Origin: a virus
Length of the DNA stretch: 64,000 nt
Reading direction: 5' to 3' (one strand)
Virus record (IMG/VR): IMGVR_UViG_3300046832_000578
A program made the position numbers and the translations under genes. Under the pieces are notes generated by a model that made no database searches, was not told the origin of the DNA, and saw only the letters and a list, made by a program, of their open reading frames with translations. Below, in pieces: positions 1 to 64,000 of the stretch. Within the stretch, counting starts at the first letter, position 1, and the number at the start of each line of letters is the position of its first letter.

Positions 1-40
1 GAAATTAAAAACACTGAGTATTGGATCGCTAAGGAACGAA

Positions 41-256
41 ATGTTTAAAACAGCCAATGAGTTTTCTCTATACATCGAGCAGATTGTTCGAGATAAAAAG
101 ATGACTTATATGGATGCTGTGCTCGAATATTGTAAAGAAAATTACTTGGAGCCAGAAGATGTTTCTAAACTTATTAACAAGTCACTCAAAGATAAAATCG
201 AAATGAACTTTCGAGAATTAAACTACCTACCTAAACAAGCACAACTAGATGTCTGA
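41..256 (+). CDS. 33: Late promoter transcription co-activator gp33
   Basis: FSLYIE...YMDAVLEYC.EN.LEPE.V.KLINKSLKDKIE...LNYLPK pattern typical of T4-like gp33; adjacent to gp59/gp32. Confidence 0.85.
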   Translation: MFKTANEFSLYIEQIVRDKKMTYMDAVLEYCKENYLEPEDVSKLINKSLKDKIEMNFRELNYLPKQAQLDV

Positions 257-452
257 AAATAAACTAACCATTATTGCACTCATAGTATTCATGATGTGTC
301 AGTTTGGTTTCTTTTGGTACACAAAAGATTCTTTCAAAGGACTGTCCGTAAGATATGATTGTAGTATATCTGAAATTTCTCCAGACTTTCCAATACAAGT
401 GAAAGAAGAATGTAGAAAACTTAGAGCAAAATATAGCGATGGACGGATATAA
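249..452 (+). CDS. Small hypothetical membrane protein
   Basis: N-terminal hydrophobic helix; overlaps both neighbouring genes. Confidence 0.6.
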   Translation: MSENKLTIIALIVFMMCQFGFFWYTKDSFKGLSVRYDCSISEISPDFPIQVKEECRKLRAKYSDGRI

Positions 453-1050
453 AGCATACCGTTATTACCTAGCAATTAAACTTCACTTTACCACTGACAA
501 ATTTGATGTTTTCCAAAACAGAGGAAATGTTAAAGGTACTCGTGAAGCATTTAACGCTAGGAATGACAGATACATATTTGAGAAGTTAGCACAGAAGCAT
601 TCTGATGATAAAGAGATTATTCAGTTCTTCGTTTCCAATTTTGCATATGGAAATGATACTGCAATCTATGCTGGTCAGGAAGCAGAAGATAACTTCATGC
701 AATGGAACAAACGAAAACAAAGTATCACAAAGATCTTTGTAGACGATTTGGCAACACTACTCACACACATAGAAACAAACAGATTAAAACACTCTGCAAT
801 ATTTGAGTTTACCGAAAACGAATATCCTGTAGCATTAAAGATGTTTGTTGGTGGTAAAATTTCAATAGAAACTTTGAGAATCATAGATGACTTCACAGAC
901 ATCCTTGAAAAATGGAATCAGAATCTATCTGTAAAATACATCTGGGATACTGAGATGCGTAGAATTAAAAAGTTGACTGGATTCGTAAAATACGATAAGA
1001 TTAAGATAGAGAAAATCTTTAGTGCCTTCAAAGAAGAACTTGCAGAATAA
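439..1050 (+). CDS. 59: Helicase loader gp59
   Basis: Y..YLAIKLHFTTDKFD...F..RND.Y.FEKLA motif; ISIETL; synteny with 33 and 32. Confidence 0.9.
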   Translation: MDGYKAYRYYLAIKLHFTTDKFDVFQNRGNVKGTREAFNARNDRYIFEKLAQKHSDDKEIIQFFVSNFAYGNDTAIYAGQEAEDNFMQWNKRKQSITKIFVDDLATLLTHIETNRLKHSAIFEFTENEYPVALKMFVGGKISIETLRIIDDFTDILEKWNQNLSVKYIWDTEMRRIKKLTGFVKYDKIKIEKIFSAFKEELAE

Positions 1051-1053
1051 ATC

Positions 1054-1278
1054 ATGGGTAAGACTTATAAGAAACAACCTCATCGTTACGATGATGAGAA
1101 TGCCAGTGGGCGATCTGGAAAACATGCCAATCACTCTAACAATAAAAAGAGTGGTGGTATGAAAACGCTAAATAGTTATGTTGAAGAAGATATTGATTTA
1201 GATGATGACATCTTTGATGATGATATTGAAATGACTGATGAAATCGACATTCAACATATACAAAATAATAATCCGTAA
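1054..1278 (+). CDS. Hypothetical protein, basic N-terminus and acidic C-terminus
   Basis: Fills the gap between gp59 and gp32 in the same orientation. Confidence 0.65.
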   Translation: MGKTYKKQPHRYDDENASGRSGKHANHSNNKKSGGMKTLNSYVEEDIDLDDDIFDDDIEMTDEIDIQHIQNNNP

Positions 1279-1302
1279 TACATATATACAAAGGAAAATA
1301 CG

Positions 1303-2211
1303 ATGGATATTCAAGCACTCCGCAAAATGCGCAACTCAGACTTTGGTGCAATCTCTAATGCATTCGAGAAAGTCGCAAACCCCCAAACAGAAACTAAGTC
1401 ATATGTCGATGATCGCTTTTGGCGATTGGAAGGTGACAAAGCAGGTAATGGCACAGCCACACTTCGCTTTCTTCCACGAGTAGAAGGTGATGAACTCCCA
1501 TGGGTTCGAATCTTTTCTCATGGCTTCCAAGGTCCAACTGGTAAGTGGTATATTGAAAACTCTCTAACCACTCTTGGTGAGAACGATCCTGTTGGTGAGT
1601 TGAACACCACTCTTTGGAACTCTGGTTCTGAAGCCAACAAAGAAATCGCTCGCAAACAAAAGCGTAAACTCTCTTTCATTGCTAATGTTCTGATTGTATC
1701 AGATCCAAAGCATCCTGAAAACGAGGGTAAGGTATTCTTGTTTAAATTCGGTAAGAAAATCTTTGATAAGATTATGGACAAGGCTCGTCCAACTTTTGAA
1801 GACGAGAAGCCAGTCAATGTCTTTGATTTGTGGGAAGGTGCAAACTTCAAAATGCGTATGCGTAAGAAAGATGGTTACGCCAACTATGATGAGTCAGGTT
1901 TCAGCGAACCAGTGGCAGTTTCTGATAATGAAGAAAAACTATTGGCTATCGTAAACGCACAAACCAAGTTGTCTGAGTTTACAGATCGTAAAAACTTTAA
2001 ATCTTATGATGAGTTGAAAAAGAAACTCAATGAAGTTTTGTCTGGTGATTCTTTTGCAAGCAAGTCTGCTGCAGAGATTGCCGAACAGGAAGATCGTCCA
2101 GTAGCATCTGCACCAAAGGTTGCCTCAAAACCAGCACCAAAGATGCCTGAGATTAATGACGATGACGATGATGTTATGTCTTACTTCGAGAAGATTGCTA
2201 AAGAAGATTAA
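1303..2211 (+). CDS. 32: Single-stranded DNA-binding protein gp32
   Basis: DDRFW..DKAGNG.A.LRFLP, HGFQGPTGKWYIENSLTTLG, FGKKIFDKI, acidic tail; AAGGA RBS. Confidence 0.97.
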   Translation: MDIQALRKMRNSDFGAISNAFEKVANPQTETKSYVDDRFWRLEGDKAGNGTATLRFLPRVEGDELPWVRIFSHGFQGPTGKWYIENSLTTLGENDPVGELNTTLWNSGSEANKEIARKQKRKLSFIANVLIVSDPKHPENEGKVFLFKFGKKIFDKIMDKARPTFEDEKPVNVFDLWEGANFKMRMRKKDGYANYDESGFSEPVAVSDNEEKLLAIVNAQTKLSEFTDRKNFKSYDELKKKLNEVLSGDSFASKSAAEIAEQEDRPVASAPKVASKPAPKMPEINDDDDDVMSYFEKIAKED

Positions 2212-2228
2212 TCTTTAGAGTAGAAATT

Positions 2229-2257
2229 AAAAAGGGATCTTTACGATCCCTTTTTTT
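2229..2257. terminator. Bidirectional intrinsic terminator
   Basis: AAAAAGGGATC-TTTAC-GATCCCTTTTTTT hairpin between convergent genes. Confidence 0.85.
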
Positions 2258-4136
2258 ATGCGTATTTGCTTCGTTGCCAAGAACTAAGAGATGACTCTTG
2301 ATTTCTTACTGGTGGTTTAATTAGTTGTGTTTGACGAGTTGTATTATTAATTGTTGGAGCAACAACAGAAGTATTGCCACCACCTCCACCAGATTGTCTT
2401 TCTGCTGCACGATTCTCAGCAGACTTACTATTCACCAATCCAGCAGCACCCATCGCTGCACCCATTGCTGCAATTTTATCAGTAGGTAATGCAGCAATTG
2501 CTTTAATCTTATCGGTGTCTATGGCAGAGAATGCTTTCATTCCTGATGCTAATTTTTCTACACCGATACCTGCCTTCTCAATGTTTGGACCACTCTCACC
2601 GAGTTTCATAATCTGATCAACGGCAGATCCACCTGGAGTTACTGCACCGAGTAATCCACTAACTAAGTTACCAACACCAGCAATCGCTGAGCCAGCACCA
2701 AATGCAGCCATCGCTCCACTAATTGCGAATAGCCCACCAGCAGTTTGAGCAAGTGAACTACCATCTATCGCTGCTAATCTTTCAATACTAGAAACAACAG
2801 CATCAATGATTGCTATAATTGAGTCAGAGATAGCACCAATCACTCCCATAATAACATCACCAACTCCTTTGATTACCTCTGGGATTTTTTCAATAGCAGC
2901 AACAAATACATTTTGTATAACATCGGCAACTTTCATTAACACTGGAGCTAATGCTTCCATAAATGGTGCAGCCATTTCAAGTGCTTTACCAATACCCATC
3001 ATAGCAAGAGTAAATGCAGCAAGTCCGACTAATGTTAATGGATTTGCCAGAAATGATACACCAATAGCAAGCCCACGAAGAAACTTAATAATTGCTTGTC
3101 CAGCAGAACCAGCCAAACTTGAAAGTGCTTTACCAATAGATACCAGACCAGTAGCTATGCCTTGCAAGAATCCAGCGATACCCTTTCCTGCCCCAGTCAT
3201 CAATCCCTGTAAACCAGCACCCAGCGACTTTAATCCCAAACCAAGTCCACCCAACAAACCACCTCCGCCACTATCGCCAGCCTCTGCTTTAGTTGTTGGT
3301 GTTCCACCTGGACGAGTATTTTCTTCTATTTTTGTTAGAAGATCTGCCTGCGCACCTTGAACTTTTAGTTGTTCGTTTGCAGCTTCTTGTTGTTCACCAG
3401 CAGACGCAAATGCAGCAGTGGGAGTTTTTTCTTCCTGAAGACTTTGTGCTCTTAAATCATATTTGGCGAGTTCACCAGTACTTTGTTCTCTTGACGCAAG
3501 AAGTTTTTTACCTTCAGTAGATTTTGCTACTTGTTCATCACTAAAACCAGTGGTTTGTTTAAACTCTGCTATCTTTGTTTCGTTATTTTTAATTTCTTTA
3601 GTTGCGGCATATGCACCTTTGAAGTTCTTTGATGCCTCATCTCGAGACATTGAAGGATTAATTGCTTTTTGTGCTTTAATAAACTTTTCTTTTTCGATAG
3701 ATTTATTAAAAATTCCTAAAGGATTAACTGCTTTCATAGCAGTTGTTTTTAGTGCACCGACACTACCAAACTTATCAGAAAAACCTTTCTTTAAGTCACC
3801 TATTCTATCACCAAGTGATCTAAAAGTTTTCATACCTTCTGCTAAACTAGCAATGGCTTTTGCTTCTTCTGCACGAATTTTTGCTTGCTCTTTCATATTG
3901 GCAAGCATTTCTTTTTGTGTGACTAATAATTGTTTATCTGTTTCTAAAGTTTCAGCCTCAATTTTTTCTTGACGATCACCATCATCATCAATCTTTTTAG
4001 TTTCAACTAAAGTTGCTATTTGAGTGAGTTGTGCTGTTTCAAGTAATTTACGCATAGTAAATAAATGCTCGTTAGCAGTTGCCTGCATATCAAGCATTGC
4101 AGCGAAGTTTTTAGGTGATGCTGTTATGACTGCCAT
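2256..4136 (-). CDS. Probable tail tape measure / baseplate hub protein (gp29-like)
   Basis: 626 aa with a coiled-coil N-half and Ala/Gly-rich amphipathic/hydrophobic helices; C-terminal NTSVVAPTINN motif; directly downstream of gp26/gp51. Confidence 0.7.
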   Translation of the reverse strand: MAVITASPKNFAAMLDMQATANEHLFTMRKLLETAQLTQIATLVETKKIDDDGDRQEKIEAETLETDKQLLVTQKEMLANMKEQAKIRAEEAKAIASLAEGMKTFRSLGDRIGDLKKGFSDKFGSVGALKTTAMKAVNPLGIFNKSIEKEKFIKAQKAINPSMSRDEASKNFKGAYAATKEIKNNETKIAEFKQTTGFSDEQVAKSTEGKKLLASREQSTGELAKYDLRAQSLQEEKTPTAAFASAGEQQEAANEQLKVQGAQADLLTKIEENTRPGGTPTTKAEAGDSGGGGLLGGLGLGLKSLGAGLQGLMTGAGKGIAGFLQGIATGLVSIGKALSSLAGSAGQAIIKFLRGLAIGVSFLANPLTLVGLAAFTLAMMGIGKALEMAAPFMEALAPVLMKVADVIQNVFVAAIEKIPEVIKGVGDVIMGVIGAISDSIIAIIDAVVSSIERLAAIDGSSLAQTAGGLFAISGAMAAFGAGSAIAGVGNLVSGLLGAVTPGGSAVDQIMKLGESGPNIEKAGIGVEKLASGMKAFSAIDTDKIKAIAALPTDKIAAMGAAMGAAGLVNSKSAENRAAERQSGGGGGNTSVVAPTINNTTRQTQLIKPPVRNQESSLSSWQRSKYA

Positions 4137-4139
4137 CTC

Positions 4140-4333
4140 TTACCTTTTCTTAGATTCTATTCTTTTCTTTTCTTCTTCTAGATACTCAATCAACATATAA
4201 ACATACACTTCTCTTTCAAACGGAATCATTTCCTCAAGTTCCGTTAGCGAGTATTTGTGGTACTGCATCAGAGCGAAATTCATTTTATAGTAATTCGCCA
4301 ATGTTTCATGACAAAGGTTAATTAAAAAAAACT
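4140..4333 (-). CDS. 51: Baseplate hub assembly protein gp51 (start uncertain: internal ATG at 4283 or -1 frameshift from gp26)
   Basis: L.NYYK.NFALMQYHKYSLTELE.MIPFERE.Y..ML..YLEEE signature of T4-like gp51. Confidence 0.85.
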
Positions 4334-5044
4334 TTGCATGCCCTCCAGCATCTTCCTGTGTTGTTTTTGGCACACAGGGCAAGTGTATTCTATTTCCTTT
4401 TTAATTCTTGGCATTGTAGCAAAGAATTGTTGAACCTTAACGAACTGTTCAGAGGTTAGATTGTTTAAAAACTGTAACAACTCTTCATGTTTCTGTTCTT
4501 TACCATAGAAAATCTCTTCACCCTGATAGATGTAGTCGATAGAATCTGCAACTACACTAAACACTTTATCTAAGTCATTTGTATCAAGATTTTCTAATCG
4601 TTTCATAACATCCATAGTTGGATATTTCATAACGACTCCAACATCACCAAAAAGATTAATCTTGTTGTTATGATTCGGATCTTTTTCTACAATCAATGTA
4701 GTTAAATCAATAGAAACTTTAACTCTAGCCTTTTCGTTATCTTCACCATGGTCGATATCACATGGGAATATTAACTCAATAATTTCACCAACAGACTTTG
4801 CTCTAATTTGAGTAAACATATACTCAAGATCAAATGTCGCTAGTTTATCAACATCAAGTGTGTCTAGTACACAAGTGTTAATGATTCCCTTTAAAGTTTG
4901 AATCATAACACCAATATCTTCACTCTGTTGTGCAATTAGTAGTGCCTTTTCCTCTTTAACAAGGAAAGGTCTAAACTTCACACTCACTCCACTCGAGGGC
5001 ACGACCATTGTATAGGTCGGTGCACTCATCATCGGTAATGCCAT
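4322..5044 (-). CDS. 26: Baseplate hub subunit/chaperone gp26
   Basis: MALP...PTY....PS.G..VKFRPFLVKEEK.LL; FDLEY.F..IRAKSVGE; FF.TMP; CPVC; ends EGMQSFF. Confidence 0.92.
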   Translation of the reverse strand: MALPMMSAPTYTMVVPSSGVSVKFRPFLVKEEKALLIAQQSEDIGVMIQTLKGIINTCVLDTLDVDKLATFDLEYMFTQIRAKSVGEIIELIFPCDIDHGEDNEKARVKVSIDLTTLIVEKDPNHNNKINLFGDVGVVMKYPTMDVMKRLENLDTNDLDKVFSVVADSIDYIYQGEEIFYGKEQKHEELLQFLNNLTSEQFVKVQQFFATMPRIKKEIEYTCPVCQKQHRKMLEGMQSFF

Positions 5045-5045
5045 A

Positions 5046-5459
5046 TTATTCTCCTTTAGCCATATTCTTAATTAACTTATTCAACTCAGCAGTGCTACCT
5101 ACAAAGATAGCATTGTTTGTAACCTGTTTGGCTTTTTCTGCCTTAGATGGTTCATCTAGTTTTTGTTTCTGTTGATGTAAATCTAATAATTGTTGGTTTA
5201 TATCTGCCAACTGCTTCATTAGATTTCCAACAACTTCAAAAGCACGAGGATGTTCTGACTGCATAGCCACATCCAAAGACTTTTGTAGTGCCTCTTGTCC
5301 TTGTTGTAAAAGGATACGAAGATTATTACGAGTTACTTCATAATCATCTTCAATTTTATTATTTGAGTGTGATACAATTACACCATCTTTATCAATCACT
5401 TCTGTAGGTGTCATAGTTTTCACTTCAAAAACTTCAGATAACGAGTCATCAATTTTCAT
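5046..5459 (-). CDS. 16: Terminase small subunit gp16
   Basis: DYE.TR.NL...G.EAL...A..SEHPRAFEV....K...D....L.DL; TNNAIFVGSTAEL. Confidence 0.92.
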   Translation of the reverse strand: MKIDDSLSEVFEVKTMTPTEVIDKDGVIVSHSNNKIEDDYEVTRNNLRILLQQGQEALQKSLDVAMQSEHPRAFEVVGNLMKQLADINQQLLDLHQQKQKLDEPSKAEKAKQVTNNAIFVGSTAELNKLIKNMAKGE

Positions 5460-5462
5460 TAT

Positions 5463-5681
5463 TTAATCTTTCTTAGCAAACTTTTCTGATGCAGTAAATC
5501 CTAGACCAGCTATAACAATATATATCATGGACTCAAATAGTGCTGGTGTTATTTTGTATCCGTGTATGTCAGCAATAAAACCATATACACAAACAATAAA
5601 TGCTAAGAAAGTTATAACTCTCTTGCTTGAAACAGAGCCATTAACACTATCTGCCAACATACTTTTTAGCCAATTATTCAT
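5463..5681 (-). CDS. Small two-TM membrane protein (possible holin-like)
   Basis: SSKR followed by two hydrophobic segments and a basic C-terminus. Confidence 0.55.
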   Translation of the reverse strand: MNNWLKSMLADSVNGSVSSKRVITFLAFIVCVYGFIADIHGYKITPALFESMIYIVIAGLGFTASEKFAKKD

Positions 5682-6427
5682 TAGAATTTTAATAATCCAG
5701 GAAGTTTAGTTACACCATATGTAAGAGCAGAACCTGTTAGGAAATTACCTGCCTGAGTACCGATAGTTTTGTTTAATGTTTCTTGGAATCCAGTAAAGTT
5801 CTTTGTTAGTTTATCAAACCAACTTGTTGGAACTTTCTCGCCATCTTTTAATGGAGTCACTGCAGTTGCTGTCCAATATTTGTATTGAATAGTTACTGGA
5901 AGTTTCATAATCTCTTTTGATGCTTGGTCCAAAGTGATTGAACCAATATTCTTTGGATAGCACTCCCATAGAGTCATTTCATAACGAGTATTATCATTGA
6001 TATCTTGAACTTCAATAACCATGTTACTAATGTAGTTGTTATAGTAGTTCCAGTTTCTTGTAGTTGGATTTTGAATTTGATCAATCCAACGATCGAATAA
6101 ATCTTTAACTTTTAGATCGTTGTCAACATAGAAAGTCATGTTTACATTGTCATATAATTTCTCGTATGGGACTTCACGGAATTCACCATATGTTCTATTT
6201 TGAATTGTAGAGAAATTAACTCCAGGAAGTTGCACTGTGTCACAGAACAGAAGAACTTTTTGTAATGCTTGTGGATTTACGCCAGATGGAGGAGTAAATA
6301 ATACAACGAAACGATTTTGTCTTGCCATCGCCCCAGATTTAACCTGAGAGATAAAATCATTTATGCTTCTAGGTTTAGCGTTACCTCTAGCAGTATCTTT
6401 TGTTAAAAATGGTAGATTAAGTGCCAT
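5681..6427 (-). CDS. 54: Baseplate-tail tube initiator gp54 (gp19-like fold)
   Basis: AR.NRF.V, C..V.LPG, PY...Y..V..TFY.D, L.ECYPK.I, V...Y.YW. Confidence 0.8.
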   Translation of the reverse strand: MALNLPFLTKDTARGNAKPRSINDFISQVKSGAMARQNRFVVLFTPPSGVNPQALQKVLLFCDTVQLPGVNFSTIQNRTYGEFREVPYEKLYDNVNMTFYVDNDLKVKDLFDRWIDQIQNPTTRNWNYYNNYISNMVIEVQDINDNTRYEMTLWECYPKNIGSITLDQASKEIMKLPVTIQYKYWTATAVTPLKDGEKVPTSWFDKLTKNFTGFQETLNKTIGTQAGNFLTGSALTYGVTKLPGLLKF

Positions 6428-6428
6428 T

Positions 6429-7031
6429 TTAATTTTTCCTAATTATTTTTCTGGAGTCTGCCCAGATTTCTTGTTTAGATGCACCGACAAATCTTTCAAC
6501 AGGTAACAACATAGCAGTTGCCCAATTACTAGATTCTACTTGTCGGAATTGAGTTCTTACATGCCCAACCAAATACTGTTTTACGCAGGGTTTTGCAGCT
6601 GCATACTTAGACATACCATCAATTAGTGCCCATGAATATTTTAATCTGGTGGTTTCATCAAATCTTTGATTACTCGAATAGGTCAATAGATTGTCCAATA
6701 GGTTAATTCTTAATGGATATGGTAAATAGTGCATATTTAAACCGATAAATCCATCTGGAGTTTTACGGAAAGGAAATACTAAAGGAAATCTATCATAATA
6801 CGGTAGTTCTGCTTTAGTCTTTGGATCATATACAAACATGTATAGATGTCCAGGCATTATCTTAGTGACCAACTGATCAGGATTACCATTTAACACTCTT
6901 TGTGGAGTGAGTTGTTGCCTAGTCATTATTAAGACTTGTTGTTCAAACCAAGCACGACTCTTTTTAACTGCTGTTTTTAGGTCGTATTGATTCTTTTCAA
7001 ATACATCGAGTAAGGTTGATTTTTTAGCCAT
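6429..7031 (-). CDS. 2: DNA end protector protein gp2
   Basis: G.LYMFVYDPKTK..LPYYD.FPLV, GLN.HYLP, K.YL..HV, W.DSR. Confidence 0.93.
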   Translation of the reverse strand: MAKKSTLLDVFEKNQYDLKTAVKKSRAWFEQQVLIMTRQQLTPQRVLNGNPDQLVTKIMPGHLYMFVYDPKTKAELPYYDRFPLVFPFRKTPDGFIGLNMHYLPYPLRINLLDNLLTYSSNQRFDETTRLKYSWALIDGMSKYAAAKPCVKQYLVGHVRTQFRQVESSNWATAMLLPVERFVGASKQEIWADSRKIIRKN

Positions 7032-7035
7032 AAGA

Positions 7036-7467
7036 TTATTTAGGTGTCAGACCCAACTCGTGTTCAGTTATAATTTTAAACTCCCAACCACGATCTTTAG
7101 CGTAATTAGTTGCAGCTTCCCATTTTGCTTGGTTTTTCATAAATGTTAAAGACTCCATTAGGTATCTTTGTGTTCGTTTTCCAGGATATTCTGGTAGCTG
7201 AGTTTGTTTATAGGGTTTAACTTCAACAAGATATGTTTTTCCTGTATTTACTGTTATTTTAAAGTCTACGAAATAACGATGAATGTGATTATCCGTAGGA
7301 CAACGATAGGGTATAATCGTTTCCTCTGAAGACCATTTAACTACACTGGGGTTTTTATCACACCAAGATGCAAACATAGTTTCCCATGAACTTCTCATTA
7401 TGATATTGGTTGGATCTCCAGCGTATTTTTCTGGGAATATTGGAGTGTACTTTCTCTTATGGAACAT
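7036..7467 (-). CDS. 4: Head completion nuclease gp4
   Basis: P.KY.GDP.NII.RSSWE, WSSEE..IPY, HRYFVDF, EVKP..QT, NQAKW.AA. Confidence 0.95.
   Translation of the reverse strand: MFHKRKYTPIFPEKYAGDPTNIIMRSSWETMFASWCDKNPSVVKWSSEETIIPYRCPTDNHIHRYFVDFKITVNTGKTYLVEVKPYKQTQLPEYPGKRTQRYLMESLTFMKNQAKWEAATNYAKDRGWEFKIITEHELGLTPK
7037..7043 (-). promoter_or_regulatory. T4-type late promoter core (CTAAATA) for gp2
   Basis: CTAAATA on the minus strand just upstream of the gp2 start. Confidence 0.55.
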
Positions 7468-7501
7468 AAATAAGTAATTAGGATAAACTCCGTTTATTTA
7501 G
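7465..7501. promoter_or_regulatory. Divergent late promoters (CATAAATA plus strand 7465-7472; CTAAATA minus strand 7495-7501)
   Basis: Face-to-face NTAAATA cores between divergent gp4 and gp48. Confidence 0.65.
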
Positions 7502-7516
7502 GTCAAAAGGTACAAA

Positions 7517-8623
7517 ATGGCTAGTCAAGCAGATATCCGCAGAATCGACAATGCTATCGATTCAGCAGTAACAAATCTCTACACCAAACGAGGTGGTCCA
7601 CGAGAGTTTGAAAAAAATGGCGAATTAAACAAATATGAAGTAAAAAGCCATTCATATCCAGACGATTTGATGGCTTCCGATAATCGTTATGGTGGAAATT
7701 ATGTTGTATTTTATATTAACATCGCTGTTGATTCTAAGTTAGCAAAAGAACTTGGGGAAGATCAATTTGTTAAAGAGATACCACCAAGAGATCGTGGAGA
7801 TTTTGTTGCACAAAATTTAGATAGAACCAAATTGTTTGCAGCAAGTGCCACTCTTAATGCTGGTGGAGCACTACTTGGTAAGGCATTGGGTATTGGTGGT
7901 GCTTCTGCTGGTGCAGCTGCACTGGCTACTGTTGGTGCTGGCGCAACTGCTAATTATGCAGCATCTGCAAATCGAGCACAAAAACGATTAAAGACTGCTG
8001 TAGCCCTTCATGTTCCAAATCAATTACAAATCCGTTATGGTATGCAATATTCAGAAGAAGATACATTGGCGATGGCCATGGCTTCTACTGGTATTGAAGA
8101 GATTTTAAAAGCTACTGCTAGTGGTGGTAAGGTAAAAGATCTTGCTGAACCAGCACAGGCAGCAGTAACAAATCTTATGCTATCAAAAGGTCCAGGTGCT
8201 GCAGCACTATCAGCTGCAACTGGATTGGCAGCAAATCCAAAGAAAGAACAAGTATTTAAAGGTGTAGATTTTAGAACATTTGCTTTTGATTATCAGTTCT
8301 TTCCAAGAAGTGCAGCTGAAGCAGAAAATGTGATGCGTATCATTTACGAGTTTAAATATCATATGCATCCAGAGTTTAAAGACTCAAATAATTTTGTTTA
8401 TATCTACCCTTCTGAATTTGATATTTTTTACTATCAAAATGGGTTGGAAAATAGAAATTTACATCGCCATACATCTTGTGTACTAACAGAAATGAATATC
8501 AACTATACTCCAAATGGTAACTTTACTACATATGATAATGGTATGCCTACACAGATTAATGTAACAATGAACTTTAGAGAACTTGCTCTTCTTACCAAAG
8601 ATAAAGTTAAGGATGGTATGTAA
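7517..8623 (+). CDS. 48: Baseplate tail tube cap gp48
   Basis: NP..EQ.F.GV.FR.F.F.Y.F.PRS..EA, YPSEFDI, CVLT...INYTPNG, F.EL. Confidence 0.9.
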   Translation: MASQADIRRIDNAIDSAVTNLYTKRGGPREFEKNGELNKYEVKSHSYPDDLMASDNRYGGNYVVFYINIAVDSKLAKELGEDQFVKEIPPRDRGDFVAQNLDRTKLFAASATLNAGGALLGKALGIGGASAGAAALATVGAGATANYAASANRAQKRLKTAVALHVPNQLQIRYGMQYSEEDTLAMAMASTGIEEILKATASGGKVKDLAEPAQAAVTNLMLSKGPGAAALSAATGLAANPKKEQVFKGVDFRTFAFDYQFFPRSAAEAENVMRIIYEFKYHMHPEFKDSNNFVYIYPSEFDIFYYQNGLENRNLHRHTSCVLTEMNINYTPNGNFTTYDNGMPTQINVTMNFRELALLTKDKVKDGM

Positions 8624-9354
8624 TGTACTTCAAAGAATTTCCAGAATTTTTATACGACTTCCGCTATGGAACATATGAAACAAAAACTTCAATTGTAAGA
8701 GACATCACACGAAATGTTCGTTTTCGTAAAGAGGTTTTAGACAATATTGGAGTATATGACGAGTATGATATTGTAGATGGAGAAACTCCAGAGATTATCG
8801 CAGAAAAGATTTACGGTAATCCAGAATATCATTGGATTATTATGCTAGCAAATCAGCGTTATGATTATCTAACAGACTTCCCATTACCTGAATTAGAATT
8901 GGTTGAGGCAGGCAAGGCAGTTTTTAATCCATCATTTACCGCAACAAGTTGGTCATATAGTGGAACAACAATTACAGTAACTAAAGCCATTCACGGATTA
9001 CTATCTTCACCAACTACAACAGTAACTTTATCTGGTGCAACTGCCACCACAAATGCTCCGAATGGAACATACACGATAACATCAGTAACAGCAGATACTT
9101 TTACATTCACTGCAACTTCTGCTCCAACTGGTACTGCTGGTGGGACAGTCACAGTTAAAACTGCTGGTCGTGAAAATTATAGTCACCACTATGTAAATGC
9201 TGCAGGATATAATGTTAATTCGACAGTTGCAGGTGCAGTTAATGTAACAAATATTCAATGGTTTAGAGATGAAAATGAAGAGAAAAGAAGAATAAAAATT
9301 ATTTCACCACAAATTATTAATAAAATTCTAACAGATTATAAAGATCTATTGTAA
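8623..9354 (+). CDS. 53: Baseplate wedge subunit gp53 with inserted S/T-rich domain
   Basis: MYF..FP, Y.I.DGETPE.IA.K.YG...YHWII.LAN, HHY, NE.KR.IKI. Confidence 0.9.
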   Translation: MYFKEFPEFLYDFRYGTYETKTSIVRDITRNVRFRKEVLDNIGVYDEYDIVDGETPEIIAEKIYGNPEYHWIIMLANQRYDYLTDFPLPELELVEAGKAVFNPSFTATSWSYSGTTITVTKAIHGLLSSPTTTVTLSGATATTNAPNGTYTITSVTADTFTFTATSAPTGTAGGTVTVKTAGRENYSHHYVNAAGYNVNSTVAGAVNVTNIQWFRDENEEKRRIKIISPQIINKILTDYKDLL

Positions 9355-10631
9355 TGAAACCTAGTCAAGTATTAAGATTTGCTGGTGATGTCAGCATTGA
9401 TAAAGTCAAGATAATTACCGCAAAGGGTTTTTATCAAGATGTTGGCGCACAAGTAATTAATGTTCAATTTTATGAAGATCTTTTTGCACCATTTATTACT
9501 GGAAGTTTAATTCTAAAAGATTCTTTAGATCTAGTTAATCTTTTCCCATTTATTGGTGAAGAATATCTTGAGTTAGAAATTAGTACTCCCACTCTTGATA
9601 AAAATAATATCAAAGGTAAATATTACATCTATAAAATGACTAACAGAGAAATGTCTGGAGATAAATCAGTTGTTTATCAATTACATTTTATTTCTGTAGA
9701 AGCTGTTGTTGATTTAAATAAAAAAACTAGTCGTGTATTTGGTAATAAAATTTCTAAAATGATTGAACCATTTATCAAAGATAAAACATTTGGTTTAGAG
9801 TCTGATAAAAAAGTTTTTATTGAAGAAACATTAAATAATACAAAATACATTTCTAATTATTGGACACCAATCGAAAATATTATGTATCTTGCAGATAATG
9901 CTATTAATACTAATAGGTCACCAAGTTATGTATTTTTTGAAAATCGTGATGGGTTTTATTTTATTAGTTTAGAGCGACTTTATACAAATGCTGTATTTCA
10001 AGATTTTGTTTATGACAAATATACTCGTGACGATCGTCCAGGTGGTGGTAGTATAAGAAATCCAGAAAAAGATTACAAGCGTATTCTTGAAATTAGTATT
10101 CCAACTGCTTTTGATTATATGGATCGTATTCGTTCAGGAATGCTTTCATCAAGACAAGTTTCTTATGATGTAACAAAAAAAACATACAGTGCTAAGAATT
10201 ATAATATGTTTCAACGATTTGAACAACAAAAACATCTAAACAAATATCCAATTAACTCAGATCGTTCAATTTTTAGAGCAGCATCAAGAATTATTACCTA
10301 TCCAAAGAATTTTGGAAACTTTAATGGCTTTGGTGATGTCACTAATGCTAAATCAAATCAAGAAAGAATTTCGCTACTAAAACTAGCTGAAGCAAATAAG
10401 ATTAATATTACAGTTCCAGGAAGATGCGATTATACTGTTGGACAGAAGATTAAATTAGATCTTAAGAGAATAGAACCACTATCAAAGAAAGATGGTGATA
10501 CCACAGATAAAATGTTTTCTGGAAATTACATTATTGCAGCTATTAATCACTATGTTGATAGAGAAAAGCATGAGTGTTATATGGAAATTATTAAAGAATC
10601 ATCTATGATGGATATGAACAGGACAAAATAA
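9354..10631 (+). CDS. Baseplate hub protein (gp27/GpD-like)
   Basis: YEDL..P.ITG, P.IGEE, Y.FFEN..GF.F.S, VPG.....VG, SGNY.I.AI.H; lies between gp53 and gp5. Confidence 0.75.
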   Translation: MKPSQVLRFAGDVSIDKVKIITAKGFYQDVGAQVINVQFYEDLFAPFITGSLILKDSLDLVNLFPFIGEEYLELEISTPTLDKNNIKGKYYIYKMTNREMSGDKSVVYQLHFISVEAVVDLNKKTSRVFGNKISKMIEPFIKDKTFGLESDKKVFIEETLNNTKYISNYWTPIENIMYLADNAINTNRSPSYVFFENRDGFYFISLERLYTNAVFQDFVYDKYTRDDRPGGGSIRNPEKDYKRILEISIPTAFDYMDRIRSGMLSSRQVSYDVTKKTYSAKNYNMFQRFEQQKHLNKYPINSDRSIFRAASRIITYPKNFGNFNGFGDVTNAKSNQERISLLKLAEANKINITVPGRCDYTVGQKIKLDLKRIEPLSKKDGDTTDKMFSGNYIIAAINHYVDREKHECYMEIIKESSMMDMNRTK

Positions 10632-13600
10632 TGAATTTTTACTATGGTGTTGTAGAAAATAGAAGTGACCCATTAACACTTGGTCGTTGCCAAGTCCGTG
10701 TGGTAGGATTACACACTCATGATAAGTCACAGCTTCCTACAGCCGATCTTCCATGGGCAGTTCCAGTTCAGCCTGTCACATCAGCTGCAATGAATGGTAT
10801 TGGACAATCTCCGATTGGACCATTAGAAGGAACATCTGTAATTATTATCTTTGCTGACGAGGGACAACAACAACCAATTATAATTGGTACTGTCGGTGGT
10901 ATTCCTAATTCCCCAGCACCGATTGATGCTGATGATAGTGGTCCAATTGCTGGATCTACTAAAACAGAAAATATTGAATTAAGAACAGTTCCTGGTCCAA
11001 CCAATGGAAAAGTATTAACATTATACGATCCAGAAAATGGCTCAACTAATTTAACATCAGTATTAAAAGCCAATATGAAAGTATTGGCATTTGGTATTCC
11101 AGCAGAAACATTTATTGTTTCTATTAATAGTGGCACACAAATTACAATTAGTAATGCAGTTGTAAACTATGGTGAGAACATTCTCAAGTTTGAAGATCCA
11201 CCAACTAACTTAAATGCAGTTAGTCAAAGTAGAGTGTTTGAAAATGTTTTAAGAGATGGTTCTGGTAATCCTGTATTGTCTGGATCTGGAACACCAGTAA
11301 CAACTGGCTCTACTACTAGCACACCTGTTAAACAGACTTCAACAAATACTTCAATACCAACATTACCTCCAGCAAAATCATCTTCAAACCCATCAAAATC
11401 AGCAGAGGGTATTAAAGCATTAATTGCTGCATGTGATAAAGTAGGATTAACCACTAAAGAACAGAAGTGTGCTTTATTAGGTATTGCTGGTGGTGAGTCA
11501 AGATGGATACCACAATTAGAGGCATTTAATTATAGTCCAAATAGATTAAAACAAGTTTATTCATTCGCCACTCCAGAAGACATTGCAACATTTTCTGATG
11601 CTACCAAAAAAGGTGTAACTAGAGAACAATTTTTCTCTTGGGCATATGGACCAACAAAACGAGGTAAAGGTTTCTTAGGAAATCTTACAGATGCCGATGG
11701 CGGAAAATACTATGGTCGTGGATTTATCCAATTAACTGGTCGTGCCAATTATCAGCGTTATCAAAATCTGGCAAATGCAACTGGACTAAGTTTAGATATT
11801 GTAAATAACCCAGACTCACTTGATAATGACATTAATGTGTCAGCACTGGTTGCTGCACTGTATATTAAAGATAGAGTTAAAGGTGTAGAATCAACTAGAC
11901 ATCCAGATTTCTTTCTTGCAGCTAAAAAGGCAGTTGGTGTAAACACTCCTGATATTGCAGCAATCAAACAATCTTACTATGAATACTTTTATGGTAAAGA
12001 GGGTACTGGTGGAGTAGAAAAAGATGCTGGACAACCAACACCAGAGCCACCAAAAGATGGAAATGACTCTACACCAAGACCATCACAAAAAAGTATTGAG
12101 ACTGGTTCGTTTACTACTGGATTTAGAGATCCAAACAACAAATATCCATTAAAAGATTATATCGGTGAACCAGATACCAATAGACTTGCTCGTGGTATTA
12201 TTGAAGGCACTGTTGTCAAACGAAAAGATGCACTTCGTGTTCGTGGAATACCAAAAGCATTAGATTTAGGTTCATGGGATCAACCAGAAGCACCTTATGG
12301 TGCAAAGTATCCATTTAATAAAGTTCTTGAAACTGAATCAGGACACATTCAAGAGTTTGATGATACTCCAGGATATGAACGAATTAATACATACCATCGT
12401 TCAGGCACGTTCTCTGAGATCGATCCAAACGGAACTCAGGTTAATTACATAGTTGGTGATAACTTTGTATTAATGGAAAAGAATGGTTGTGTTCATGTAT
12501 CAGGGGAACTAAACATCACTGTTGATGGTAATGCGAACATCTATTCTAGAACAGATGCAAATATTCATGTCGAACAAAACGCCACAGTAAGAGTTGGAAA
12601 TAATGCCGACATTGGAGTGGCGACCGATTTAACTTTGGCTGTTGGTGGTGACATGAAAGTTAAAGTTGCTGGCGATTACTCTATTCAAGCTGCAAACATT
12701 TATACAAAATCAGATGGGGTGCACGATACACAAGCAGTTGGTGCATTAAGTATCAAAGGTGCTACAACTAATATTGAAGCAGAGGGTGAAGCCAATTATC
12801 TATCTGGTGGAACTACCAATATGGATTATGCGCAAGGGCAATTTGGTAATGGTGCTGATGGAGCCAATGATGTTGAGAATGTTCCATTAACACCTCCAAC
12901 ACTTGGTGTTCCAATTAATCCTGTTGTTCCATTTACGATTTTACCAGAGAGACAGATTGAAGAAAAAACTGTGGCTGAAACTCCAGATGATTATGACACA
13001 CCAGAAGGTCGTGCTGCATCTGCTGAGCAAGCAAGAAAAGAAGGTGTGCCAAATGCACCACCTCCAGTCGCATCAGAAGAAGCACCATTAATCGTCAAAC
13101 CTTCTGCTAACGCTAAAGAAGTTCCTGTGGACACTAGTATTATTAAAACTACAAAAGAATTTACAAACGATTATCGTTTATCAAAGAACTTTACTCTTGG
13201 TATGTTAATAGATGGTGGAGTTGGTGGTAAACATAGACTAGTTGATCAAATGCTTAAAGAAACTAATAATGGTCCAGAAATATTATTTACTGCTCAGGAC
13301 ATTGTGGCCAATTTAGCATTGACTGCTCAAAATCTATTAGAACCTGCTCTTGAAGTTCTTCCAGGTGGTATTGGTGGATATAAAACTCAATGGAGAATAA
13401 ACTCTGGATATCGTCTTCGTGGAGTAGTTGGTAACGAATCTCCAACTTCTGATCACTGTAAGGGTAGGGCAGTTGATATTGGTATTTTATTGCCAAACAA
13501 AGGACAGAAAACATACGAGTTTGTTCAAGCATTAGAAAAGATTCTTCCATATGATCAAATTATTCTTGAGTATCGTTACCCAGAATCTATTTGGATACAC

Positions 13601-13732
13601 ATGGCATACAAAGCAGGTGGAAAACGAAAGATGGCATTTACAATGGTGAACGATGCGACATATAAAAGAAATGCTTCAGGAATTCCTGCTGGGTTTGTTC
13701 TTCTTGATAACATTCCACCGAAATCAGCATAA
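10631..13732 (+). CDS. 5: Baseplate hub/spike gp5 with GH19 lysozyme and C-terminal M15-type peptidase
   Basis: GVVE.R.DP..LGR..VR..G.H OB fold; GES...YYGRGFIQLTGRANY; YPFNKV.ETESGH..EFDDTPG.ERI; beta-helix repeats; INSGYR..SDH..G.AVDI..WIH. Confidence 0.93.
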   Translation: MNFYYGVVENRSDPLTLGRCQVRVVGLHTHDKSQLPTADLPWAVPVQPVTSAAMNGIGQSPIGPLEGTSVIIIFADEGQQQPIIIGTVGGIPNSPAPIDADDSGPIAGSTKTENIELRTVPGPTNGKVLTLYDPENGSTNLTSVLKANMKVLAFGIPAETFIVSINSGTQITISNAVVNYGENILKFEDPPTNLNAVSQSRVFENVLRDGSGNPVLSGSGTPVTTGSTTSTPVKQTSTNTSIPTLPPAKSSSNPSKSAEGIKALIAACDKVGLTTKEQKCALLGIAGGESRWIPQLEAFNYSPNRLKQVYSFATPEDIATFSDATKKGVTREQFFSWAYGPTKRGKGFLGNLTDADGGKYYGRGFIQLTGRANYQRYQNLANATGLSLDIVNNPDSLDNDINVSALVAALYIKDRVKGVESTRHPDFFLAAKKAVGVNTPDIAAIKQSYYEYFYGKEGTGGVEKDAGQPTPEPPKDGNDSTPRPSQKSIETGSFTTGFRDPNNKYPLKDYIGEPDTNRLARGIIEGTVVKRKDALRVRGIPKALDLGSWDQPEAPYGAKYPFNKVLETESGHIQEFDDTPGYERINTYHRSGTFSEIDPNGTQVNYIVGDNFVLMEKNGCVHVSGELNITVDGNANIYSRTDANIHVEQNATVRVGNNADIGVATDLTLAVGGDMKVKVAGDYSIQAANIYTKSDGVHDTQAVGALSIKGATTNIEAEGEANYLSGGTTNMDYAQGQFGNGADGANDVENVPLTPPTLGVPINPVVPFTILPERQIEEKTVAETPDDYDTPEGRAASAEQARKEGVPNAPPPVASEEAPLIVKPSANAKEVPVDTSIIKTTKEFTNDYRLSKNFTLGMLIDGGVGGKHRLVDQMLKETNNGPEILFTAQDIVANLALTAQNLLEPALEVLPGGIGGYKTQWRINSGYRLRGVVGNESPTSDHCKGRAVDIGILLPNKGQKTYEFVQALEKILPYDQIILEYRYPESIWIHMAYKAGGKRKMAFTMVNDATYKRNASGIPAGFVLLDNIPPKSA

Positions 13733-14175
13733 TGGCTTGGACTCCTTCTTCAACAGATCTTGGATCAGTAAATGAGAATGTTTCTATTTCTCATACGGTA
13801 ACCTATATTGATGACGCTACTATGACTTCATATCCTGTAACTATTGCTGCAACTGAAACGAATCCTACTACAATAAGTATCTCTGGAAATACACTTTCTG
13901 GATACTATCAGGATTCATTTAACAATACAATTACATACAGAACACCAGAGGGAACTTTCCCAGTAGTTACAAAGTTTAATCAAATTGATCTTAATAAACT
14001 GGAAGAAATGATTTCGTATAAAGCCAGTGTATCAACATCTAGAGTTTTTACATATACAGCGACTGCTAAGGATGGAGCAACTACAGTGGCTACTCAGAGT
14101 TATACTAAGACAGTAACCAACGATTGGACTTCTGGTAAAACCTCTCTACAAACTTATGTGGGATATACACTATAA
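13732..14175 (+). CDS. Hypothetical virion protein (gp5.1-like position)
   Basis: TAATG coupling to gp5; T/S-rich. Confidence 0.7.
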   Translation: MAWTPSSTDLGSVNENVSISHTVTYIDDATMTSYPVTIAATETNPTTISISGNTLSGYYQDSFNNTITYRTPEGTFPVVTKFNQIDLNKLEEMISYKASVSTSRVFTYTATAKDGATTVATQSYTKTVTNDWTSGKTSLQTYVGYTL

Positions 14176-14477
14176 TGCCTGCAATTAGTAGACTTGGAGA
14201 TATGAGCACAGGACATGGGTGTTTTCCACCCACAGCTTTGATTCAGACCCCTGTTTCTAAAACATTTTTTAATGGTATTAAAGCGTCTGTGGTAGACAAT
14301 GCATGCCAACACGCTTCTCATACATGTGGGATTACTACACATTCTGGTTCAACTAGATCTCCATCTTCTGGAGCCAGCAAGACATTTATAGAGGGTAAAC
14401 CTGCAGCACGAATAGGTGATAACATCGCTTGTGGAGATGCAATAGCTGAAGGATCTACTAATTCTTTCATAGAATAA
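14175..14477 (+). CDS. PAAR spike tip protein (gp5.4-like)
   Basis: R.GD..TGHGCFPP, H, PAARIGD...CG....GS. Confidence 0.93.
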   Translation: MPAISRLGDMSTGHGCFPPTALIQTPVSKTFFNGIKASVVDNACQHASHTCGITTHSGSTRSPSSGASKTFIEGKPAARIGDNIACGDAIAEGSTNSFIE

Positions 14478-14478
14478 C

Positions 14479-14485
14479 CTAAATA
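14479..14485 (+). promoter_or_regulatory. Late promoter core CTAAATA
   Basis: Immediately upstream of gp25. Confidence 0.6.
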
Positions 14486-14491
14486 AAGAAT

Positions 14492-14884
14492 ATGGCAAGA
14501 AATACAAGAATCTTTTCTGACTTAGACCTAAATTTCACTAAACATCCAGTGACTGGGGATATTACACGCAGATACGACGAGAATGCAATTAAGCAATCCG
14601 TAAAAAACCTTCTTTTAACCAGAAACTTCGAAAGACCATTTCATAGCGAAATTGGCTCTCCTGTTCGTGCATTACTTTTTGAACTTCCAGGTCCAATGTT
14701 TTCGATGATGCTGCAACGAGCCATTATCGATGTTATTAATAACTTTGAACCACGAGTAGAACTTTTAGATGTTCGAGTTGATGATTCTTTGGACGCTAAT
14801 GAAGTTTATGTAACAGTAGAATTTAAAATAGCAAATACCGAGAGTCCTATTACTCTTGATCTAGCATTAGAGAGAACCCGATAA
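14492..14884 (+). CDS. 25: Baseplate wedge subunit gp25
   Basis: FSDLDL.F..HP.T.D, AIKQSV.NL.LT...ERPF, EPRV, L.R.R. Confidence 0.95.
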   Translation: MARNTRIFSDLDLNFTKHPVTGDITRRYDENAIKQSVKNLLLTRNFERPFHSEIGSPVRALLFELPGPMFSMMLQRAIIDVINNFEPRVELLDVRVDDSLDANEVYVTVEFKIANTESPITLDLALERTR

Positions 14885-16719
14885 TGGCAAACAATAATAA
14901 AAGAATTCAAGTATCAGAGTTAGACTTTGATGCTATTAAGTCTAATCTAAAAACATTTTTACAAGGACAGACTGAATTTCAAGATTATGATTTTGAAGGA
15001 TCTGGACTTTCTGTTCTCCTAGATGTTCTTGCTTACAATACTCATTATAATGGAATCTATACTAACCTAGCTGTCAATGAGTGCTTCTTAGATTCTGCAA
15101 GCAAAAGAGCGTCAGTAGTTTCTCTTGCTAAGATGTTGGGTTATATGCCTCGTTCGGCTAGTTGTGCAACTGCCACTGTAACTGCCACAGTTACTTCTCC
15201 GACAAGTTCACCATCCACTGTTACTCTCCCAGCAATGCAACCATTCACAACTTCGATTGATAATGTATCATACACATTTTATAATCGTTCAGCTGTGACG
15301 ACTGCATTAGTTTCTGGTGCATATACATTTACAGGATTGGTTTTAACTGAGGGTACTCCCCTTCAATACAAATACACTATGGCTCCAGGTGTTCGTTTTA
15401 TTATTCCAAATGCCAATGCAGATTTAAATACACTAACTGTTAGTATTCAACAAACATCTTCTTCAGATCTTTATGAAGTATATACTAGAGCAGATACATT
15501 AACTGAAGTCACAGAATTATCTACAATATATTTTGTTAAAGAAATTGATGATGGTTTATATGAGATTTCTTTTGGTAATGATAATCTAGGTTTAGCATTA
15601 TCAAATGGAAATGTTGTTACTTTAGATTATATGGTTTCTAGTTTAGAAGAACCAAATACAGCGTCATCATTCACATATGGTGGTGTTACTTTGGCAGGAA
15701 GCAGTTTATCTGTTACGGCAACTGCTGCAGCTTCTGGTGGTGCTTCTTCAGAAAGTATTGATGAAATTAAATTTAATGCACCAAAATACTATGCTGCACA
15801 AAATAGAGCAGTAACACCAGATGATTATAAAGCCATTATTTTAAAGAACTTCCCTGAGGCACAAACTATCTCAGTGTGGGGTGGAGAAGATAATAATCCT
15901 CCAATCTACGGTAAAACTTACATTTGTATTAAACCAAAAGAAGCAAGTAAACTAACTAATTTACAAAAAGAGTTTATTAAAAATAATATTTTAGAATCAA
16001 GAAATATTGTTTCTATTACTCCAGAAATAGTAGACCCAGAATTCTTTAATATTAAAGTTACCTCATTTGTTTACTATAATCCAAGAGCAACCACTAAAAC
16101 GGCTGCACAGATTGAAACTCTAGTTAAACAATCAATCATGAAATATAATGATGAAGAGTTAGAAAGATTTGATTCTGTTCTTCGTTATTCTAAATTAACT
16201 AAAATTATTGATGAAACAGATCCAGCTATTACAAATAACATAACTCGTATTATGATTCGTCATCCACATGAGGTGCAATATAATATTGCTTCTCAATATA
16301 TTCTTGATTTAATTAATCCAATTTCTCAGGATGGTGGTAAACAGGGTGAAGTTTTTGCATCAACAGGTTTTTATATCCCAAATAGTAATGAACTACATTT
16401 CCTCGATGACGACGCTAACGGAAATATTCGTTTGTACTACACAAACACTAATTTTGAAAAGGTCATTGTTACTCCAGATATAGGAACTATTAATTATGAT
16501 ACAGGAAGTATTGTAGTTCGCAGTCTAACAATTCGAGCCATTGATGGAGCATTCTTTGAGTGGCAGGTAAAACCAGAATCATATGATGTTGTATCAGCAT
16601 TAAATCAAATCGTTCAAATAGATCCTACATTATTAACTATTGAAGCGATCGCAGACAATACAATTAATGGTGATTTACAAGCTGGTTACAATTATCAGTT
16701 TAACTCTATTAGATCATAA
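14884..16719 (+). CDS. 6: Baseplate wedge subunit gp6
   Basis: ELDFD.IK.NLK.FL..Q.EF.DYDFEGSGLS.LLD.LAYNTHY; AQNRAVT..DY; WGGE. Confidence 0.97.
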   Translation: MANNNKRIQVSELDFDAIKSNLKTFLQGQTEFQDYDFEGSGLSVLLDVLAYNTHYNGIYTNLAVNECFLDSASKRASVVSLAKMLGYMPRSASCATATVTATVTSPTSSPSTVTLPAMQPFTTSIDNVSYTFYNRSAVTTALVSGAYTFTGLVLTEGTPLQYKYTMAPGVRFIIPNANADLNTLTVSIQQTSSSDLYEVYTRADTLTEVTELSTIYFVKEIDDGLYEISFGNDNLGLALSNGNVVTLDYMVSSLEEPNTASSFTYGGVTLAGSSLSVTATAAASGGASSESIDEIKFNAPKYYAAQNRAVTPDDYKAIILKNFPEAQTISVWGGEDNNPPIYGKTYICIKPKEASKLTNLQKEFIKNNILESRNIVSITPEIVDPEFFNIKVTSFVYYNPRATTKTAAQIETLVKQSIMKYNDEELERFDSVLRYSKLTKIIDETDPAITNNITRIMIRHPHEVQYNIASQYILDLINPISQDGGKQGEVFASTGFYIPNSNELHFLDDDANGNIRLYYTNTNFEKVIVTPDIGTINYDTGSIVVRSLTIRAIDGAFFEWQVKPESYDVVSALNQIVQIDPTLLTIEAIADNTINGDLQAGYNYQFNSIRS

Positions 16720-19121
16720 TGCATACTAGTTCAGTAAGAACACCGATAGCATCGGTAGTAAAACGACAACTCCCTGAGTTTATCAGAGAGGACTATCCTA
16801 CATTTGTTGCATTCGTAGAAGCATACTATGAATATTTACAAAATCAAGGTGTAGATTTAAGTAAATTTAGAGACATCGATCAAACTCTAGAAAGTTTTAT
16901 TGATCAGTTTAAAAAGGAACTTGCTTATAATCTACCGATTGTTGTAGAAGACGAAAGATTTTTACTATCACATATTAAAGATCAGTATCTTGCCAAAGGT
17001 TCTGAGGCATCATACAAGTTATTGTTTAAACTTCTTTATGGTAAAAATGTAGAGTTATTATATCCAGGACAGCAGATGCTTGTTGCTTCTGATGGTCGTT
17101 GGAATCAAGAAATTTCAATTTTTGCTCAGGTTGATTATGGTGATCCTGATGACATTGTTGGTAAACTAGTAGACATTCAAACTGCTGGAAGAATTCTAAG
17201 AGTTCTAGTTGATAAAAAAGAATCTCTTATTGGTGAAATCGATCGTATTGTTAAAATTGGTAAATCTTTTGAAATCGAATCTACTGGAGTTTCTGGTGCC
17301 AGCACTGTTACTGTTACAAATAATACAGGCATTGAAGTAGGACAATTAGTTACAGCACCACAAAATGGTGGTGGTATTGCTGGTGGTACAAAAGTAGTTT
17401 CTATTTCTGGAAATGTTATAACATTAAGTAATGCTAATACTGCTACTGTTAATAGTTCATTAATTTTTTCAAATGAACTCTATGAATTTTTCTTAGATAA
17501 AAGATTCTTTGGTGTTATAAACCCTGGAGATTTACTCAAATTTCAAGACATATTTCAAGCAAGAATTGTACCAGCCACAAAAAATTTAACAATAACACAA
17601 TCAGGAAAAAACTTTAGAGTTGGTCAAGTATTTGAATTAAGATCTGGTATTGGTACTGGTGCTCTTATGAAAGTCACTGAAGTTGAAGATGATGGTGGCA
17701 TTAAATATGCAGAATTTATTAAGTTTGGTTTAGGATATACTGCTAATTTTGCATTGTCAATTTTAGCGACAAATGATGTTGTTTCTGCAGGATCGGTTAA
17801 TATTGCAGGTACTTCTACATTAAGTGAATTAAATACATATCAATCTGCAGGTGCTGGCACTATATCTGCGTCGTCATCAAGCGCAACTGTTACTGGAACT
17901 GGTTCTAGTTTTGGTTCAGTTGGTAATGTAGCAGTTGGTGATGAAATTTGGACAACAGACACAACACCTTTATTGGTGGGTGTAGTTAAAAGTATTGCCA
18001 GTACAACCTCACTTACATTAACTGGTCTGGCGAGCGAATATGGTGCTGGTACAGCGATATCTGGATCATATTCTGGTGGATATGTTTTTAGAAATTCTCG
18101 CTCAATTGGAAGTTTGTATGCTCCAGGTGGAACACAATCACTAACCATTAAACCAACTCTTAATGATAGAACAGAAGGGTTTAATGAACAGGGTTATGTT
18201 AACTCAGTAGATTATGTAGTAGCAGAATATGTTGATGGAACTTATGCTGGTTCTACTCTTCGAGAGTTTTCTTTAAATTTTAGAAACGCACAAACAAATT
18301 CAGACGATCCAGCAATTATCTCGGTTGCGCTGGGTGCTCTTGTAAAGTATCCAGGATATTTTCAAACTAATAATGGATTTATTAGTGATAGCATTTATGT
18401 ACAAGACAGTCGTTACTATCAAGCATTTTCATATGTAATTAAAATTGACGAAAGACTTTCTTCATATAAGTCTGCCGTTAAAACGATGTTGCACCCTGCA
18501 GGTATGGCACTATTTGGCGAGTTTAATATTACCAATAATTATGATTTAAGTTTAGAACTAGAATCATTAGTAAAATCTTTGGGTATTGGATTAACAGATC
18601 TTTTAGTATCAACAGACTCATTCGCATTTTTAACTACAACCAAAGTTCTTTCTGATACTCTTGATACTCCATCTGATTCTACATTTATAAAAACATTCTT
18701 CTCTGTATTGGATGATACTCTTGATACGCCAGATGACTCTTCTTATGCACAATCGTTTGGTAAATTATTAAATCAAACTACTTTAAATAATGATGGAGAT
18801 GCAGAAGGACATTCTGTTACAATGCAAAGCACTTCTACTGTATTAGAAACAGGAAAGTCACTTTCTACATCTTATAGTGGAATGTCAGATTCTATTTCAA
18901 GTTTTGAAGTAGATAAAGTATTATCAGATACCCCAGTTATAACTGAAAGTATTGGTATAACAACAGATAAATATGTATTTACAGAAGCAAGTCCAGATGA
19001 ACTAGACCCACAAGACCACACTGGTTATGTACAGCTAAATTCTTATTATGGACAAGATTACATCATCTTTGCAGATGAATATTCAGTAGGCTCAAGAGAG
19101 TCTACATTTAACACGCTATAA
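16719..19121 (+). CDS. 7: Baseplate wedge initiator gp7-like
   Basis: QLPEFI.EDYP.F..F..AYYEYL; KG.E.SY..LF..L.G; QDS.YYQ.FSY; HPAGM..FG. Confidence 0.82.
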   Translation: MHTSSVRTPIASVVKRQLPEFIREDYPTFVAFVEAYYEYLQNQGVDLSKFRDIDQTLESFIDQFKKELAYNLPIVVEDERFLLSHIKDQYLAKGSEASYKLLFKLLYGKNVELLYPGQQMLVASDGRWNQEISIFAQVDYGDPDDIVGKLVDIQTAGRILRVLVDKKESLIGEIDRIVKIGKSFEIESTGVSGASTVTVTNNTGIEVGQLVTAPQNGGGIAGGTKVVSISGNVITLSNANTATVNSSLIFSNELYEFFLDKRFFGVINPGDLLKFQDIFQARIVPATKNLTITQSGKNFRVGQVFELRSGIGTGALMKVTEVEDDGGIKYAEFIKFGLGYTANFALSILATNDVVSAGSVNIAGTSTLSELNTYQSAGAGTISASSSSATVTGTGSSFGSVGNVAVGDEIWTTDTTPLLVGVVKSIASTTSLTLTGLASEYGAGTAISGSYSGGYVFRNSRSIGSLYAPGGTQSLTIKPTLNDRTEGFNEQGYVNSVDYVVAEYVDGTYAGSTLREFSLNFRNAQTNSDDPAIISVALGALVKYPGYFQTNNGFISDSIYVQDSRYYQAFSYVIKIDERLSSYKSAVKTMLHPAGMALFGEFNITNNYDLSLELESLVKSLGIGLTDLLVSTDSFAFLTTTKVLSDTLDTPSDSTFIKTFFSVLDDTLDTPDDSSYAQSFGKLLNQTTLNNDGDAEGHSVTMQSTSTVLETGKSLSTSYSGMSDSISSFEVDKVLSDTPVITESIGITTDKYVFTEASPDELDPQDHTGYVQLNSYYGQDYIIFADEYSVGSRESTFNTL

Positions 19122-19136
19122 AATAAAGGAGATTTT

Positions 19137-19592
19137 ATGAACCATCAAATCACAGAACAATTAAAGGCGACTGGTAAAGTTCGCATCGTACAAACAAATG
19201 CTAGTGGTGAAACTGTTAAGGAATTTGAAGTTCCTAACCTAGTTGTAACTACTGGCAAAAACTATATTGCATCTAAAATTGTTGCAACAACCAATTCCCC
19301 AGTTTCCATGACTCATATGGCTATTGGAACTGGTACTGGAACTCCAGGTGCATCAGATACTGCTCTTGGCGCAGAAACTGGTCGTGTATCATTAGCAGGA
19401 TCTGTTGTTTCAACTAACACTATTACTTACACTGCAACTTTCCCAGCAGGAACTGGTACAGGTGCTATTACTGAAGCTGCAGTTTTAAACGCTTCATCTA
19501 CAGGAGTTATGCTCTGCCGTACTACTTTCCCAGTAGTTAATAAAGCTGCTGGTGATACTATTGCTGTAACATGGGTTGTGACTGTAAGTTAA
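19137..19592 (+). CDS. Virion structural protein (tail-collar-like)
   Basis: NLVV..G, MAIGTG, ITEA...N, CR..F.V.NK, V.W; AAGGAG RBS. Confidence 0.7.
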   Translation: MNHQITEQLKATGKVRIVQTNASGETVKEFEVPNLVVTTGKNYIASKIVATTNSPVSMTHMAIGTGTGTPGASDTALGAETGRVSLAGSVVSTNTITYTATFPAGTGTGAITEAAVLNASSTGVMLCRTTFPVVNKAAGDTIAVTWVVTVS

Positions 19593-19618
19593 TTTAACTT
19601 TTTAGTTTAGGGTTCTAC

Positions 19619-22498
19619 ATGACAACATCGTCATCTTTAATTAAAACCATTCTGCACAAATCATTGGCAGAGGGTGTCTACAGAGATGTAGTAACAAGAA
19701 GTTCAAACTATTATTACTATCTTGGTAAGACATTGTCATGGACAGATGAATTGAATCCTCCATATCCAATTGATAGTTATGCATATGAACGCAATGCTCG
19801 ATCTGAAATTATTACAATGAAACAAATTGGTCCATCTGATGTATCATTTGTTATTCCAAGAAGAAATTGGACTTCAAATACAATTTATGATATGTATGAC
19901 GATGAATACTGTAATGAAATTTTAGGCATTAATATTATTTCTGGTGGCACTGGATTTACTTCTTTGCCGACTATTACTATATCAGGTGGTGGTGGCACAG
20001 GTGCTTCTTACACTCCAGTAGTTTTAGATGGTCAAATTATTGATGTGGATTTTGTATCAAGAGGAACAGGATATACTTCTACTCCTACAGTTACAGTGAC
20101 TGGCGGAGGTGGTGTTGGCGCAAACTTACAGGCAGTTTTAAATTTAGCATACTCTGGTGAAAATAATCTTGAAGATGCTAGTTTTTATGTTATGACAGAT
20201 GACTTCAATGTGTATAAATGTCTTGATAATAATCTAAATGCTGCATCAACAGTTAAACCTACTGGAACTTCTGTTTCTCCAATATCAACATCAGATGGTT
20301 ATATTTGGAAATACATGTATAATGTCCCTATTAATTTAAGGGGTAAATTTTTAAATGACCAACAGATTCCTGTAGTTTCCGCACTAACTAATCAATTTTA
20401 TTCTAATGGTACTGTTGATAGTGTAATTATTAATAATAAAGGTTCTGGGTATACTACAGCAACTATTACAGTTTCAGGTGATGGTTCTCGTGAAGAAGAT
20501 CCTATTTTTGTAAATGCTGTAACTGTATCTAATGCTGGCACTAATTATACTTCTGCTCCAACAGTAACTTTTAGCGATCCAGTTTCTGATGCGTCATCAT
20601 TTATTTCTGGGGCAACGGTATTTCTTGGACAAAGAATTTACAATAGTGTATTTGACTTTTATGAAATTACTGCGCCAGGAACTTTATCGTCTTCTGAACC
20701 TACGCATAGACTTGGCATAGTTCAAAATGGTACAGCAGCATTAAAATTTGTTGGTACCAGAGCAAAGGGAACTGCTTCGATGACTGTACCAACTCTTTCA
20801 GGAGTTGTTATTGCAGGCACAGCTGGTCAATTTACTTGTACTGCAACTACTTTATCGGTTGGTCATTTAATTGCTATTTCTGGAACATTTGGTGGCACTG
20901 GTAGCATTACTGGGTATTCAAATCCAACTACATATAAAGTTTCTGCTATTACTGGTTCTGGTTCTTCTGTAACAGGGTTTACTTTAACCACTACTGCTGA
21001 TGTTGCCATTGTTACTACTGCAGGAACTCCAACTGGCTTAACATATTCTAATACTTCAAGACAGAGTGTTAATACAGTAAGTTTAACTGGTGCAGTCAGA
21101 GAGATTAATTTAACCACTGGTGGATCTGGTTATACTACAGCACCAACAATTACATTTTCTGGTGGTGGTGGTTCTGCTGCAGTAGCATCTGCCAAAATGA
21201 ATGCTATTACTGGTTCTGTTTTATTTGTTAGAGTAACAAATCCAGGTGATAATTATACTAGTGATCCAACAGTAACATTTGGAACTGCATTTCCATTATC
21301 CACTGCAGTTTTAGTTGGTGAACAATATTTCGTTTCGAATAGACTTTATACAATTACAGGTGCTGGCACTACTGCTAGTAGTGCTCCATCTCATACTAGT
21401 GGTTCAGCTACTAGCGGAACTGCAACAGTTGCTTATGCAGGAACTCCAGCAACAGGTTCAGTTGTTCGTAGATTTGGTGCAGGATATTCAACTGTTCCTA
21501 CAGTTTCGTTTAGTGGTGGTAGTGGATCTGGTGCAATTGCAGCAGTTAATGTTTCTAAATCAGACGCTAAACTATACCCAATTTTAGATGCTGGACAAAT
21601 TACTGGTGTTACTGTTGAGAATAGTGGGATTGGTTATAGTACAGCAACTATAGGTGTTTCTGGAGATGGAACTGGAGCTAGTTTATCCGCAGATTTAAAT
21701 GTGGGTAACATTGCATCATTACAAGCCAATAATGAAATTTTAACTACAGCTGGAACTATTAATGCAATTAAATTAATCTCTGGTGGATATGGTTATGGTG
21801 TTGCCACAGTTGCCATACAAGGCGACGGAACTGGTGCAACTGCCACAGCTACTATTAATACTGCCACAGGTCGTATCACTAAAATTAATATTACAAATCC
21901 AGGACAAAATTATACTTTTGCCAACGTGGTAATTACTGGAAATGGTAAAGCTGGTAAAGCCAGAGCAATTATGCCTCCATTTGGTGGACATGGTAAAAAT
22001 GCTCCAGATGAGTTTTTTGCAAGAACATTAATGTTTTACTCTAATGTTTCTAATGACCTAAATCAAGGACTTGAAGTAAATAACGATTATCGTCAATTAG
22101 GAATTATTAAAAACCCAAGAACATATGCAGCAAATACTCGTTTTACAGGAGTGATCGGATCTGCATGTTTCTTAGTACAAGGTGCTATCAATACCTCTTT
22201 CTTTCCTAAAGATACAAATATAACTGTTGATAGAGTTATAGGTGGGACTACTTTTGAGAGAAGATATCGTGTTGTTTCCTCTACATCTACAGCAGCATTA
22301 ATCCAATCTTTAGATAACGATGTTCCTGCAACTAACGACATCTTTACTAATGATGCCACTCAAACATTTACTGCATCTTCAGTATCTAATCCAACAGTGG
22401 ATAAATATTCTGGTCAGCTAATGTTTATTGATAATAAAGCTGGATTTACTCCATCAGATGAAGAGACTGTTACTCTTAGAACTATTATCAAATTCTAA
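19619..22498 (+). CDS. 8: Baseplate wedge subunit gp8, greatly expanded by inserted domains
   Basis: V.PR.NW, FYVMTD.FNVYKCL.N, DGY.WKYMY, GGHG.NA..E, ND.RQ.G...NP, D.YSG...FIDN. Confidence 0.85.
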   Translation: MTTSSSLIKTILHKSLAEGVYRDVVTRSSNYYYYLGKTLSWTDELNPPYPIDSYAYERNARSEIITMKQIGPSDVSFVIPRRNWTSNTIYDMYDDEYCNEILGINIISGGTGFTSLPTITISGGGGTGASYTPVVLDGQIIDVDFVSRGTGYTSTPTVTVTGGGGVGANLQAVLNLAYSGENNLEDASFYVMTDDFNVYKCLDNNLNAASTVKPTGTSVSPISTSDGYIWKYMYNVPINLRGKFLNDQQIPVVSALTNQFYSNGTVDSVIINNKGSGYTTATITVSGDGSREEDPIFVNAVTVSNAGTNYTSAPTVTFSDPVSDASSFISGATVFLGQRIYNSVFDFYEITAPGTLSSSEPTHRLGIVQNGTAALKFVGTRAKGTASMTVPTLSGVVIAGTAGQFTCTATTLSVGHLIAISGTFGGTGSITGYSNPTTYKVSAITGSGSSVTGFTLTTTADVAIVTTAGTPTGLTYSNTSRQSVNTVSLTGAVREINLTTGGSGYTTAPTITFSGGGGSAAVASAKMNAITGSVLFVRVTNPGDNYTSDPTVTFGTAFPLSTAVLVGEQYFVSNRLYTITGAGTTASSAPSHTSGSATSGTATVAYAGTPATGSVVRRFGAGYSTVPTVSFSGGSGSGAIAAVNVSKSDAKLYPILDAGQITGVTVENSGIGYSTATIGVSGDGTGASLSADLNVGNIASLQANNEILTTAGTINAIKLISGGYGYGVATVAIQGDGTGATATATINTATGRITKINITNPGQNYTFANVVITGNGKAGKARAIMPPFGGHGKNAPDEFFARTLMFYSNVSNDLNQGLEVNNDYRQLGIIKNPRTYAANTRFTGVIGSACFLVQGAINTSFFPKDTNITVDRVIGGTTFERRYRVVSSTSTAALIQSLDNDVPATNDIFTNDATQTFTASSVSNPTVDKYSGQLMFIDNKAGFTPSDEETVTLRTIIKF
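20788..21072 (+). repeat. Copy 1 of ~95-aa domain shared with gp18
   Basis: GQFTCT...TTYKVSAITGSG.SVTGFTLTTT.DVAIVTTAGT in gp8. Confidence 0.85.
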
Positions 22499-22506
22499 CA
22501 TAAATA
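22499..22506 (+). promoter_or_regulatory. Late promoter core CATAAATA
   Basis: Intergenic, 30 nt upstream of the large structural gene. Confidence 0.6.
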
Positions 22507-22535
22507 TAGAGAACTAACCGAGAGAAGAATAAAGA

Positions 22536-25500
22536 ATGGCTATTAACTTTAATACCGAACCATATTATGACGACTTCGATGAAACTAAAAAATTCTATCG
22601 AATTCTTTATCGTCCAGCCTATGCAGTTCAAGCACGAGAACTCACTCAAATGCAGACTATTCTGCAGAATCAAATTTCTCGTTTCGGTGACCATGTATTT
22701 AAAGAAGGTGCAATGGTCATTCCTGGACAGGCTGCGATTGATACAAAAATTGGATATGTTAAATTAGAAGCTGCATATGCATCAGTTAATGCAGATACAG
22801 TGGTTGAAGAGTTTGTCGGATTAACGATTCAGAACGCAACTGGTCTACAGGCTGAAGTTATTCATTATGTTAAATCTTCTGGTGCAGATCCAGCTACACT
22901 TTTTGTTCGTTATAAGAATTCTGGAACTAGCACTACAGAAAAAACATTTGCTGCTGGTGATGTTATTTCTGATGTTGATACTACATATACTGTTCAAGCT
23001 GCAGCTTCATCTCCATCTGGTGTAGGTTCTATTGCAACGATTACTCTTGGTGTCTACTATATTAAAGGACATTTTGTCCTTGTAGAACCACAAACTATTG
23101 TTCTTGACAAATACACAAATACTCCATCATATCGTATTGGTTTGGTGGCTGAAGAAGAAATTATTACTGCAGAAGAAGACGAAACATTATATGATAATGC
23201 TCAAAATTCATTTAACTATGCTGCTCCAGGTGCACATCGATACAGCATAACCACAACATTAACTAAACTAACTGATTCAAGCACTGCTGATACAGATTTT
23301 ATTGAGTTAATTCGAACAGAAAATGGACAGGTTAAAAAAGAAACTCGTCGCACAGAGTATTCAGTATTAGAACAAACATTTGCTCGTCGTACATATGACG
23401 AGTCTGGTAACTATACAGTTAAAAACTTTGAAATTGATGTTCGTGAATATCGTAACAATAATCGTGGAGCATGGTCAGCTAGTCGTGTTTATCTAATAGG
23501 CGATGTTGTAACAAATAGTGGAAATACATATGTTGCTAAAAATAGTGGCACATCTGTAGCAACTACTCCACCAACACATACTGCAGGTGCAGTTTTTGAT
23601 GGTCCAGGTAATACTGGTATTCAGTGGGAATACAATATAACTCCTTACTACAATCGTGGGGTTTATTCTCCAGCAAACGCAGACAATCTTGCAACAAATC
23701 AAGCAAATGAGGCAAACCTTGCTATTGGTTTAGAGCCAGGAAAGGCATATGTTCAGGGATATGAAATTGAAAAAACTGCAGCTGAATATGTTACTGTTCC
23801 AAAATCTCGTGACTTTGTTCAAGTAGAAAACGCTGTCATTCCAGCAACAGTTGGTAACTATGTGTTAGTCACTAATGTTAATAGTTTACCACCAGTAGAT
23901 ACTTTTGGTGAAGTTACACTGTATGATAGATTAACATCTTCTGTTGGTACTGCTCCTGCGAGTGCCACAGCAGTTGGTACTGCTCGTGTCCGTTTACTAG
24001 AATGGCACAATGGAACAATCGGTACACAGACTGCTATTTACAAATTAAGTTTATTTGATATTAAAATGAATGGCACTTTTGATTTTGCTCGTAAAGTAAA
24101 ATCATTTTTCTTTAATGTATCAAGTGATGCAAATCTTTCTTTCTCTGCAGATATTGAACCTGTTTTAACTCGTTTGATTGGTTCTGCCACAGCATCATCT
24201 TCTACTACAATTACTGGTAATGGTACTTCTTTCCAAACTGATTTTATTGTTGGAGATGTAGTATCATTTGGTGGAACTAAGCGTCGTATTACAGCGATTG
24301 CTTCACAAGTTTCTATGACTGTCGATAGTTCTACTACTATTACTGGTTCTACTATTGACAGAGTTTCTACAACTGTTTATGAACCAGAAAATACATCCCT
24401 AATTTTTCCATTACCATACTATGCTATTAAAGGTGTTCGTTCATCTGCGTTGGCCAATGATACAATTTATACAGTATATGAAAAGTTTACTGGAACTGCA
24501 ACAGTATCAAGTTCACCTCAATTAACAGTATCAACAGCATCTGGTAACATGGCTTCTGCAGCTGAAACAGATAATTATATTGTTGTTGATAATGATTCTG
24601 GTGCTGGCGGTGCTATTGTGCTACCTACTGGAATTACACCATCAGGATCTAGTGTAACATTTGATCTTAGTTCTACATATTCTGGTAGATCAATGATGGT
24701 TATTGCAGCTGTTAATAAAAGTGGTGCTACTTTAACAGAAAAAACTAAAACGCTGGTAGCTTCTGCAACAGTAGCATTTACCACTCAAGCGACCGCACAA
24801 GATTCTACTCTTTTATTGGGATTTGCTGATGGTTATAGATTAGTATCTGTTAAAATGAAATCAGGAACATTTGCATCTCCAGGTGCAACATATTCTATCG
24901 ATATTTCAGATCGTTATGATTTTGATAATGGTCAAAGAACTACTCATTATGATCAAGCAAGATTAATTCTTAAAAATTCATATGCTCCTCCAGAAGCACC
25001 AATTGAAATAACATTTGATTACTTTACACACTCAACTGGTGATTATTTTACAGTAAATTCATATCCAGCAAATGTAGACTACAAAGCAATTCCATATTAT
25101 CAAGGAATATCATTAAGAGATTCTATTGATTTTCGCCCAAGAATAAACGATGCTGGAACTGGGTTTTCATCAACAGGGTCTTCCGTTTCTTTAGTGCCAA
25201 AACGTGGTATTGATGTTGTCACAGACTTTACATACTATTTGGCACGCAGATCTAAAATTGCTGTAGATTTGGGTGGCAACTTCTTTAATATTGATGGCAT
25301 CTCTTCATTAAATCCAGGAGAGCCATTAGATCCTGCACTTGGTTTAGTTTTATATAATTTAAATCTAGAGCCATATACTTTTGGTACAAATAGTAACAAT
25401 GTTCAAGTTGGTCGTATTGACAATAAACGATACACAATGCGTGATATTGGTAAACTTGAAAAACGAATTGATAATCTAGAATACTATACATCACTATCCT

Positions 25501-28500
25501 TACTAGAACAACAAACTGAATCTCTTGATATTATTGACTCTAATGGTGATAGTAGATTTAAAAATGGATTTATTGTAGATGGATTCACAGGACATAATAC
25601 TGGTGATAGCCTTTCACCAGACTATGTATGTTCTATTGATATGGAAAACGCAGAACTTCGTCCTTTCTACAGTCAACAAAATATTAATTTACTAGAAAAA
25701 AATTCTAGTGATGCTAATCGTCTATCAAGTAATTACAAGTTATATGGTGATGTTATCACCTTACCGCTTGATACAACGACTCCACATGTTAAATTAATAG
25801 AACAACCCTACGCTACTCGTTTAGAAAATATTAATCCATTTGCAGTATTTACTTTCTTGGGTGATGTTAAAATTAATCCATCTTCCGATGATTGGTTTGA
25901 AGTAGATCGTCGTCCAGATTTAGTTATTGATATTGAAGGTAATTATAGCACAATCAAAAATATTGCTGAGAAAAAAGGTGTTCTTGGAACTGTTTGGAAT
26001 GCATGGCAAAATACTTGGTCTGGAACAAGTGTAAATACTGGTCGCACAAAATTTACATTTGGTAATGAATGGGCATCTGGTTTTGGTGATGTTCGTTTAT
26101 CACGAGCAGAAGTTCAAGCTAGATTTGGTATTGCTGAGTGGGGTAATGCTCGCCAGATTACTGTAGAATCTACAGCGACACAAGTTGGTCAATCAAGAAC
26201 TGGTGTTAAAACATCATTAGTCACAAAAATTGATAGACAAGTAGTTGGAGATCGTGTACTACAAACTGCTGCAATTCCTTACATTAGATCTAGAAATGTT
26301 TTAATTCAAGTACAAAAACTAAAACCAAACACTCGTTTTTATCCGTTCTTTGATAATATTGATATTTCTTCTTATGTTACCCCTGCAACTAAAATGGTAT
26401 ACACTCCAGTTGCAGGTACATTTAATACTGACGTCAATGTAGGTGGTCTGGCATCAGGCTCTGCTCGTCGCATTAATGGGGATTCCCAAGTATGTTTAAA
26501 TCGTGGTGATGTTATTACTGGTGGAACATCTGGTGCGACTGCAGTTGTAGTCGGTAAAGATTTTAATGCAGATACCAATGCGTATGCATTATATGTTGTC
26601 AATATTATTGGAACATTTACTAGTACTGAAACCATTACTGGATCTGTTTCTGCAGCCACTGGTACTGTTGGTACAATAACAACTGGTTCTCTTGGTGGTA
26701 ATTTGGTCACCAACTTTAATGGTGACATACAGTTACTGTTTAACATTCCAAATACCGATGCGTTGAGATTCCGTTGCGGTACTCGTGAATTTAAACTTAT
26801 TGATACATCAACAGCTACTGGAGAATTTACTTCTCGTGGTCGTGGAAATTATCGTGCTGAAGGTATTTTAGAAACTCGTCAACAAACAGTTCACTCAGTT
26901 CGTAATGCAGAGTTAGTAGAAGAACAACTTTCAGAAAATCAAGTTATTATTCAAACATCAGATCGTATTGTTGCTGATACTGGCTGGTGGGATCCTCTTG
27001 CTCAAACATTTTTAATTGAGCAAAAGGGTGGTTGTTTCTTATCTAAAGTAGATATTTTCTTTGCAACTAAAGACGATAAAATTCCAGTTATGTTGGAAAT
27101 TCGTGAAGTTGTGAATGGGTATCCTGGAAAACGTGTTTTACCATTTAGTCGTGTCACATTAAAACCAGAAAATGTCAATCTTTCTGCTACTACTGTAACA
27201 CTTGATGGCGTATCAGTTAATAAGTATGATACTGCCACAACATTTACGTTCCCTTCTCCTGTATATGTTCAAGAGAATACAGAGTATGCAATTATATTGG
27301 CATCTGACTCAAATGCGTATAAAGTTTGGATCTCTCAAGTTGGTGAACAAATGCCAGGAAGTGCTCGTACTGTTTCTGAGCAACCATATCTTGGTTCTTT
27401 ATTTAAATCACAAAACGCATCTACTTGGACAGCTGATCAAACACAAGATTTAAAATTTGTTTTATATCGTGCTAAATTTAGAACTGATGTTGTGGCTAAT
27501 GTTGAATATGTAAATGATTTAATACCTCTTCAAGTATTAGGATTAGACCCATTTGAAGTAAGAAATGGTCAAACAAAAGTTCGTGTGTACCAAGATAATC
27601 ATGGTGTTCCATCTGGAACTCGTGTAACTATAAGTGGTGTTGCTGCAGCAGTAAATGGTGTTCCATCTGCACAACTAAATGCGACACATGTTATTAGTGA
27701 TGTAGATTTAGACTCTTATTGTATTACTGTAGCCACTGCTGCAACTTCCTCTGGTTATGGTGGTGGTTCTGGTATTAAAGCTACAAGAAATCTACAATAC
27801 GATGCAGTGCAACCTGCGGTTCAACTTCAAACATTCTCTGAAACTCAAGTCGATTTCGGAATTAAAACTACTACTGGTAAATCTGTAGATTCAACTTCGC
27901 AAACTCCATATGTAGAAGATGCAGCATTTAGTGGCATTCTTGCAAATGAAACTAACTATTTTACTGCTCCAAGAATGGTTGCCTCTGAGGTTAATGAAAC
28001 TAATTCATTGGGTGGGAACAAATCTGTAACTATGAATGCTACATTTAGTAGTACAAATAATGCATTGTCACCAATTCTTGATACACATCGTACAAGTATG
28101 TATTTGATTAGTAATAAAATTAATGAACCTTCCGAAACTAATATGAATGTGTCAGGACTTGATGATAATGTTATCTTAAGTGCTCTCTCTGGTGTTACTG
28201 TTTCAGGAAATCAAATTACTACTTCTACTAGAAATGCGCAATTTAAAACAGCAACTGTTGGTAAGTATCTTACAATCGCTGGGGCATCTTCTGGATCAAG
28301 CACTCGTTTAATTACTGCTGTTGCTTCAGATGGTAGTTCTATTACTTTCTCTGCAGCACCAGCTGCAATTACTGGTGACGCAACTTTAACTCAGCGTGAA
28401 CGATTCGTTGATGAGATCGCACCGATTGAGTCATCAACTTTTAGTAAATATGTAACTAAGACTGTCAGATTGGCAAATCCATCCAACTTCTTAAGAGTTC

Positions 28501-28781
28501 GTTTCGCTGTTAATTTACCAGCAGAAGCGTCAGTTGAAGTTTATTACAAAACTGCCGTTGTTGGATCTACTGCATCCTTTGATTCTGTGCCATATACTTT
28601 AATGACAGTAGATGCACCTATTCCTAACTTTAGTAATGGAACAGAAAGATTTGTTGATGCTAGTTTTTCTGAAAATGACATGGATGGATTCGATGCAATT
28701 AAGTTAAAATTAGTTATGAAATCAGATAATAGTTCTGAAGTTCCAAGAATTAAAGATCTTCGTGTAATAGCGTGTGCATAA
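22536..28781 (+). CDS. Large virion structural protein (DUF4815 / VrlC-like)
   Basis: N..PYYDDF...K.FYRIL.RP..AVQARELTQ.Q.ILQNQ; APGAHR; RYTMRDIG.LE.RI..LEYYT.L; DPLAQTF; GSLFKSQNASTW; P..KDLR.IA. Confidence 0.88.
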   Translation: MAINFNTEPYYDDFDETKKFYRILYRPAYAVQARELTQMQTILQNQISRFGDHVFKEGAMVIPGQAAIDTKIGYVKLEAAYASVNADTVVEEFVGLTIQNATGLQAEVIHYVKSSGADPATLFVRYKNSGTSTTEKTFAAGDVISDVDTTYTVQAAASSPSGVGSIATITLGVYYIKGHFVLVEPQTIVLDKYTNTPSYRIGLVAEEEIITAEEDETLYDNAQNSFNYAAPGAHRYSITTTLTKLTDSSTADTDFIELIRTENGQVKKETRRTEYSVLEQTFARRTYDESGNYTVKNFEIDVREYRNNNRGAWSASRVYLIGDVVTNSGNTYVAKNSGTSVATTPPTHTAGAVFDGPGNTGIQWEYNITPYYNRGVYSPANADNLATNQANEANLAIGLEPGKAYVQGYEIEKTAAEYVTVPKSRDFVQVENAVIPATVGNYVLVTNVNSLPPVDTFGEVTLYDRLTSSVGTAPASATAVGTARVRLLEWHNGTIGTQTAIYKLSLFDIKMNGTFDFARKVKSFFFNVSSDANLSFSADIEPVLTRLIGSATASSSTTITGNGTSFQTDFIVGDVVSFGGTKRRITAIASQVSMTVDSSTTITGSTIDRVSTTVYEPENTSLIFPLPYYAIKGVRSSALANDTIYTVYEKFTGTATVSSSPQLTVSTASGNMASAAETDNYIVVDNDSGAGGAIVLPTGITPSGSSVTFDLSSTYSGRSMMVIAAVNKSGATLTEKTKTLVASATVAFTTQATAQDSTLLLGFADGYRLVSVKMKSGTFASPGATYSIDISDRYDFDNGQRTTHYDQARLILKNSYAPPEAPIEITFDYFTHSTGDYFTVNSYPANVDYKAIPYYQGISLRDSIDFRPRINDAGTGFSSTGSSVSLVPKRGIDVVTDFTYYLARRSKIAVDLGGNFFNIDGISSLNPGEPLDPALGLVLYNLNLEPYTFGTNSNNVQVGRIDNKRYTMRDIGKLEKRIDNLEYYTSLSLLEQQTESLDIIDSNGDSRFKNGFIVDGFTGHNTGDSLSPDYVCSIDMENAELRPFYSQQNINLLEKNSSDANRLSSNYKLYGDVITLPLDTTTPHVKLIEQPYATRLENINPFAVFTFLGDVKINPSSDDWFEVDRRPDLVIDIEGNYSTIKNIAEKKGVLGTVWNAWQNTWSGTSVNTGRTKFTFGNEWASGFGDVRLSRAEVQARFGIAEWGNARQITVESTATQVGQSRTGVKTSLVTKIDRQVVGDRVLQTAAIPYIRSRNVLIQVQKLKPNTRFYPFFDNIDISSYVTPATKMVYTPVAGTFNTDVNVGGLASGSARRINGDSQVCLNRGDVITGGTSGATAVVVGKDFNADTNAYALYVVNIIGTFTSTETITGSVSAATGTVGTITTGSLGGNLVTNFNGDIQLLFNIPNTDALRFRCGTREFKLIDTSTATGEFTSRGRGNYRAEGILETRQQTVHSVRNAELVEEQLSENQVIIQTSDRIVADTGWWDPLAQTFLIEQKGGCFLSKVDIFFATKDDKIPVMLEIREVVNGYPGKRVLPFSRVTLKPENVNLSATTVTLDGVSVNKYDTATTFTFPSPVYVQENTEYAIILASDSNAYKVWISQVGEQMPGSARTVSEQPYLGSLFKSQNASTWTADQTQDLKFVLYRAKFRTDVVANVEYVNDLIPLQVLGLDPFEVRNGQTKVRVYQDNHGVPSGTRVTISGVAAAVNGVPSAQLNATHVISDVDLDSYCITVATAATSSGYGGGSGIKATRNLQYDAVQPAVQLQTFSETQVDFGIKTTTGKSVDSTSQTPYVEDAAFSGILANETNYFTAPRMVASEVNETNSLGGNKSVTMNATFSSTNNALSPILDTHRTSMYLISNKINEPSETNMNVSGLDDNVILSALSGVTVSGNQITTSTRNAQFKTATVGKYLTIAGASSGSSTRLITAVASDGSSITFSAAPAAITGDATLTQRERFVDEIAPIESSTFSKYVTKTVRLANPSNFLRVRFAVNLPAEASVEVYYKTAVVGSTASFDSVPYTLMTVDAPIPNFSNGTERFVDASFSENDMDGFDAIKLKLVMKSDNSSEVPRIKDLRVIACA

Positions 28782-29008
28782 TGGAATTTGTTAAAATACA
28801 AGATAGTGATAGTTTGGTTAGAGATTTGTCTAGTGGTGCAGTAATAAATACTAATACAACAGACTATCAAAACTATCTTGCTAGAAAAAATTCTTCTAAA
28901 GATATGAAACAACAAATTAAACAAAATGCTGATAAGATCAAACAGATTGAATCAGATGTGTCAGAGATTAAGCAATTGCTTATTACTCTTATTAATAAGG
29001 AACGATAA
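28781..29008 (+). CDS. Small conserved phage protein (coiled-coil)
   Basis: L.RD..SGA.INT...Y..Y motif, commonly found after VrlC-like genes; TAATG coupling. Confidence 0.75.
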   Translation: MEFVKIQDSDSLVRDLSSGAVINTNTTDYQNYLARKNSSKDMKQQIKQNADKIKQIESDVSEIKQLLITLINKER

Positions 29009-30222
29009 TGGCAGTAATCGTATTACGATCAGTTAAAGGCAGTCCGCTTACGATTGCAGAGGCAGATGCTAATTTTACCAATCTAAACACTGAGGTTGGA
29101 ACTAAACTAGATGCTGCAACTTATACTGCAGCAGATGTTTTAACTAAACTTCTTACTGTTGACGGATCAGGATCTGGTATAGATGCTGATTTACTAGATG
29201 GTAGAAACTCTTCAACATCAAATACGGTAAATACTGTTGTTCACAGAGATAGTTCTGGTAACTTCTCTGCAGGAACTATTACTGCAACTTTGGTTGGAAA
29301 TGTCACAGGAAACCTCACAGGTAATGTAACTGGAACTGTTTCTGGTAATGCAACCAATGTGGATGGTACTGTAGCAATAAACAATGGTGGCACAGGTGCT
29401 ACTACTGCAGCAAACGCTAGAACAAATCTAGGTTTGGACACTATGGCAACTCAAGCATCTAACAGTGTATCAATCACTGGTGGTTCTATTGCTGGAATTA
29501 CAGACTTAGCGATTGCTGATGGTGGCACTGGTGCGAGCACTGTTGCTCAAGCAAGAACAAATCTTGGATTGGTTCTTGGTTCAGATGTTCAACCATTTTC
29601 CAATAACTTAACAGCACTCGCTGCTATAACAACTCATGGTCTGTTTGTTAAAGATACTGCAGGTACAGCAATAACAAGAAGTATTGCAGGTAGCACTTCT
29701 ATAACAGTAACTAATGGTGATGCAGTTTCTGGCAATCCTACTATTGCATTATCAAGCACACCTGAAGTTTCTGCACTTATTAAAACAGGAACTAATGGCT
29801 CTGGTAATATCGGTCAAACTGGCAATCGTTTCGGCACTATTTTTGGAACTGCAACTACTGCTCAATATGCTGACTTGGCAGAAAAATATACAACTGATGT
29901 AGAGTATGAAGCAGGAACTGTATTGGCAGTAGCAATCAATGGTAATGCAGAAGCAACTCAAACATGGCAGTCTGGACAAAGAGTTCTTGGTGTTATTTCT
30001 ACTAATCCAGCATTTTTAATGAATGATGAAGCAGATGGTCAAGCCATTGCACTTCGTGGTCGTGTTCCAGTTAAAGTAGTTGGTCCAATTCGTAAAGGAC
30101 AACCACTAATCTGTAATCAAGATGGTAAGGGCATATATGGTGATACTAGCAATTCATTTGCAATAGCATTAGAAACAAATGACGATGTTAATGTTAAACT
30201 TGTTGAATGTGTAATTTTATAA
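29008..30222 (+). CDS. Tail fibre protein with C-terminal peptidase G2-like intramolecular chaperone
   Basis: DADLLDG; GGTGA.T...AR.NLGL repeats; AQYADLAEKY, GV.ST.PA.LMN, ALRGRVPVKV.G. Confidence 0.8.
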   Translation: MAVIVLRSVKGSPLTIAEADANFTNLNTEVGTKLDAATYTAADVLTKLLTVDGSGSGIDADLLDGRNSSTSNTVNTVVHRDSSGNFSAGTITATLVGNVTGNLTGNVTGTVSGNATNVDGTVAINNGGTGATTAANARTNLGLDTMATQASNSVSITGGSIAGITDLAIADGGTGASTVAQARTNLGLVLGSDVQPFSNNLTALAAITTHGLFVKDTAGTAITRSIAGSTSITVTNGDAVSGNPTIALSSTPEVSALIKTGTNGSGNIGQTGNRFGTIFGTATTAQYADLAEKYTTDVEYEAGTVLAVAINGNAEATQTWQSGQRVLGVISTNPAFLMNDEADGQAIALRGRVPVKVVGPIRKGQPLICNQDGKGIYGDTSNSFAIALETNDDVNVKLVECVIL

Positions 30223-30228
30223 TGCTTC

Positions 30229-31308
30229 ATGATAACTCAACCAATTGTCTTTCATAAGACAGATGTATTTCTTTCAGATATATTAATCCCAAAAGATTTG
30301 GTGGTCTATCTTAAGACCACCGAAACTTGTCAACTTAATTGCCAACACTGTTTTACAAATGGTGTCAACGGTAAAAAGATATATTTTAATCCCCAAAGCA
30401 CAGTAGAGTGGTTCGAACGACTCCACGAGGAATGCCCATCTTTTAATGGTGGGAATATTACATTTCATGGAGGAGAACCATTCCTTGCTCCGCTAGATGA
30501 CATGTACTATGTATGGGATAAGGTATCAAAACTATTTCCTAATCTTAACTGGTCTTGTTCTACTAATCTCTGTTTTAATCTAACTGAAGACCACATGAAG
30601 TTTTTCAAAACTGTTCTAAAGAATGGATTCTGCACTTCATGGGATAAAGGTATTCGATTTGAAAATGATAAACAAGAAAACCTCTGGCGAAAGAATCTGC
30701 AAACTGTGGTAGATGCTGGGCATAATATCACTCTTAATATTAGTCTTAATAAACAACTAATGGAGATGGATACTACTGAGTTAGTTCTATGGCTCAATAC
30801 TCTAGGTGTTAATTGGGTGCAGTTTGAACGATTAACTCACGATGGTTCGGCTTTGGTAAACACTCATATATTTCCTGCAAATAAAGATCAAGACGACTGG
30901 TTTGTTAGAATGCACGAAACCTATCAGACAATAAAACCTAAATATAAAGATGTCCTACTGGAAGGTGTCTATTCCTCTATAACTAAAGGAATACATGGTG
31001 GAGTTCGTTGTAGAGATTGTGAACAGAAAATCTTCACAATTAATGCCGATGGAACTGTGGCAGGATGTCCAAATGCTGCAGTGGGTAATGGTTTTGGAGA
31101 TATATTTCAACCCATTAGAAGTCTACTCTCTGCCAGAGGAAGAATAAATAACATTACATGCGAGATAGAAAGAGATCCTCGTTGCTATACCTGTGATGTA
31201 TTTGATATCTGTAATAGCGACTGTCACCAATTGAAGTGGCAGGAAGATGTCTGTGCAGCACCGAAAACACTAATGCAAAGGTTAAAGAATGACAACAGCT
31301 GGCGATAA
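30229..31308 (+). CDS. Radical SAM/SPASM-domain enzyme
   Basis: CQLNCQHC (CxxxCxxC), FHGGEP; C-terminal C..C...GCP...C..C.....C...C cysteine set. Confidence 0.92.
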   Translation: MITQPIVFHKTDVFLSDILIPKDLVVYLKTTETCQLNCQHCFTNGVNGKKIYFNPQSTVEWFERLHEECPSFNGGNITFHGGEPFLAPLDDMYYVWDKVSKLFPNLNWSCSTNLCFNLTEDHMKFFKTVLKNGFCTSWDKGIRFENDKQENLWRKNLQTVVDAGHNITLNISLNKQLMEMDTTELVLWLNTLGVNWVQFERLTHDGSALVNTHIFPANKDQDDWFVRMHETYQTIKPKYKDVLLEGVYSSITKGIHGGVRCRDCEQKIFTINADGTVAGCPNAAVGNGFGDIFQPIRSLLSARGRINNITCEIERDPRCYTCDVFDICNSDCHQLKWQEDVCAAPKTLMQRLKNDNSWR

Positions 31309-31819
31309 TATAACAAAAGCAAATATTGTTGCTTCAATGGAATCTATTAGAAATACCTATAATGCAGGTATTGTGTGGCACAGTGGCAACCAACCATTTC
31401 AAACAGATATTACTGGTGGTAATGATAGTGGCTATGCAACAGGTTCTTTTAGTTCTGATATTTCTGACGCTAATGTTACTGCTTCTACAATAGTGGCTAA
31501 CTTCAGAGGATATGCTAATTTACTATCCAGAATTAGAAGTGTTCAATTAAAGAAATGGTATCAGATACAAGGTGATGTTAGAGCACAGTTAAACAGTGAT
31601 CAAACTAACATAACTAATTTAAAAGCTGATTATGCTGCTGATATGAGCACAACTGGATCAAGTGTTCCTTCTTCTTCAACTAATGTAGATGCTTCTGATT
31701 TAGATGATTTTGTAAATTCTTTATCTACAGCTATTAATAATCACAGAACAAATACTGTTCTTATTGAAGAATTTTACTGCCATAGCAATTGCCATGGATC
31801 TTGTCACGGAAGTTTATAA
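31289..31819 (+). CDS. Hypothetical protein with C-terminal CHxx triple repeat (candidate radical SAM substrate)
   Basis: Ends CHSNCHGSCHGSL; overlaps the upstream rSAM gene. Confidence 0.75.
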   Translation: MTTAGDNITKANIVASMESIRNTYNAGIVWHSGNQPFQTDITGGNDSGYATGSFSSDISDANVTASTIVANFRGYANLLSRIRSVQLKKWYQIQGDVRAQLNSDQTNITNLKADYAADMSTTGSSVPSSSTNVDASDLDDFVNSLSTAINNHRTNTVLIEEFYCHSNCHGSCHGSL

Positions 31820-32577
31820 TGTATAGTGTTCCATTTGATTCTGTTACCTTAAAAAGTATTATCACAGGAGAATTAGATTCTCCTAAAATTGATTATGCAA
31901 ATTCAACTATTAAAGGTAAAAATTTTATTACCTATTTTAGCAATTTAAAATATAGAACAGTTGATATTGATTTCACAGATGTTTCTATTGACGAGAAGGA
32001 AACTCTATTACTCGAATATATTAAACACAATTCCACTGCAAATATTGAGCAATTATTGGCCAGTGTTATTAAAAGTCTATTCTATCAAAAAGGATATAAT
32101 TTATCTTTAGTTGATAATTCGAAATTAGACATTGAATTTTTACAAAAAAGTATTTTAACCAATTCTGAGATAGAGCACTTTGTTAAAGAAAACGAAGAAT
32201 TGATTAAAGCACTTTGTGACATCTTAGATGGAACTTTACTATATGCAATTAAAAATTTAAATGCTTATAAAGAAGAACTTGGAGATTTTATAACAAATAA
32301 CATAGTAGAAGAAAAACAAGAAATAGGAAAAACATTTGTTAATCTATTTCAAAACGAAACTTTTAATTCTCACTATTATGCATCAATTCCAAAATTTGAT
32401 AAAATTAAATATTTTGATTTTTACTTTGATAGACCAATCTATTCAGGTAAGACACTTATGACTTATATAACAGGTGGTTGTATTATTTTCCCTCTGTTAA
32501 AGATGATATTAGATAATTCATTTACTCCACAACAATTACAAAATATTTACGAAGAGACAAATGTTACATCTCTATAA
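31819..32577 (+). CDS. Hypothetical protein in rSAM cassette
   Basis: TAATG coupling gives the likely start MYSVPF; long ORF. Confidence 0.75.
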   Translation: MYSVPFDSVTLKSIITGELDSPKIDYANSTIKGKNFITYFSNLKYRTVDIDFTDVSIDEKETLLLEYIKHNSTANIEQLLASVIKSLFYQKGYNLSLVDNSKLDIEFLQKSILTNSEIEHFVKENEELIKALCDILDGTLLYAIKNLNAYKEELGDFITNNIVEEKQEIGKTFVNLFQNETFNSHYYASIPKFDKIKYFDFYFDRPIYSGKTLMTYITGGCIIFPLLKMILDNSFTPQQLQNIYEETNVTSL

Positions 32578-33445
32578 TTCTTGTTATGCATATCCATATG
32601 CAATGTTCGATCCATCTTCTGCAGATTATATTGTAGTTGGCGACAAACACGCAATTTTAGGTGCGGGAGTTGAGAATAGTTTTTATTATAATAATGTGTT
32701 CATACATCAGTGTTATGCTCGTTTTAAAACATACGAAGATTTTATTAATAGTAATCTACTATTACCTGCATTTAGCAACAAACAAAAATTTATCATCTAT
32801 TGTGACAACGAAACTCTAATAAAATTATTTACTGCTAAACTTAAATCACATATTCAGTTTTTTGATAATAGTTTGTATTTTGATCTTGCTAAACTATTTG
32901 GTGTTCGTTTAAAAATTAAATCAAAACTAATTGATTCTTCCAATAAAGAAATCATTAACGATCTTGGTGATACTTTTATAGAACTAAATTCAATACCAAA
33001 TGTTAGTAAATTTCCGATAGATCCTTATTGGGTTTGGGAGAATGCTGGAATTGAATGGAAAGTTGCAAATAGAAATTGTGGTGTTCCAAACAGTCACATT
33101 AACATATTAAACGATCTTGTGAATCGTTATGTTTATTCGTTTTTTGATGAAGCACAAGAAAGTTATCTTTCAAGAAAAACTGGTGGCTGGGCAGTAGATG
33201 TAAATAATCAGCGATTTAGTACAGTAGCTTCCATGAAAGAATTATACATGGAAATGCGAAAAGAAATAGCGTTGTTTACAGATCCATTAATTTTACAATT
33301 TTTTGAAACTGGGGTCACCGAAGAATTGTTAAATGATCCAAAATTTTTATTACTGGTATCCAATGATAAAGTAGATACTTGGTTGATTAGATGGTTAATG
33401 AGATTACCACAATCAAAAATCACACAGTTAGGTTTAATAGCATGA
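32561..33445 (+). CDS. Hypothetical protein in rSAM cassette (IYCD motif)
   Basis: Long ORF overlapping both neighbours. Confidence 0.75.
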   Translation: MLHLYNSCYAYPYAMFDPSSADYIVVGDKHAILGAGVENSFYYNNVFIHQCYARFKTYEDFINSNLLLPAFSNKQKFIIYCDNETLIKLFTAKLKSHIQFFDNSLYFDLAKLFGVRLKIKSKLIDSSNKEIINDLGDTFIELNSIPNVSKFPIDPYWVWENAGIEWKVANRNCGVPNSHINILNDLVNRYVYSFFDEAQESYLSRKTGGWAVDVNNQRFSTVASMKELYMEMRKEIALFTDPLILQFFETGVTEELLNDPKFLLLVSNDKVDTWLIRWLMRLPQSKITQLGLIA

Positions 33446-34413
33446 TATATCTTTTCGATAATTGTTATCTATCAACTACAAATAGTATTGTTGAAAAATC
33501 TAAACAGATTTGGATAGGGTCTCATGCAAAATTAGATCGAGATCCAATGCTCAATCTTACATATGATATTTTACATTCATATAAAGAGGTCAACGATGAT
33601 GAGTTAGAAGAATTATTTAATGAAATTCATGAAGATTATTCGAATATTAAAACTGTAATTTATTGTGATGTTGAGAACTTTATGTATGTATACTCATACT
33701 TCTTTAATGGTGTATTAGAAGAATCTGCTGTTAAAGAATTATACTCATTCGATAGACTTAAAGAAAATTATAGAATTGGTGTATTCGCAACTAGAGATGT
33801 AGAGTTTGTAGATCTACCAAAGACTTTAAAGGGAACAGATACTGCATCTATCTTTTCTTCTTTATTGACTACAACAAGAATAGAAATTGCATTTGCAAAC
33901 GCTATGAGAGGTAATGAAGATGCCTTACAATTCTGCGTGGATCGTGCCACTGAAATGTATGATGGATCTCCTGGATTTTGGTCTAAAGATGCTGAACAAA
34001 ATTTACCAGCATTACTTTCAGATGAAGAATTTACAATTGCAAATTTAACTAATAATGAGTTTATTGATTCTTTTGTGGAACAGTTTGAGATCGATGAAGT
34101 ATTTCCAAATAAAATTGTAGATAAAATTAAAGAACATTTTGATTTTGATTATCTAGAACATTACTTTACTGTAATGAATAATACCACAGAATGGAAACCA
34201 ATGTGGGATCAAGATGCAAATATTTCTAAACAAAAATTTGTTGAGACTTACCTTTTAAATAAAGAGTTTGCGTCTGGCAATCAATTATTATTTCCTAACT
34301 ATTCTAATTTTGATTCAATTAATCCAATTTTCTGGAACACCATTCTCCATAAAAATACAGCATGGCTTGACAAGTATAAAGTGAAAAATGGAACTTATAA
34401 TCAAACCAACTGA
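33442..34413 (+). CDS. Hypothetical protein in rSAM cassette (IYCD motif; probable paralogue of the preceding gene)
   Basis: ATGA coupling gives the start MIYLFDNCY. Confidence 0.75.
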   Translation: MIYLFDNCYLSTTNSIVEKSKQIWIGSHAKLDRDPMLNLTYDILHSYKEVNDDELEELFNEIHEDYSNIKTVIYCDVENFMYVYSYFFNGVLEESAVKELYSFDRLKENYRIGVFATRDVEFVDLPKTLKGTDTASIFSSLLTTTRIEIAFANAMRGNEDALQFCVDRATEMYDGSPGFWSKDAEQNLPALLSDEEFTIANLTNNEFIDSFVEQFEIDEVFPNKIVDKIKEHFDFDYLEHYFTVMNNTTEWKPMWDQDANISKQKFVETYLLNKEFASGNQLLFPNYSNFDSINPIFWNTILHKNTAWLDKYKVKNGTYNQTN

Positions 34414-35434
34414 GTTATGTAATTTTAAGTGCACCTTTTGTTCATCAACCAAAATCGTAGAAGACAAAGCAAGCACTCTTGATCATCAGCACATTTTTGA
34501 TTTTTTAAAAAGATTTCCAAACACAAATAGTATTATTGTCAATGGCGGAGATCCGCTAATGATGAAACCAGAATACTACTTCACTATACTTGACTATATT
34601 GAAGAACACAATCTCCCAACAAACATAAGTTTCACCACAAATCTCTGGGCATTCTATAAGAAACCAGAGATGTGGACACCTTTATTCAAACACCCAAGAG
34701 TTGCAGTTACAACAAGTTTTCAATATGGATTTGGTCGTGTAATATCAGGAACCAGAGTCTATACTGAAAAAGACTTTTGGAATGTTAGCGATTTGTTCCT
34801 AAAAGAAGTTGGTTATCGTCCAGGATTTATTGCAGTTATCTCTGAAGAAAATGAGAAACATGCAATTCGTCATGTGGAGTTAGCCAAGAAAATGGATGTC
34901 CAATGTAAGTTAAACTATGCCATGGCATCTGGAGAACAATCATCACCATATCGCCTAAGTAAAATATACGAAATGTATATTGAAGTTTACGAACGAGGAC
35001 TTCATCCGTGGGAGTTTAATACTAAACAGATGATGACTCGTCTGAATAATATCGCTAATGTGTGTCCTCAAGCAAGAAATTGTGATGACCATATTAGAGC
35101 AATGAATCCAGAGGGTGATTATTACTCTTGTGGAGCGATGGGTGACGATAAAGAATATCCAATTAACTTTGTAAAGGAAGTTAAAGAAGGTGGTTTTATA
35201 ACTCCACTGCAAAACGCACCAGAGTTGTTTTCATTGAAAGATGAATGTGTTACTTGTCCGATGTTTAGTATTTGCAACGGATGTAAGAAAACGATTAAAG
35301 ATTTGAAACAGCATGGAATGGTTGAAGAGCATTGTTCTCATATGAAACAGTTGGCTCCAAGAATTATACAAATTAACAGTGAAACAGATTATGTCGAAGC
35401 AACTCAAAGAATCCATAAGAATCTCGTTTCTTAA
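34388..35434 (+). CDS. Radical SAM/SPASM-domain enzyme
   Basis: IIKPTELCNFKCTFC, GGDPL; CP....C...YSCG...C..C.MF.ICNGC...C. Confidence 0.92.
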   Translation: MELIIKPTELCNFKCTFCSSTKIVEDKASTLDHQHIFDFLKRFPNTNSIIVNGGDPLMMKPEYYFTILDYIEEHNLPTNISFTTNLWAFYKKPEMWTPLFKHPRVAVTTSFQYGFGRVISGTRVYTEKDFWNVSDLFLKEVGYRPGFIAVISEENEKHAIRHVELAKKMDVQCKLNYAMASGEQSSPYRLSKIYEMYIEVYERGLHPWEFNTKQMMTRLNNIANVCPQARNCDDHIRAMNPEGDYYSCGAMGDDKEYPINFVKEVKEGGFITPLQNAPELFSLKDECVTCPMFSICNGCKKTIKDLKQHGMVEEHCSHMKQLAPRIIQINSETDYVEATQRIHKNLVS

Positions 35435-37268
35435 TATTGATTTAAGAGTTCCTATTGTAAGGTTGCCGATTAACTGGCTTAACTTTAAGAACTATTATAT
35501 TAAACACGGTAAGTATGCGTCACATGTAAAATGGGAAGAACCAATTCTAAATTTAGAAGATTGGTCATTTGAAGATATCGTTGACTACTACGATAAACAA
35601 GATTCTGACATTTATGCATTTTCTAGTTATCTTTGGAGTCACATGGCTATTATGGCTGTGGCAAAGGAACTAAAGGAAAGAAACCCAAAAAGAATTATTG
35701 TGCTTGGTGGTCCACATCTTAATATTACGCATAATAAAATTGATTGGTTCTTTAAGAATAAATTTATAGATGCTATTTGTGAACCCACCAGTTATGGTGA
35801 ATGGTTTATTAATGACATTCTTGATCAATTTGTTGAAGGTGATATAGACTGGAAAGAAGTTTCATTTTCAATCTATAAAACTGGTCGTGGTAAAAGCCCA
35901 AATAAAATTGACTTTGAGTTTCCTGGAAGTTTAATTGCAGGTAATGAAGACATTTTATTTAAATGTAAAAATATTGCACTGGAGCGAGGTGTTCCATTAG
36001 TTCTACCCATTGAGTTAACTCGTGGATGTCCCTACGAATGTGTGTTCTGCGAATGGGGTGGTGGAATTGGTGGTAAGGTTATCCGTAAATCTATGAACTT
36101 TATTAAAGAAGATCTAGATTGGATACCTCAGGTTGGTATTGATCAAATTCAAATTCTTGATGCCAACTATGGTATTTACAAAGAAGATGAAGATGTCTCA
36201 AAATATATTGAAGAAATAAAATCGTTTTCTGGTCTTCCAACTCATGTTGAGATTTATGGTATGACCAAGTCTAAACAAGAACGAAGATGGGCAACAATTG
36301 AACCACTGGCAAGAGCAGGTGTGGTTGAACGATATAAATTAAGTTTACAAACTCTTAACAACGAGGTTCTTCGTAACATTAAACGAACTGATATTCCTCG
36401 TGAAAAAGACTTTGAGTTTGCCAAGTATCTATTCGATGAATATGGTATTCGAGCAGACTTTGAATTTATGATGGGTCTTCCAGGTTATACTCAAAACGAC
36501 TTTTATGACGAAGTTGATATTCAGTATGAGTATGGTTATGGGTTGGAACGATACCTTTGGTTATTTCTACCAGACTCTCCTGCATACGATCCTGAATATA
36601 TTAAAAAGTTTAATATTAAAACTGAAAAGATTTGCATTGGTAAATCTAAAATGAATAGTTATTCTTACGATGACATTAATATCTTTAAAGATTACCATAT
36701 ATCATCTGATCCTAAATTTTTATCTGATGTAGAGTTTGTGGTCGAAGCAGATGGTTACACAAGAAAAGACTTTACGGAGTTTTTCTTTATGAATCATTGG
36801 ATACTTGAAAATGTTTCCATGATTGACTTTACAGATACGATAGTTAAGCACAATATTGCAATCGGTAGGCTAGAAAAACCTTCTTTAATTTTTAGGAAAA
36901 TTTATGAAGGTATTACCTCTCCCAGTGAAAATAAATATGTATTGGCAATGCAAGATCTTAATAGTCAGATGTATGATTTAATGATGGGTAACAGGAAAGA
37001 GATCGTAGATTATAAACAATTTAATTTACCGTTTACTGATGTATCTGTTGATTTTTCTTACATTTACAAAGTGTGTGTTTTAGTATTTGAAGAGGATTAT
37101 ATTAAATTTTTAATAGGTATTGGTAAAGAACTTAATCTTGAGATCCCAGAAAATATAGTGGAGCAGTTTAAAGAAAAATTGAATAGTTATAAGAATACTT
37201 TTTCACCAAAATATGATAAATTCTATCAGATAAGAACATACTATGAACGAGTTATTAGAGAAGGTTAA
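35379..37268 (+). CDS. Cobalamin-binding radical SAM enzyme (class B methyltransferase-like)
   Basis: N-terminal FSSY.W...LGGPH B12-binding-like domain; E..RGCPYECVFC.W; DAN.G; .GLPG.T; start may be 35391. Confidence 0.85.
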   Translation: MKQIMSKQLKESIRISFLNIDLRVPIVRLPINWLNFKNYYIKHGKYASHVKWEEPILNLEDWSFEDIVDYYDKQDSDIYAFSSYLWSHMAIMAVAKELKERNPKRIIVLGGPHLNITHNKIDWFFKNKFIDAICEPTSYGEWFINDILDQFVEGDIDWKEVSFSIYKTGRGKSPNKIDFEFPGSLIAGNEDILFKCKNIALERGVPLVLPIELTRGCPYECVFCEWGGGIGGKVIRKSMNFIKEDLDWIPQVGIDQIQILDANYGIYKEDEDVSKYIEEIKSFSGLPTHVEIYGMTKSKQERRWATIEPLARAGVVERYKLSLQTLNNEVLRNIKRTDIPREKDFEFAKYLFDEYGIRADFEFMMGLPGYTQNDFYDEVDIQYEYGYGLERYLWLFLPDSPAYDPEYIKKFNIKTEKICIGKSKMNSYSYDDINIFKDYHISSDPKFLSDVEFVVEADGYTRKDFTEFFFMNHWILENVSMIDFTDTIVKHNIAIGRLEKPSLIFRKIYEGITSPSENKYVLAMQDLNSQMYDLMMGNRKEIVDYKQFNLPFTDVSVDFSYIYKVCVLVFEEDYIKFLIGIGKELNLEIPENIVEQFKEKLNSYKNTFSPKYDKFYQIRTYYERVIREG

Positions 37269-37938
37269 AACTATACCACATCTTCCTCTACTATTCTCAT
37301 TTGATGCTAAGCGAATAGAGAATGAGATTAGAGCGATGCCGTTTCCTCTAATGAGTTATAATGCAAATATACAAAAAGGATATAATCATAGCCCAGATGG
37401 TTGGAATAATCTTTCTTTGTATAGCTACGATGGAAGTATGTTTTGTGACACGAATGAAGGCGATGGTGGTAATGCTTTACTAGAAAGATTTGGTAAATTT
37501 CAAAAAACTGGATTGACAGAATATTTACCCTATACCTATGAGGTTTTAGAGGCTCTTGGTGCAGGAAAGTCTTTATGTAGAATTGAGGAAGTTATGCCGA
37601 GCACCATTATAGGTTGGCATAGCCATGTGTTAGAGTTTCATCAACCAGAGAACATATTGATAGTTCAGCTTCCTATTTGTATTCCAGAAGGATTTAAACA
37701 TTCGGTGGTGGATTATCGACAGTATAGAGGATCAGACTTTAATATAAAACCGATTGTTTCATATGACTCTAAATATATCGAAGGTGTTCCTTATATTTTT
37801 AACTCATATCATTATCACAATGTGTTTAATCATGGATCTACTCCAGCCCTTATGATAAGGTTTTTTGTGGATATAGATGATTTAAACCTAATAGAACCTG
37901 CAATAAATTGTTATTCTGGAGACCTAATCGTAGGTTGA
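37243..37938 (+). CDS. Asp/Asn beta-hydroxylase-like Fe(II)/2OG oxygenase
   Basis: W...SL, PYT, R.....P...IGWHSH, QLPI, FNS...H.V.N cupin pattern. Confidence 0.65.
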   Translation: MNELLEKVKTIPHLPLLFSFDAKRIENEIRAMPFPLMSYNANIQKGYNHSPDGWNNLSLYSYDGSMFCDTNEGDGGNALLERFGKFQKTGLTEYLPYTYEVLEALGAGKSLCRIEEVMPSTIIGWHSHVLEFHQPENILIVQLPICIPEGFKHSVVDYRQYRGSDFNIKPIVSYDSKYIEGVPYIFNSYHYHNVFNHGSTPALMIRFFVDIDDLNLIEPAINCYSGDLIVG

Positions 37939-37952
37939 CTAAATAATAAATA
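37938..37952 (+). promoter_or_regulatory. Tandem late promoter cores (ACTAAATA ATAAATA)
   Basis: Upstream of the fibre gene at 37986. Confidence 0.6.
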
Positions 37953-37985
37953 ACAAGTATGCTAAGAAACCATATAGGAATATAA

Positions 37986-38882
37986 ATGGCTGCGATTACA
38001 ACTAGAGAAACAGGAACTACTGGTGTCGGTGGAGTTACCAGAAAAAACCTGCCTTTGACGAATGGTGAGATTGACACTAATTTTATCAATCTAAACACTG
38101 ATAAGTTAGAAGCATCTTACACAGGAAATACTAATCTTGTTACTCTGGGAACAGTTACAACAGGAACTTGGAATGCGACTACAATTGCTACTACTCATGG
38201 TGGTACTGGTTTAACTTCCTTTACTTCTGGTGGTGCGGTTTATGCGACTAGCACCTCTGCTCTTACTACTGGAACATTACCTGTAGCTTCTGGTGGCACT
38301 GGAATCACAACTGCTCCGTCTAGTGGTACTCTTTTAATTGGAACATCTGCTGGTGGGTATTCTTCTGCCACATTGACTGGAACTGCAAATAGAGTCACAG
38401 TAACTAATTCCTCTGGTGGTATTACTTTATCTGCTCCGCAGGATATCGCAACAACTTCAAACCCACAGTTTGGTTCATTGGGTATTGGAACTGCTGCATC
38501 AGGAACTGCTGGTGAGATTCGAGCCACTAATCAGATTACATCATACTACTCTGATGAACGATTAAAAGAAGACATCGTAGAAATTACAGATGCCTTAGAA
38601 AAGGTTATGGCACTTCGTGGTGTAACCTACAAACCAAACTCTATTGCAGAGTCATTGGGTTACAAAAAACAAAATGAAGTTGGTGTAATTGCTCAAGATG
38701 TAGAAAAAGTTCTACCTGAAGCAGTGAAACCAGCACCATTTGATATTATGTTATTTGAAAATACAGAGATATCAAGATCTGGAGAGAACTACAAAACTGT
38801 CCAGTACGAAAAATTAGTTCCATTGCTAATCGAAGCAATCAAAGAACTAAATAAAGAAGTTCAGCAGCTAAAAGGGAAATAA
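37986..38882 (+). CDS. Tail fibre protein with peptidase S74 intramolecular chaperone
   Basis: YYSDERLKEDI..I..AL.KV..LRGV.Y, GVIAQ.V..VLPEAV, Y..V.YEKLVPLLIEAIKEL. Confidence 0.88.
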   Translation: MAAITTRETGTTGVGGVTRKNLPLTNGEIDTNFINLNTDKLEASYTGNTNLVTLGTVTTGTWNATTIATTHGGTGLTSFTSGGAVYATSTSALTTGTLPVASGGTGITTAPSSGTLLIGTSAGGYSSATLTGTANRVTVTNSSGGITLSAPQDIATTSNPQFGSLGIGTAASGTAGEIRATNQITSYYSDERLKEDIVEITDALEKVMALRGVTYKPNSIAESLGYKKQNEVGVIAQDVEKVLPEAVKPAPFDIMLFENTEISRSGENYKTVQYEKLVPLLIEAIKELNKEVQQLKGK

Positions 38883-38965
38883 TTAGCTGCACAACCTAGA
38901 TTGGGGAATCTAGGTTTTCAAATGTTTAGGGGATTAAACATCATGCATAAAAAGGGGAATTCAAT

Positions 38966-40093
38966 ATGCCTTCTACAATCTTAGGCGAACACGCACTCAC
39001 AATTCCAACTGGAACAACCGCAGAAAGACCAGGATCTCCAGCTGCTGGTATGATGAGATTTAATACCAGCACTGGATATCTTGAATACTATAATGTAGGA
39101 ACAAGTTCTTGGTTGGGAATTGGTCAATTATCAGTTTCTGGAGGAACTGGAGCTACATATACCGATGGTGGAACAACTTATGGTGTTGCAGCATTCACAT
39201 CATCTGGATCTTTAAGTATTATTAATGGAGGAACTCTTGATCTTGTGGCTGTCGGTGGTGGTGGTGGTGGTGGTAGCTGGGTTCCAGGTGGTGGTGGAGC
39301 AGGTGGTTTAGTTTCTCTAACAGGACAATATGTTTCTGGTGGAACATATTCTGCAGTCGTTGGTACTGGTGGACCTGGACAGCTGAATCCAGGTAATTAT
39401 GCTTGGCAAACTGGCATCCGATATGGTGGTGATTCATATATTGCTCTAGGTTCTAGTTATGTTATTACTGCAATGGGTGGTGGTCTTGGTGGATCTTATG
39501 ACGGTAATGGCGGTGATGCCAACGCATTAGCTCAAAATGGTGGTTCTGGTGGAGGTAGGGGAATAAATACTGCTAGCAATGGAACTGGATTACAAGTATC
39601 AGGATCTGGCGTAACGACTTCTCCTAATGGAAATACAGTACCTGCAACATCATTAACTGGCGGTTTTGGTAATAATGGTGGAGGTAATGGTTCTAGTAAT
39701 GAAGGTTACGGACAATTATCTGGAGGTGGTGCTGGTGGTGCTCCTGCTGGATATGGTTCTACTAATGGTGGAATGAATGGTAGACAAGTAGGATGGGTTG
39801 GAACATTTAATCAATATGGCACCAATACATCGAATTCAACTTCAGGCACTCGTGGATATTTCTGTGGTGGCGGTGGACAAGGAAATCACTCTGGTGGACC
39901 AGTTGGTTCTGGCGGATATGGTGGCGGTGGAACTGGATCATCTGCCATGAACTCATCAACTCCGCAAGCCCAACAGCCTGGACAAGCCAATACTGGCGGT
40001 GGCGGTGGTGGTGGTGGTATGTCTGGTGGCCAAGCATCAAGAGGTGGAACTGGTGGGTCTGGTTTGCTTTTAGTTAGATATATCGCTTCATAA
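38966..40093 (+). CDS. Glycine-rich virion-associated protein
   Basis: P.GTTA.RP...G..RFN N-motif; F.SSG, VGGGGGG, A.GGG.G, NTGGGGGG, GG.GGSG....RY. Confidence 0.8.
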   Translation: MPSTILGEHALTIPTGTTAERPGSPAAGMMRFNTSTGYLEYYNVGTSSWLGIGQLSVSGGTGATYTDGGTTYGVAAFTSSGSLSIINGGTLDLVAVGGGGGGGSWVPGGGGAGGLVSLTGQYVSGGTYSAVVGTGGPGQLNPGNYAWQTGIRYGGDSYIALGSSYVITAMGGGLGGSYDGNGGDANALAQNGGSGGGRGINTASNGTGLQVSGSGVTTSPNGNTVPATSLTGGFGNNGGGNGSSNEGYGQLSGGGAGGAPAGYGSTNGGMNGRQVGWVGTFNQYGTNTSNSTSGTRGYFCGGGGQGNHSGGPVGSGGYGGGGTGSSAMNSSTPQAQQPGQANTGGGGGGGGMSGGQASRGGTGGSGLLLVRYIAS

Positions 40094-40107
40094 TAGGAAA
40101 AAATAAC

Positions 40108-40482
40108 ATGGCACACTTTGCTAGAATAGATAAAAATAATATAGTAACAGAAGTAATAGTTGTAGAGCAAGAAGTTATTAATTCTGGAGTATTTGGCGAG
40201 CCTGAACAATGGGTACAAACTTCATATAATACATATGGTGGTGTTCATGTTCATGGTGGCACACCTTTTAGAAAAAACTTTGCTGGTAAAGGTATGATTT
40301 GGGACGCAGATCGTGATGCTTTTTATGCACCTAAGCCATTTGCTTCTTGGGTTTTAAATGAAAGCACATGTTATTGGGAACCACCAATAGCAAGTCCAGG
40401 AGATACCGTTGATGAAGATGGTACTGTAAATTCTCATAAATGGGATGAAACTACACAAACATGGATACCCTTTAGTTACTAA
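40108..40482 (+). CDS. Conserved phage hypothetical protein
   Basis: MAHFA.I...N.V..V.V, W.QTSYN, RKN.AG.G..D...DAF..P.P..SW.L.E....WE.P. Confidence 0.8.
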   Translation: MAHFARIDKNNIVTEVIVVEQEVINSGVFGEPEQWVQTSYNTYGGVHVHGGTPFRKNFAGKGMIWDADRDAFYAPKPFASWVLNESTCYWEPPIASPGDTVDEDGTVNSHKWDETTQTWIPFSY

Positions 40483-40487
40483 AATTA

Positions 40488-40509
40488 AAAACCACCTTTG
40501 GGTGGTTTT
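40488..40509 (+). terminator. Intrinsic terminator
   Basis: AAAACCACC-TTTG-GGTGGTTTT hairpin. Confidence 0.7.
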
Positions 40510-40550
40510 AATATCTAATTTATAGATAAACAATTTATGAGTGAATAATA

Positions 40551-41159
40551 ATGAATTTTACTGAGGTTATACCTTTTGTTACACCACTATATGTAATAAC
40601 TGATTTGAATTATAATTGTATTTTTGAAGATGTCCAAGATATTAAAAATACAACAGGTCACTTCAACTATAGATACAACAATAATGGAAAACAAACATCT
40701 AATTTAATTGACACTACCTTATCCCAACAATATACTGATATTAATAGTTTATTAAATTATTCAGGTGAACTATGTTCTTCTATGCTATCCAGATGGGGAT
40801 TAAATAGAAAGGTAGAATTAACTAATTGGTGGATTAATATTGATGGTGATAGTAACTATTGTTCTACACATATGCATCCAGGTTCGATAATTAGTGGGGT
40901 GTACTATATTAATGTTCCTGAGGGATCAGGTGAAATAGAATTTGAACGACCAGATCCACTAGTGCATTATTTTTATGCAGAAGAACCAAATGAAACTTCA
41001 TACACAATTTATAAAGTTCAACCACAAAAAGGTATGATGATATTATTTCCTTCATACATAAAACATAGAGTTATAGAAAATAAATTTAAAGATAAATCGC
41101 TAGAAAGAATATCCTTAGCGTTTAATTATTCGTTAATACATTCAGATAGAGAAAAATAA
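40551..41159 (+). CDS. Putative 2OG-Fe(II) oxygenase (TIGR02466-like)
   Basis: W.N, H.HP.S..SGVYY, G...F, G...LFPSY..H.V, RIS.AFN. Confidence 0.85.
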   Translation: MNFTEVIPFVTPLYVITDLNYNCIFEDVQDIKNTTGHFNYRYNNNGKQTSNLIDTTLSQQYTDINSLLNYSGELCSSMLSRWGLNRKVELTNWWINIDGDSNYCSTHMHPGSIISGVYYINVPEGSGEIEFERPDPLVHYFYAEEPNETSYTIYKVQPQKGMMILFPSYIKHRVIENKFKDKSLERISLAFNYSLIHSDREK

Positions 41160-41161
41160 TT

Positions 41162-41446
41162 ATGGCACATTTTAGAGTTTGCATGACTGGCGGTGAGGGT
41201 ATTTTTACCGACGACCAGATTGTTAAAGGAACCTGCACAGATTCTCCAGAGGTTAATTCAGAAATACTACATGTATGGACTACCTTTATGGAAATTGCAG
41301 AAGATGAAAATAAAAAGACTGGACATAAAATTACTGGTTTTATGATGTATGTAAATAATAAAAGAGTTCAAATAGAATATTGGGATCCATTTAATAATAT
41401 TACTATGGATCAATATGACCCTGATAGATTTAAAATGAAAAAGTGA
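41162..41446 (+). CDS. Hypothetical protein
   Basis: Fills the gap between the oxygenase genes. Confidence 0.65.
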   Translation: MAHFRVCMTGGEGIFTDDQIVKGTCTDSPEVNSEILHVWTTFMEIAEDENKKTGHKITGFMMYVNNKRVQIEYWDPFNNITMDQYDPDRFKMKK

Positions 41447-41458
41447 AAGTGAGATTAA

Positions 41459-42037
41459 ATGTTAGAAGAAATTATACCATTTGCAACTAAAATTTATGTG
41501 TATAGAGTGACACAACCATATAAACACTTGGTTGAAAATATTAAACAACTTAGAGATAGTATTCCAGATGAACACAACATTGGAGCGTCCAATCGTGGTG
41601 GGTGGCAGAGTAAGTATTTTGACTATGGAACACAAGAATGGATTAAAGATATTTTACATGAAATAGCACCACAAGTTACAAAAATTTATAAAGACTATGG
41701 AATAAAACGAGATGTTAAATTAGGTAATTATTGGTTTAACATCAATAAAAAATATGATTATAACATCGCCCATTCTCACCCATGGACTAACATTGTTGGG
41801 GTTCTTTATATAAAAGTGCCAAAGGATAGTGGAGTTCTTAAATTAGTTAGACCTGATGAATGCCAAGAATGGTTAGTTCCAGACGAATTGTCTGAAATTA
41901 ATGCTGGTAACTTTGGAATTGTTCCAGAAGAAGGAATGTTAGTTTTATTCCCAGCATATCTTAAACATTATGTGGAACAGAATAGAACCGAAGACGAGAA
42001 TGACGAAAGAATATCCATATCATTTAATTTTAATTGA
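41459..42037 (+). CDS. Putative 2OG-Fe(II) oxygenase (TIGR02466-like)
   Basis: SN.GGWQS, W.NIN....YN..H.HP, GV.Y, LFPAYL.H.V, RISISFN. Confidence 0.87.
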   Translation: MLEEIIPFATKIYVYRVTQPYKHLVENIKQLRDSIPDEHNIGASNRGGWQSKYFDYGTQEWIKDILHEIAPQVTKIYKDYGIKRDVKLGNYWFNINKKYDYNIAHSHPWTNIVGVLYIKVPKDSGVLKLVRPDECQEWLVPDELSEINAGNFGIVPEEGMLVLFPAYLKHYVEQNRTEDENDERISISFNFN

Positions 42038-42045
42038 GAAATATT

Positions 42046-42630
42046 ATGAAACAACAAATACCAAATACTACATGGGGTTTAGAAGTAGATACAGTTTCCA
42101 GGTGGGCATATGCTGAAGGTTTATTTACTAATGAAGAGTGTGATCAGATAATAAAACTTGGATATGAATATGAGTTAACTAAATCAGTGACTATTGGTGC
42201 AAGTTCTGAATATAGAGATAGTAGATCGGTCTTTCTAGAACCAAATCCAGATACAAGTTGGATTTATAAAAGACTCACAGATGCTGTTATGGAACTTAAC
42301 TCCAAATTCTTTAATTTTGATTTATTCGGCTTTACTGAAGGATTGCAGTTTACTGAGTATACCGCTCCAGGCGGAAAATATAACCCTCATATTGATAAAC
42401 TATACCTAAAATCTATCAGGAAACTTTCCATTACAGTTCAATTGACAGATCCAAATGAATATGAAGGTGGAGATTTTGAAATACTTGATGAGGTTCCAGG
42501 AGAAAAATTAAAAAGAACTCGTGGAACTTTACTAGCATTTCCAAGTTATACTTTACATGCAGTTACTCCAGTAACTAAGGGAACTAGAAACAGTCTAGTT
42601 AGTTGGATTAGTGGTAAACCTTTTAGATAA
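42046..42630 (+). CDS. 2OG-Fe(II) oxygenase (prolyl-4-hydroxylase/PiuC-like)
   Basis: Q.T.Y...G.Y..H.D, RKLS...QL.DP..YEGG, FPSY..H.V.PVT.G.R.SLV.W..G..FR. Confidence 0.88.
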   Translation: MKQQIPNTTWGLEVDTVSRWAYAEGLFTNEECDQIIKLGYEYELTKSVTIGASSEYRDSRSVFLEPNPDTSWIYKRLTDAVMELNSKFFNFDLFGFTEGLQFTEYTAPGGKYNPHIDKLYLKSIRKLSITVQLTDPNEYEGGDFEILDEVPGEKLKRTRGTLLAFPSYTLHAVTPVTKGTRNSLVSWISGKPFR

Positions 42631-42635
42631 CTAAG

Positions 42636-42655
42636 ACCCTCTTCGGAGGGTTTTT
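42636..42655 (+). terminator. Intrinsic terminator with cUUCGg tetraloop
   Basis: ACCCTC-TTCG-GAGGGT followed by a T run; classic T4-type. Confidence 0.88.
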
Positions 42656-42682
42656 GTTATTAGAAGTTGCAGTCTCTGGTAT

Positions 42683-42690
42683 TATAAATA
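42683..42690 (+). promoter_or_regulatory. T4 late promoter TATAAATA
   Basis: Exact T4 consensus, directly after the terminator and before a structural gene. Confidence 0.8.
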
Positions 42691-42718
42691 AGATGTATAG
42701 AATTTATTGGATTCCAGA

Positions 42719-43054
42719 ATGGCAACTATTAGCAATCTTTATGTGGACGCTGGAGCGACATACAGTAATATCATCACTGTAACTGCAGCCAATGGTCAGG
42801 CACTGAATCTGGCTGGGTACACTGTCGCTTCTCAAATCAGAAAATCCTACCAATCAAGCGTTGCATATGCTTTTACTGCATCTATATACGATGCTGCAAC
42901 TGGTAAAATCCGATTACAATTAACAAGTGGTCAATCCGAAGCCATTCCTGCGGGAAGATGGCTGTACGATGTAGAGATTACTTCTTCTTCTGGGACAAAA
43001 ACCAGAGTCGTGGAAGGTATCGTAACAGTAAATCCTCAAATTACTCAAATATAA
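42719..43054 (+). CDS. Virion structural protein (BppU N-terminal-like Ig fold)
   Basis: NL.VD.GATY, L.GYT..SQIRK.Y, G.I.L.L, GR..YDVEI, RV.EG..TV.P. Confidence 0.7.
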   Translation: MATISNLYVDAGATYSNIITVTAANGQALNLAGYTVASQIRKSYQSSVAYAFTASIYDAATGKIRLQLTSGQSEAIPAGRWLYDVEITSSSGTKTRVVEGIVTVNPQITQI

Positions 43055-43056
43055 TT

Positions 43057-43311
43057 ATGGCAGAAATAACAGCAGTCGTAAACCCAGATGAGGCATTAAC
43101 AGTTGCCGTGTCAGAAGGCACATATGTGCTTAACACTTCAACGAATTTGGCTAATCCAGCCGTAGTAGAATCAGTTTCTAATATCGCAGATGTCGATGTA
43201 ACTACAAACGGACAAGTAAATGGATCAGTTTTAGTCTATAAAACAACAACAAATAAATGGACTTCCACTACAATTCTTGATGCGCAAGATGTAACTGGTG
43301 GACAATATTAA
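43057..43311 (+). CDS. Small virion protein
   Basis: DVD.....NGS.LVY.....KW; ends D.GQY. Confidence 0.65.
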   Translation: MAEITAVVNPDEALTVAVSEGTYVLNTSTNLANPAVVESVSNIADVDVTTNGQVNGSVLVYKTTTNKWTSTTILDAQDVTGGQY

Positions 43312-43325
43312 CGGAGAAATAAAAG

Positions 43326-46130
43326 ATGGCATCAATAATTAGAATAAAAAGATCGACCACAGCAGGGAATCCAACAACGCTTGGTGCTGGTGAGTTAGCG
43401 TATTCAGCACTTACCAATAACGACTCTAATGGTGGTGATCGTTTATACATTGGTATCGGTACAGAAACTGCTGGCGATGCAGCAAACCATATAGTTATTG
43501 GTGGTAAATACTTTACTGATTTACTGGATCATACTCGTGGTACACTAACTGCATCTTCTGCTTTAGTCGTTGACGCATCAAGTAAATTAGATAACCTTAA
43601 AGTTGATAACCTCGACTTAAATGGCAACACAATTAGCACTACGGACAGTAATGGCAATTTAGTTCTTGCTCCAAATGGTACTGGTGCAGTTAGTCTAACT
43701 TCTACTAATGCAGCAAGCAGCACTACTACTGGCGCATTAATTGTTGCAGGTGGTGTTGGTATCGCTGGTGCGTTGTATGTTGGTTCTTCAATTAGTGCTC
43801 AATCTGCTACATTCTCGAGTATTAACAATACTCCTATTGGTAATAGTACTCCAAGTACTGGCGCATTTACTGTGTTAGATACAGATAACATTAGAATTGA
43901 TGGTAACACTATCTCTTCTACTGATACCAACGGTAATATTACTCTAACTCCAAATGGCACTGGTAAATTAGTTCTTAATAATGTTTACATTAATGGAACA
44001 TCAGACACTCTTGCTGAGTTCATTTATGACACAGTCGGTGGCGCAGTAACTGGTGGTAATGGTATTGATATTACAAATTCTGATGGTGGTAATACTTCTA
44101 CAGTTGCTGTAAATACTGAATACATTCAAGATCTTGTTGGAGATATGATTTCTTCTAACACTGAATCTGGAATCTCAGTAACATATGACGACACAAATGG
44201 TAAGCTAGATTTTAATGTAAATGATCCTACTATTACTATTGATGGTGATGTAGACGGTAACGCTACAATGACCAACTTAGGTAACACAACTATTACAGTT
44301 ACCTTAGATACAGTAAATAGCAATGTCGGACAGTTTGGTTCTAGTACAGCAATACCAATTGTTACTGTTAATGGTAAAGGTCTTGTTACTGCTGTAAGCA
44401 CAGCTTCAATCACAACTTCTCTTGGTATTGCAGCCGACGCTGGTCAAGGCTCAGACACTATCGCTCTTGCCACTGATACATTAACATTCGCTGGCGGTGA
44501 AGGTATTGATACTTCTATCAATGCTTCTACAAATACTGTTACTATTTCTGGTGAAGATGCATCAACATCTAACAAAGGTGTAGCATCCTTCGCTGATGCA
44601 GACTTTAATGTATCTTCAGGTGCAGTTGAATTAAAAGATACAGTTGTCAAATCTGTTACAACAGACTCTGGCGCACTAACTCCTTCTACTCATAGTTTTT
44701 CTATTCTTGGTGGCGAAGGTATTGATGTAACTCACGCAGGTTCAACAATTACCGTTGCTGGTGAAGATGCATCTACATCCAATAAAGGTGTGGCATCTTT
44801 TGCTGATGCGAACTTTACTGTAAGCAGTGGTGCTGTTTCTACTAAAAATATTACTCTTGGTTCTTCAACACTAACCAATGGTTCTACAACTACATCTATT
44901 GCTGGAATAACAGAACTTACTGTAGATAATTTAAATTTTAATGGTAATACAATTACCTCATCAGATACCAATGGCGATATTATTTTATCCCCAAATGGTA
45001 CTGGTAAAGTTGATGTTTCTGGTTCTATTATTACAGGATTAAATGAACCTGTAAATGCTACTGATGCAGCAACAAAGAACTATGTTGATACTGTTGCTGA
45101 AGGTTTGCATGTTCACGAAGCTGCGCATTGTGCAACCACTAACACTCTTGCAGTTCTTTCTGGTGGTACTGTAACATATAACAATGGCACTTCTGGTGTA
45201 GGCGCAACACTTACTCTTTCTGCTGGTTTATCAGCGATTGACGGACATACATTAGTTAATGGCGATCGTATTCTTGTTAAGAATCAAGCAACTCAAGCCC
45301 ATAACGGTATGTATGTCCGTACCAGTGCGACAGTTCTTACTCGTGCCTCTGATTTTGACACTGCTGCTGAAATTGGTGGTGGTGACTTTACTTTCGTTGA
45401 AAATGGTACTACATATGGAAACACTGGTTGGGTTCAGACAGTTGAAGTATTAACTGTTGGTACAGATAATATTATCTGGCAACAGTTCTCTGGTACTGGT
45501 ACATTTACTGCTGGTTCTGGTTTAACAATCGCTGGTACAGAGTTCAATGTAGGTGGTACTGCAGATAGAATTACAGTAAATCCTGATAGTATTGATATTG
45601 CATCAACATATGTTGGTCAATCAACTATTACAACATTAGGTACAATCGGTACTGGTGTTTGGCAGGGTACTATTATTGCTGGTGAGTATGGCGGTACTGG
45701 TGTAAATAACTCTGGTAAAACTATTACTCTTGGTGGTAGTTTTACTCACACTGGTGCTCATAGTCTTGGTTTAACTACTACTGCTAATACTAGCATTACT
45801 CTACCAACAACTGGTACTGTTGCTACTCTAGCTGGTACTGAAACATTTACTAATAAAACTATTACTGGTGCAACTATTACCACTGGTAGTATTAACAATA
45901 CTCCAATTGGTGCTTCTACTGCAAATACTGGTGCGTTTACAACTCTTGCAGCTTCTGGAGCAGTAACACTTACTTCTGCCACTGACGCTACTAACTTAAC
46001 CACTGCAGCAGTTGTTCTTTCTGGTGGTTTGGCTGTTACTAAATCAATGTTTGTTGGTATAAATATTACTGGTGCTGGTGCAGGAACATCTACTCTCGAT
46101 GGATTTAACATCGATGGTGGCACTTATTAA
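43326..46130 (+). CDS. Long tail fibre-like protein with internal repeats
   Basis: I.IKRS.....P..L..GELAY head; repeated DN...GN.I...D.NG.I.L.PNGTG; DAATK.YVD; GDRILVKNQ...NG.Y; IDGGTY end. Confidence 0.8.
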   Translation: MASIIRIKRSTTAGNPTTLGAGELAYSALTNNDSNGGDRLYIGIGTETAGDAANHIVIGGKYFTDLLDHTRGTLTASSALVVDASSKLDNLKVDNLDLNGNTISTTDSNGNLVLAPNGTGAVSLTSTNAASSTTTGALIVAGGVGIAGALYVGSSISAQSATFSSINNTPIGNSTPSTGAFTVLDTDNIRIDGNTISSTDTNGNITLTPNGTGKLVLNNVYINGTSDTLAEFIYDTVGGAVTGGNGIDITNSDGGNTSTVAVNTEYIQDLVGDMISSNTESGISVTYDDTNGKLDFNVNDPTITIDGDVDGNATMTNLGNTTITVTLDTVNSNVGQFGSSTAIPIVTVNGKGLVTAVSTASITTSLGIAADAGQGSDTIALATDTLTFAGGEGIDTSINASTNTVTISGEDASTSNKGVASFADADFNVSSGAVELKDTVVKSVTTDSGALTPSTHSFSILGGEGIDVTHAGSTITVAGEDASTSNKGVASFADANFTVSSGAVSTKNITLGSSTLTNGSTTTSIAGITELTVDNLNFNGNTITSSDTNGDIILSPNGTGKVDVSGSIITGLNEPVNATDAATKNYVDTVAEGLHVHEAAHCATTNTLAVLSGGTVTYNNGTSGVGATLTLSAGLSAIDGHTLVNGDRILVKNQATQAHNGMYVRTSATVLTRASDFDTAAEIGGGDFTFVENGTTYGNTGWVQTVEVLTVGTDNIIWQQFSGTGTFTAGSGLTIAGTEFNVGGTADRITVNPDSIDIASTYVGQSTITTLGTIGTGVWQGTIIAGEYGGTGVNNSGKTITLGGSFTHTGAHSLGLTTTANTSITLPTTGTVATLAGTETFTNKTITGATITTGSINNTPIGASTANTGAFTTLAASGAVTLTSATDATNLTTAAVVLSGGLAVTKSMFVGINITGAGAGTSTLDGFNIDGGTY

Positions 46131-46136
46131 AGCGAA

Positions 46137-46143
46137 CTAAATA
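46137..46143 (+). promoter_or_regulatory. Late promoter core CTAAATA
   Basis: Intergenic, followed by a structured leader. Confidence 0.6.
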
Positions 46144-46210
46144 CATGGTGGGTGTAATTCCCACCCCAGTATATACTGGTTGTTTTAAATTCTACATAGA
46201 ATAGGTTATT

Positions 46211-46867
46211 ATGGCTAACACAGTCGTTCTCAAACGAAGTGCCGTTCAAGGCAAAACTCCAACTACAGGCGATCTTGCGCTTGGCGAGTTAGCATTAAAC
46301 ACATACGATGGTAACCTATTCTTCAAAAAAGACAGTGGAACTGCTTCCATTATGTCTGTTGCCACTCTTACTGGCACACAAACCCTAACAAACAAAACTC
46401 TTACCAGTCCAACTGTCAATAGTGCAACTGCAAATAATCTTACACTTACTGGCACTTTAACTGCTGGTGGTGGTGCAGGTACTAATGGACAAGTGCTTGT
46501 TTCTACTGGAACTGGTGTTCAGTGGACAACTCAAAGTGTTTCAACATTAGATAGCTTGTCAGATGTTGTAATTAGTTCTCCAGCATCAGATCAAGTTCTT
46601 AAATATAATGGATCTGTCTGGGTAAACGCTGAATCAGATCAAGCAGTTGCTTCTGCAGTTTTTGCAGCAAACGCTGAATCAGATTTAGGATTAGTAACCG
46701 ATCTTGTTATAACTTTATCAGAAGATCTTGGTTTGGTCACTGATGTACCAGCTGAGTATATTTACAACATGGGTTCTCTAGTTGTAGATGGTATTGTATC
46801 GCTAAGTAACTTAGATCAATCTGTTAAAGCAGATTATATTTCTTATGCAATTATTTTTGGATTCTAA
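46211..46867 (+). CDS. Tail fibre-related protein
   Basis: LKRS...G..P...L..GELA.NT.DG; TQTLTNKTL; L..LSDV. Confidence 0.75.
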   Translation: MANTVVLKRSAVQGKTPTTGDLALGELALNTYDGNLFFKKDSGTASIMSVATLTGTQTLTNKTLTSPTVNSATANNLTLTGTLTAGGGAGTNGQVLVSTGTGVQWTTQSVSTLDSLSDVVISSPASDQVLKYNGSVWVNAESDQAVASAVFAANAESDLGLVTDLVITLSEDLGLVTDVPAEYIYNMGSLVVDGIVSLSNLDQSVKADYISYAIIFGF

Positions 46868-46877
46868 AGGATCATAA

Positions 46878-49739
46878 ATGGCTCGTCAGCTTATTGAAAA
46901 ATACATTTTTACACCTGGAGCAGCAAATGCTGGCACAGTAAAATTTCCAGGTAAAGTTGATGAAACTCAACTATTAATTATCACAAACAAAACCACTCAA
47001 GAGAATATTTACGCTCTTGGTGATCCAACTCGTTCTGGATCTTTGGTATATGATTCTTTAGACAGCACAACTTTCTTTTCAGAACAAGATGGTGTTACAA
47101 CAGTAACTCTAGCAAAAGATACATCTTCGATGCTATCTACACACAAGATAGCAGTTTATACAGACGCACCAAAATCTCAAGGTAATATTGTTCGTCCATA
47201 TGCTTTTGGTGTAGATGCTATTGAAAGAATTCGTATTTCAAATCCACAATCACTAATTGATGCTGACTTTGAATATGGTTTGCAAACCACAAAGTGGCAG
47301 AACTATGCAGAGATTCGTGGTGTTCCTGGAATTTATGAAAAACCTGGACTTGATATTTTCTTGTCTGGAGTTACAACCAATGGTGCTTCACCATCAACAA
47401 TCACCGTAACAACTTCTGTTGCGCATGGACTGTCGGTAAATGATGCAGTTATTATTTACGGTCTTGGTAATACCAGCACATCTGGTCGTGCCGAAGGTGC
47501 GTTTGTTATCGCCAGTGTTCCAACATCAACTACATTTACATACTTTGCCAAAGGTATCGTTGGTACAAATGCTCTGTCTTTATTTACTGGTATTACCTAT
47601 GCTCGTCGTGGTGGATTTTATACTGGTTCTTCACTACCAATTTCTTCAGTATCATCTAATGAAGCAAATCCATCTGTCATAACAGTAACTTGTTCTGCCA
47701 ATCATGGTCTAGTTCCAGGTGCTCCATTGGTTGGTATTGCATCTTCTGCTGGAACAAACCACGGATTATTAACTGGTAACTTTCTGGCAGAAACAGTTCC
47801 AACTGCCACTACATTTACATTTACTGCTCGTGTTGGTGGCGCAGTGGCTTCTGCTGGTATTACTATGACAATGTTTACTCGTTCTGATGCTTATGTATTA
47901 CATCGCCCATTTGATGGTGGTGTAACACTATCAAATTTTGTACCATCTCATGGTGCATCGATTTCTCGTCAGACTAAAAAGTACATGCGTTATCAATCAG
48001 GTAAAGGTGTTCTTTGGTCTTCAGGTGTTTCGTTAAACCCTGTTATTAACCTTGATCAAATTTCTGCTTCTGGAACTACTCCAGGTTCTTTAATTACTGT
48101 GACTACAGAATTAGATCATTCACTACAAGTTGGTGCGACTGTGCTTATTTCAGGTGTTGTTACATCAGGATATAATGGCACATATGGTGTTAATACAATC
48201 ACTGGAGAAAATACTTTTACTGTTATTGCATCTGGAACTTTAGGATCTGCCAGTGCAGTTATTACAAATATTCCTCGTGTAACAGTTAAGAATTGGCATG
48301 GTGCATCCGTTCGTGTTGGTCCATTTGATGATCAAAACGGATTGTTCTGGGAGTATGATGGACAAGAATTAGCAGTTGTTAAACGATCTGGTACATTTCA
48401 GTTGTCTGGTTTTATTGCAGTAACCGCAGCATCTCAAACAGTTACTGGAACAAGCACTCGTTTCACACAACAATTAAAAGTTGGTGATAATATTATTATT
48501 CGTGGTATGACTTATAAAGTTGGTAGTATTGCAAGTGATACTTCACTAACTATTAATCCAGAATATCGTGGTGTTAATAATTCATCTGGTATTAAGATGG
48601 CAGCTGTTATTGATAATCGTGTACCACAATCTCAATTTAATATTGACAAAGTAGATGGCACTGGCATTTCAGGTTACAACATGAACCTCAACAAAATGCA
48701 AATGTTGGGTATTTCATTCTCATGGTATGGTGCTGGTTTCGTTGACTTTATGTGTCGTGGTCCAGATGGAAACATGATGCTTGTTCATCGTATGAAACAA
48801 AATAATATTAACGATGAAGCGTATATGCGTACTGGTAATACGGCAGTTCGTTATCAAACAATTAATGAATCTGTTATTGGTCGTTTAGATGAAGACTTAG
48901 ATAATAGCGAAACAAGTATTGATATACTCGATGCTTCTAGATTTCCAGCTGCAGGTGGTACAATATTAATCGGTAATGAAGTTATTCCTTATACTGGTAA
49001 ATCTGGTAATACGCTAACTGGATGTACTCGTGGTGGCAGTTTTACAATGTTTATTGGTGGTGCCAATAGAACATTTACTGGTGGTGCTGCAGCATCACAT
49101 AGTAAAAACAATGGGTTTACTTCTGTGACTTTAATTAGTTGTACTGCAGCACCACAGTTAAATCACTGGGGTTCATCATACATCTTAGATGGCGGATTTG
49201 ATACAGATCGTGGTTACTACTTTAACTATGCAGAATTAAAAGTTGCTGTTACTGGTAATACTTCAAAAACAGCATTCTTTATTCGACTAGCACCATCAGT
49301 TTCAAACTCAATTGCAGGACAATTCGGAGATCGAGATCTAATCAATCGTTCTCAATTGCTTCTACAAAAATTACAACTTCAATCAGATAAGTCTGTGCAA
49401 GTTTATGGTATTTTAAATCCAGGAAATATTGATGCGTCATCGCTAACTTGGTCATCAGTTAATACTGTAGCACTTGGTTCACAACCATCGTTTGCTCAGA
49501 TTTCTACAAGTAATACTACAACCGCAACTCCTGGAGAACAGATTTTCTCCACACTTGGACCACCAGCTGGTTTTGCTGAGATTGATTTATCAACTCTTAA
49601 AGAATTATCTAACTCTGCCATTGGTGGTTTTAGTAACTTCCCAGATGGTCCCGATGTCTTGGCAGTTGTTATTAACAATCTTTCTGCAACAGCTGCTGAA
49701 GTTAACTTGAACTTATTCTGGTCTGAAGCACAAGCATAA
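46878..49739 (+). CDS. Large virion structural protein
   Basis: R.S.PQSLIDADFEYGLQ.TKW, RQT..Y.RYQSGK, SWYGAG, HWGSS...DG, W.EAQA; repeated TV.T...HGL..G domains. Confidence 0.75.
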   Translation: MARQLIEKYIFTPGAANAGTVKFPGKVDETQLLIITNKTTQENIYALGDPTRSGSLVYDSLDSTTFFSEQDGVTTVTLAKDTSSMLSTHKIAVYTDAPKSQGNIVRPYAFGVDAIERIRISNPQSLIDADFEYGLQTTKWQNYAEIRGVPGIYEKPGLDIFLSGVTTNGASPSTITVTTSVAHGLSVNDAVIIYGLGNTSTSGRAEGAFVIASVPTSTTFTYFAKGIVGTNALSLFTGITYARRGGFYTGSSLPISSVSSNEANPSVITVTCSANHGLVPGAPLVGIASSAGTNHGLLTGNFLAETVPTATTFTFTARVGGAVASAGITMTMFTRSDAYVLHRPFDGGVTLSNFVPSHGASISRQTKKYMRYQSGKGVLWSSGVSLNPVINLDQISASGTTPGSLITVTTELDHSLQVGATVLISGVVTSGYNGTYGVNTITGENTFTVIASGTLGSASAVITNIPRVTVKNWHGASVRVGPFDDQNGLFWEYDGQELAVVKRSGTFQLSGFIAVTAASQTVTGTSTRFTQQLKVGDNIIIRGMTYKVGSIASDTSLTINPEYRGVNNSSGIKMAAVIDNRVPQSQFNIDKVDGTGISGYNMNLNKMQMLGISFSWYGAGFVDFMCRGPDGNMMLVHRMKQNNINDEAYMRTGNTAVRYQTINESVIGRLDEDLDNSETSIDILDASRFPAAGGTILIGNEVIPYTGKSGNTLTGCTRGGSFTMFIGGANRTFTGGAAASHSKNNGFTSVTLISCTAAPQLNHWGSSYILDGGFDTDRGYYFNYAELKVAVTGNTSKTAFFIRLAPSVSNSIAGQFGDRDLINRSQLLLQKLQLQSDKSVQVYGILNPGNIDASSLTWSSVNTVALGSQPSFAQISTSNTTTATPGEQIFSTLGPPAGFAEIDLSTLKELSNSAIGGFSNFPDGPDVLAVVINNLSATAAEVNLNLFWSEAQA

Positions 49740-49742
49740 ATA
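49735..49742 (+). promoter_or_regulatory. Late promoter core CATAAATA
   Basis: Overlaps the upstream stop codon; precedes the fibre gene. Confidence 0.55.
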
Positions 49743-49764
49743 TACAAAATAGAGGAATTTTTAA

Positions 49765-52173
49765 ATGGCAACCCAAGTACAGTTTAGACGAGGAACAACT
49801 ACCCAAAACAATGCGTTTACTGGCGCAATTGCTGAACTCACTGTAGACACCGAAGCAAAAACACTAAGGCTACACGATGGTTCTACTGCTGGTGGTGGGG
49901 CAGTTGTTGCGACCCTTGCAGGCACTCAAACCTTTACAAACAAAACACTTTCAACCAATTCTGTTTGGCAAGGCACTGTCGTTGGATTAGCATATGGTGG
50001 TACTGCTGCATCTTTAACTGCTGTTGCTGGTGGAGTTTTATACTCTGGTGCTTCTGCATTAGCCATTTCTGCAGCTGGAACTTCTGGTCAAGTATTAACT
50101 TCTGCTGGAGCATCTTCACCAACTTGGACTGCTCAATCTTCACTGGTTGTTGGTACTGCCACTGTTGCCACAACAGCAACTAATATTGCTGGTGGTTCTG
50201 CTGGTAATCTTATTATTCAATTAGATACAAATCAAACCACTTTCGTTGCTGCTGGTGCAGCTGGCACATTCTTAAAATCAACTGGTGCTTCTACTGCGCC
50301 TGAGTTTGCTGCAGGTCAAATTACAATTGGTTCTACTGCAGTATCATTCGGTGATACTAGTAACGCTCTTGCTGGAGTAGCTTCTATAACTATGGGTAAT
50401 CGCACTTATGGTAATGCGTCTGTTGCTTCCGTGTCTGGTACTGGTCCATGGACAGCAACAATTACTGGCATATCATCAACTGCTGGCATTTTAGTTGGTC
50501 AAAATATTACTGCAACTGATGGAACTGGTTCTTTGTTTGGTGGTTCTCCTACAAGCGTATTAGTTGCAAGCATTGTTTCTGGAACAAGCATTACTGTAAC
50601 AGTCACTGGTGGAACTATACCAACTGTTGGCACTATTACTGCTATTACTATTTTTGGATTCTTACAAGTTCCAACTGGAACTACTGCTCAACGACCATAT
50701 GTACCAGCAAATGGTATGATTCGTTACAATACTACTCAATCTACATTTGAGGGTTATTCATCTAGTGCATGGTCATCTCTTGGTGGTGTTAAGTCTGTTG
50801 ATGGATTCACTTTTATTCAAGCAGAAACATCTGCTGGTAACTCAAATGGTGACTTAGATTTCTACGCTGAAGATAGTGCAGGAACTGCAGCCACTCAAAT
50901 TGGTCAGTGGAACAGAACAAACCTTAAAGATTATACTGGTACGCTAGTTGGAACACAAACTACACAGAATGTGTTTAATGCAACTGCCACTACTGTCAAT
51001 GCTTTCGGTGCAGCAACTACACTAGCGATTGGTAATGCTACTAGTGCAACTCTAACTCTTCGTCCAGGAACTGTTGTTGGATCTAATACCACTCAGAACT
51101 TATATAATACAGTTGCCACTACTTTAAACTTAGGTGGTGCAGCAACTACTATTTCTATCGGTGCTGCAACTGGTACGCTAACAATCAATAATGCAAATAC
51201 AGTTATTACTGGTAACTTAACTGTAAACGGCACAACTACTACTGTAAATTCAACTACTGTTGAAATTCAAAATGCTTTTGTGTTTGAAGGTGCTACTGCC
51301 GATGGCTTTGAAACAACATTATCCACAGTAGATCCTACTTCAGACAGAACAATACTTTTACCAAATGCCAGCGATACATTAGTTGGTAAAGCAACGACTG
51401 ATACACTAACAAACAAATCTATTAGTTTAACAAACAATACAGTTACATTTACTTCATTAGAATTAAAAACTGGTTGTTCTGACGAAACAGGTTCTGGTGC
51501 TCTAGTATTTGCTACTAGTCCTACTTTAGTGACTCCACTTCTTGGAACACCAACTTCTGGTACATTAACTAACTGTACTGGATTGCCAGTTAGTGGTATC
51601 ACTGCTTCTACTTCTACAGCACTTGGTGTTGGTAGTATTGAACTTGGACATGCTAGCGATACTACTATTGCTCGTTCAAGTGCAGGAGTTGTTACTATTG
51701 AGGGTAATACAATTTTAACATCAGGTAGCACTTCTGCATCAGTTCAATTTGGCTCGTTCGGTGTTGGTACTGCTGCATCTGGAACTACTGGTGAGATTCG
51801 TGCAACAAATGCAATCACATCTTTCTATTCGGACGAGCGTCTGAAAACAGATATTACAGAAATTTCTGGTGCTGTTGATAAGGTTATGCAGCTTCGTGGT
51901 GTTACATTCCGTGCAAATGAATTGGCAGAATCTTATGGTTATGTTTCTAATAAAGAACAAGTTGGTGTTATCGCACAAGATGTTGAAAAAGTATTGCCAC
52001 AAATTGTGGTTCCTGCTCCGTTTGATATTATGCAATTACAAGAAGGTGTAGAAATTTCTCGTTCTGGAGAAAATTATAAAACTGTTCACTATGAAAAACT
52101 TGTACCATTACTAATTCAAGCAATCAAAGAACAACAACTTATGATTGAAGAATTACAAAAGAAGGTAGGCTAA
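49765..52173 (+). CDS. Tail fibre protein (Mtd-N-like head, peptidase S74 chaperone)
   Basis: QVQFRRGTT.....FTGA..E..VDT....L..HDG.T.GG; SDERLK...YEKLVPLLI.AIKE. Confidence 0.85.
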   Translation: MATQVQFRRGTTTQNNAFTGAIAELTVDTEAKTLRLHDGSTAGGGAVVATLAGTQTFTNKTLSTNSVWQGTVVGLAYGGTAASLTAVAGGVLYSGASALAISAAGTSGQVLTSAGASSPTWTAQSSLVVGTATVATTATNIAGGSAGNLIIQLDTNQTTFVAAGAAGTFLKSTGASTAPEFAAGQITIGSTAVSFGDTSNALAGVASITMGNRTYGNASVASVSGTGPWTATITGISSTAGILVGQNITATDGTGSLFGGSPTSVLVASIVSGTSITVTVTGGTIPTVGTITAITIFGFLQVPTGTTAQRPYVPANGMIRYNTTQSTFEGYSSSAWSSLGGVKSVDGFTFIQAETSAGNSNGDLDFYAEDSAGTAATQIGQWNRTNLKDYTGTLVGTQTTQNVFNATATTVNAFGAATTLAIGNATSATLTLRPGTVVGSNTTQNLYNTVATTLNLGGAATTISIGAATGTLTINNANTVITGNLTVNGTTTTVNSTTVEIQNAFVFEGATADGFETTLSTVDPTSDRTILLPNASDTLVGKATTDTLTNKSISLTNNTVTFTSLELKTGCSDETGSGALVFATSPTLVTPLLGTPTSGTLTNCTGLPVSGITASTSTALGVGSIELGHASDTTIARSSAGVVTIEGNTILTSGSTSASVQFGSFGVGTAASGTTGEIRATNAITSFYSDERLKTDITEISGAVDKVMQLRGVTFRANELAESYGYVSNKEQVGVIAQDVEKVLPQIVVPAPFDIMQLQEGVEISRSGENYKTVHYEKLVPLLIQAIKEQQLMIEELQKKVG

Positions 52174-52174
52174 C

Positions 52175-53134
52175 ATGGCTGTTTCTACAAGAGATGGATT
52201 AAAACAATACGCACTTCGTAATTTGGGTGCACCAGTTGTTGAAATTAATGTGGATGACGATCAATTAGAAGATCGTATTGATGAAGCATTAGAGCACTGG
52301 ATAAAATATCATTACGAGGGCACTGAACAGATTTATATGAAAGCACAGATTCGTGCTTCTGAAATTGTTTTAACCTCCTCAGTTGCTGCTAACTTTACAT
52401 TGTCTGAAACTATTACAGGTGGAACATCAGGTGCCACTGCACAAGTAACAAAAGAAACAGGTCGTTCTTCTTCTGGAACTTTACTTCTTGTTAGAAACAT
52501 TGTCGGAACATTTACGGTTGGTGAAGTAATTACTGGTGCAACATCTGGTCAAACTGCCACAACTTCCACTATCACAAAAAGAGAATACGATAATAAGTAC
52601 ATTACAGTAACTGATTCAGTATATGGTGTGACTAAAATTTTAGCCATAGGTCAGGCATCGTCATCTAAGAACATATTTGATTTACAATATCAATTGCGTC
52701 TGAATGACCTATATGACTTAACATCTACCTCTATCATTTATTACAAAACTGTAATGAGCCATTTGGCTCTACTTGATTTAGAGTTAAATGGTCATACTCT
52801 TTTTAGATTTAATCGTAGAACAAATAGAATTTATCTAGACATTAACTGGGAAACAGATATCCCTCTTGGTGATTATGTTATCGTTCAAGGATACCGTGCT
52901 TTAGATCCAACTGAATTTACAAAAGTTTATAACGAATCATTTTTAAAACATTATGTTACTGCATTATTTAAAAGACAGTGGGCTACAAATATTAAAAAGT
53001 TTTCTGGCATTCAACTTCCAGGTGGTGTCACATTAGATGGTGATAAACTATACGATGAAGCAGTTAATGAGATTAAAGAACTAGAGGATAGTTTACAAAA
53101 TAAGTCTGCACCATTAGACTTTTTTATAGGTTAA
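52175..53134 (+). CDS. 13: Neck protein gp13
   Basis: R..LK.Y.LR.LGAPV.EINVDD.Q.EDRIDEA; K.QW..N..KF.G.QLPGGVTL.G. Confidence 0.93.
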   Translation: MAVSTRDGLKQYALRNLGAPVVEINVDDDQLEDRIDEALEHWIKYHYEGTEQIYMKAQIRASEIVLTSSVAANFTLSETITGGTSGATAQVTKETGRSSSGTLLLVRNIVGTFTVGEVITGATSGQTATTSTITKREYDNKYITVTDSVYGVTKILAIGQASSSKNIFDLQYQLRLNDLYDLTSTSIIYYKTVMSHLALLDLELNGHTLFRFNRRTNRIYLDINWETDIPLGDYVIVQGYRALDPTEFTKVYNESFLKHYVTALFKRQWATNIKKFSGIQLPGGVTLDGDKLYDEAVNEIKELEDSLQNKSAPLDFFIG

Positions 53135-53135
53135 T

Positions 53136-54068
53136 ATGTCAACAACTAATGTTTATTTTTCTCATGGTACGAGAAACGAACAGTACTTGATAGAAGATCT
53201 TATTATCGAATCTTTAAAGATTTACGGTAATGAGTTCTTTTATATTCCAAGAACATTAGTTTCTAAAGACGAGATTCTTGGTGAAGATCGTCTGTCTCAA
53301 TTCACATCATCATTTCCAATTGAAATGTATTTTGAAAATGTGGACAATCTTGCTGGGCAGGGAGCATTTATTCAAAAGTTTGGTTTAATGATGGAGCAGT
53401 CAGCTACATTGATAGTTGCTCGTCGTAGATGGGATCAGTTAGTTGGTCGCTATGGTCAAACTACTTTACCCAATCGCCCAAACGAGGGAGATTTAATTTA
53501 CTTTCCATTAACAAAAGGATTGTTTGAGATTAAATTTGTGACTCATCAAGATCCATTTTATCAACTTGGTAAACTATATGTTTATAAACTACAAGTTGAA
53601 TTGTTCCAGTATGCTTCTGAAAGAATTGATACTGGTATTGCAGCAGTGGATACATTTGAATCACTCAAATCATTTACCACAAATACAACTCGTTCACCAA
53701 ATGGTAAGGTTATAAGGATCGATGTGACAAATCAAGGTTCTGGATATAGCACAGTTCCAACAGTATCCTTTACTAGTTCAAGTGGTATTAATGCTGCAGC
53801 TACTGCTGTTCGTGGAACTGGCGCAAATGCCAATAAAATTGTTAGTATTACTGTAACTAATCAAGGATCTGGATATCAAACTGCTCCAGTAGTTTCTATT
53901 ACTGGTGGTGGGGGTGCTGGTGCTTTAGCAACTGCAGTTATTGAAGCAGACATTGATGCTGTTGAATCTTATGGTGATAATAATAAATTTAAGACTGCAG
54001 CAGCAACTGATTTATTCAGTGAATCAAATCCATTTGGTGAAATAGATAGAACCAGGAATACTGAATAA
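53136..54068 (+). CDS. 14: Neck protein gp14
   Basis: EQ.L.EDL..E.....G....Y.PR, RP.EGDLIYFP, PFYQLG, F.E.NPFG. Confidence 0.93.
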   Translation: MSTTNVYFSHGTRNEQYLIEDLIIESLKIYGNEFFYIPRTLVSKDEILGEDRLSQFTSSFPIEMYFENVDNLAGQGAFIQKFGLMMEQSATLIVARRRWDQLVGRYGQTTLPNRPNEGDLIYFPLTKGLFEIKFVTHQDPFYQLGKLYVYKLQVELFQYASERIDTGIAAVDTFESLKSFTTNTTRSPNGKVIRIDVTNQGSGYSTVPTVSFTSSSGINAAATAVRGTGANANKIVSITVTNQGSGYQTAPVVSITGGGGAGALATAVIEADIDAVESYGDNNKFKTAAATDLFSESNPFGEIDRTRNTE

Positions 54069-54814
54069 TGTTAAACAATAATGTATTTTATCACGGAACT
54101 ATTCGTAAGTGCATCGTAGCGTTTGGCACTCTATTCAGTGACATCTATATTGATCGTCGTGAAGGGAATTCTGTAACAGGAACAGTCGCACAGCGTTTAC
54201 AAATTCCTTTGGCATATGCTCCAAAAGAAAAATATCTAGTTCGTATTGAGCAAGATCCTAATTTAGAAAACAATACCTATGTCTCTTTACCAAGAATGTC
54301 TTTTGAGATTCTTGGATATAGCTACGATTCTAGTCGTAAGTTAAATCGTATGCAGCAAATAAAATGTGGTGATGGTACTACCACCATGGACGCTATCTAT
54401 ACTCCAGTTCCATATAACATTGATGTTAGTTTGTATATTTTAACTAAGACTCAAGAAGACGCATTACAAATTTTAGAACAAATCCTTCCAACATTTACTC
54501 CAGAATATACTCTAACGATTAACGCTGTTCCAGACATGAATGTTAAACTTGACATTCCTATCGTTTTAAATAGCGTAACCTCTTCTGACGAATATGATGG
54601 CGACTTTCAAACTCGTAGAAATGTTACACATACACTAACATTTACAATTAAAACCAATCTATTTGGTCCATTGGCTAACAAGAAAGTTATTGATGAAGTA
54701 TTTGCTAATGTTGGACAAAATGAAAACTTTAGCAATCCGAACAGAATCTATACAGCAGAGGGTGATGTCACTACTGCTACAGTTGATACAGAATCTTGGA
54801 CAAGTAATTTTTAA
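54068..54814 (+). CDS. 15: Tail sheath stabiliser/terminator gp15
   Basis: FYH..IRK....FG.LF, PL.Y.PK.K, LPRMSFE, PVPY, QI.EQILP.F.P. Confidence 0.95.
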   Translation: MLNNNVFYHGTIRKCIVAFGTLFSDIYIDRREGNSVTGTVAQRLQIPLAYAPKEKYLVRIEQDPNLENNTYVSLPRMSFEILGYSYDSSRKLNRMQQIKCGDGTTTMDAIYTPVPYNIDVSLYILTKTQEDALQILEQILPTFTPEYTLTINAVPDMNVKLDIPIVLNSVTSSDEYDGDFQTRRNVTHTLTFTIKTNLFGPLANKKVIDEVFANVGQNENFSNPNRIYTAEGDVTTATVDTESWTSNF

Positions 54815-54816
54815 AT

Positions 54817-56394
54817 ATGGCTGAAATTTATAATGCGAATTCGAATCTAAAAGCAGCTGGTGTTGATGTTCAGTTTACTCCAGAAGATGTTAAGGAGTAT
54901 ATGAAATGTGCTGCAGATCCAATTTATTTTATTGAAAACTATTGTTACATTGTAACGCTAGATCATGGTCTTCAGTTATTTAAATTATATGATTGCCAAA
55001 AGAAAAAGATTGATGTTATTCATAACAATCGTCGTGTAATTCTTATGGAAGGTCGTCAGCAAGGTAAGACTACAACTTCAGCTGCTTATATTCTTTGGTA
55101 TACATTATTTCAACCGAATAAAAATGTGGGGGTTTTAGCAAACAAAGCAACAGCTGCACGAGAGGTTTTAGATCGTTATCAAACGATGTATGAATTACTC
55201 CCTAAATGGATGCAACAAGGTGTCACTACTTGGAACAAAGGTGACATCGAATTAGAAAATGGTTCAAAAGTATTTACTGCTGCAACTGGTAAATCTGGTA
55301 TTCGTGGTAAATCTGTAAACTTATTGTATGTTGATGAAGCTGCAATTATTCCGAACAATGTGGCAGAAGAATTCTTTACATCAGTTTACCCTACAATTTC
55401 TGCTGGTCAGACTACTAAGATTCTTCTAAGTAGTACACCATTAGGTTATAATCATTTCTGGAAGTTTTGGAATGATGCTGAGAATGGGCGAAATGGATTT
55501 GTTAATCTGTTTATTCCATACTGGGAAATTCCAGGTCGTGATGAGGCATGGGCAAATGAACAAAAAGCCATGCTCGGTGAACTTAAATATAATCAAGAGG
55601 TTTTGTGTAACTTCTTGGGATCAAGTTTAACACTTATTAATGCAGATACTATCGCACAAATGAGTGTAGCAAATAGAGTCTATGATAAAGATGGACTTGA
55701 TGTTTATGTAGAACCACAAGTTGGTCATACATATTGTTTAGTCGCTGATGTGGCTAAAGGAGTTGGTGGGGATTATTCTGCGTTTCAGATTATTGATATT
55801 ACAGAAACACCCTATCGAATTGTTGCAAAGTATAGAAACAATGAAATTAGTCCATTGCTCTATCCTAATATTATTTACAAAGTTGGTAGAGACTATAATT
55901 ACGCTTGGGTACTAATGGAGATTAATATATCAGAGCAAGTTGCTCATATTCTCTATTCTGAGATGGAATACGAAAACATTTTATTTGTTACAAGACATAC
56001 TCTTGGACAAACAGTTTCTGGTGGTTTCGGTGGTGGTAAAACCCAGCTAGGTGTAATGACAGATAAGAAAATTAAAAGAATTGGGTGCTCTAATTTTAAG
56101 GCACTAGTTGAAGAAAAGAAACTATTAATACAAGACGCAGACACTATATCAGAAATTTCTACATTTATTGAGACAAAGGGGTCTTATCAAGCAGACGAAG
56201 GTTATCATGATGACTTAGTTATGCCTTTAGTTTTGTTTGGCTGGTTGACAACTAACTCGTATTTTAAAGACCTAAATAATGTAAACCTTAGAGAAGTTAT
56301 GTATAAGAAACAGATGCAGGCTATCGAAGAAGAACTTACTCCATTTGGTTTTTATGACGATGGTGGTCCAGAAAAACCCCCTCTAAACTTCTAG
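54817..56394 (+). CDS. 17: Terminase large subunit gp17
   Basis: RQQGKTT Walker A, YVDEAA Walker B, STP.G.NHF, D...G.G.DYS, HDDLVM. Confidence 0.97.
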   Translation: MAEIYNANSNLKAAGVDVQFTPEDVKEYMKCAADPIYFIENYCYIVTLDHGLQLFKLYDCQKKKIDVIHNNRRVILMEGRQQGKTTTSAAYILWYTLFQPNKNVGVLANKATAAREVLDRYQTMYELLPKWMQQGVTTWNKGDIELENGSKVFTAATGKSGIRGKSVNLLYVDEAAIIPNNVAEEFFTSVYPTISAGQTTKILLSSTPLGYNHFWKFWNDAENGRNGFVNLFIPYWEIPGRDEAWANEQKAMLGELKYNQEVLCNFLGSSLTLINADTIAQMSVANRVYDKDGLDVYVEPQVGHTYCLVADVAKGVGGDYSAFQIIDITETPYRIVAKYRNNEISPLLYPNIIYKVGRDYNYAWVLMEINISEQVAHILYSEMEYENILFVTRHTLGQTVSGGFGGGKTQLGVMTDKKIKRIGCSNFKALVEEKKLLIQDADTISEISTFIETKGSYQADEGYHDDLVMPLVLFGWLTTNSYFKDLNNVNLREVMYKKQMQAIEEELTPFGFYDDGGPEKPPLNF

Positions 56395-56407
56395 AAATCG
56401 TGCAAAA

Positions 56408-56415
56408 ACTAAATA
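56408..56415 (+). promoter_or_regulatory. Late promoter core ACTAAATA
   Basis: Upstream of gp18. Confidence 0.65.
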
Positions 56416-56470
56416 AAATGTAGACATGAATTTTGTCTAAAAGTAAAACTTATTAACAAGGAGAATTACA

Positions 56471-58936
56471 ATGCCGTTTCAATTATCTCCAGGCGTTGCA
56501 GTCGTAGAAAAAGATTTCACTTCTATCGTTCCAGCCGTATCATCTTCAATTGGTGCTTTTGCTGGTGCATTTCCGTGGGGTCCAGTTATGGAACCTACCA
56601 CTGTTGGATCCGAAAACGAATTAGTTCGTCGCTTCGGTAAACCAGACGATAGTAACTTTAGTTCTTTCTTCACTGCTGCGAACTTCCTATCTTATACAAA
56701 TAACCTATTGCTAGTTCGTGCAGACGCTGGACACTTGAATGCTGTGGCAACCCCAACAGGTGGTCTAGGTACTGTAACTGTCACTGCTGCAGGATCTGGC
56801 TATACCTCTACTGCTGCTGCTCCTGCAGTAACAGTTGGTGCTCCAGATGATGCAGGTGGAACACAAGCTGTTGTTACCGCAACATTATCTGGTGGTACAG
56901 TTACTGCGATTGCAGTTTCAACTGCGGGTGCTGGATATGATTCCGCACCGACCGTAACTATTACTACAGCTGCAGGTGATACTGGTTCTGGTGCGACTGC
57001 TACTGCAGTAATGACCACACCAACTATTTCTGGATCTGCAGTTTCTGGTACTGGTGGTCAATTTACTTGTACTGGAACTACTATAACAGTTGGAGATTTA
57101 ATTACTCTTACTGGAACAATATCTGGTACAGCAACTATCACTGGTTATACAACTGGAACAACATATAAAGTTTCTGCTATCACTGGTTCTGGTGCTTCTG
57201 TAACAGGATTCACTTTAACTACCACAGGTGATGTGGCTATCGTTACTACTGCAGGTACAACAACTGGTTTAACTCTTAGCAACAATTCACAACAAACTGT
57301 TGCTTCGATTACAGTAGCCACAGCTGGATCTGGTTATAAAATTGCCCCAACAGTAGCATTATCTGGTGGTACACCAACTACTGCTGCAACACTTGGTGCG
57401 GTTACACTTTCCTCTTCTACTATTACTGGTCTTACCATCACTACAGTTGGAACTGGTTACTCTTCTGCTCCAACACTAACAATCGCAGCACCTCCATCTG
57501 GAACTACTGCGACTGCTACAGCAACTATTCAAACTGCTGGTCTAAAAATTATCAATGGTGAAACTTATACCTCTACCTTTTCCGCAGGTGCTGGTGTTGT
57601 CGGTACTTGGGCAGCAAAGTATCCAGGAACTTTAGGTAATAGCCTAAAAGTTTCTATAGCAGACTCTGCTGGTTTTACTGGTTGGACATACGCATCTGAA
57701 TTTGATGCTGCTCCAGGAACTTCTCCATACGCTGCAAGCGTAGGTGGGTCTGGTGATGAAGTTCATGTAATCGTTATCGATGAAGACGGATTATGGACTG
57801 GTACAGCGGGATCTGTTTTAGAGAAATTTGCATTTCTTTCAAAAGCATCTGATGGTAAAAAATCTGATGGTACAAATAACTATTACAAAGATGCCATCAA
57901 CAGTCGTTCAGAATATATCTGGTGGATGGATCACCCAACTGCAGTAACAGGCACTACTTCATGGGGTGCTACTGCTGCAGGTTCTACATTTAAAACACTA
58001 ACTGCCGTTCAAACTGTATCTCTTTCTGGTGGTACAGATGACTACGCATTAACTGATGGTGAAAAAACTAGTGCGTTTGCATTATTTGCCAATGCTGAAC
58101 AGTATGATGTTTCTCTAGTTATGCTAGGTAAAGCATCTACTACCGTTGCACAGTACGTAATTAGCAATATCTGCGAAACTCGTCTAGATTGTATCGCTTT
58201 GATTTCTCCAGAGAGAGTATCAAATGGTGATACAATTATCGGAGCAACCTCTACAGAAATTGGTTATATTACTGCATACCGTGATGCAATTTCAAGCACA
58301 TCATACGCAGTTATGGACTCTGGTGCTAAGTATCAATACGATCGTTACAATGACAAATATCGTTATGTCCCATTAAATGGTGATGTGGCTGGTCTGTGTG
58401 CTCGTACTGACTATACTAACGATCCATGGTTCTCTCCAGGTGGTCTAAATCGTGGTCAAATTAAGAATGTTGTTCGCTTAGCAGTTAATCCAACTAAGAC
58501 ACAGCGTGACACTCTTTACAAGAAAGGTGTTAATCCTGTTGTTACCTTCCCAGGAGAAGGAACTGTTCTATTCGGTGACAAGACTCTATTGGCTAAACCA
58601 AGTGCATTCGATCGTATCAATGTTCGTCGTCTATTCATCGTTATGGAAAAGGCGATTGCAACTGCTGCTAAATTCCAGTTGTTCGAATTCAACGATGGAT
58701 TTACTCGTGCACAGTTTAAGAACTTGGTGGAGCCATTCCTCCGTGATGTACAAGGTCGTCGTGGTATTACTGATTTCGTTGTTAAGTGCGATGAGTCTAA
58801 CAACACAGGTGAAGTTATCGATCGTAACGAATTCGTTGCTGATATCTTCGTTAAGCCAAATCGTTCTATCAACTTTATTACTCTCAACTTCGTTGCTGCT
58901 CGCTCTGCGATTAACTTCAGCGAAATTGGTGCTTAA
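56471..58936 (+). CDS. 18: Tail sheath protein gp18 with inserted domains
   Basis: SPGV...E.D, F.WGP, PW.SP.G..RG, FDRINVRRLF, FEFND..TR, .KP.RSINFI.LNF.A. Confidence 0.97.
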   Translation: MPFQLSPGVAVVEKDFTSIVPAVSSSIGAFAGAFPWGPVMEPTTVGSENELVRRFGKPDDSNFSSFFTAANFLSYTNNLLLVRADAGHLNAVATPTGGLGTVTVTAAGSGYTSTAAAPAVTVGAPDDAGGTQAVVTATLSGGTVTAIAVSTAGAGYDSAPTVTITTAAGDTGSGATATAVMTTPTISGSAVSGTGGQFTCTGTTITVGDLITLTGTISGTATITGYTTGTTYKVSAITGSGASVTGFTLTTTGDVAIVTTAGTTTGLTLSNNSQQTVASITVATAGSGYKIAPTVALSGGTPTTAATLGAVTLSSSTITGLTITTVGTGYSSAPTLTIAAPPSGTTATATATIQTAGLKIINGETYTSTFSAGAGVVGTWAAKYPGTLGNSLKVSIADSAGFTGWTYASEFDAAPGTSPYAASVGGSGDEVHVIVIDEDGLWTGTAGSVLEKFAFLSKASDGKKSDGTNNYYKDAINSRSEYIWWMDHPTAVTGTTSWGATAAGSTFKTLTAVQTVSLSGGTDDYALTDGEKTSAFALFANAEQYDVSLVMLGKASTTVAQYVISNICETRLDCIALISPERVSNGDTIIGATSTEIGYITAYRDAISSTSYAVMDSGAKYQYDRYNDKYRYVPLNGDVAGLCARTDYTNDPWFSPGGLNRGQIKNVVRLAVNPTKTQRDTLYKKGVNPVVTFPGEGTVLFGDKTLLAKPSAFDRINVRRLFIVMEKAIATAAKFQLFEFNDGFTRAQFKNLVEPFLRDVQGRRGITDFVVKCDESNNTGEVIDRNEFVADIFVKPNRSINFITLNFVAARSAINFSEIGA
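57019..57302 (+). repeat. Copy 2 of ~95-aa domain shared with gp8
   Basis: Same peptide, with clearly similar DNA, inside gp18. Confidence 0.85.
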
Positions 58937-58941
58937 TAACA

Positions 58942-58949
58942 GATAAATA
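58942..58949 (+). promoter_or_regulatory. Late promoter core GATAAATA
   Basis: Upstream of gp19. Confidence 0.6.
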
Positions 58950-58972
58950 AAGATAAGAACAAGGAGAATTAA

Positions 58973-59560
58973 ATGGCAAATATTGCTGATTTTAAAGCGC
59001 AAATGATTGGTGGCGGTGCTCGCCCGAATCAGTTCCGTGTTGAATTATCTTTCCCATCTTATGTTACATTGGGTGTGGTAGCAGGACAGCGTGCACAGTT
59101 TTTGTGTAAAGCTGCTCAGTTACCTGCTTCTACAATCGAGACACTTCCTGTTCTCTATCGTGGTCGCCCAGTGAACTTTGCTGGTGAAAGAACTTTCCAA
59201 CCATGGACAGTAACAATTTACAACGATACAACTTTTGGTATCCGTAATGCACTAGAACAGTGGCAATCTGGTATTCAGAATTATAATACTACCAATGGTC
59301 GTATTAACCCAACTGATTATCAAGTTGACTTGAATGTTCACCAACTAGATCGCAACGGAGCAATTATCAAGAGTTATAAATTTGTAGATGCATTCCCAAC
59401 TGCTATCTCAGCTGTTGGCTTAGATTACGAGCAACAAAATGCAATTGAACAGTTTGACGTAGAGTTTACATATAACTTCTTTACTTCAAACACTGGGGCA
59501 GCTGCTGGATTTGGTGTCAATGTTTCTATCGACACTCCAGTTGGTTCGTTCCCTCTTTAA
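58973..59560 (+). CDS. 19: Tail tube protein gp19
   Basis: GGARPN.F.V, F..KAA.LP, GR....AG.R.F..W..T..ND, .E.F.V.F.Y. Confidence 0.95.
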   Translation: MANIADFKAQMIGGGARPNQFRVELSFPSYVTLGVVAGQRAQFLCKAAQLPASTIETLPVLYRGRPVNFAGERTFQPWTVTIYNDTTFGIRNALEQWQSGIQNYNTTNGRINPTDYQVDLNVHQLDRNGAIIKSYKFVDAFPTAISAVGLDYEQQNAIEQFDVEFTYNFFTSNTGAAAGFGVNVSIDTPVGSFPL

Positions 59561-59583
59561 TAATTAACTGAGGTTTTTACATT

Positions 59584-61242
59584 ATGCAACTATTTGGCTT
59601 TGAGATAAAGCGTAAACAAGGACAGGAACTACCGAGTGTAGTTCCTCCTAGTCCAATTGAGACAGGATCAACTGTAGTAAACACTGGTGTTAATGCTGGT
59701 GGGCACTACGGTATGGTCATGGATCTTGAGGGCACGATTAAAAATGAAAATGATTTAATTCGTCGTTATCGTGAGGTTTCTCAGTATAGCGATTGTGATG
59801 GTGCGATTGAAGATATCGTAAATGAAGCAATCGTTGCAGATGAGGATAAACGATCTGTTGAGTTAAAATTAGATGAATTAAAAGTTTCTGCTTCAATTAA
59901 AAGTAAAATTAAAGAAGAATTTGATAATGTACTCCGTATATTAAAGTTTGATGAAAGAGCACATGAACTTTTTCGTTCATGGTATATCGATGGAAGATTA
60001 TATTATCAAATTCTTATAGACGAAAATAATATTAAACAGGGTATCGTTGAACTCCGTTACATCGATCCTCGTAAAATTCGTCGCATTAAGAATATTAAAA
60101 AAGAGAGAAACAAACAAGGTGTTGATGTTGTAAAAGAGATCGAAGAATATTATCTTTACAACGACAAAGGAATTACAGAGCAAACAACACAAGGTGTTAA
60201 GTTGGCTCTTGATTCAGTGGTCTATGCTCCATCAGGATATGTAGATCAAAATACTGGAATGATGATGTCTTATCTACATAAGGCAATCAAACCAGTAAAT
60301 CAATTAAAGATGATTGAAGACTCTTTGGTCATCTATCGTATCAGCCGTGCACCTGAACGAAGAATTTTTTACATTGATGTTGGTAATTTACCAAAGTTGA
60401 AAGCAGAGCAGTATGTAACGGACATTATGAATAAGTTCCGTAACAAGATTGTTTATGATGCAACTACTGGTGAAACTCGTGACGATCGTCGTCACTTGTC
60501 AATGATGGAAGACTTCTGGATGCCTCGTCGTGAGGGTGGTAAAGGCACAGAGATTACTACTCTTCCAGGTGGACAAAATCTGGGTGAGATTCAGGACATC
60601 GAATACTTCCAAGGTAAACTTTATCATGCATTGAATGTGCCAATTAGTCGTCTACAACCACAACAAGGTTTTAGTATTGGTCGTTCACAAGAGATTTCTC
60701 GTGATGAAGTTAAGTTTAATAAGTTTATTGTTAGACTTCGTAAGAAATTTAGCGTGTTGTTCTCTAACGCATTAAGAGTACAACTAATCGCAAAGGGTGT
60801 TATTCGTGCAGATGAATGGGATGAGATTCGTCCATTCTTGAAGTATGATTATCTAGAAGACAATCACTTCTCTGAACTAAAAGATTCTGAAATTCTAATG
60901 CAAAGAATTCAAAGTCTGCAAGCATTGGATCCATATGTTGGTAAATATTATAGCCAAACTTGGGTTCGTAAAAATATTCTTCGTTTAGATGAAGATGAGA
61001 TTGAGCAGATTGAAAAAGAAATCTCTGATGAACAAGAAATTCAACTTGGTCAAGCAGAAAAAGCAGGAATGTTAGATGGTGCACAACAAGCTGCAACACA
61101 AAATTATATGGCACAGAATACTGAACAACCTGAAGAGCAAGAACAACAGCCACAAGAAGATGATCAAGCAACAGAGGAACAACCAGTACAACGAGAGTCA
61201 GCTAAAGTTAAACAACTAAAAACTGGCACTTGGCCAAATTAA
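59584..61242 (+). CDS. 20: Portal vertex protein gp20
   Basis: WY.DGR, SYLHKAIK..NQL.M.ED..VIYR.SRAPERR.FYIDVGN.P, EDFW.PRREGG.GTEI.TLPGG. Confidence 0.98.
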   Translation: MQLFGFEIKRKQGQELPSVVPPSPIETGSTVVNTGVNAGGHYGMVMDLEGTIKNENDLIRRYREVSQYSDCDGAIEDIVNEAIVADEDKRSVELKLDELKVSASIKSKIKEEFDNVLRILKFDERAHELFRSWYIDGRLYYQILIDENNIKQGIVELRYIDPRKIRRIKNIKKERNKQGVDVVKEIEEYYLYNDKGITEQTTQGVKLALDSVVYAPSGYVDQNTGMMMSYLHKAIKPVNQLKMIEDSLVIYRISRAPERRIFYIDVGNLPKLKAEQYVTDIMNKFRNKIVYDATTGETRDDRRHLSMMEDFWMPRREGGKGTEITTLPGGQNLGEIQDIEYFQGKLYHALNVPISRLQPQQGFSIGRSQEISRDEVKFNKFIVRLRKKFSVLFSNALRVQLIAKGVIRADEWDEIRPFLKYDYLEDNHFSELKDSEILMQRIQSLQALDPYVGKYYSQTWVRKNILRLDEDEIEQIEKEISDEQEIQLGQAEKAGMLDGAQQAATQNYMAQNTEQPEEQEQQPQEDDQATEEQPVQRESAKVKQLKTGTWPN

Positions 61243-61254
61243 CAGGAGAATATT

Positions 61255-61467
61255 ATGAATGAAACAGTACACAATTTAGTAGATGCGATTGCCTCTGGTG
61301 ATGCTTTAGGAACACAAAATGCTTTTGCAGCTGCAATGGCAGAAAAATTATCTACAAGATTAGATACTATGCGTGCTGATGTAGCACAAAGCATGTTTGC
61401 TGGACAGGAAACTCAAGAAGAAGTTGTTGAAGAAAATCCTGTTGAGCCAGAACAACAAGTTGGCTAA
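61255..61467 (+). CDS. Prohead core protein (gp67-like position)
   Basis: Small acidic protein directly after the portal gene; AGGAG RBS. Confidence 0.6.
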   Translation: MNETVHNLVDAIASGDALGTQNAFAAAMAEKLSTRLDTMRADVAQSMFAGQETQEEVVEENPVEPEQQVG

Positions 61468-62012
61468 TGTATTATACTGAGTTTACCAAATCTATTAAAA
61501 GATCTAATGTTGTTGAAAGCATTAGATCTTATCTTCAGTTAATTGAAAAGACTGATGACGGTAAAATTTTAATAAATGGTATTGAAACAGAGTTTACAGA
61601 GTTAGAAGAAGCAAGAGAACATATTAAACAAGACTACATTTCGCATCAATTAGAAGAAGAAGTATCAAAAGAACTATACGAGGAATTGTCTGAACATACA
61701 GTAGCGAATATTATTAAAGAATATTACGATGTTAAAGTTACAGATACGCTAATCGAAACATACTTACAGCTTGCTTCTTCTCATATGTTTAGTGTAGACC
61801 CAGTTGTTCATGAAATTAGAAAGTTAAATAAACTTGATAGACTTGTTGAAAATAAATTGCATTATGTACTTGAAGACGATTCAATTGTAGCAATTGATTT
61901 GCGAACTCAAGAACACCTAAATAATTTATTACAAAAACAAACAGAGATTATTGAGTATATGAGAGAATCAAAAGAGAATTTCTTTCATGTGCTTAAACAA
62001 ATAGAGGAATAA
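61467..62012 (+). CDS. Hypothetical protein (prohead region)
   Basis: TAATG-coupled; acidic. Confidence 0.65.
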   Translation: MYYTEFTKSIKRSNVVESIRSYLQLIEKTDDGKILINGIETEFTELEEAREHIKQDYISHQLEEEVSKELYEELSEHTVANIIKEYYDVKVTDTLIETYLQLASSHMFSVDPVVHEIRKLNKLDRLVENKLHYVLEDDSIVAIDLRTQEHLNNLLQKQTEIIEYMRESKENFFHVLKQIEE

Positions 62013-62014
62013 AG

Positions 62015-62443
62015 ATGGCAGTTACTAAAACAGTTCTTAAAAATACAAATCAGGAAACCATTATTAAGGTTGCTGGCACTGCTGCAAGTTCAACTATTGA
62101 TTTACAAACTGACTGTTTAGCTAGCACGCAAGCAATATCTGGTGCGACACAAACAGCTAATATTGTTGCATGTAAATGGTGCGGATTAAATAACAGTACT
62201 ATTACTATCACTAGAAATTCAGTTAACATTTTAACACTTAATGGTGCTGATGCTGGTGATTTAGATTTTTCTGCTGGTTACGGATTTGTTGACAGTATTG
62301 AAAATACCAGTGATGTTGTTGTCACAGTTGCTGGCGCAGAAGCACAAGTATACTTAACTTTACGCAAAGTTGGTGGTTATGCTACTAAGGTAGAAACTGC
62401 AGTATTCGGTGCATACGATGATCAAACTGCAGTAGGGAGTTAA
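62015..62443 (+). CDS. Hypothetical virion protein
   Basis: GAGG RBS; beta-rich; lies before gp21. Confidence 0.65.
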   Translation: MAVTKTVLKNTNQETIIKVAGTAASSTIDLQTDCLASTQAISGATQTANIVACKWCGLNNSTITITRNSVNILTLNGADAGDLDFSAGYGFVDSIENTSDVVVTVAGAEAQVYLTLRKVGGYATKVETAVFGAYDDQTAVGS

Positions 62444-62447
62444 TTAA

Positions 62448-63101
62448 ATGAGACTTATTAGAGAAGTTACAGAAAAAGTTAATCTTGTTACTGAACTCCA
62501 TGAGGGTAAGGGTAAAGAATATTTTATTGAAGGTGTATTCCTTCAATCAGAAATCACTAACCGCAACAATCGTATGTACAAAGAAAGTACAATGGATCGT
62601 GAAGTTGCTCGTTACATTAAAGAGTCTGTTGATAATAATCGTGCCTATGGCGAACTAGGTCACCCAGACACCCCATCAATTAACCTTGATAGAGTATCCC
62701 ACCTAATCACTTCTTTGAAAAAAGAAGGTACAAATTATATCGGCAGAGCAAAGATTCTTGAAACTCCAATGGGTCAAATTGCTCGTGGTCTTTTAGATGG
62801 CGGTGCTAACCTTGGAGTTTCTAGTCGAGCACTTGGATCTCTTAAAGTAAATGAAGATGGTATTCAAGTTGTTCAAGACGATTTTATGCTGTCCACTGCA
62901 GCTGACATCGTTGCCGACCCTTCTGCTCCTGACGCTTATGTTAGAGGCATTATGGAGAATAAAGAGTGGGTATTTGTTGATGGAAAGTTTGTGGAAAAAC
63001 ATATTGAAGAAGTTAAAGCTATTATTAGAAAAACTTCTTCTCGTAATTTAGAGGAAGCAAAGATAGTCGCTTTCCAAAAGTTTCTGAGTAAAATCAGATA
63101 A
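62448..63101 (+). CDS. 21: Prohead protease gp21
   Basis: IEG.F.Q....NRN.R.Y, GELGHP, LGVSSRA.GSL, D.VADPSAPDA. Confidence 0.97.
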   Translation: MRLIREVTEKVNLVTELHEGKGKEYFIEGVFLQSEITNRNNRMYKESTMDREVARYIKESVDNNRAYGELGHPDTPSINLDRVSHLITSLKKEGTNYIGRAKILETPMGQIARGLLDGGANLGVSSRALGSLKVNEDGIQVVQDDFMLSTAADIVADPSAPDAYVRGIMENKEWVFVDGKFVEKHIEEVKAIIRKTSSRNLEEAKIVAFQKFLSKIR

Positions 63102-63111
63102 ATAATAAATA
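63097..63111 (+). promoter_or_regulatory. Tandem late promoter cores (GATAAATA ATAAATA)
   Basis: Upstream of gp22. Confidence 0.6.
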
Positions 63112-63145
63112 ATATAACAGAACTATCCAGTTACAGGAGAAAACG

Positions 63146-64000
63146 ATGTCAATCGAACAAAAAATTGCTGAAATCTTAGCAGAATCTAAAAAAGCAAAAC
63201 TTGCTGAGCAAGTAGCAGACGAGGTTGTGGAAGAGATCACTGAAGAAGAAGTTAAACCTGCTGCAGAAAATCCAAACCCAGACAATGCTAAAAACAATGT
63301 CGAAGATGAAAAAGAAGCAGAGGGTGGTACTTCTAAGAAAGAAAACGCAGCGACCAAAGGTGCGGTTGCAGCTGAGCCTAGCCACCTAAAAGGTGTCAAG
63401 GAAGATATTGATGCACTTATGAATGGTGAAGAACTTTCTGAAGAGTTCAAAGCGAAAGCAACTACCATTTATGAAGCTGCAGTTATGAGTCGTGTTAAGC
63501 AAGAAGTAGCACGATTAGAAGAAGAATTCGAAAGCAAACTTGCTGAGCAAGTTGCAAAGAATGTAGAGGGTCTTGTTGAACAAGTTGATGGATATCTCGG
63601 CTATGTAGCTGAGCAGTGGATGAAAGATAATGAAATTGCCCTAGAGCGTGGAATGAAGTCTGAAATTCTTGAGAGTTTCGTGGCTGGTATGAAGAACCTA
63701 TTCGAAGAGCACTACATCGATGTTCCTGAAGAGCGTTTCGATGTGCTTGGCGAAATGGAAAACAAGATTGAAGAACTTGAAGCAAAACTTAATGAACAGA
63801 TGGCAACTAACATCGAGATGTCTAAGACTATCGCTGAACAGAAGCGTGCTGAAATCGTTAAGTCAATCAGTGAAGGTCTAACTGACACTGAAGTAGAAAA
63901 GTTTACTGGTCTTGTTGAAGAGTTGTCATACGAAGATGCACAATCTTTTGAGACTAAAGTAAAGACTATCCGTGAAAATTATTTCACAACAAAGGCAACT
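63146..64000 (+). CDS. 22: Prohead core scaffold gp22 (3' truncated by window; not in ORF track)
   Basis: AGGAG RBS, ATG at 63146; reads ELSEEFKAKATTIYEAAV, VDGYLGYVAEQWMKDNEIA, LFEEHYIDVPEE, TIRENYF; open to the window end. Confidence 0.93.
   Translation, partial: MSIEQKIAEILAESKKAKLAEQVADEVVEEITEEEVKPAAENPNPDNAKNNVEDEKEAEGGTSKKENAATKGAVAAEPSHLKGVKEDIDALMNGEELSEEFKAKATTIYEAAVMSRVKQEVARLEEEFESKLAEQVAKNVEGLVEQVDGYLGYVAEQWMKDNEIALERGMKSEILESFVAGMKNLFEEHYIDVPEERFDVLGEMENKIEELEAKLNEQMATNIEMSKTIAEQKRAEIVKSISEGLTDTEVEKFTGLVEELSYEDAQSFETKVKTIRENYFTTKAT

Follow-up and report, generated by a model that had tools for sequence, protein, structure and literature searches.

A radical SAM gene module beside tail-fibre genes of a marine T4-like phage: a candidate maturation system for a Cys/His-repeat virion protein

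A close precedent for the locus described here is the HXS antiphage system, whose effector HxsA, a whole protein with His-Xaa-Ser repeats, is matured by HxsB and HxsC, both radical SAM enzymes, together with HxsD (PMC13128918). The triceptide synthases HaaB and HtkB form three-residue cyclophanes in which His C2 is joined to the beta-carbon two residues on (PMC11499958). DarE and DynA (darobactin, dynobactin) are SPASM radical SAM enzymes that lack an RRE domain and join the side chains of a short motif by cross-links in short secreted antibiotic precursors, and anSME and QhpD act on Cys/Ser or form Cys thioethers in proteins that stay functional subunits. Phage fibres of the S74 or His-motif kind (T4 gp37 and gp12; endosialidase-type) offer a further comparison: metal-binding His motifs are found in gp37, gp12, and spike tips, and S74 domains cleave themselves off once the fibre has assembled.

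We analysed a 64,000-nt stretch of viral DNA (the window), whose phage is marine and T4-like. Between two tail-fibre genes, positions 30229–37938 hold eight overlapping or abutting plus-strand genes (Table 1). Their products are two SPASM radical SAM enzymes (rSAM-A and rSAM-B), a B12-type radical SAM enzyme, a weakly AspH-like cupin, a 176-aa protein (the CHxS protein), and three proteins listed in the original prediction as unknowns. That prediction held for all eight ORFs and their strand, for the fibre identity of both neighbours, and for the spacing of only 6 nt between the fibre stop (30222) and the first cassette ATG (30229). Its boundaries were too narrow, since the module probably extends to a Gly-rich protein and three 2OG-Fe(II) oxygenases, up to about 42654. 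We read the cassette, with a probability of about 0.6, as a RiPP-like system, expressed late, that matures a fibre-related virion protein.

From 22536 to 37938, all gene junctions are overlaps or gaps of at most 6 nt. The motif ATAAATA stands in intergenic gaps 24–40 nt upstream of seven ORF starts (7517, 22536, 37986, 42707, 49765, 58973, and 63146), while its two matches within 22536–37938 (28844 and 31144) are intragenic, with no fitting start within 80 nt. The copy at 22500 is probably, as judged from the DNA, the start of the transcription unit containing the cassette; a separate late-type motif, at 37946, belongs to the S74 fibre gene. The late-type motif upstream and the lack of an internal gap point to late rather than early co-transcription of the cassette, as had been predicted.

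Table 1 Features of the module and its surroundings in the window.
Feature	Position	Strand	Basis or remark
Late-type promoter-like motif CATAAATA	22500..22507	+	29 nt 5' of 2081-aa structural gene
Tail-fibre-like protein, 404 aa, upstream of cassette	29008..30222	+	Tail-fibre PHROGs
rSAM-A, radical SAM/SPASM, proposed maturase of CHxS protein	30229..31308	+	Motifs; phrog_1802, E 2.8e-55
CHxS protein, 176 aa, proposed substrate and virion protein	31289..31819	+	Family, motif, virion homologue
Tail coding sequence, CHSN-CHGS-CHGS-L	31778..31816	+	Cys/His conservation
ORF070-like accessory protein, 252 aa from ATG 31819	31819..32577	+	phrog_20767
ORF069-like accessory protein, 294 aa, first of two tandem paralogues	32561..33445	+	HMM
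ORF069-like accessory protein, second paralogue, 323 aa from ATG 33442	33442..34413	+	HMM
rSAM-B, second radical SAM/SPASM, most conserved enzyme of the module	34388..35434	+	Motifs, family matches
Class-B (B12-type) radical SAM, 629 aa	35379..37268	+	Radical_SAM, B12-binding, KedN5 matches
Cupin, weakly Asp/Asn beta-hydroxylase-like	37243..37938	+	PF05118, sub-threshold
Tail-fibre protein with C-terminal S74 chaperone domain	37986..38882	+	Peptidase_S74, E 4.3e-17; many tail-fibre PHROGs
Gly-rich protein, 375 aa	38966..40093	+	Weak Gly_rich_2, E 1.4e-4
Three 2OG-Fe(II) oxygenases	40551-41159, 41459-42037 (PF13759); 42034-42630 (PF13640)	+	Pfam
Terminator-like hairpin ending unit	42633..42654	+	TATAAATA motif then at 42683

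rSAM-A carries CX3CX2C at residues 34–41 and a complete seven-Cys SPASM pattern (CX15C, then CX2CX5CX3C at 319–332, then C342); because its homology begins at residues 22–25, TTG 30298 or GTG 30301 are possible starts. rSAM-B has CX3CX2C at 11–18 and CX2CX5CX2C at 287–299. The SPASM model TIGR04085 gave 23.4 and 24.9 bits for the two enzymes, just below its 27-bit cut-off, and both show a SPASM cysteine pattern, as predicted. Both lack an N-terminal recognition (RRE) domain. rSAM-A weakly matched DarE, DarW, and DynA (DarE, E 2.3e-8) as well as QhpD. rSAM-B matched DynA over nearly its full length (E 3.1e-14), anSME (2.7e-9), and HxsC (6.5e-8), and among solved structures anSME comes nearest to it (E 7.6e-4). 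Every score of either enzyme with a named maturase family falls far short of that family's cut-off: DarE and DynA, the top named families, gave 33 and 53 bits against 650 and 450, HxsC gave 31.8 against 267.9 on rSAM-B and over the radical SAM core only, and a YhhB-type triceptide model gave 19 against 445.

One alternative is an auxiliary metabolic, nucleic-acid, or cofactor pathway merely located in the fibre region (e.g. Fe-S metabolism, DNA/tRNA modification, and molybdopterin or queuosine steps). In its favour, database records label orthologues MoaA or Fe-S oxidoreductase, papers place the genes among accessory or DNA-repair functions (PMC8541153, PMC5332604), and weak MoaA and NirJ matches are present. 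However, the MoaA, QueE, and PqqE-type scores lie below those of the peptide maturases, all being far under cut-offs; the best families are DarE, DynA, anSME, and HxsC, in keeping with the original prediction. Family profile searches matched no nucleotide-modification, protease, or transporter family in the window cassette, again in agreement with the original prediction, and there are no nucleotide-handling partner genes. Such a pathway would also fail to explain why the module is so strictly tied to the CHxS protein and to fibre/baseplate genes, and we regard it as very improbable.

The CHxS protein ends in CHSNCHGSCHGSL and has Cys nowhere else; among the real ORFs of the window, CHxxCHxxCH occurs in this protein only. 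At 50% identity its family forms 145 clusters, and almost all end in (C-H-x-S/N/A)2-6, with two to six repeats. Across 90 diverse sequences only 23–40% identical overall, C164, H165, C168, and H169 never vary, and conservation of H173 is at least 90%. The tail is almost unchanged among 120 close relatives, a frozen sequence joined to a fast-evolving body. In an AF2 model, the body is a compact alpha/beta domain (pLDDT 87.5) with no fold match, and the tail (about 50) is the sole low-confidence part, from which it is predicted to be flexible. The N-terminal ca. 95 residues match a unit present four times in the tail-fibre protein P0167. Among relatives, P0218 has a Gly_rich_2 domain (E 7e-11) fused to the CHxS module, and in P0243 the motif stands directly before an S74 chaperone domain; given the self-cleavage of S74 domains, the motif in P0243 would become the C-terminus of the mature fibre.

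As in HXS, two radical SAM enzymes and small partners accompany a target that would be a whole folded protein rather than a short peptide. Its repeats form a short array of His-x-Ser type, H-G-S being the sequence found in two of the three repeats of the window protein. In contrast to HXS, each His of the CHxS repeats is preceded by an invariant Cys, the protein has neither a peptidoglycan-binding domain nor a sign of N-terminal processing, and the module lies beside fibre genes in phages and predatory bacteria with a homologue in virions, whereas HxsA is a periplasmic defence effector. The SPASM enzymes lack an RRE domain as DarE and DynA do, but the proposed CHxS substrate has ca. 176 aa, no Trp-based core, and no exporter. 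With the triceptide enzymes the module shares SPASM-type radical SAM proteins and repeated three-residue motifs, the H-x-S/N of the tail keeping the same register; the invariant Cys has no counterpart there, and a cross-link in CHxS is a proposal. The C/S-x-P-x-R sulfatase motif and a dehydrogenase context, which would accompany anSME and QhpD, are lacking. S74 and His-motif fibres share with CHxS the body repeat, the S74 domain after the motif in P0243, and the setting among fibre genes; however, the CHxS model is compact rather than an elongated fibre, its Cys-His motif has a period of 4 rather than being HxH, and dedicated radical SAM enzymes stand alongside.

The core of the module, consisting of rSAM-A, the CHxS protein, ORF069-like and ORF070-like proteins, and rSAM-B, takes in the three former unknowns and recurs in 27 of 27 related marine contigs, in the jumbo phages Atu_ph07, RSL2, and pPa_SNUABM_DT01 (DT01), and in chromosomes of predatory Bdellovibrionota. 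rSAM-A is 79–99% identical among the 27 marine loci, and orthologues 39–48% identical lie directly 5' of the CHxS gene in the three jumbo phages; the same adjacency holds in all marine loci reaching that far and in the metagenomic P0243, P0218, and P0261. rSAM-B is 49–60% identical in jumbo phages and 52–65% in most cellular-genome loci, with two exceptions (35% and 69%). Of 50,697 phage records, 15 contained matches to rSAM-A, and the identical 15 contained matches to rSAM-B. We also searched 596 Gb for the DNA pattern encoding CHxxCHxxCHxxRxRR-stop, and 47 loci were obtained against a calculated expectation of about 0.1; 38 of them are real family members, and in 28 of these 38 the 8-kb locus also contains a gene of the rSAM-A or rSAM-B type. 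The predicted co-occurrence of radical SAM genes with CHxx-repeat proteins and tail, baseplate, or fibre genes extends to four phage lineages and Bdellovibrionota. We came across no earlier account in the literature of this module, common to phages and predatory bacteria.

Evidence on virions comes from Atu_ph07. In its published virion mass spectrometry, the CHxS homologue gp170 is listed with 8 peptides and 35% coverage, whereas the radical SAM proteins gp165, gp168, and gp171, as well as gp169 and gp172, are unlisted. The listed mass of 31.89 kDa equals that calculated for the homologue. The BLAST match of the window CHxS protein to gp170 is confined to the tail, and their wider relation is based on a Foldseek hit and synteny. 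The CHxS protein is ORF068 in RSL2 and gp065 in DT01. In the RSL2 record, ORF057 and ORF065 carry the label of a virion structural protein, but ORF068 does not. The co-occurrence, the maturase affinities, and gp170 in virions together argue for the predicted dedicated tailoring of a virion protein.

In the gel, gp170 peaked in fragment 1 (gel top), whereas other ca. 32 kDa proteins peaked in fragment 7. Because no reducing agent is named for the loading buffer in the methods, this migration could reflect disulfide bonding via the three tail Cys, the only ones in gp170, which would imply free thiols. It therefore fits a reading in which the tail only binds metal (Zn, Fe, Ni, or Cu) or forms disulfides, unmodified, and the radical SAM enzymes work on something else, either a different fibre protein or a small molecule. 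In favour of that reading, both residues are classic ligands of metals, the spacing of 4 would put the Cys on one helix face, and variants losing the third Cys retain the His. P0261, from a 572-kb contig, weighs against maturation in the same way: its tail is Pro-rich without Cys or His, no frameshift conceals a Cys/His motif, and the upstream rSAM-A is intact. On the other hand, the adjacency of rSAM-A and CHxS is near-obligatory and translationally coupled, across lineages otherwise sharing little, the module holds no other conserved candidate substrate, and the tail is terminal, predicted to be flexible, and core-peptide-like. An unmodified tail is therefore considered unlikely.

The fast-evolving body and frozen tail would also suit a scaffold or precursor that releases a small modified product (cofactor, metallophore, or toxin) from its C-terminus to act on the host envelope or metabolism, the virion association of the body being incidental. 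PQQ and mycofactocin are made by SPASM enzymes from peptide C-termini, although MftC and PqqE-type models matched only weakly here. The clusters are also large and varied (3–6 radical SAM genes, a B12-type radical SAM, several oxygenases, and an aminotransferase in some), resembling small-molecule pathways. However, the window cassette and the jumbo-phage clusters yielded neither a protease nor an exporter, the body of ca. 160 residues is confidently folded with fibre-related features and fusions, gp170 is a well-covered virion protein, and the P0243 motif sits immediately before the S74 domain. Cleavage of a small product appears improbable.

In the maturation reading, the CHxS protein would be synthesised with its alpha/beta body folded and its C-terminal tail flexible. 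rSAM-A, translationally coupled just 5' through a 20-nt overlap, and rSAM-B would then act on this tail, assisted by the three accessory proteins (two ORF069-like and one ORF070-like). We infer this enzyme-substrate relation, as well as the type of chemistry and its role in the particle. The most likely products would be intra- or intermolecular C-C, C-S, or C-O cross-links at the invariant Cys and His residues and at the small residue that follows each His by two positions. Lineage-specific enzymes (B12-type C-methyltransferase, AspH-like cupin, and 2OG oxygenases) may decorate the tail further, and the matured protein would be built into the tail or fibre apparatus, where a rigid tail, possibly metal-binding or covalently tethered, may aid stability or host contact.

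The third cassette gene, ORF070-like, probably starts at ATG 31819 rather than TTG 31789. Its homologues follow the CHxS gene in Atu_ph07 (gp169), RSL2 (ORF070), DT01, and Bdellovibrionota, and its AF2 model (pLDDT 87) has no fold match (best Z 3.4). In a 16-sequence search with an HMM of RSL2 ORF069-like proteins, the first paralogue matched through its N-terminus, M-L-H-L-Y-N-x-C-Y, at E 7.6e-5 and the second matched at 3.4e-4 (best domain 1.8e-5), while unrelated cassette proteins were above 0.17. The two paralogues match each other weakly (E 0.11). The fifth gene, with a longest ORF from 33391, probably starts at 33442, and its ESM Atlas version runs from residue 18 of that ORF.

The 629-aa protein, with CX3CX2C at 217–224, is a probable C-methyltransferase on sequence grounds. 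It scored 50.1 bits for Radical_SAM and E 1.5e-36 for the KedN5 class-B family, which bears out its predicted class, with B12-binding itself sub-threshold (28.8 bits, cut-off 32.1). This enzyme is a variable tailoring component, and genes of its type occur in five other modules. The predicted similarity of the cupin to Asp/Asn hydroxylases was found, but below threshold (Asp_Arg_Hydrox, 20.7 bits against 22.6; E 3.9e-4), making it a candidate tailoring oxygenase. It is a tandem duplicate in related marine loci, and in jumbo phages and Bdellovibrionota rSAM-A is preceded by other cupins. S74-type fibre genes also adjoin the module in Bdellovibrionota. Residues 264–376, in the C-terminal domain of the 404-aa fibre protein, which additionally has a weak Peptidase_G2 intramolecular-chaperone match, are 42–51% identical to module neighbours in Atu_ph07 (gp176, a virion protein) and five other loci. 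The Gly-rich protein is a possible physical partner. The three 2OG-Fe(II) oxygenases are probably further tailoring enzymes; PF13759 oxygenases lie within the radical SAM clusters of RSL2, DT01, and two other modules. A small ORF separates the first and second of these oxygenase genes.

The cassette is most likely a maturation system for a fibre-related protein. Two radical SAM/SPASM enzymes (rSAM-A and rSAM-B) would cross-link the flexible Cys/His tail of this protein (the CHxS protein, the proposed substrate), variable tailoring enzymes may then decorate the tail, and the matured product would be incorporated into the tail apparatus; the cross-linking step is chemistry predicted from sequence. 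In the window lie the tail and baseplate genes of a T4-like myovirus. They encode the tail sheath, several fibres, a 2081-aa structural protein, a hub of the gp5 type with lysozyme, a wedge protein of the gp6 type, and other wedge proteins. The nearest relatives of the gp6 homologue (ca. 42% identity) are those of Pelagibacter phages Mosig and HTVC008M and Methylophilales phage Melnitz. The source is an uncultured T4-like phage, which is probably marine because of these nearest cultured relatives. Close relatives of the CHxS protein number in the hundreds in metagenomes, on contigs of up to ca. 165 kb, and nucleotide comparison with known phages gave a sole match, a 128-nt radical SAM core of Atu_ph07. 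The eight ORFs of the cassette exist as originally predicted, in the same orientation and overlapping, and both flanks are fibre genes; the downstream product qualifies as a tail fibre with a C-terminal S74 chaperone (Peptidase_S74) domain. Pieces homologous to the 2081-aa protein precede the module in a related locus (L046), and giant structural genes are also located upstream of it in Atu_ph07 (gp180) and in locus L088. An 83-nt spacer (38888-38965) precedes the Gly-rich gene, and the 115-aa protein is 46% identical to the product of a gene adjoining the module in locus L045.

Table. Positions of the cassette genes, neighbouring genes, and promoter-type motifs.
Feature	Position	Properties
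ATAAATA motifs	7466, 22500, 37946, 42684, 49736, 58943, 63098	upstream of ORF starts
2081-aa structural protein	22536-28781	phrog_358; DUF4815 repeats; weak carbohydrate-binding CBM_5_12 match
Upstream tail-fibre-like protein (fibre404)	29008-30222	404 aa
rSAM-A	30229-31308	
CHxS protein	31289-31819	176 aa
ORF070-like (third gene)	31819-32577	
ORF069-like (fourth gene)	32561-33445	
ORF069-like (fifth gene)	33442-34413	
rSAM-B	34388-35434	
B12 enzyme	35379-37268	
Cupin	37243-37938	
S74 fibre	37986-38882	Peptidase_S74 (PF13884) 62.6 bits vs 22, residues 189-248; many tail-fibre PHROGs
Weakly Gly_rich_2 protein	38966-40093	
115-aa protein	42707-43054	just past terminator and TATAAATA motif

Seven ORF starts are preceded, at a distance of 24-40 nt and within intergenic gaps, by ATAAATA, a motif of the T4-like late-promoter type, which is probably the late promoter signature of this phage. 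The starts served include those of the 2081-aa protein (22536) and the S74 fibre (37986). Between these two, all gene junctions are overlaps or gaps of at most 6 nt, no ATAAATA precedes any start, and the in-gene matches at 28844 and 31144 fit none. Terminator-like hairpins on the plus strand were found only near 40488-40509 and at 42633-42654. From the motif positions, the tight junctions, and the hairpin positions, we infer that the genes of the 2081-aa protein, the upstream fibre, and the cassette are probably transcribed together.

All three predicted radical SAM enzymes belong to the superfamily, which is recognized by CX3CX2C in a partial TIM barrel, and carry this motif (residues 34-41 in rSAM-A, 11-18 in rSAM-B, and 217-224 in the B12 enzyme). 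Against PF04055 (cut-off, 29.5 bits), rSAM-B and the B12 enzyme scored 39.1 and 50.1 bits; rSAM-A scored 23 bits, yet passed Fer4_12 (26.8 bits vs 22) and matched phrog_1802 (E = 2.8e-55). The SPASM domain (TIGR04085/PF13186) is defined by a C-terminal seven-Cys pattern, CX9-15GX4C ... CX2CX5CX3C ... C, for two auxiliary clusters. Its HMM gave 23.4 bits for rSAM-A and 24.9 bits for rSAM-B, just below the 27-bit cut-off, and the predicted SPASM membership was confirmed by direct reading of the seven cysteines in rSAM-A (C264-x15-C280; C319-x2-C322-x5-C328-x3-C332; C342) and rSAM-B (C232-x15-C248; C287-x2-C290-x5-C296-x2-C299; C316). Both enzymes start directly with the radical SAM core and lack an N-terminal RRE. 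The B12 enzyme carries a PF02310 region at residues 63-119 (28.8 bits; cut-off, 32.1) and a radical SAM domain at residues 211-377, and its match to the KedN5 subfamily (E = 1.5e-36) reached 125.8 bits against a 700-bit cut-off. This architecture fits class B radical SAM methyltransferases, in which a B12-binding Rossmann domain precedes the radical SAM domain, and cobalamin use is predicted. As for the Asp/Asn-hydroxylase-like cupin of the original prediction, the likeness to AspH proved weak, with a PF05118 score (20.7 bits, E = 3.9e-4) under the cut-off of 22.6 bits, and a PDB sequence search with the cupin gave no match. Beyond the score, this family is recognized by an iron site of the 2-His-1-carboxylate type. 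Pfam and NCBIfam searches returned no model covering the CHxS protein or the accessory proteins. The named families nearest to the SPASM enzymes are peptide or protein maturases (DarE, DynA, anSME, HxsC, and QhpD). Because every named-family score was far under its cut-off, rSAM-A and rSAM-B are, as judged from these searches, new families.

Compared with daropeptide maturases, the scores were 33.2 bits vs 650 (DarE, NF038005) and 52.7 vs 450 (DynA, NF041298), and the daropeptide core contains Trp, whereas the CHxS tail does not. The cassette also falls outside the HXS system (HxsB/HxsC [TIGR03977], HxsA, and HxsD), with 31.8 bits vs 267.9 for HxsC. Triceptide cyclophane synthases, which are recognized by a score over the family cut-off and an aromatic-x-x three-residue cross-link, gave 19.4 bits vs 445 (YhhB/XyeB-type, NF041707). 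Sactipeptide and ranthipeptide maturases are recognized by a score over the cut-off, a Cys-rich core after a leader, and usually an RRE domain; the scores here were 19.6 bits vs 720 (RumMC, NF035951) and 20 vs 340 (PapB, NF047865). The CHxS protein does have a Cys-rich C-terminal core. One alternative is that it is the scaffold from which a small product is released. In a classical secreted RiPP cluster, a short leader-bearing precursor is accompanied by a leader protease and by a gene for export or immunity. In contrast, the "precursor" here is 176 aa long and its body is folded with confidence in the model, and no transporter or protease family was matched between 29008 and 43311, in agreement with the original prediction; we regard a released product as less probable than maturation of the protein itself. 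PADLOC gave only generic radical SAM core matches (viperin and PDC-M51A), and therefore the cassette is not a known defence system. Radical SAM maturation of whole proteins has precedent (PMC13128918), as does radical SAM action on His motifs (PMC11499958).

The CHxS protein ends CHSNCHGSCHGSL and has no Cys elsewhere; its tail is the sole such motif in any real ORF of the window, and H-x-S occurs in two of its three repeats. An exhaustive search yielded a family of 145 clusters at 50% identity, nearly all members of which end with two to six C-H-x-(S/N/A) units. R-x-R-R closes the repeat array in most members outside the marine lineage of the window, and variants without the third Cys retain H-S-S. 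When 90 diverse members were aligned, the sole invariant residues were C164, H165, C168, and H169 (numbering of the window protein). AlphaFold gave a confident compact alpha/beta body (pLDDT 87.5, pTM 0.81), only the tail being poor. The body matched no known fold: Foldseek against PDB found none at E <= 0.001, BFVD returned mostly its own family and three uncharacterised Myoviridae proteins, the highest Z in VIA wide was 4.6, with T6SS TssK and phage baseplate proteins at ca. 4, values that are not significant, and ESM Atlas gave nothing over TM 0.47. For the ORF070-like protein, the best Z in the fold search was 3.4; rows resembling radical SAM barrel fragments were scattered and weak, and were set aside as evidence. 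ESM Atlas feature searches with the ORF070-like and ORF069-like proteins were uninformative.

The CHxS protein and some relatives show affinities to fibres. The N-terminal 95 residues of the CHxS protein, bearing a V-W-H-S-G-N-x-P signature, match a unit present four times in a 600-aa protein with many tail-fibre PHROG matches. The relative P0243, whose gene directly follows a 359-aa radical SAM gene, contains FYCHSQCHSNCY... and, seven residues on, an S-D-K-R-L-K-K S74 chaperone domain. S74 chaperone domains self-cleave after assembly, and by analogy such cleavage in P0243 would leave the motif as the C-terminus of the mature fibre. In another relative (P0218), a Gly_rich_2 domain is fused to the module. 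A uniquely hypervariable, receptor-binding-like body was considered and rejected: its divergence (55-99%) resembles that of the neighbouring fibre genes, and the conservation of rSAM-A and rSAM-B stands out instead.

tblastn with rSAM-A and rSAM-B separately detected the same 15 of 50,697 phage records, the positive jumbo phages being Atu_ph07, Phosso, the RSL2/RSF1/FLC group, SURPRISE13, RsoM3USA, and pPa_SNUABM_DT01 (DT01). The gene order in Atu_ph07, RSL2, and DT01 is cupin, rSAM-A orthologue, and a small protein ending FCHSSCHASCHNSRSRR, VCHSSCHTSCHGSRGRR, and ICHTSCHTSCHSARGRR, respectively, followed by homologues of the third gene of the window and rSAM-B (49-60% identity). These clusters also hold further radical SAM enzymes and PF13759 oxygenases, all near baseplate or virion structural genes; the co-occurrence of radical SAM homologues with CHxx-repeat proteins and baseplate or virion structural genes holds in all three phages. 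The N-termini of the fourth and fifth gene products of the window match the profile of RSL2 ORF069-like proteins. The shared order and the profile matches define a conserved core of rSAM-A, the CHxS protein, ORF069-like, ORF070-like, and rSAM-B.

In 27 IMG/VR relatives, each contig shows, over the part it covers, the window order of genes from that for the 2081-aa protein to the cupin, and the S74 fibre is also in place in most of those extending to it. Among them, rSAM-A is 79-99% and rSAM-B 87-100% identical, compared with 36-100% for their neighbours (36-89% in the more diverged loci). Genes lying between and around the two enzymes drop to 36-75% in the more diverged loci, which suggests that the enzymes are under very strong constraint or were recently exchanged alone. 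The exception P0261 (L088:8001-8558, on a 572-kb metagenomic contig) has a Pro-rich stretch (…AEPPPPPADGGRGRR) instead of Cys/His repeats, and a search for a frameshift concealing the motif found none. The adjoining rSAM-A gene is intact, and fibre404-like and ORF070-like genes are present. An intact rSAM-A beside a relative lacking the Cys/His tail counts against the maturation reading. The cassette could instead be an unrelated metabolic pathway; given the affinities of the SPASM enzymes to maturases and their conserved company of CHxS and tail genes, we consider this unlikely. Tandem short CHxS proteins (125-140 aa) are encoded right after a fibre404-like domain gene in L054, L064, and L081 (Rhodobacteraceae bin Water_Bin34), with another radical SAM type downstream of the pair and rSAM-A absent within the locus. 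A class I/II aminotransferase gene (PF00155) beside the radical SAM genes in the metagenomic loci L031 and L034 hints at extra chemistry, absent from the window.

Purified Atu_ph07 virions were previously analysed by ESI-MS/MS of gel fragments (Attai et al. 2018, PMC6102473). Table S5 of that study lists gp170 (31.89 kDa; 8 unique peptides, 35.16% coverage) in gel fragments 1-9, with the maximum in fragment 1 (PMC6102473). The calculated mass of the Atu_ph07 CHxS homologue is likewise 31.89 kDa, and those of gp176 (66.07 kDa) and gp177 (21.66 kDa) also agree with Table S5; therefore, the gp numbering is identical. gp176, which has a C-terminal domain in common with the upstream fibre of the window, is in the virion list, and the radical SAM enzymes gp165, gp168, and gp171, the ORF070-like gp169, and the cupin gp172 are not (PMC6102473). 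By analogy with gp170, the CHxS protein is a candidate virion structural protein. The RSL2 homologue carries no virion-protein annotation, which counts against the maturation reading. Table S5 places the maximum of 30-34 kDa proteins in fragments 7-8 and that of 117-137 kDa proteins in fragments 1-2, and the methods name no reducing agent in the loading buffer (PMC6102473). From its peak in fragment 1, gp170 therefore migrates far above its monomer mass. All cysteines of gp170 are in its tail, its C-terminal tryptic peptide has 30 residues and ends ...CHSSCHASCHNSR, and the shift could be due to a disulfide or a non-reducible link via the tail. The anomaly may be disulfide bonding, a point against maturation and in line with a rival in which the Cys/His tail is a plain metal-binding or disulfide motif. 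We hold this rival to be less likely than enzymatic maturation.

GTDB species genomes were scanned with a DNA pattern for CHxxCHxxCHxxRxRR-stop, which gave 47 loci vs ca. 0.1 expected by calculation. True CHxS-family members accounted for 38 of them, and 27 of the 47 were in Bdellovibrionota, on contigs of up to 2.8 Mb; several of the other matches seem to be phage contigs assigned to MAGs during binning. Within the loci, which are truncated at 8 kb, rSAM-A-type enzymes were found in 19 and rSAM-B-type in 15 (either one in 28/38). The module is patchy in Bdellovibrionota, with an rSAM-B orthologue in 7 of 201 sampled genomes. A fibre gene with an S74 chaperone is part of the module on a Halobacteriovoraceae contig of 1.29 Mb. 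Residence in a prophage was considered for the predator copies and rejected, as the flanks on this contig are housekeeping genes, and no signal peptides were evident on the Bdellovibrionota copies. The module beside phage-like fibre genes in predator chromosomes suggests a shared means of attaching to Gram-negative cells or of breaching them.

Known radical SAM maturases serve antibiotics, cofactors, and a few enzymes; to our knowledge, none has been reported to shape a phage particle. Protein maturation by radical SAM/SPASM enzymes is already known, and the substrate family and its setting, the virion and the predator fibre apparatus, are new. Our literature search found no description of the module; papers on jumbo phages list its genes as no more than accessory, and in a marine survey T4-like genomes were seen to carry as many as 12 radical SAM genes, with no function assigned. 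If the module modifies a virion protein, enzymatic cross-linking and decoration would add a new layer to tail and fibre building, the puzzling groups of 3 to 12 radical SAM genes that jumbo phages and marine T4-like phages carry would gain a function, and a new substrate family would be defined together with at least two accessory families without a fold match in the searches made. A bolder and rather unlikely extension is that a dedicated radical SAM "workshop" is common to predatory Bdellovibrionota and large phages with contractile tails, and that it forges a cross-linked Cys/His knot at the terminus of a small protein associated with fibres. In attacks on Gram-negative envelopes, the knot might tether covalently, serve as a tip loaded with metal, or act as a rigid strand docking into an outer-membrane protein, as do the darobactin-type products of the closest enzyme relatives. 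If so, RiPP chemistry would build an attachment organelle of virions and predators, and a host-attack module would be horizontally shared by viruses and bacterial predators.

A 2.84-Mb Bacteriovoracaceae contig (L085:2866-9933, minus strand) encodes a protein of 2355 aa that combines RCC1 repeats with a Big_2 domain. Its gene is placed within the predator module, with radical SAM genes on one side and the ORF070-like gene on the other.

Follow-up and report, generated by a model that had tools for sequence, protein, structure and literature searches.

A radical SAM cassette among tail-fibre genes

The window, a 64,000-nucleotide stretch of viral DNA (IMG/VR record IMGVR_UViG_3300046832_000578), comes from a T4-like myovirus, where it spans the region for baseplate, fibres and head, and encodes gp5-, gp6-, gp7- and gp8-like baseplate proteins, a large terminase and a portal. 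Within it lies a cassette of genes, all on the + strand, that begins and ends with fibre genes. The first, fibA (29008..30222), encodes a tail-fibre-like protein that matches PHROG tail-fibre families and, weakly, the Peptidase_G2 intramolecular chaperone; its C-terminal domain (approximately residues 271–404) is the part that travels with the cassette in other phages. After a gap of 6 bases comes rSAM1 (30229..31308), a radical SAM enzyme with a full SPASM domain (Pfam Fer4_12 and Radical_SAM). The 3′ end of rSAM1 overlaps by 20 bases the start of the gene that is our subject, CHx (31289..31819), and the CHx stop codon in turn overlaps the start codon of unk1 (TAATG at 31817–31821).

The product of unk1 (31819..32577; 252 aa) belongs to phrog_20767 and has no known function. 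It is followed by unk2 (32561..33445; 294 aa) and unk3 (33391..34413; 340 aa), both conserved in the window's clade only, and by rSAM2 (34388..35434), a second radical SAM/SPASM-type enzyme (Radical_SAM, 1.1e-9). Two accessory genes come next: a B12-binding radical SAM enzyme of the KedN5-like C-methyltransferase class (35379..37268), found in some clades only, and an Asp/Asn beta-hydroxylase-like cupin (37243..37938) that matches PF05118 at 3.9e-4, below the cut-off. Genes for cupins or 2OG oxygenases are likewise found on the flanks of the module in phages DT01 and SURPRISE13 and at a further locus, L028. The cassette is closed by fibB (37986..38882), a tail-fibre protein with a C-terminal Peptidase_S74 chaperone domain.

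None of unk1, unk2 and unk3 matches an NCBIfam family at E ≤ 0.01, and hence none matches HxsD (TIGR03976). The defence models of PADLOC-DB 2.0 gave only weak matches, through the radical SAM core, to pVip and PDC-M51A, and none for CHx or unk1–3. Co-transcription of the cassette is suggested by a single feature, its abutting and overlapping genes; scans for promoters and terminators between 28000 and 40500 did not rise above shuffled expectation, and the T4 late-promoter word TATAAATA is absent from the cassette.

A folded protein with a Cys-His tail

CHx is a 176-residue protein with a predicted compact alpha/beta body (residues 1–163) followed by a tail, CHSN-CHGS-CHGS-L, that consists of three C-H-small-S/N units (31778..31816) and is the proposed site of modification. 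The tail is encoded by TGC CAT AGC AAT TGC CAT GGA TCT TGT CAC GGA AGT TTA, and the TAA stop codon occupies 31817–31819. Translation of the open reading frame confirmed the initial annotation, which had described a Cys-free body ending in this period-4 repeat: the protein contains exactly three cysteines (164, 168 and 172), all within its last 13 residues. The start codon is backed by the homologues, all of which begin with MTTAGDNITKA. The body, in which the initial annotation had seen segments resembling phage structural proteins, matched no Pfam family and no solved fold, the whole protein matched no NCBIfam family at E ≤ 0.01, and the sequence lacks an HxH motif. We dropped a prohead-protease cleavage site (LIE/E ahead of the tail), whose Glu is not kept in distant members; a sulfatase-like C-x-x-x-R formylglycine motif, since no Arg follows the tail in the window's clade; and a C-terminal sorting signal, because the hydrophobic segment is absent.

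A confident AlphaFold2 model of CHx, built with the 120-sequence alignment described below (pLDDT 89.1, pTM 0.83), predicts three helices on a sheet that includes a long hairpin (82–92 and 100–111). The last predicted strand (157–164) runs straight into the tail, where the pLDDT is approximately 50–70. Foldseek found no PDB match at E ≤ 0.001 with either CHx model, VIA-align on the first, weaker model gave nothing usable (best Z 4.7), and a feature search of the ESM Atlas returned no usable match for CHx and only leads below 0.9 for unk1. A predicted complex of rSAM1, CHx, three 4Fe-4S clusters and SAM (score 0.01, mark 0.32) counts neither way.

Only tail residues are invariant

A word-indexed search identified 279 relatives of CHx. 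Among the 120 of these that were listed, each at least 67% identical, the pattern CHS[NS]CH[GSNA]SCHGS[LI] is kept in all except one truncated entry, and none has a cysteine outside the tail. A profile search of 1.84 billion cluster representatives (E ≤ 0.001) yielded 305 CHx clusters, and CHxxCHxxCH is present in 126 of the best 150. Across 433 units, the composition is C-H-[S 47%, G 23%, A/N/T]-[S 76%, N 18%, A 4%], so that position 4 is Ser or Asn in 94% of units. Most proteins have three units (119 of 148), while 22 have two, 5 have four and 2 have six. In the two-unit proteins the run is mostly followed by H-S-S, which is the third unit minus its Cys. Outside the window's clade, an R-x-R-R sequence follows the run at the very C-terminus (RGRR in 69 of 148); in the window's clade, a single L or I ends the tail in its place.

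A second set of 120 sequences, 21–70% identical to the query, was aligned to locate the most constrained positions. The only invariant columns are C164, H165, C168 and H169, and H173 and R83 are at least 90% conserved. The tail codons vary synonymously (TGT/TGC and CAT/CAC, with Ser encoded both by AGY and by TCN), which shows that the encoded residues, rather than the DNA itself, are under selection. The initial annotation had reasoned that a motif lost from homologues would speak against a functional tail. Instead, it is kept down to approximately 25% identity, and on these alignments its recurrence is far beyond chance.

CHx and rSAM1 occur together in viruses

The gene order fibA-rSAM1-CHx is found in all 25 IMG/VR contigs that encode a close CHx relative, and wherever these contigs are long enough it continues with unk1, unk2, unk3, rSAM2, the B12 radical SAM gene, the hydroxylase and fibB. 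In distant members of the family (27–33% identity), which lie on metagenomic contigs as long as 237 kb, rSAM1, CHx, unk1 and rSAM2 persist as a core. This conserved core usually lies 3′ of a fibre gene, and unk1 homologues immediately follow CHx in the loci of viruses, jumbo phages and Bdellovibrionota.

Among isolated phages, rSAM1 orthologues (E ≤ 1e-20) occur in 15 records, which comprise Atu_ph07, Phosso, RSL2, RSF1, FLC and RsoM3USA phages, SURPRISE13 and pPa_SNUABM_DT01. The records with CHx homologues are these same 15, out of 50,697. This is the tight linkage of the motif to SPASM radical SAM genes that the initial annotation had proposed to look for, and its counter-case, a motif equally common in phages without such genes, is not what we found: the motif was not detected in isolated phages that lack rSAM1. 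In the three isolated jumbo phages that we inspected (DT01, Atu_ph07 and RSL2), the CHx gene always lies straight 3′ of rSAM1. The homologues end in ...CHTSCHTSCHSARGRR (pPa_SNUABM_DT01), ...CHSSCHASCHNSRSRR (Atu_ph07 gp170) and ...CHSSCHTSCHGSRGRR (RSL2 ORF068). Megablast of the cassette and tblastn with P0179, a typical metagenomic member, gave no match against isolated phages.

We also searched with a DNA pattern encoding (CHxx)3-xx-RxRR-stop, which matched more than 120 viral stretches. We fetched 80 of these loci; all 80 encode true CHx family members as judged by HMM, and 63 have rSAM1 or rSAM2 inside the fetched piece. Forty-eight IMG/VR loci have at least 3.5 kb of upstream sequence. 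In 36 of them rSAM1 is directly upstream, in 36 a gene with the fibA-type C-terminal domain lies on the same strand within 4 kb upstream, and none of the 48 lacks both. The exceptions are a sub-family of short (124–140 aa) tandem pairs that come right after a fibA-type gene and do not adjoin rSAM1. Five tandem-pair contigs were checked: three carry rSAM1 elsewhere on the contig (E ~1e-135), and the two in which rSAM1 was not found are fragments, 11% and 22% complete.

Classification of the two radical SAM enzymes

An alignment of 31 rSAM1 sequences reveals the invariant cysteines C34/C38/C41, C264-x10-G275-x4-C280, C319-x2-C322-x5-C328-x3-C332 and C342. These residues constitute the CxxxCxxC motif and the seven-Cys pattern for two auxiliary clusters, and by these motifs rSAM1 classifies as a radical SAM/SPASM enzyme. 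Its family contains 1041 clusters. With the SPASM model TIGR04085 (cut-off 27), both enzymes fall just under the threshold (23.4 bits for rSAM1 and 24.9 bits for rSAM2), and the SPASM assignment of rSAM2 is borderline.

The best full-length NCBIfam matches of rSAM1 are DarE, DarW, DynA and PapB, all far below cut-off, and the best match of rSAM2 is DynA (3e-14, residues 4–311). Along full-length alignments, DarE scores 33.2 bits against a cut-off of 650 and DynA 52.7 against 450, so that neither equivalog score is reached. PapB scores 20 bits (cut-off 340), YhhB 19.4 (445) and the QhpD model 17 (453), and the match to AmcB covers the N-terminal half only. HxsC (TIGR03977) aligns only with the N-terminal radical SAM core of rSAM2 (residues 8–91; 31.8 bits, cut-off 267.9); neither HxsB nor HxsC is among the 24 NCBIfam matches of rSAM1. 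A sequence search of solved structures returned nothing for rSAM1 and, for rSAM2, only the N-terminal core of an anaerobic sulfatase maturase. By these profile scores, rSAM1 and rSAM2 are best classified as new families of the peptide cross-linking maturase class. With every NCBIfam score so far short of its cut-off, the reaction of a known family cannot be assigned to either enzyme.

The enzymes change more slowly than their neighbour. In distant loci they are 39–67% identical (48–67% for rSAM2), versus 27–33% for the CHx body.

The same genes in predatory bacteria

In prokaryote contigs sampled at one genome per species, the same DNA pattern matched 47 stretches. We discarded 8 as low-complexity CHCH/RRRR chance matches. 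Approximately 39 are true family ORFs, about 28 of them in Bdellovibrionota assemblies, including contigs of 1.29, 2.45 and 2.84 Mb, and most of the true members have homologues of rSAM1, rSAM2 or unk1 within the 8-kb pieces retrieved. Three 20-kb chromosomal regions of Bdellovibrionota contain rSAM1, CHx, unk1 and rSAM2 together with further CxxxCxxC proteins. The cassettes are flanked by housekeeping genes (serine dehydratase, Mrp/NUBPL ATPase, DinG-like helicase, RecN and an MFS transporter), and no phage-particle domain was found among the proteins scanned in the three regions. One Bdellovibrionota cassette (L088) includes a fibre gene with an S74 chaperone domain, similar to fibB, and another adjoins a 2355-aa protein with Big_2 and RCC1 repeats. 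The family is present in 10 of 301 sampled Bdellovibrionota genomes, four of the ten being seeds; the module is therefore sporadic in the phylum and is not confined to viruses.

A CHx homologue in phage particles

Attai et al. (2018) analysed PEG-purified particles of Agrobacterium phage Atu_ph07 by gel slicing and ESI-MS/MS (PMC6102473). In their Table S5, Gp170 appears as a 'hypothetical protein' (31.89 kDa) identified by 8 unique peptides that cover 35% of it; it is present in slices 1–9 and most abundant in slice 1. The translated Atu_ph07 homologue of CHx, whose C-terminal tryptic peptide is ...CHSSCHASCHNSR, has a computed mass of 31.89 kDa, equal to that in the table. Because this mass and those of gp176, gp177 and gp180 all match, the numbering in the paper is that of the RefSeq record. 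A CHx homologue is thus associated with virions.

In the same table (PMC6102473), proteins of approximately 30 kDa peak in slice 8 and those of approximately 75–139 kDa in slice 1. Across the whole table, gp170 is the only protein below 50 kDa with at least three peptides that peaks in slice 1, and the annotated tail fibres of Atu_ph07 likewise run above their monomer size. The loading buffer is described without a reducing agent, and disulfides through the three cysteines could consequently explain the top-slice signal with no enzyme involved. The virion list contains neither the radical SAM proteins gp171, gp168 and gp165 nor the unk1 homologue gp169. The table also includes RecA-like, SSB, terminase and ribonucleotide reductase proteins (PMC6102473). 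Since replication-type proteins are present in PEG-purified particles, virion association is no proof of a structural role for gp170.

A proposed role for the tail and its alternatives

We propose, with a probability of roughly 0.55, that the phage's own radical SAM/SPASM enzymes act on CHx, a substrate of protein size, and that CHx is built into the virion with the tail fibres. We favour this reading because the tail is conserved, the enzymes are linked to it and better conserved than the body, rSAM1 has the SPASM cysteines and both enzymes match peptide cross-linking maturases best, and because of the precedent of HxsA, HaaB and HtkB, the virion detection and the gene layout. Together, these observations suggest an undescribed chemical modification of a virus-particle protein.

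According to this model, CHx would be made late, from a single block that includes the fibre genes and in which genes abut or overlap. The body, compact and alpha/beta, would present a flexible C-terminal tail of three C-H-small-S/N units, and rSAM1 and rSAM2 would install covalent changes in each unit, with unk1 as a possible helper. The initial annotation had likewise proposed, as one of two options, that the two SPASM enzymes crosslink the tail. The bonds may be carbon links from His to Ser/Asn, like those of His triceptides or HxsA, Cys thioethers, or both. Further decoration may come from the B12-radical SAM enzyme and the hydroxylase in the window's clade. Once modified, the tail could work as a rigid rivet or tip, perhaps one that binds metal, and keep CHx in a very stable fibre or baseplate complex.

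The most probable of the alternatives, although an unlikely one, is that the tail of a structural or adaptor protein binds metal (Zn, Fe, Ni, Cu or an Fe-S cluster) without being modified, and that the radical SAM enzymes act on other things, such as the fibres or a small molecule. Regularly spaced Cys and His residues are classical metal ligands, and His motifs commonly bind metal ions in the fibres and spikes of phages, with T4 gp37 and gp12 as precedents. The weakly ordered tail of the model is what would be expected of a segment that folds on binding. A related idea of the initial annotation, a metal-binding tip in a trimeric fibre, partly stands: the CHx gene is fibre-linked and its Atu_ph07 homologue is virion-associated, whereas the predicted monomer is compact and alpha/beta, with a loose tail, and does not resemble a fibre. 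However, metal binding leaves three observations unaccounted for: the preference for Ser or Asn at position 4, the retention of H-S-S in variants that have lost the third Cys, and the fact that CHx and rSAM1 co-occur one to one, as immediate neighbours, across T4-like phages, jumbo phages and Bdellovibrionota.

A second alternative is that CHx is a classical RiPP precursor, with the 163-residue body as a long leader and a tail that is cut off to yield a small bioactive product with an antibiotic, signalling or anti-defence role. In its favour are a gene that adjoins radical SAM/SPASM maturases, a C-terminal Cys-rich core and enzymes whose best matches are RiPP maturases. We consider it improbable: the pattern is reversed relative to most RiPPs, with an invariant core and a fast-evolving 'leader', the body is predicted to be a well-folded domain, neither a protease nor an exporter was identified among the core genes, and peptides spanning over a third of the Atu_ph07 homologue were recovered from particles. 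Least probable of all is that CHx serves the enzymes as a helper, either as a dedicated Fe-S cluster or electron carrier or as a scaffold that presents another protein: its Cys and His ligands could hold Fe-S clusters, it adjoins rSAM1, and a phage rich in radical SAM genes might have to supply clusters for itself, but its homologue is abundant in Atu_ph07 particles where the enzymes were not found, it matched no Fe-S carrier family, and its body diverges at the pace of the fibres whereas the enzymes hardly change at all, an odd pattern for a protein on which enzymes obligately depend.

Jumbo phages, Campylobacter phages and marine T4-like phages are conspicuous for their radical SAM genes. 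The papers that we consulted merely record these genes or suggest a part in DNA repair or host metabolism, and none of them gives the genes a function (PMC2853527, PMC8541153, PMC5468394, PMC11898562). The substrate reading offers a concrete target for one large set of these genes, with more than 1000 enzyme clusters and approximately 300 target clusters. If the tail is modified, it would be, to our knowledge, the first enzymatic radical cross-linking of a phage particle protein, and probably a new Cys-His-Ser chemistry. Culturable models include Atu_ph07, RSL2/RSF1, the Burkholderia FLC phages and pPa_SNUABM_DT01.

Comparison with known systems

CHx has features in common with accessory fibre proteins and with several classes of radical SAM substrate. 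The T4 gp38 adhesin and Tfa-type assembly proteins are encoded by accessory genes right after a fibre gene. Like them, CHx is a small protein encoded 3′ of a fibre gene, with a body that diverges as fast as the fibres. Unlike them, it is accompanied by dedicated modifying enzymes, and it has no sequence or predicted-fold similarity to either.

Ranthipeptides contain Cys thioethers. As in the ranthipeptide and SCIFF systems (PapB, CteB), CHx has regularly spaced cysteines in a C-terminal core encoded beside SPASM enzymes. Ranthipeptide/SCIFF and darobactin/dynobactin precursors, however, are approximately 45–60 aa long, whereas CHx is 176 aa long with a folded body and a non-varying core, and in neither rSAM1 nor rSAM2 is the radical SAM core preceded by an N-terminal domain. 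A protein-sized precedent is QhpC, the gamma subunit of quinohemoprotein amine dehydrogenase, which receives Cys thioether cross-links from the radical SAM/SPASM enzyme QhpD and stays in a stable complex. Here, too, the target is a protein subunit and not a peptide, although the sequence is unrelated and the motif and biology differ.

In His-type triceptides, HaaB and HtkB link His C2 to the C-beta of residue 3 on H-x-X motifs (PMC11499958). The CHx tail resembles the precursors of HaaB, HtkB and YhhB in its His-started aromatic-x-X motif, which is repeated 2–3 times in some of those precursors and is present as His-x-Ser/Asn in every CHx unit, and in its association with a radical SAM/SPASM enzyme. 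It is unlike them in that triceptides derive from short leader–core peptides, with no counterpart of the CHx cysteines or of its folded, protein-sized body, and the enzymes fall outside the known cyclophane synthase family (the YhhB score given above). By analogy with these systems, His C2 to C-beta cyclophanes and Cys thioethers are two plausible candidate chemistries for the tail.

The nearest known system is the HXS anti-phage system, in which HxsA is matured by the radical SAM enzymes HxsB and HxsC with the small protein HxsD (Li et al., Nat Commun 2026, PMC13128918). HxsA has 214 aa and five His-x-Ser repeats; a covalent change of +8 Da maps to one SHRSS unit, whose His and last Ser are required, and the mature protein stops phage DNA entry in the periplasm (PMC13128918). 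The Hxs lead of the initial annotation holds for the motif, since H-x-S/N is kept inside every C-H-x-S/N unit, but not for the families, as the cassette left the HxsA, HxsB and HxsD models unmatched. The two systems differ in that an invariant Cys starts every CHx unit, the CHx array lies at the extreme C-terminus and CHx has no peptidoglycan-binding domain. They also differ in setting: HXS is part of a defence island of Gammaproteobacteria, whereas the CHx system is found in phages and predatory bacteria and is linked to fibre genes.

The placement of the module beside fibre or adhesin genes in predatory bacteria points to a shared tool against Gram-negative cells that mirrors HXS defence. 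A tentative extension, which we offer as a possibility short of a favoured reading, is that the CHx system is the attackers' counterpart of HXS, in large-genome phages and predatory Bdellovibrionota alike: a dedicated radical SAM pair would forge a new Cys/His/Ser cross-linked, possibly metal-binding, structure at the C-terminus of a fibre-associated protein, and this structure would act at the envelope of the prey or host, either as a covalent rivet that renders the fibre complex SDS-stable or by engaging the envelope or periplasm during penetration and DNA entry. In both systems, a four-gene core comprises two radical SAM enzymes, one accessory protein and one protein-sized H-x-S target, and in both targets basic residues surround the repeats.

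Sequence variation in the Cys-His tail

We compared the tails of CHx, the 176-aa protein that ends in three C-H-small-S/N units, across the cluster representatives of its family. In P0143, P0151, P0153, P0158 and about 20 other representatives, the third Cys has been lost and the His-Ser-Ser that follows it has been retained, giving the tail CHSSCHSN-HSS-RNRR. Because these variants still keep His-Ser-Ser, they argue that H-x-S is important in its own right.

The family also has expanded or fused members (P0223, P0168, P0225, P0200 and L063). P0223 contains 14 Cys within 227 aa, and the tails of P0168 and P0225 have six units. A double-array form carries two tail arrays on one protein. P0200 has 453 aa, the length of the fused form, in which the CHx domain is C-terminal. 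A separate sub-family consists of short proteins, 124–140 aa long, that are arranged as tandem pairs in IMG/VR loci (L091:2523-3286, L125:1111-1874, L134:6766-7583 and about 12 more). A fibre gene of the fibA type lies immediately 5′ of these pairs, and the radical SAM gene rSAM1 is either several kb distant or beyond the fetched piece.

Genomic surroundings of the CHx module

The part of the tail-fibre-like protein fibA that is kept upstream of the CHx module, at 36 of 48 viral loci, is its C-terminal domain (about residues 271–404 of the product of 29008-30222), which weakly matches the Peptidase_G2 intramolecular chaperone. This domain may be the partner of the CHx tail protein. Two proteins without known function, unk2 (32561-33445) and unk3 (33391-34413), are conserved only within the window's clade and diverge fast, with 44–51% identity where rSAM1 has 97%.

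In phage Atu_ph07 (L032), the module is closely preceded by a gene of 13.3 kb, whose product is gp180, a giant 'T4-like structural protein'. The published virion list (PMC6102473, Table S5) includes gp170, the CHx homologue, together with gp176, gp177 and gp181, and omits gp180, which may be too big to enter the gel.

The core of rSAM1, CHx, unk1 (of no known function) and the second radical SAM enzyme, rSAM2, is also present in Bdellovibrionota chromosomes, with housekeeping genes on both sides (L088:2765-15807, on the 1.29 Mb contig 1 of G002; L089:6263-12973; L090:43-14012). One cassette contains an S74-chaperone fibre gene, and another adjoins a protein of 2355 aa in which Big_2 and RCC1 repeats occur. 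A published study of Bdellovibrio fibre adhesins does not mention radical SAM enzymes (PMC10769870).

In pPa_SNUABM_DT01, SURPRISE13 and L028, the module is bordered by genes for cupins or 2OG oxygenases; consequently, hydroxylases may be part of a wider tailoring island.
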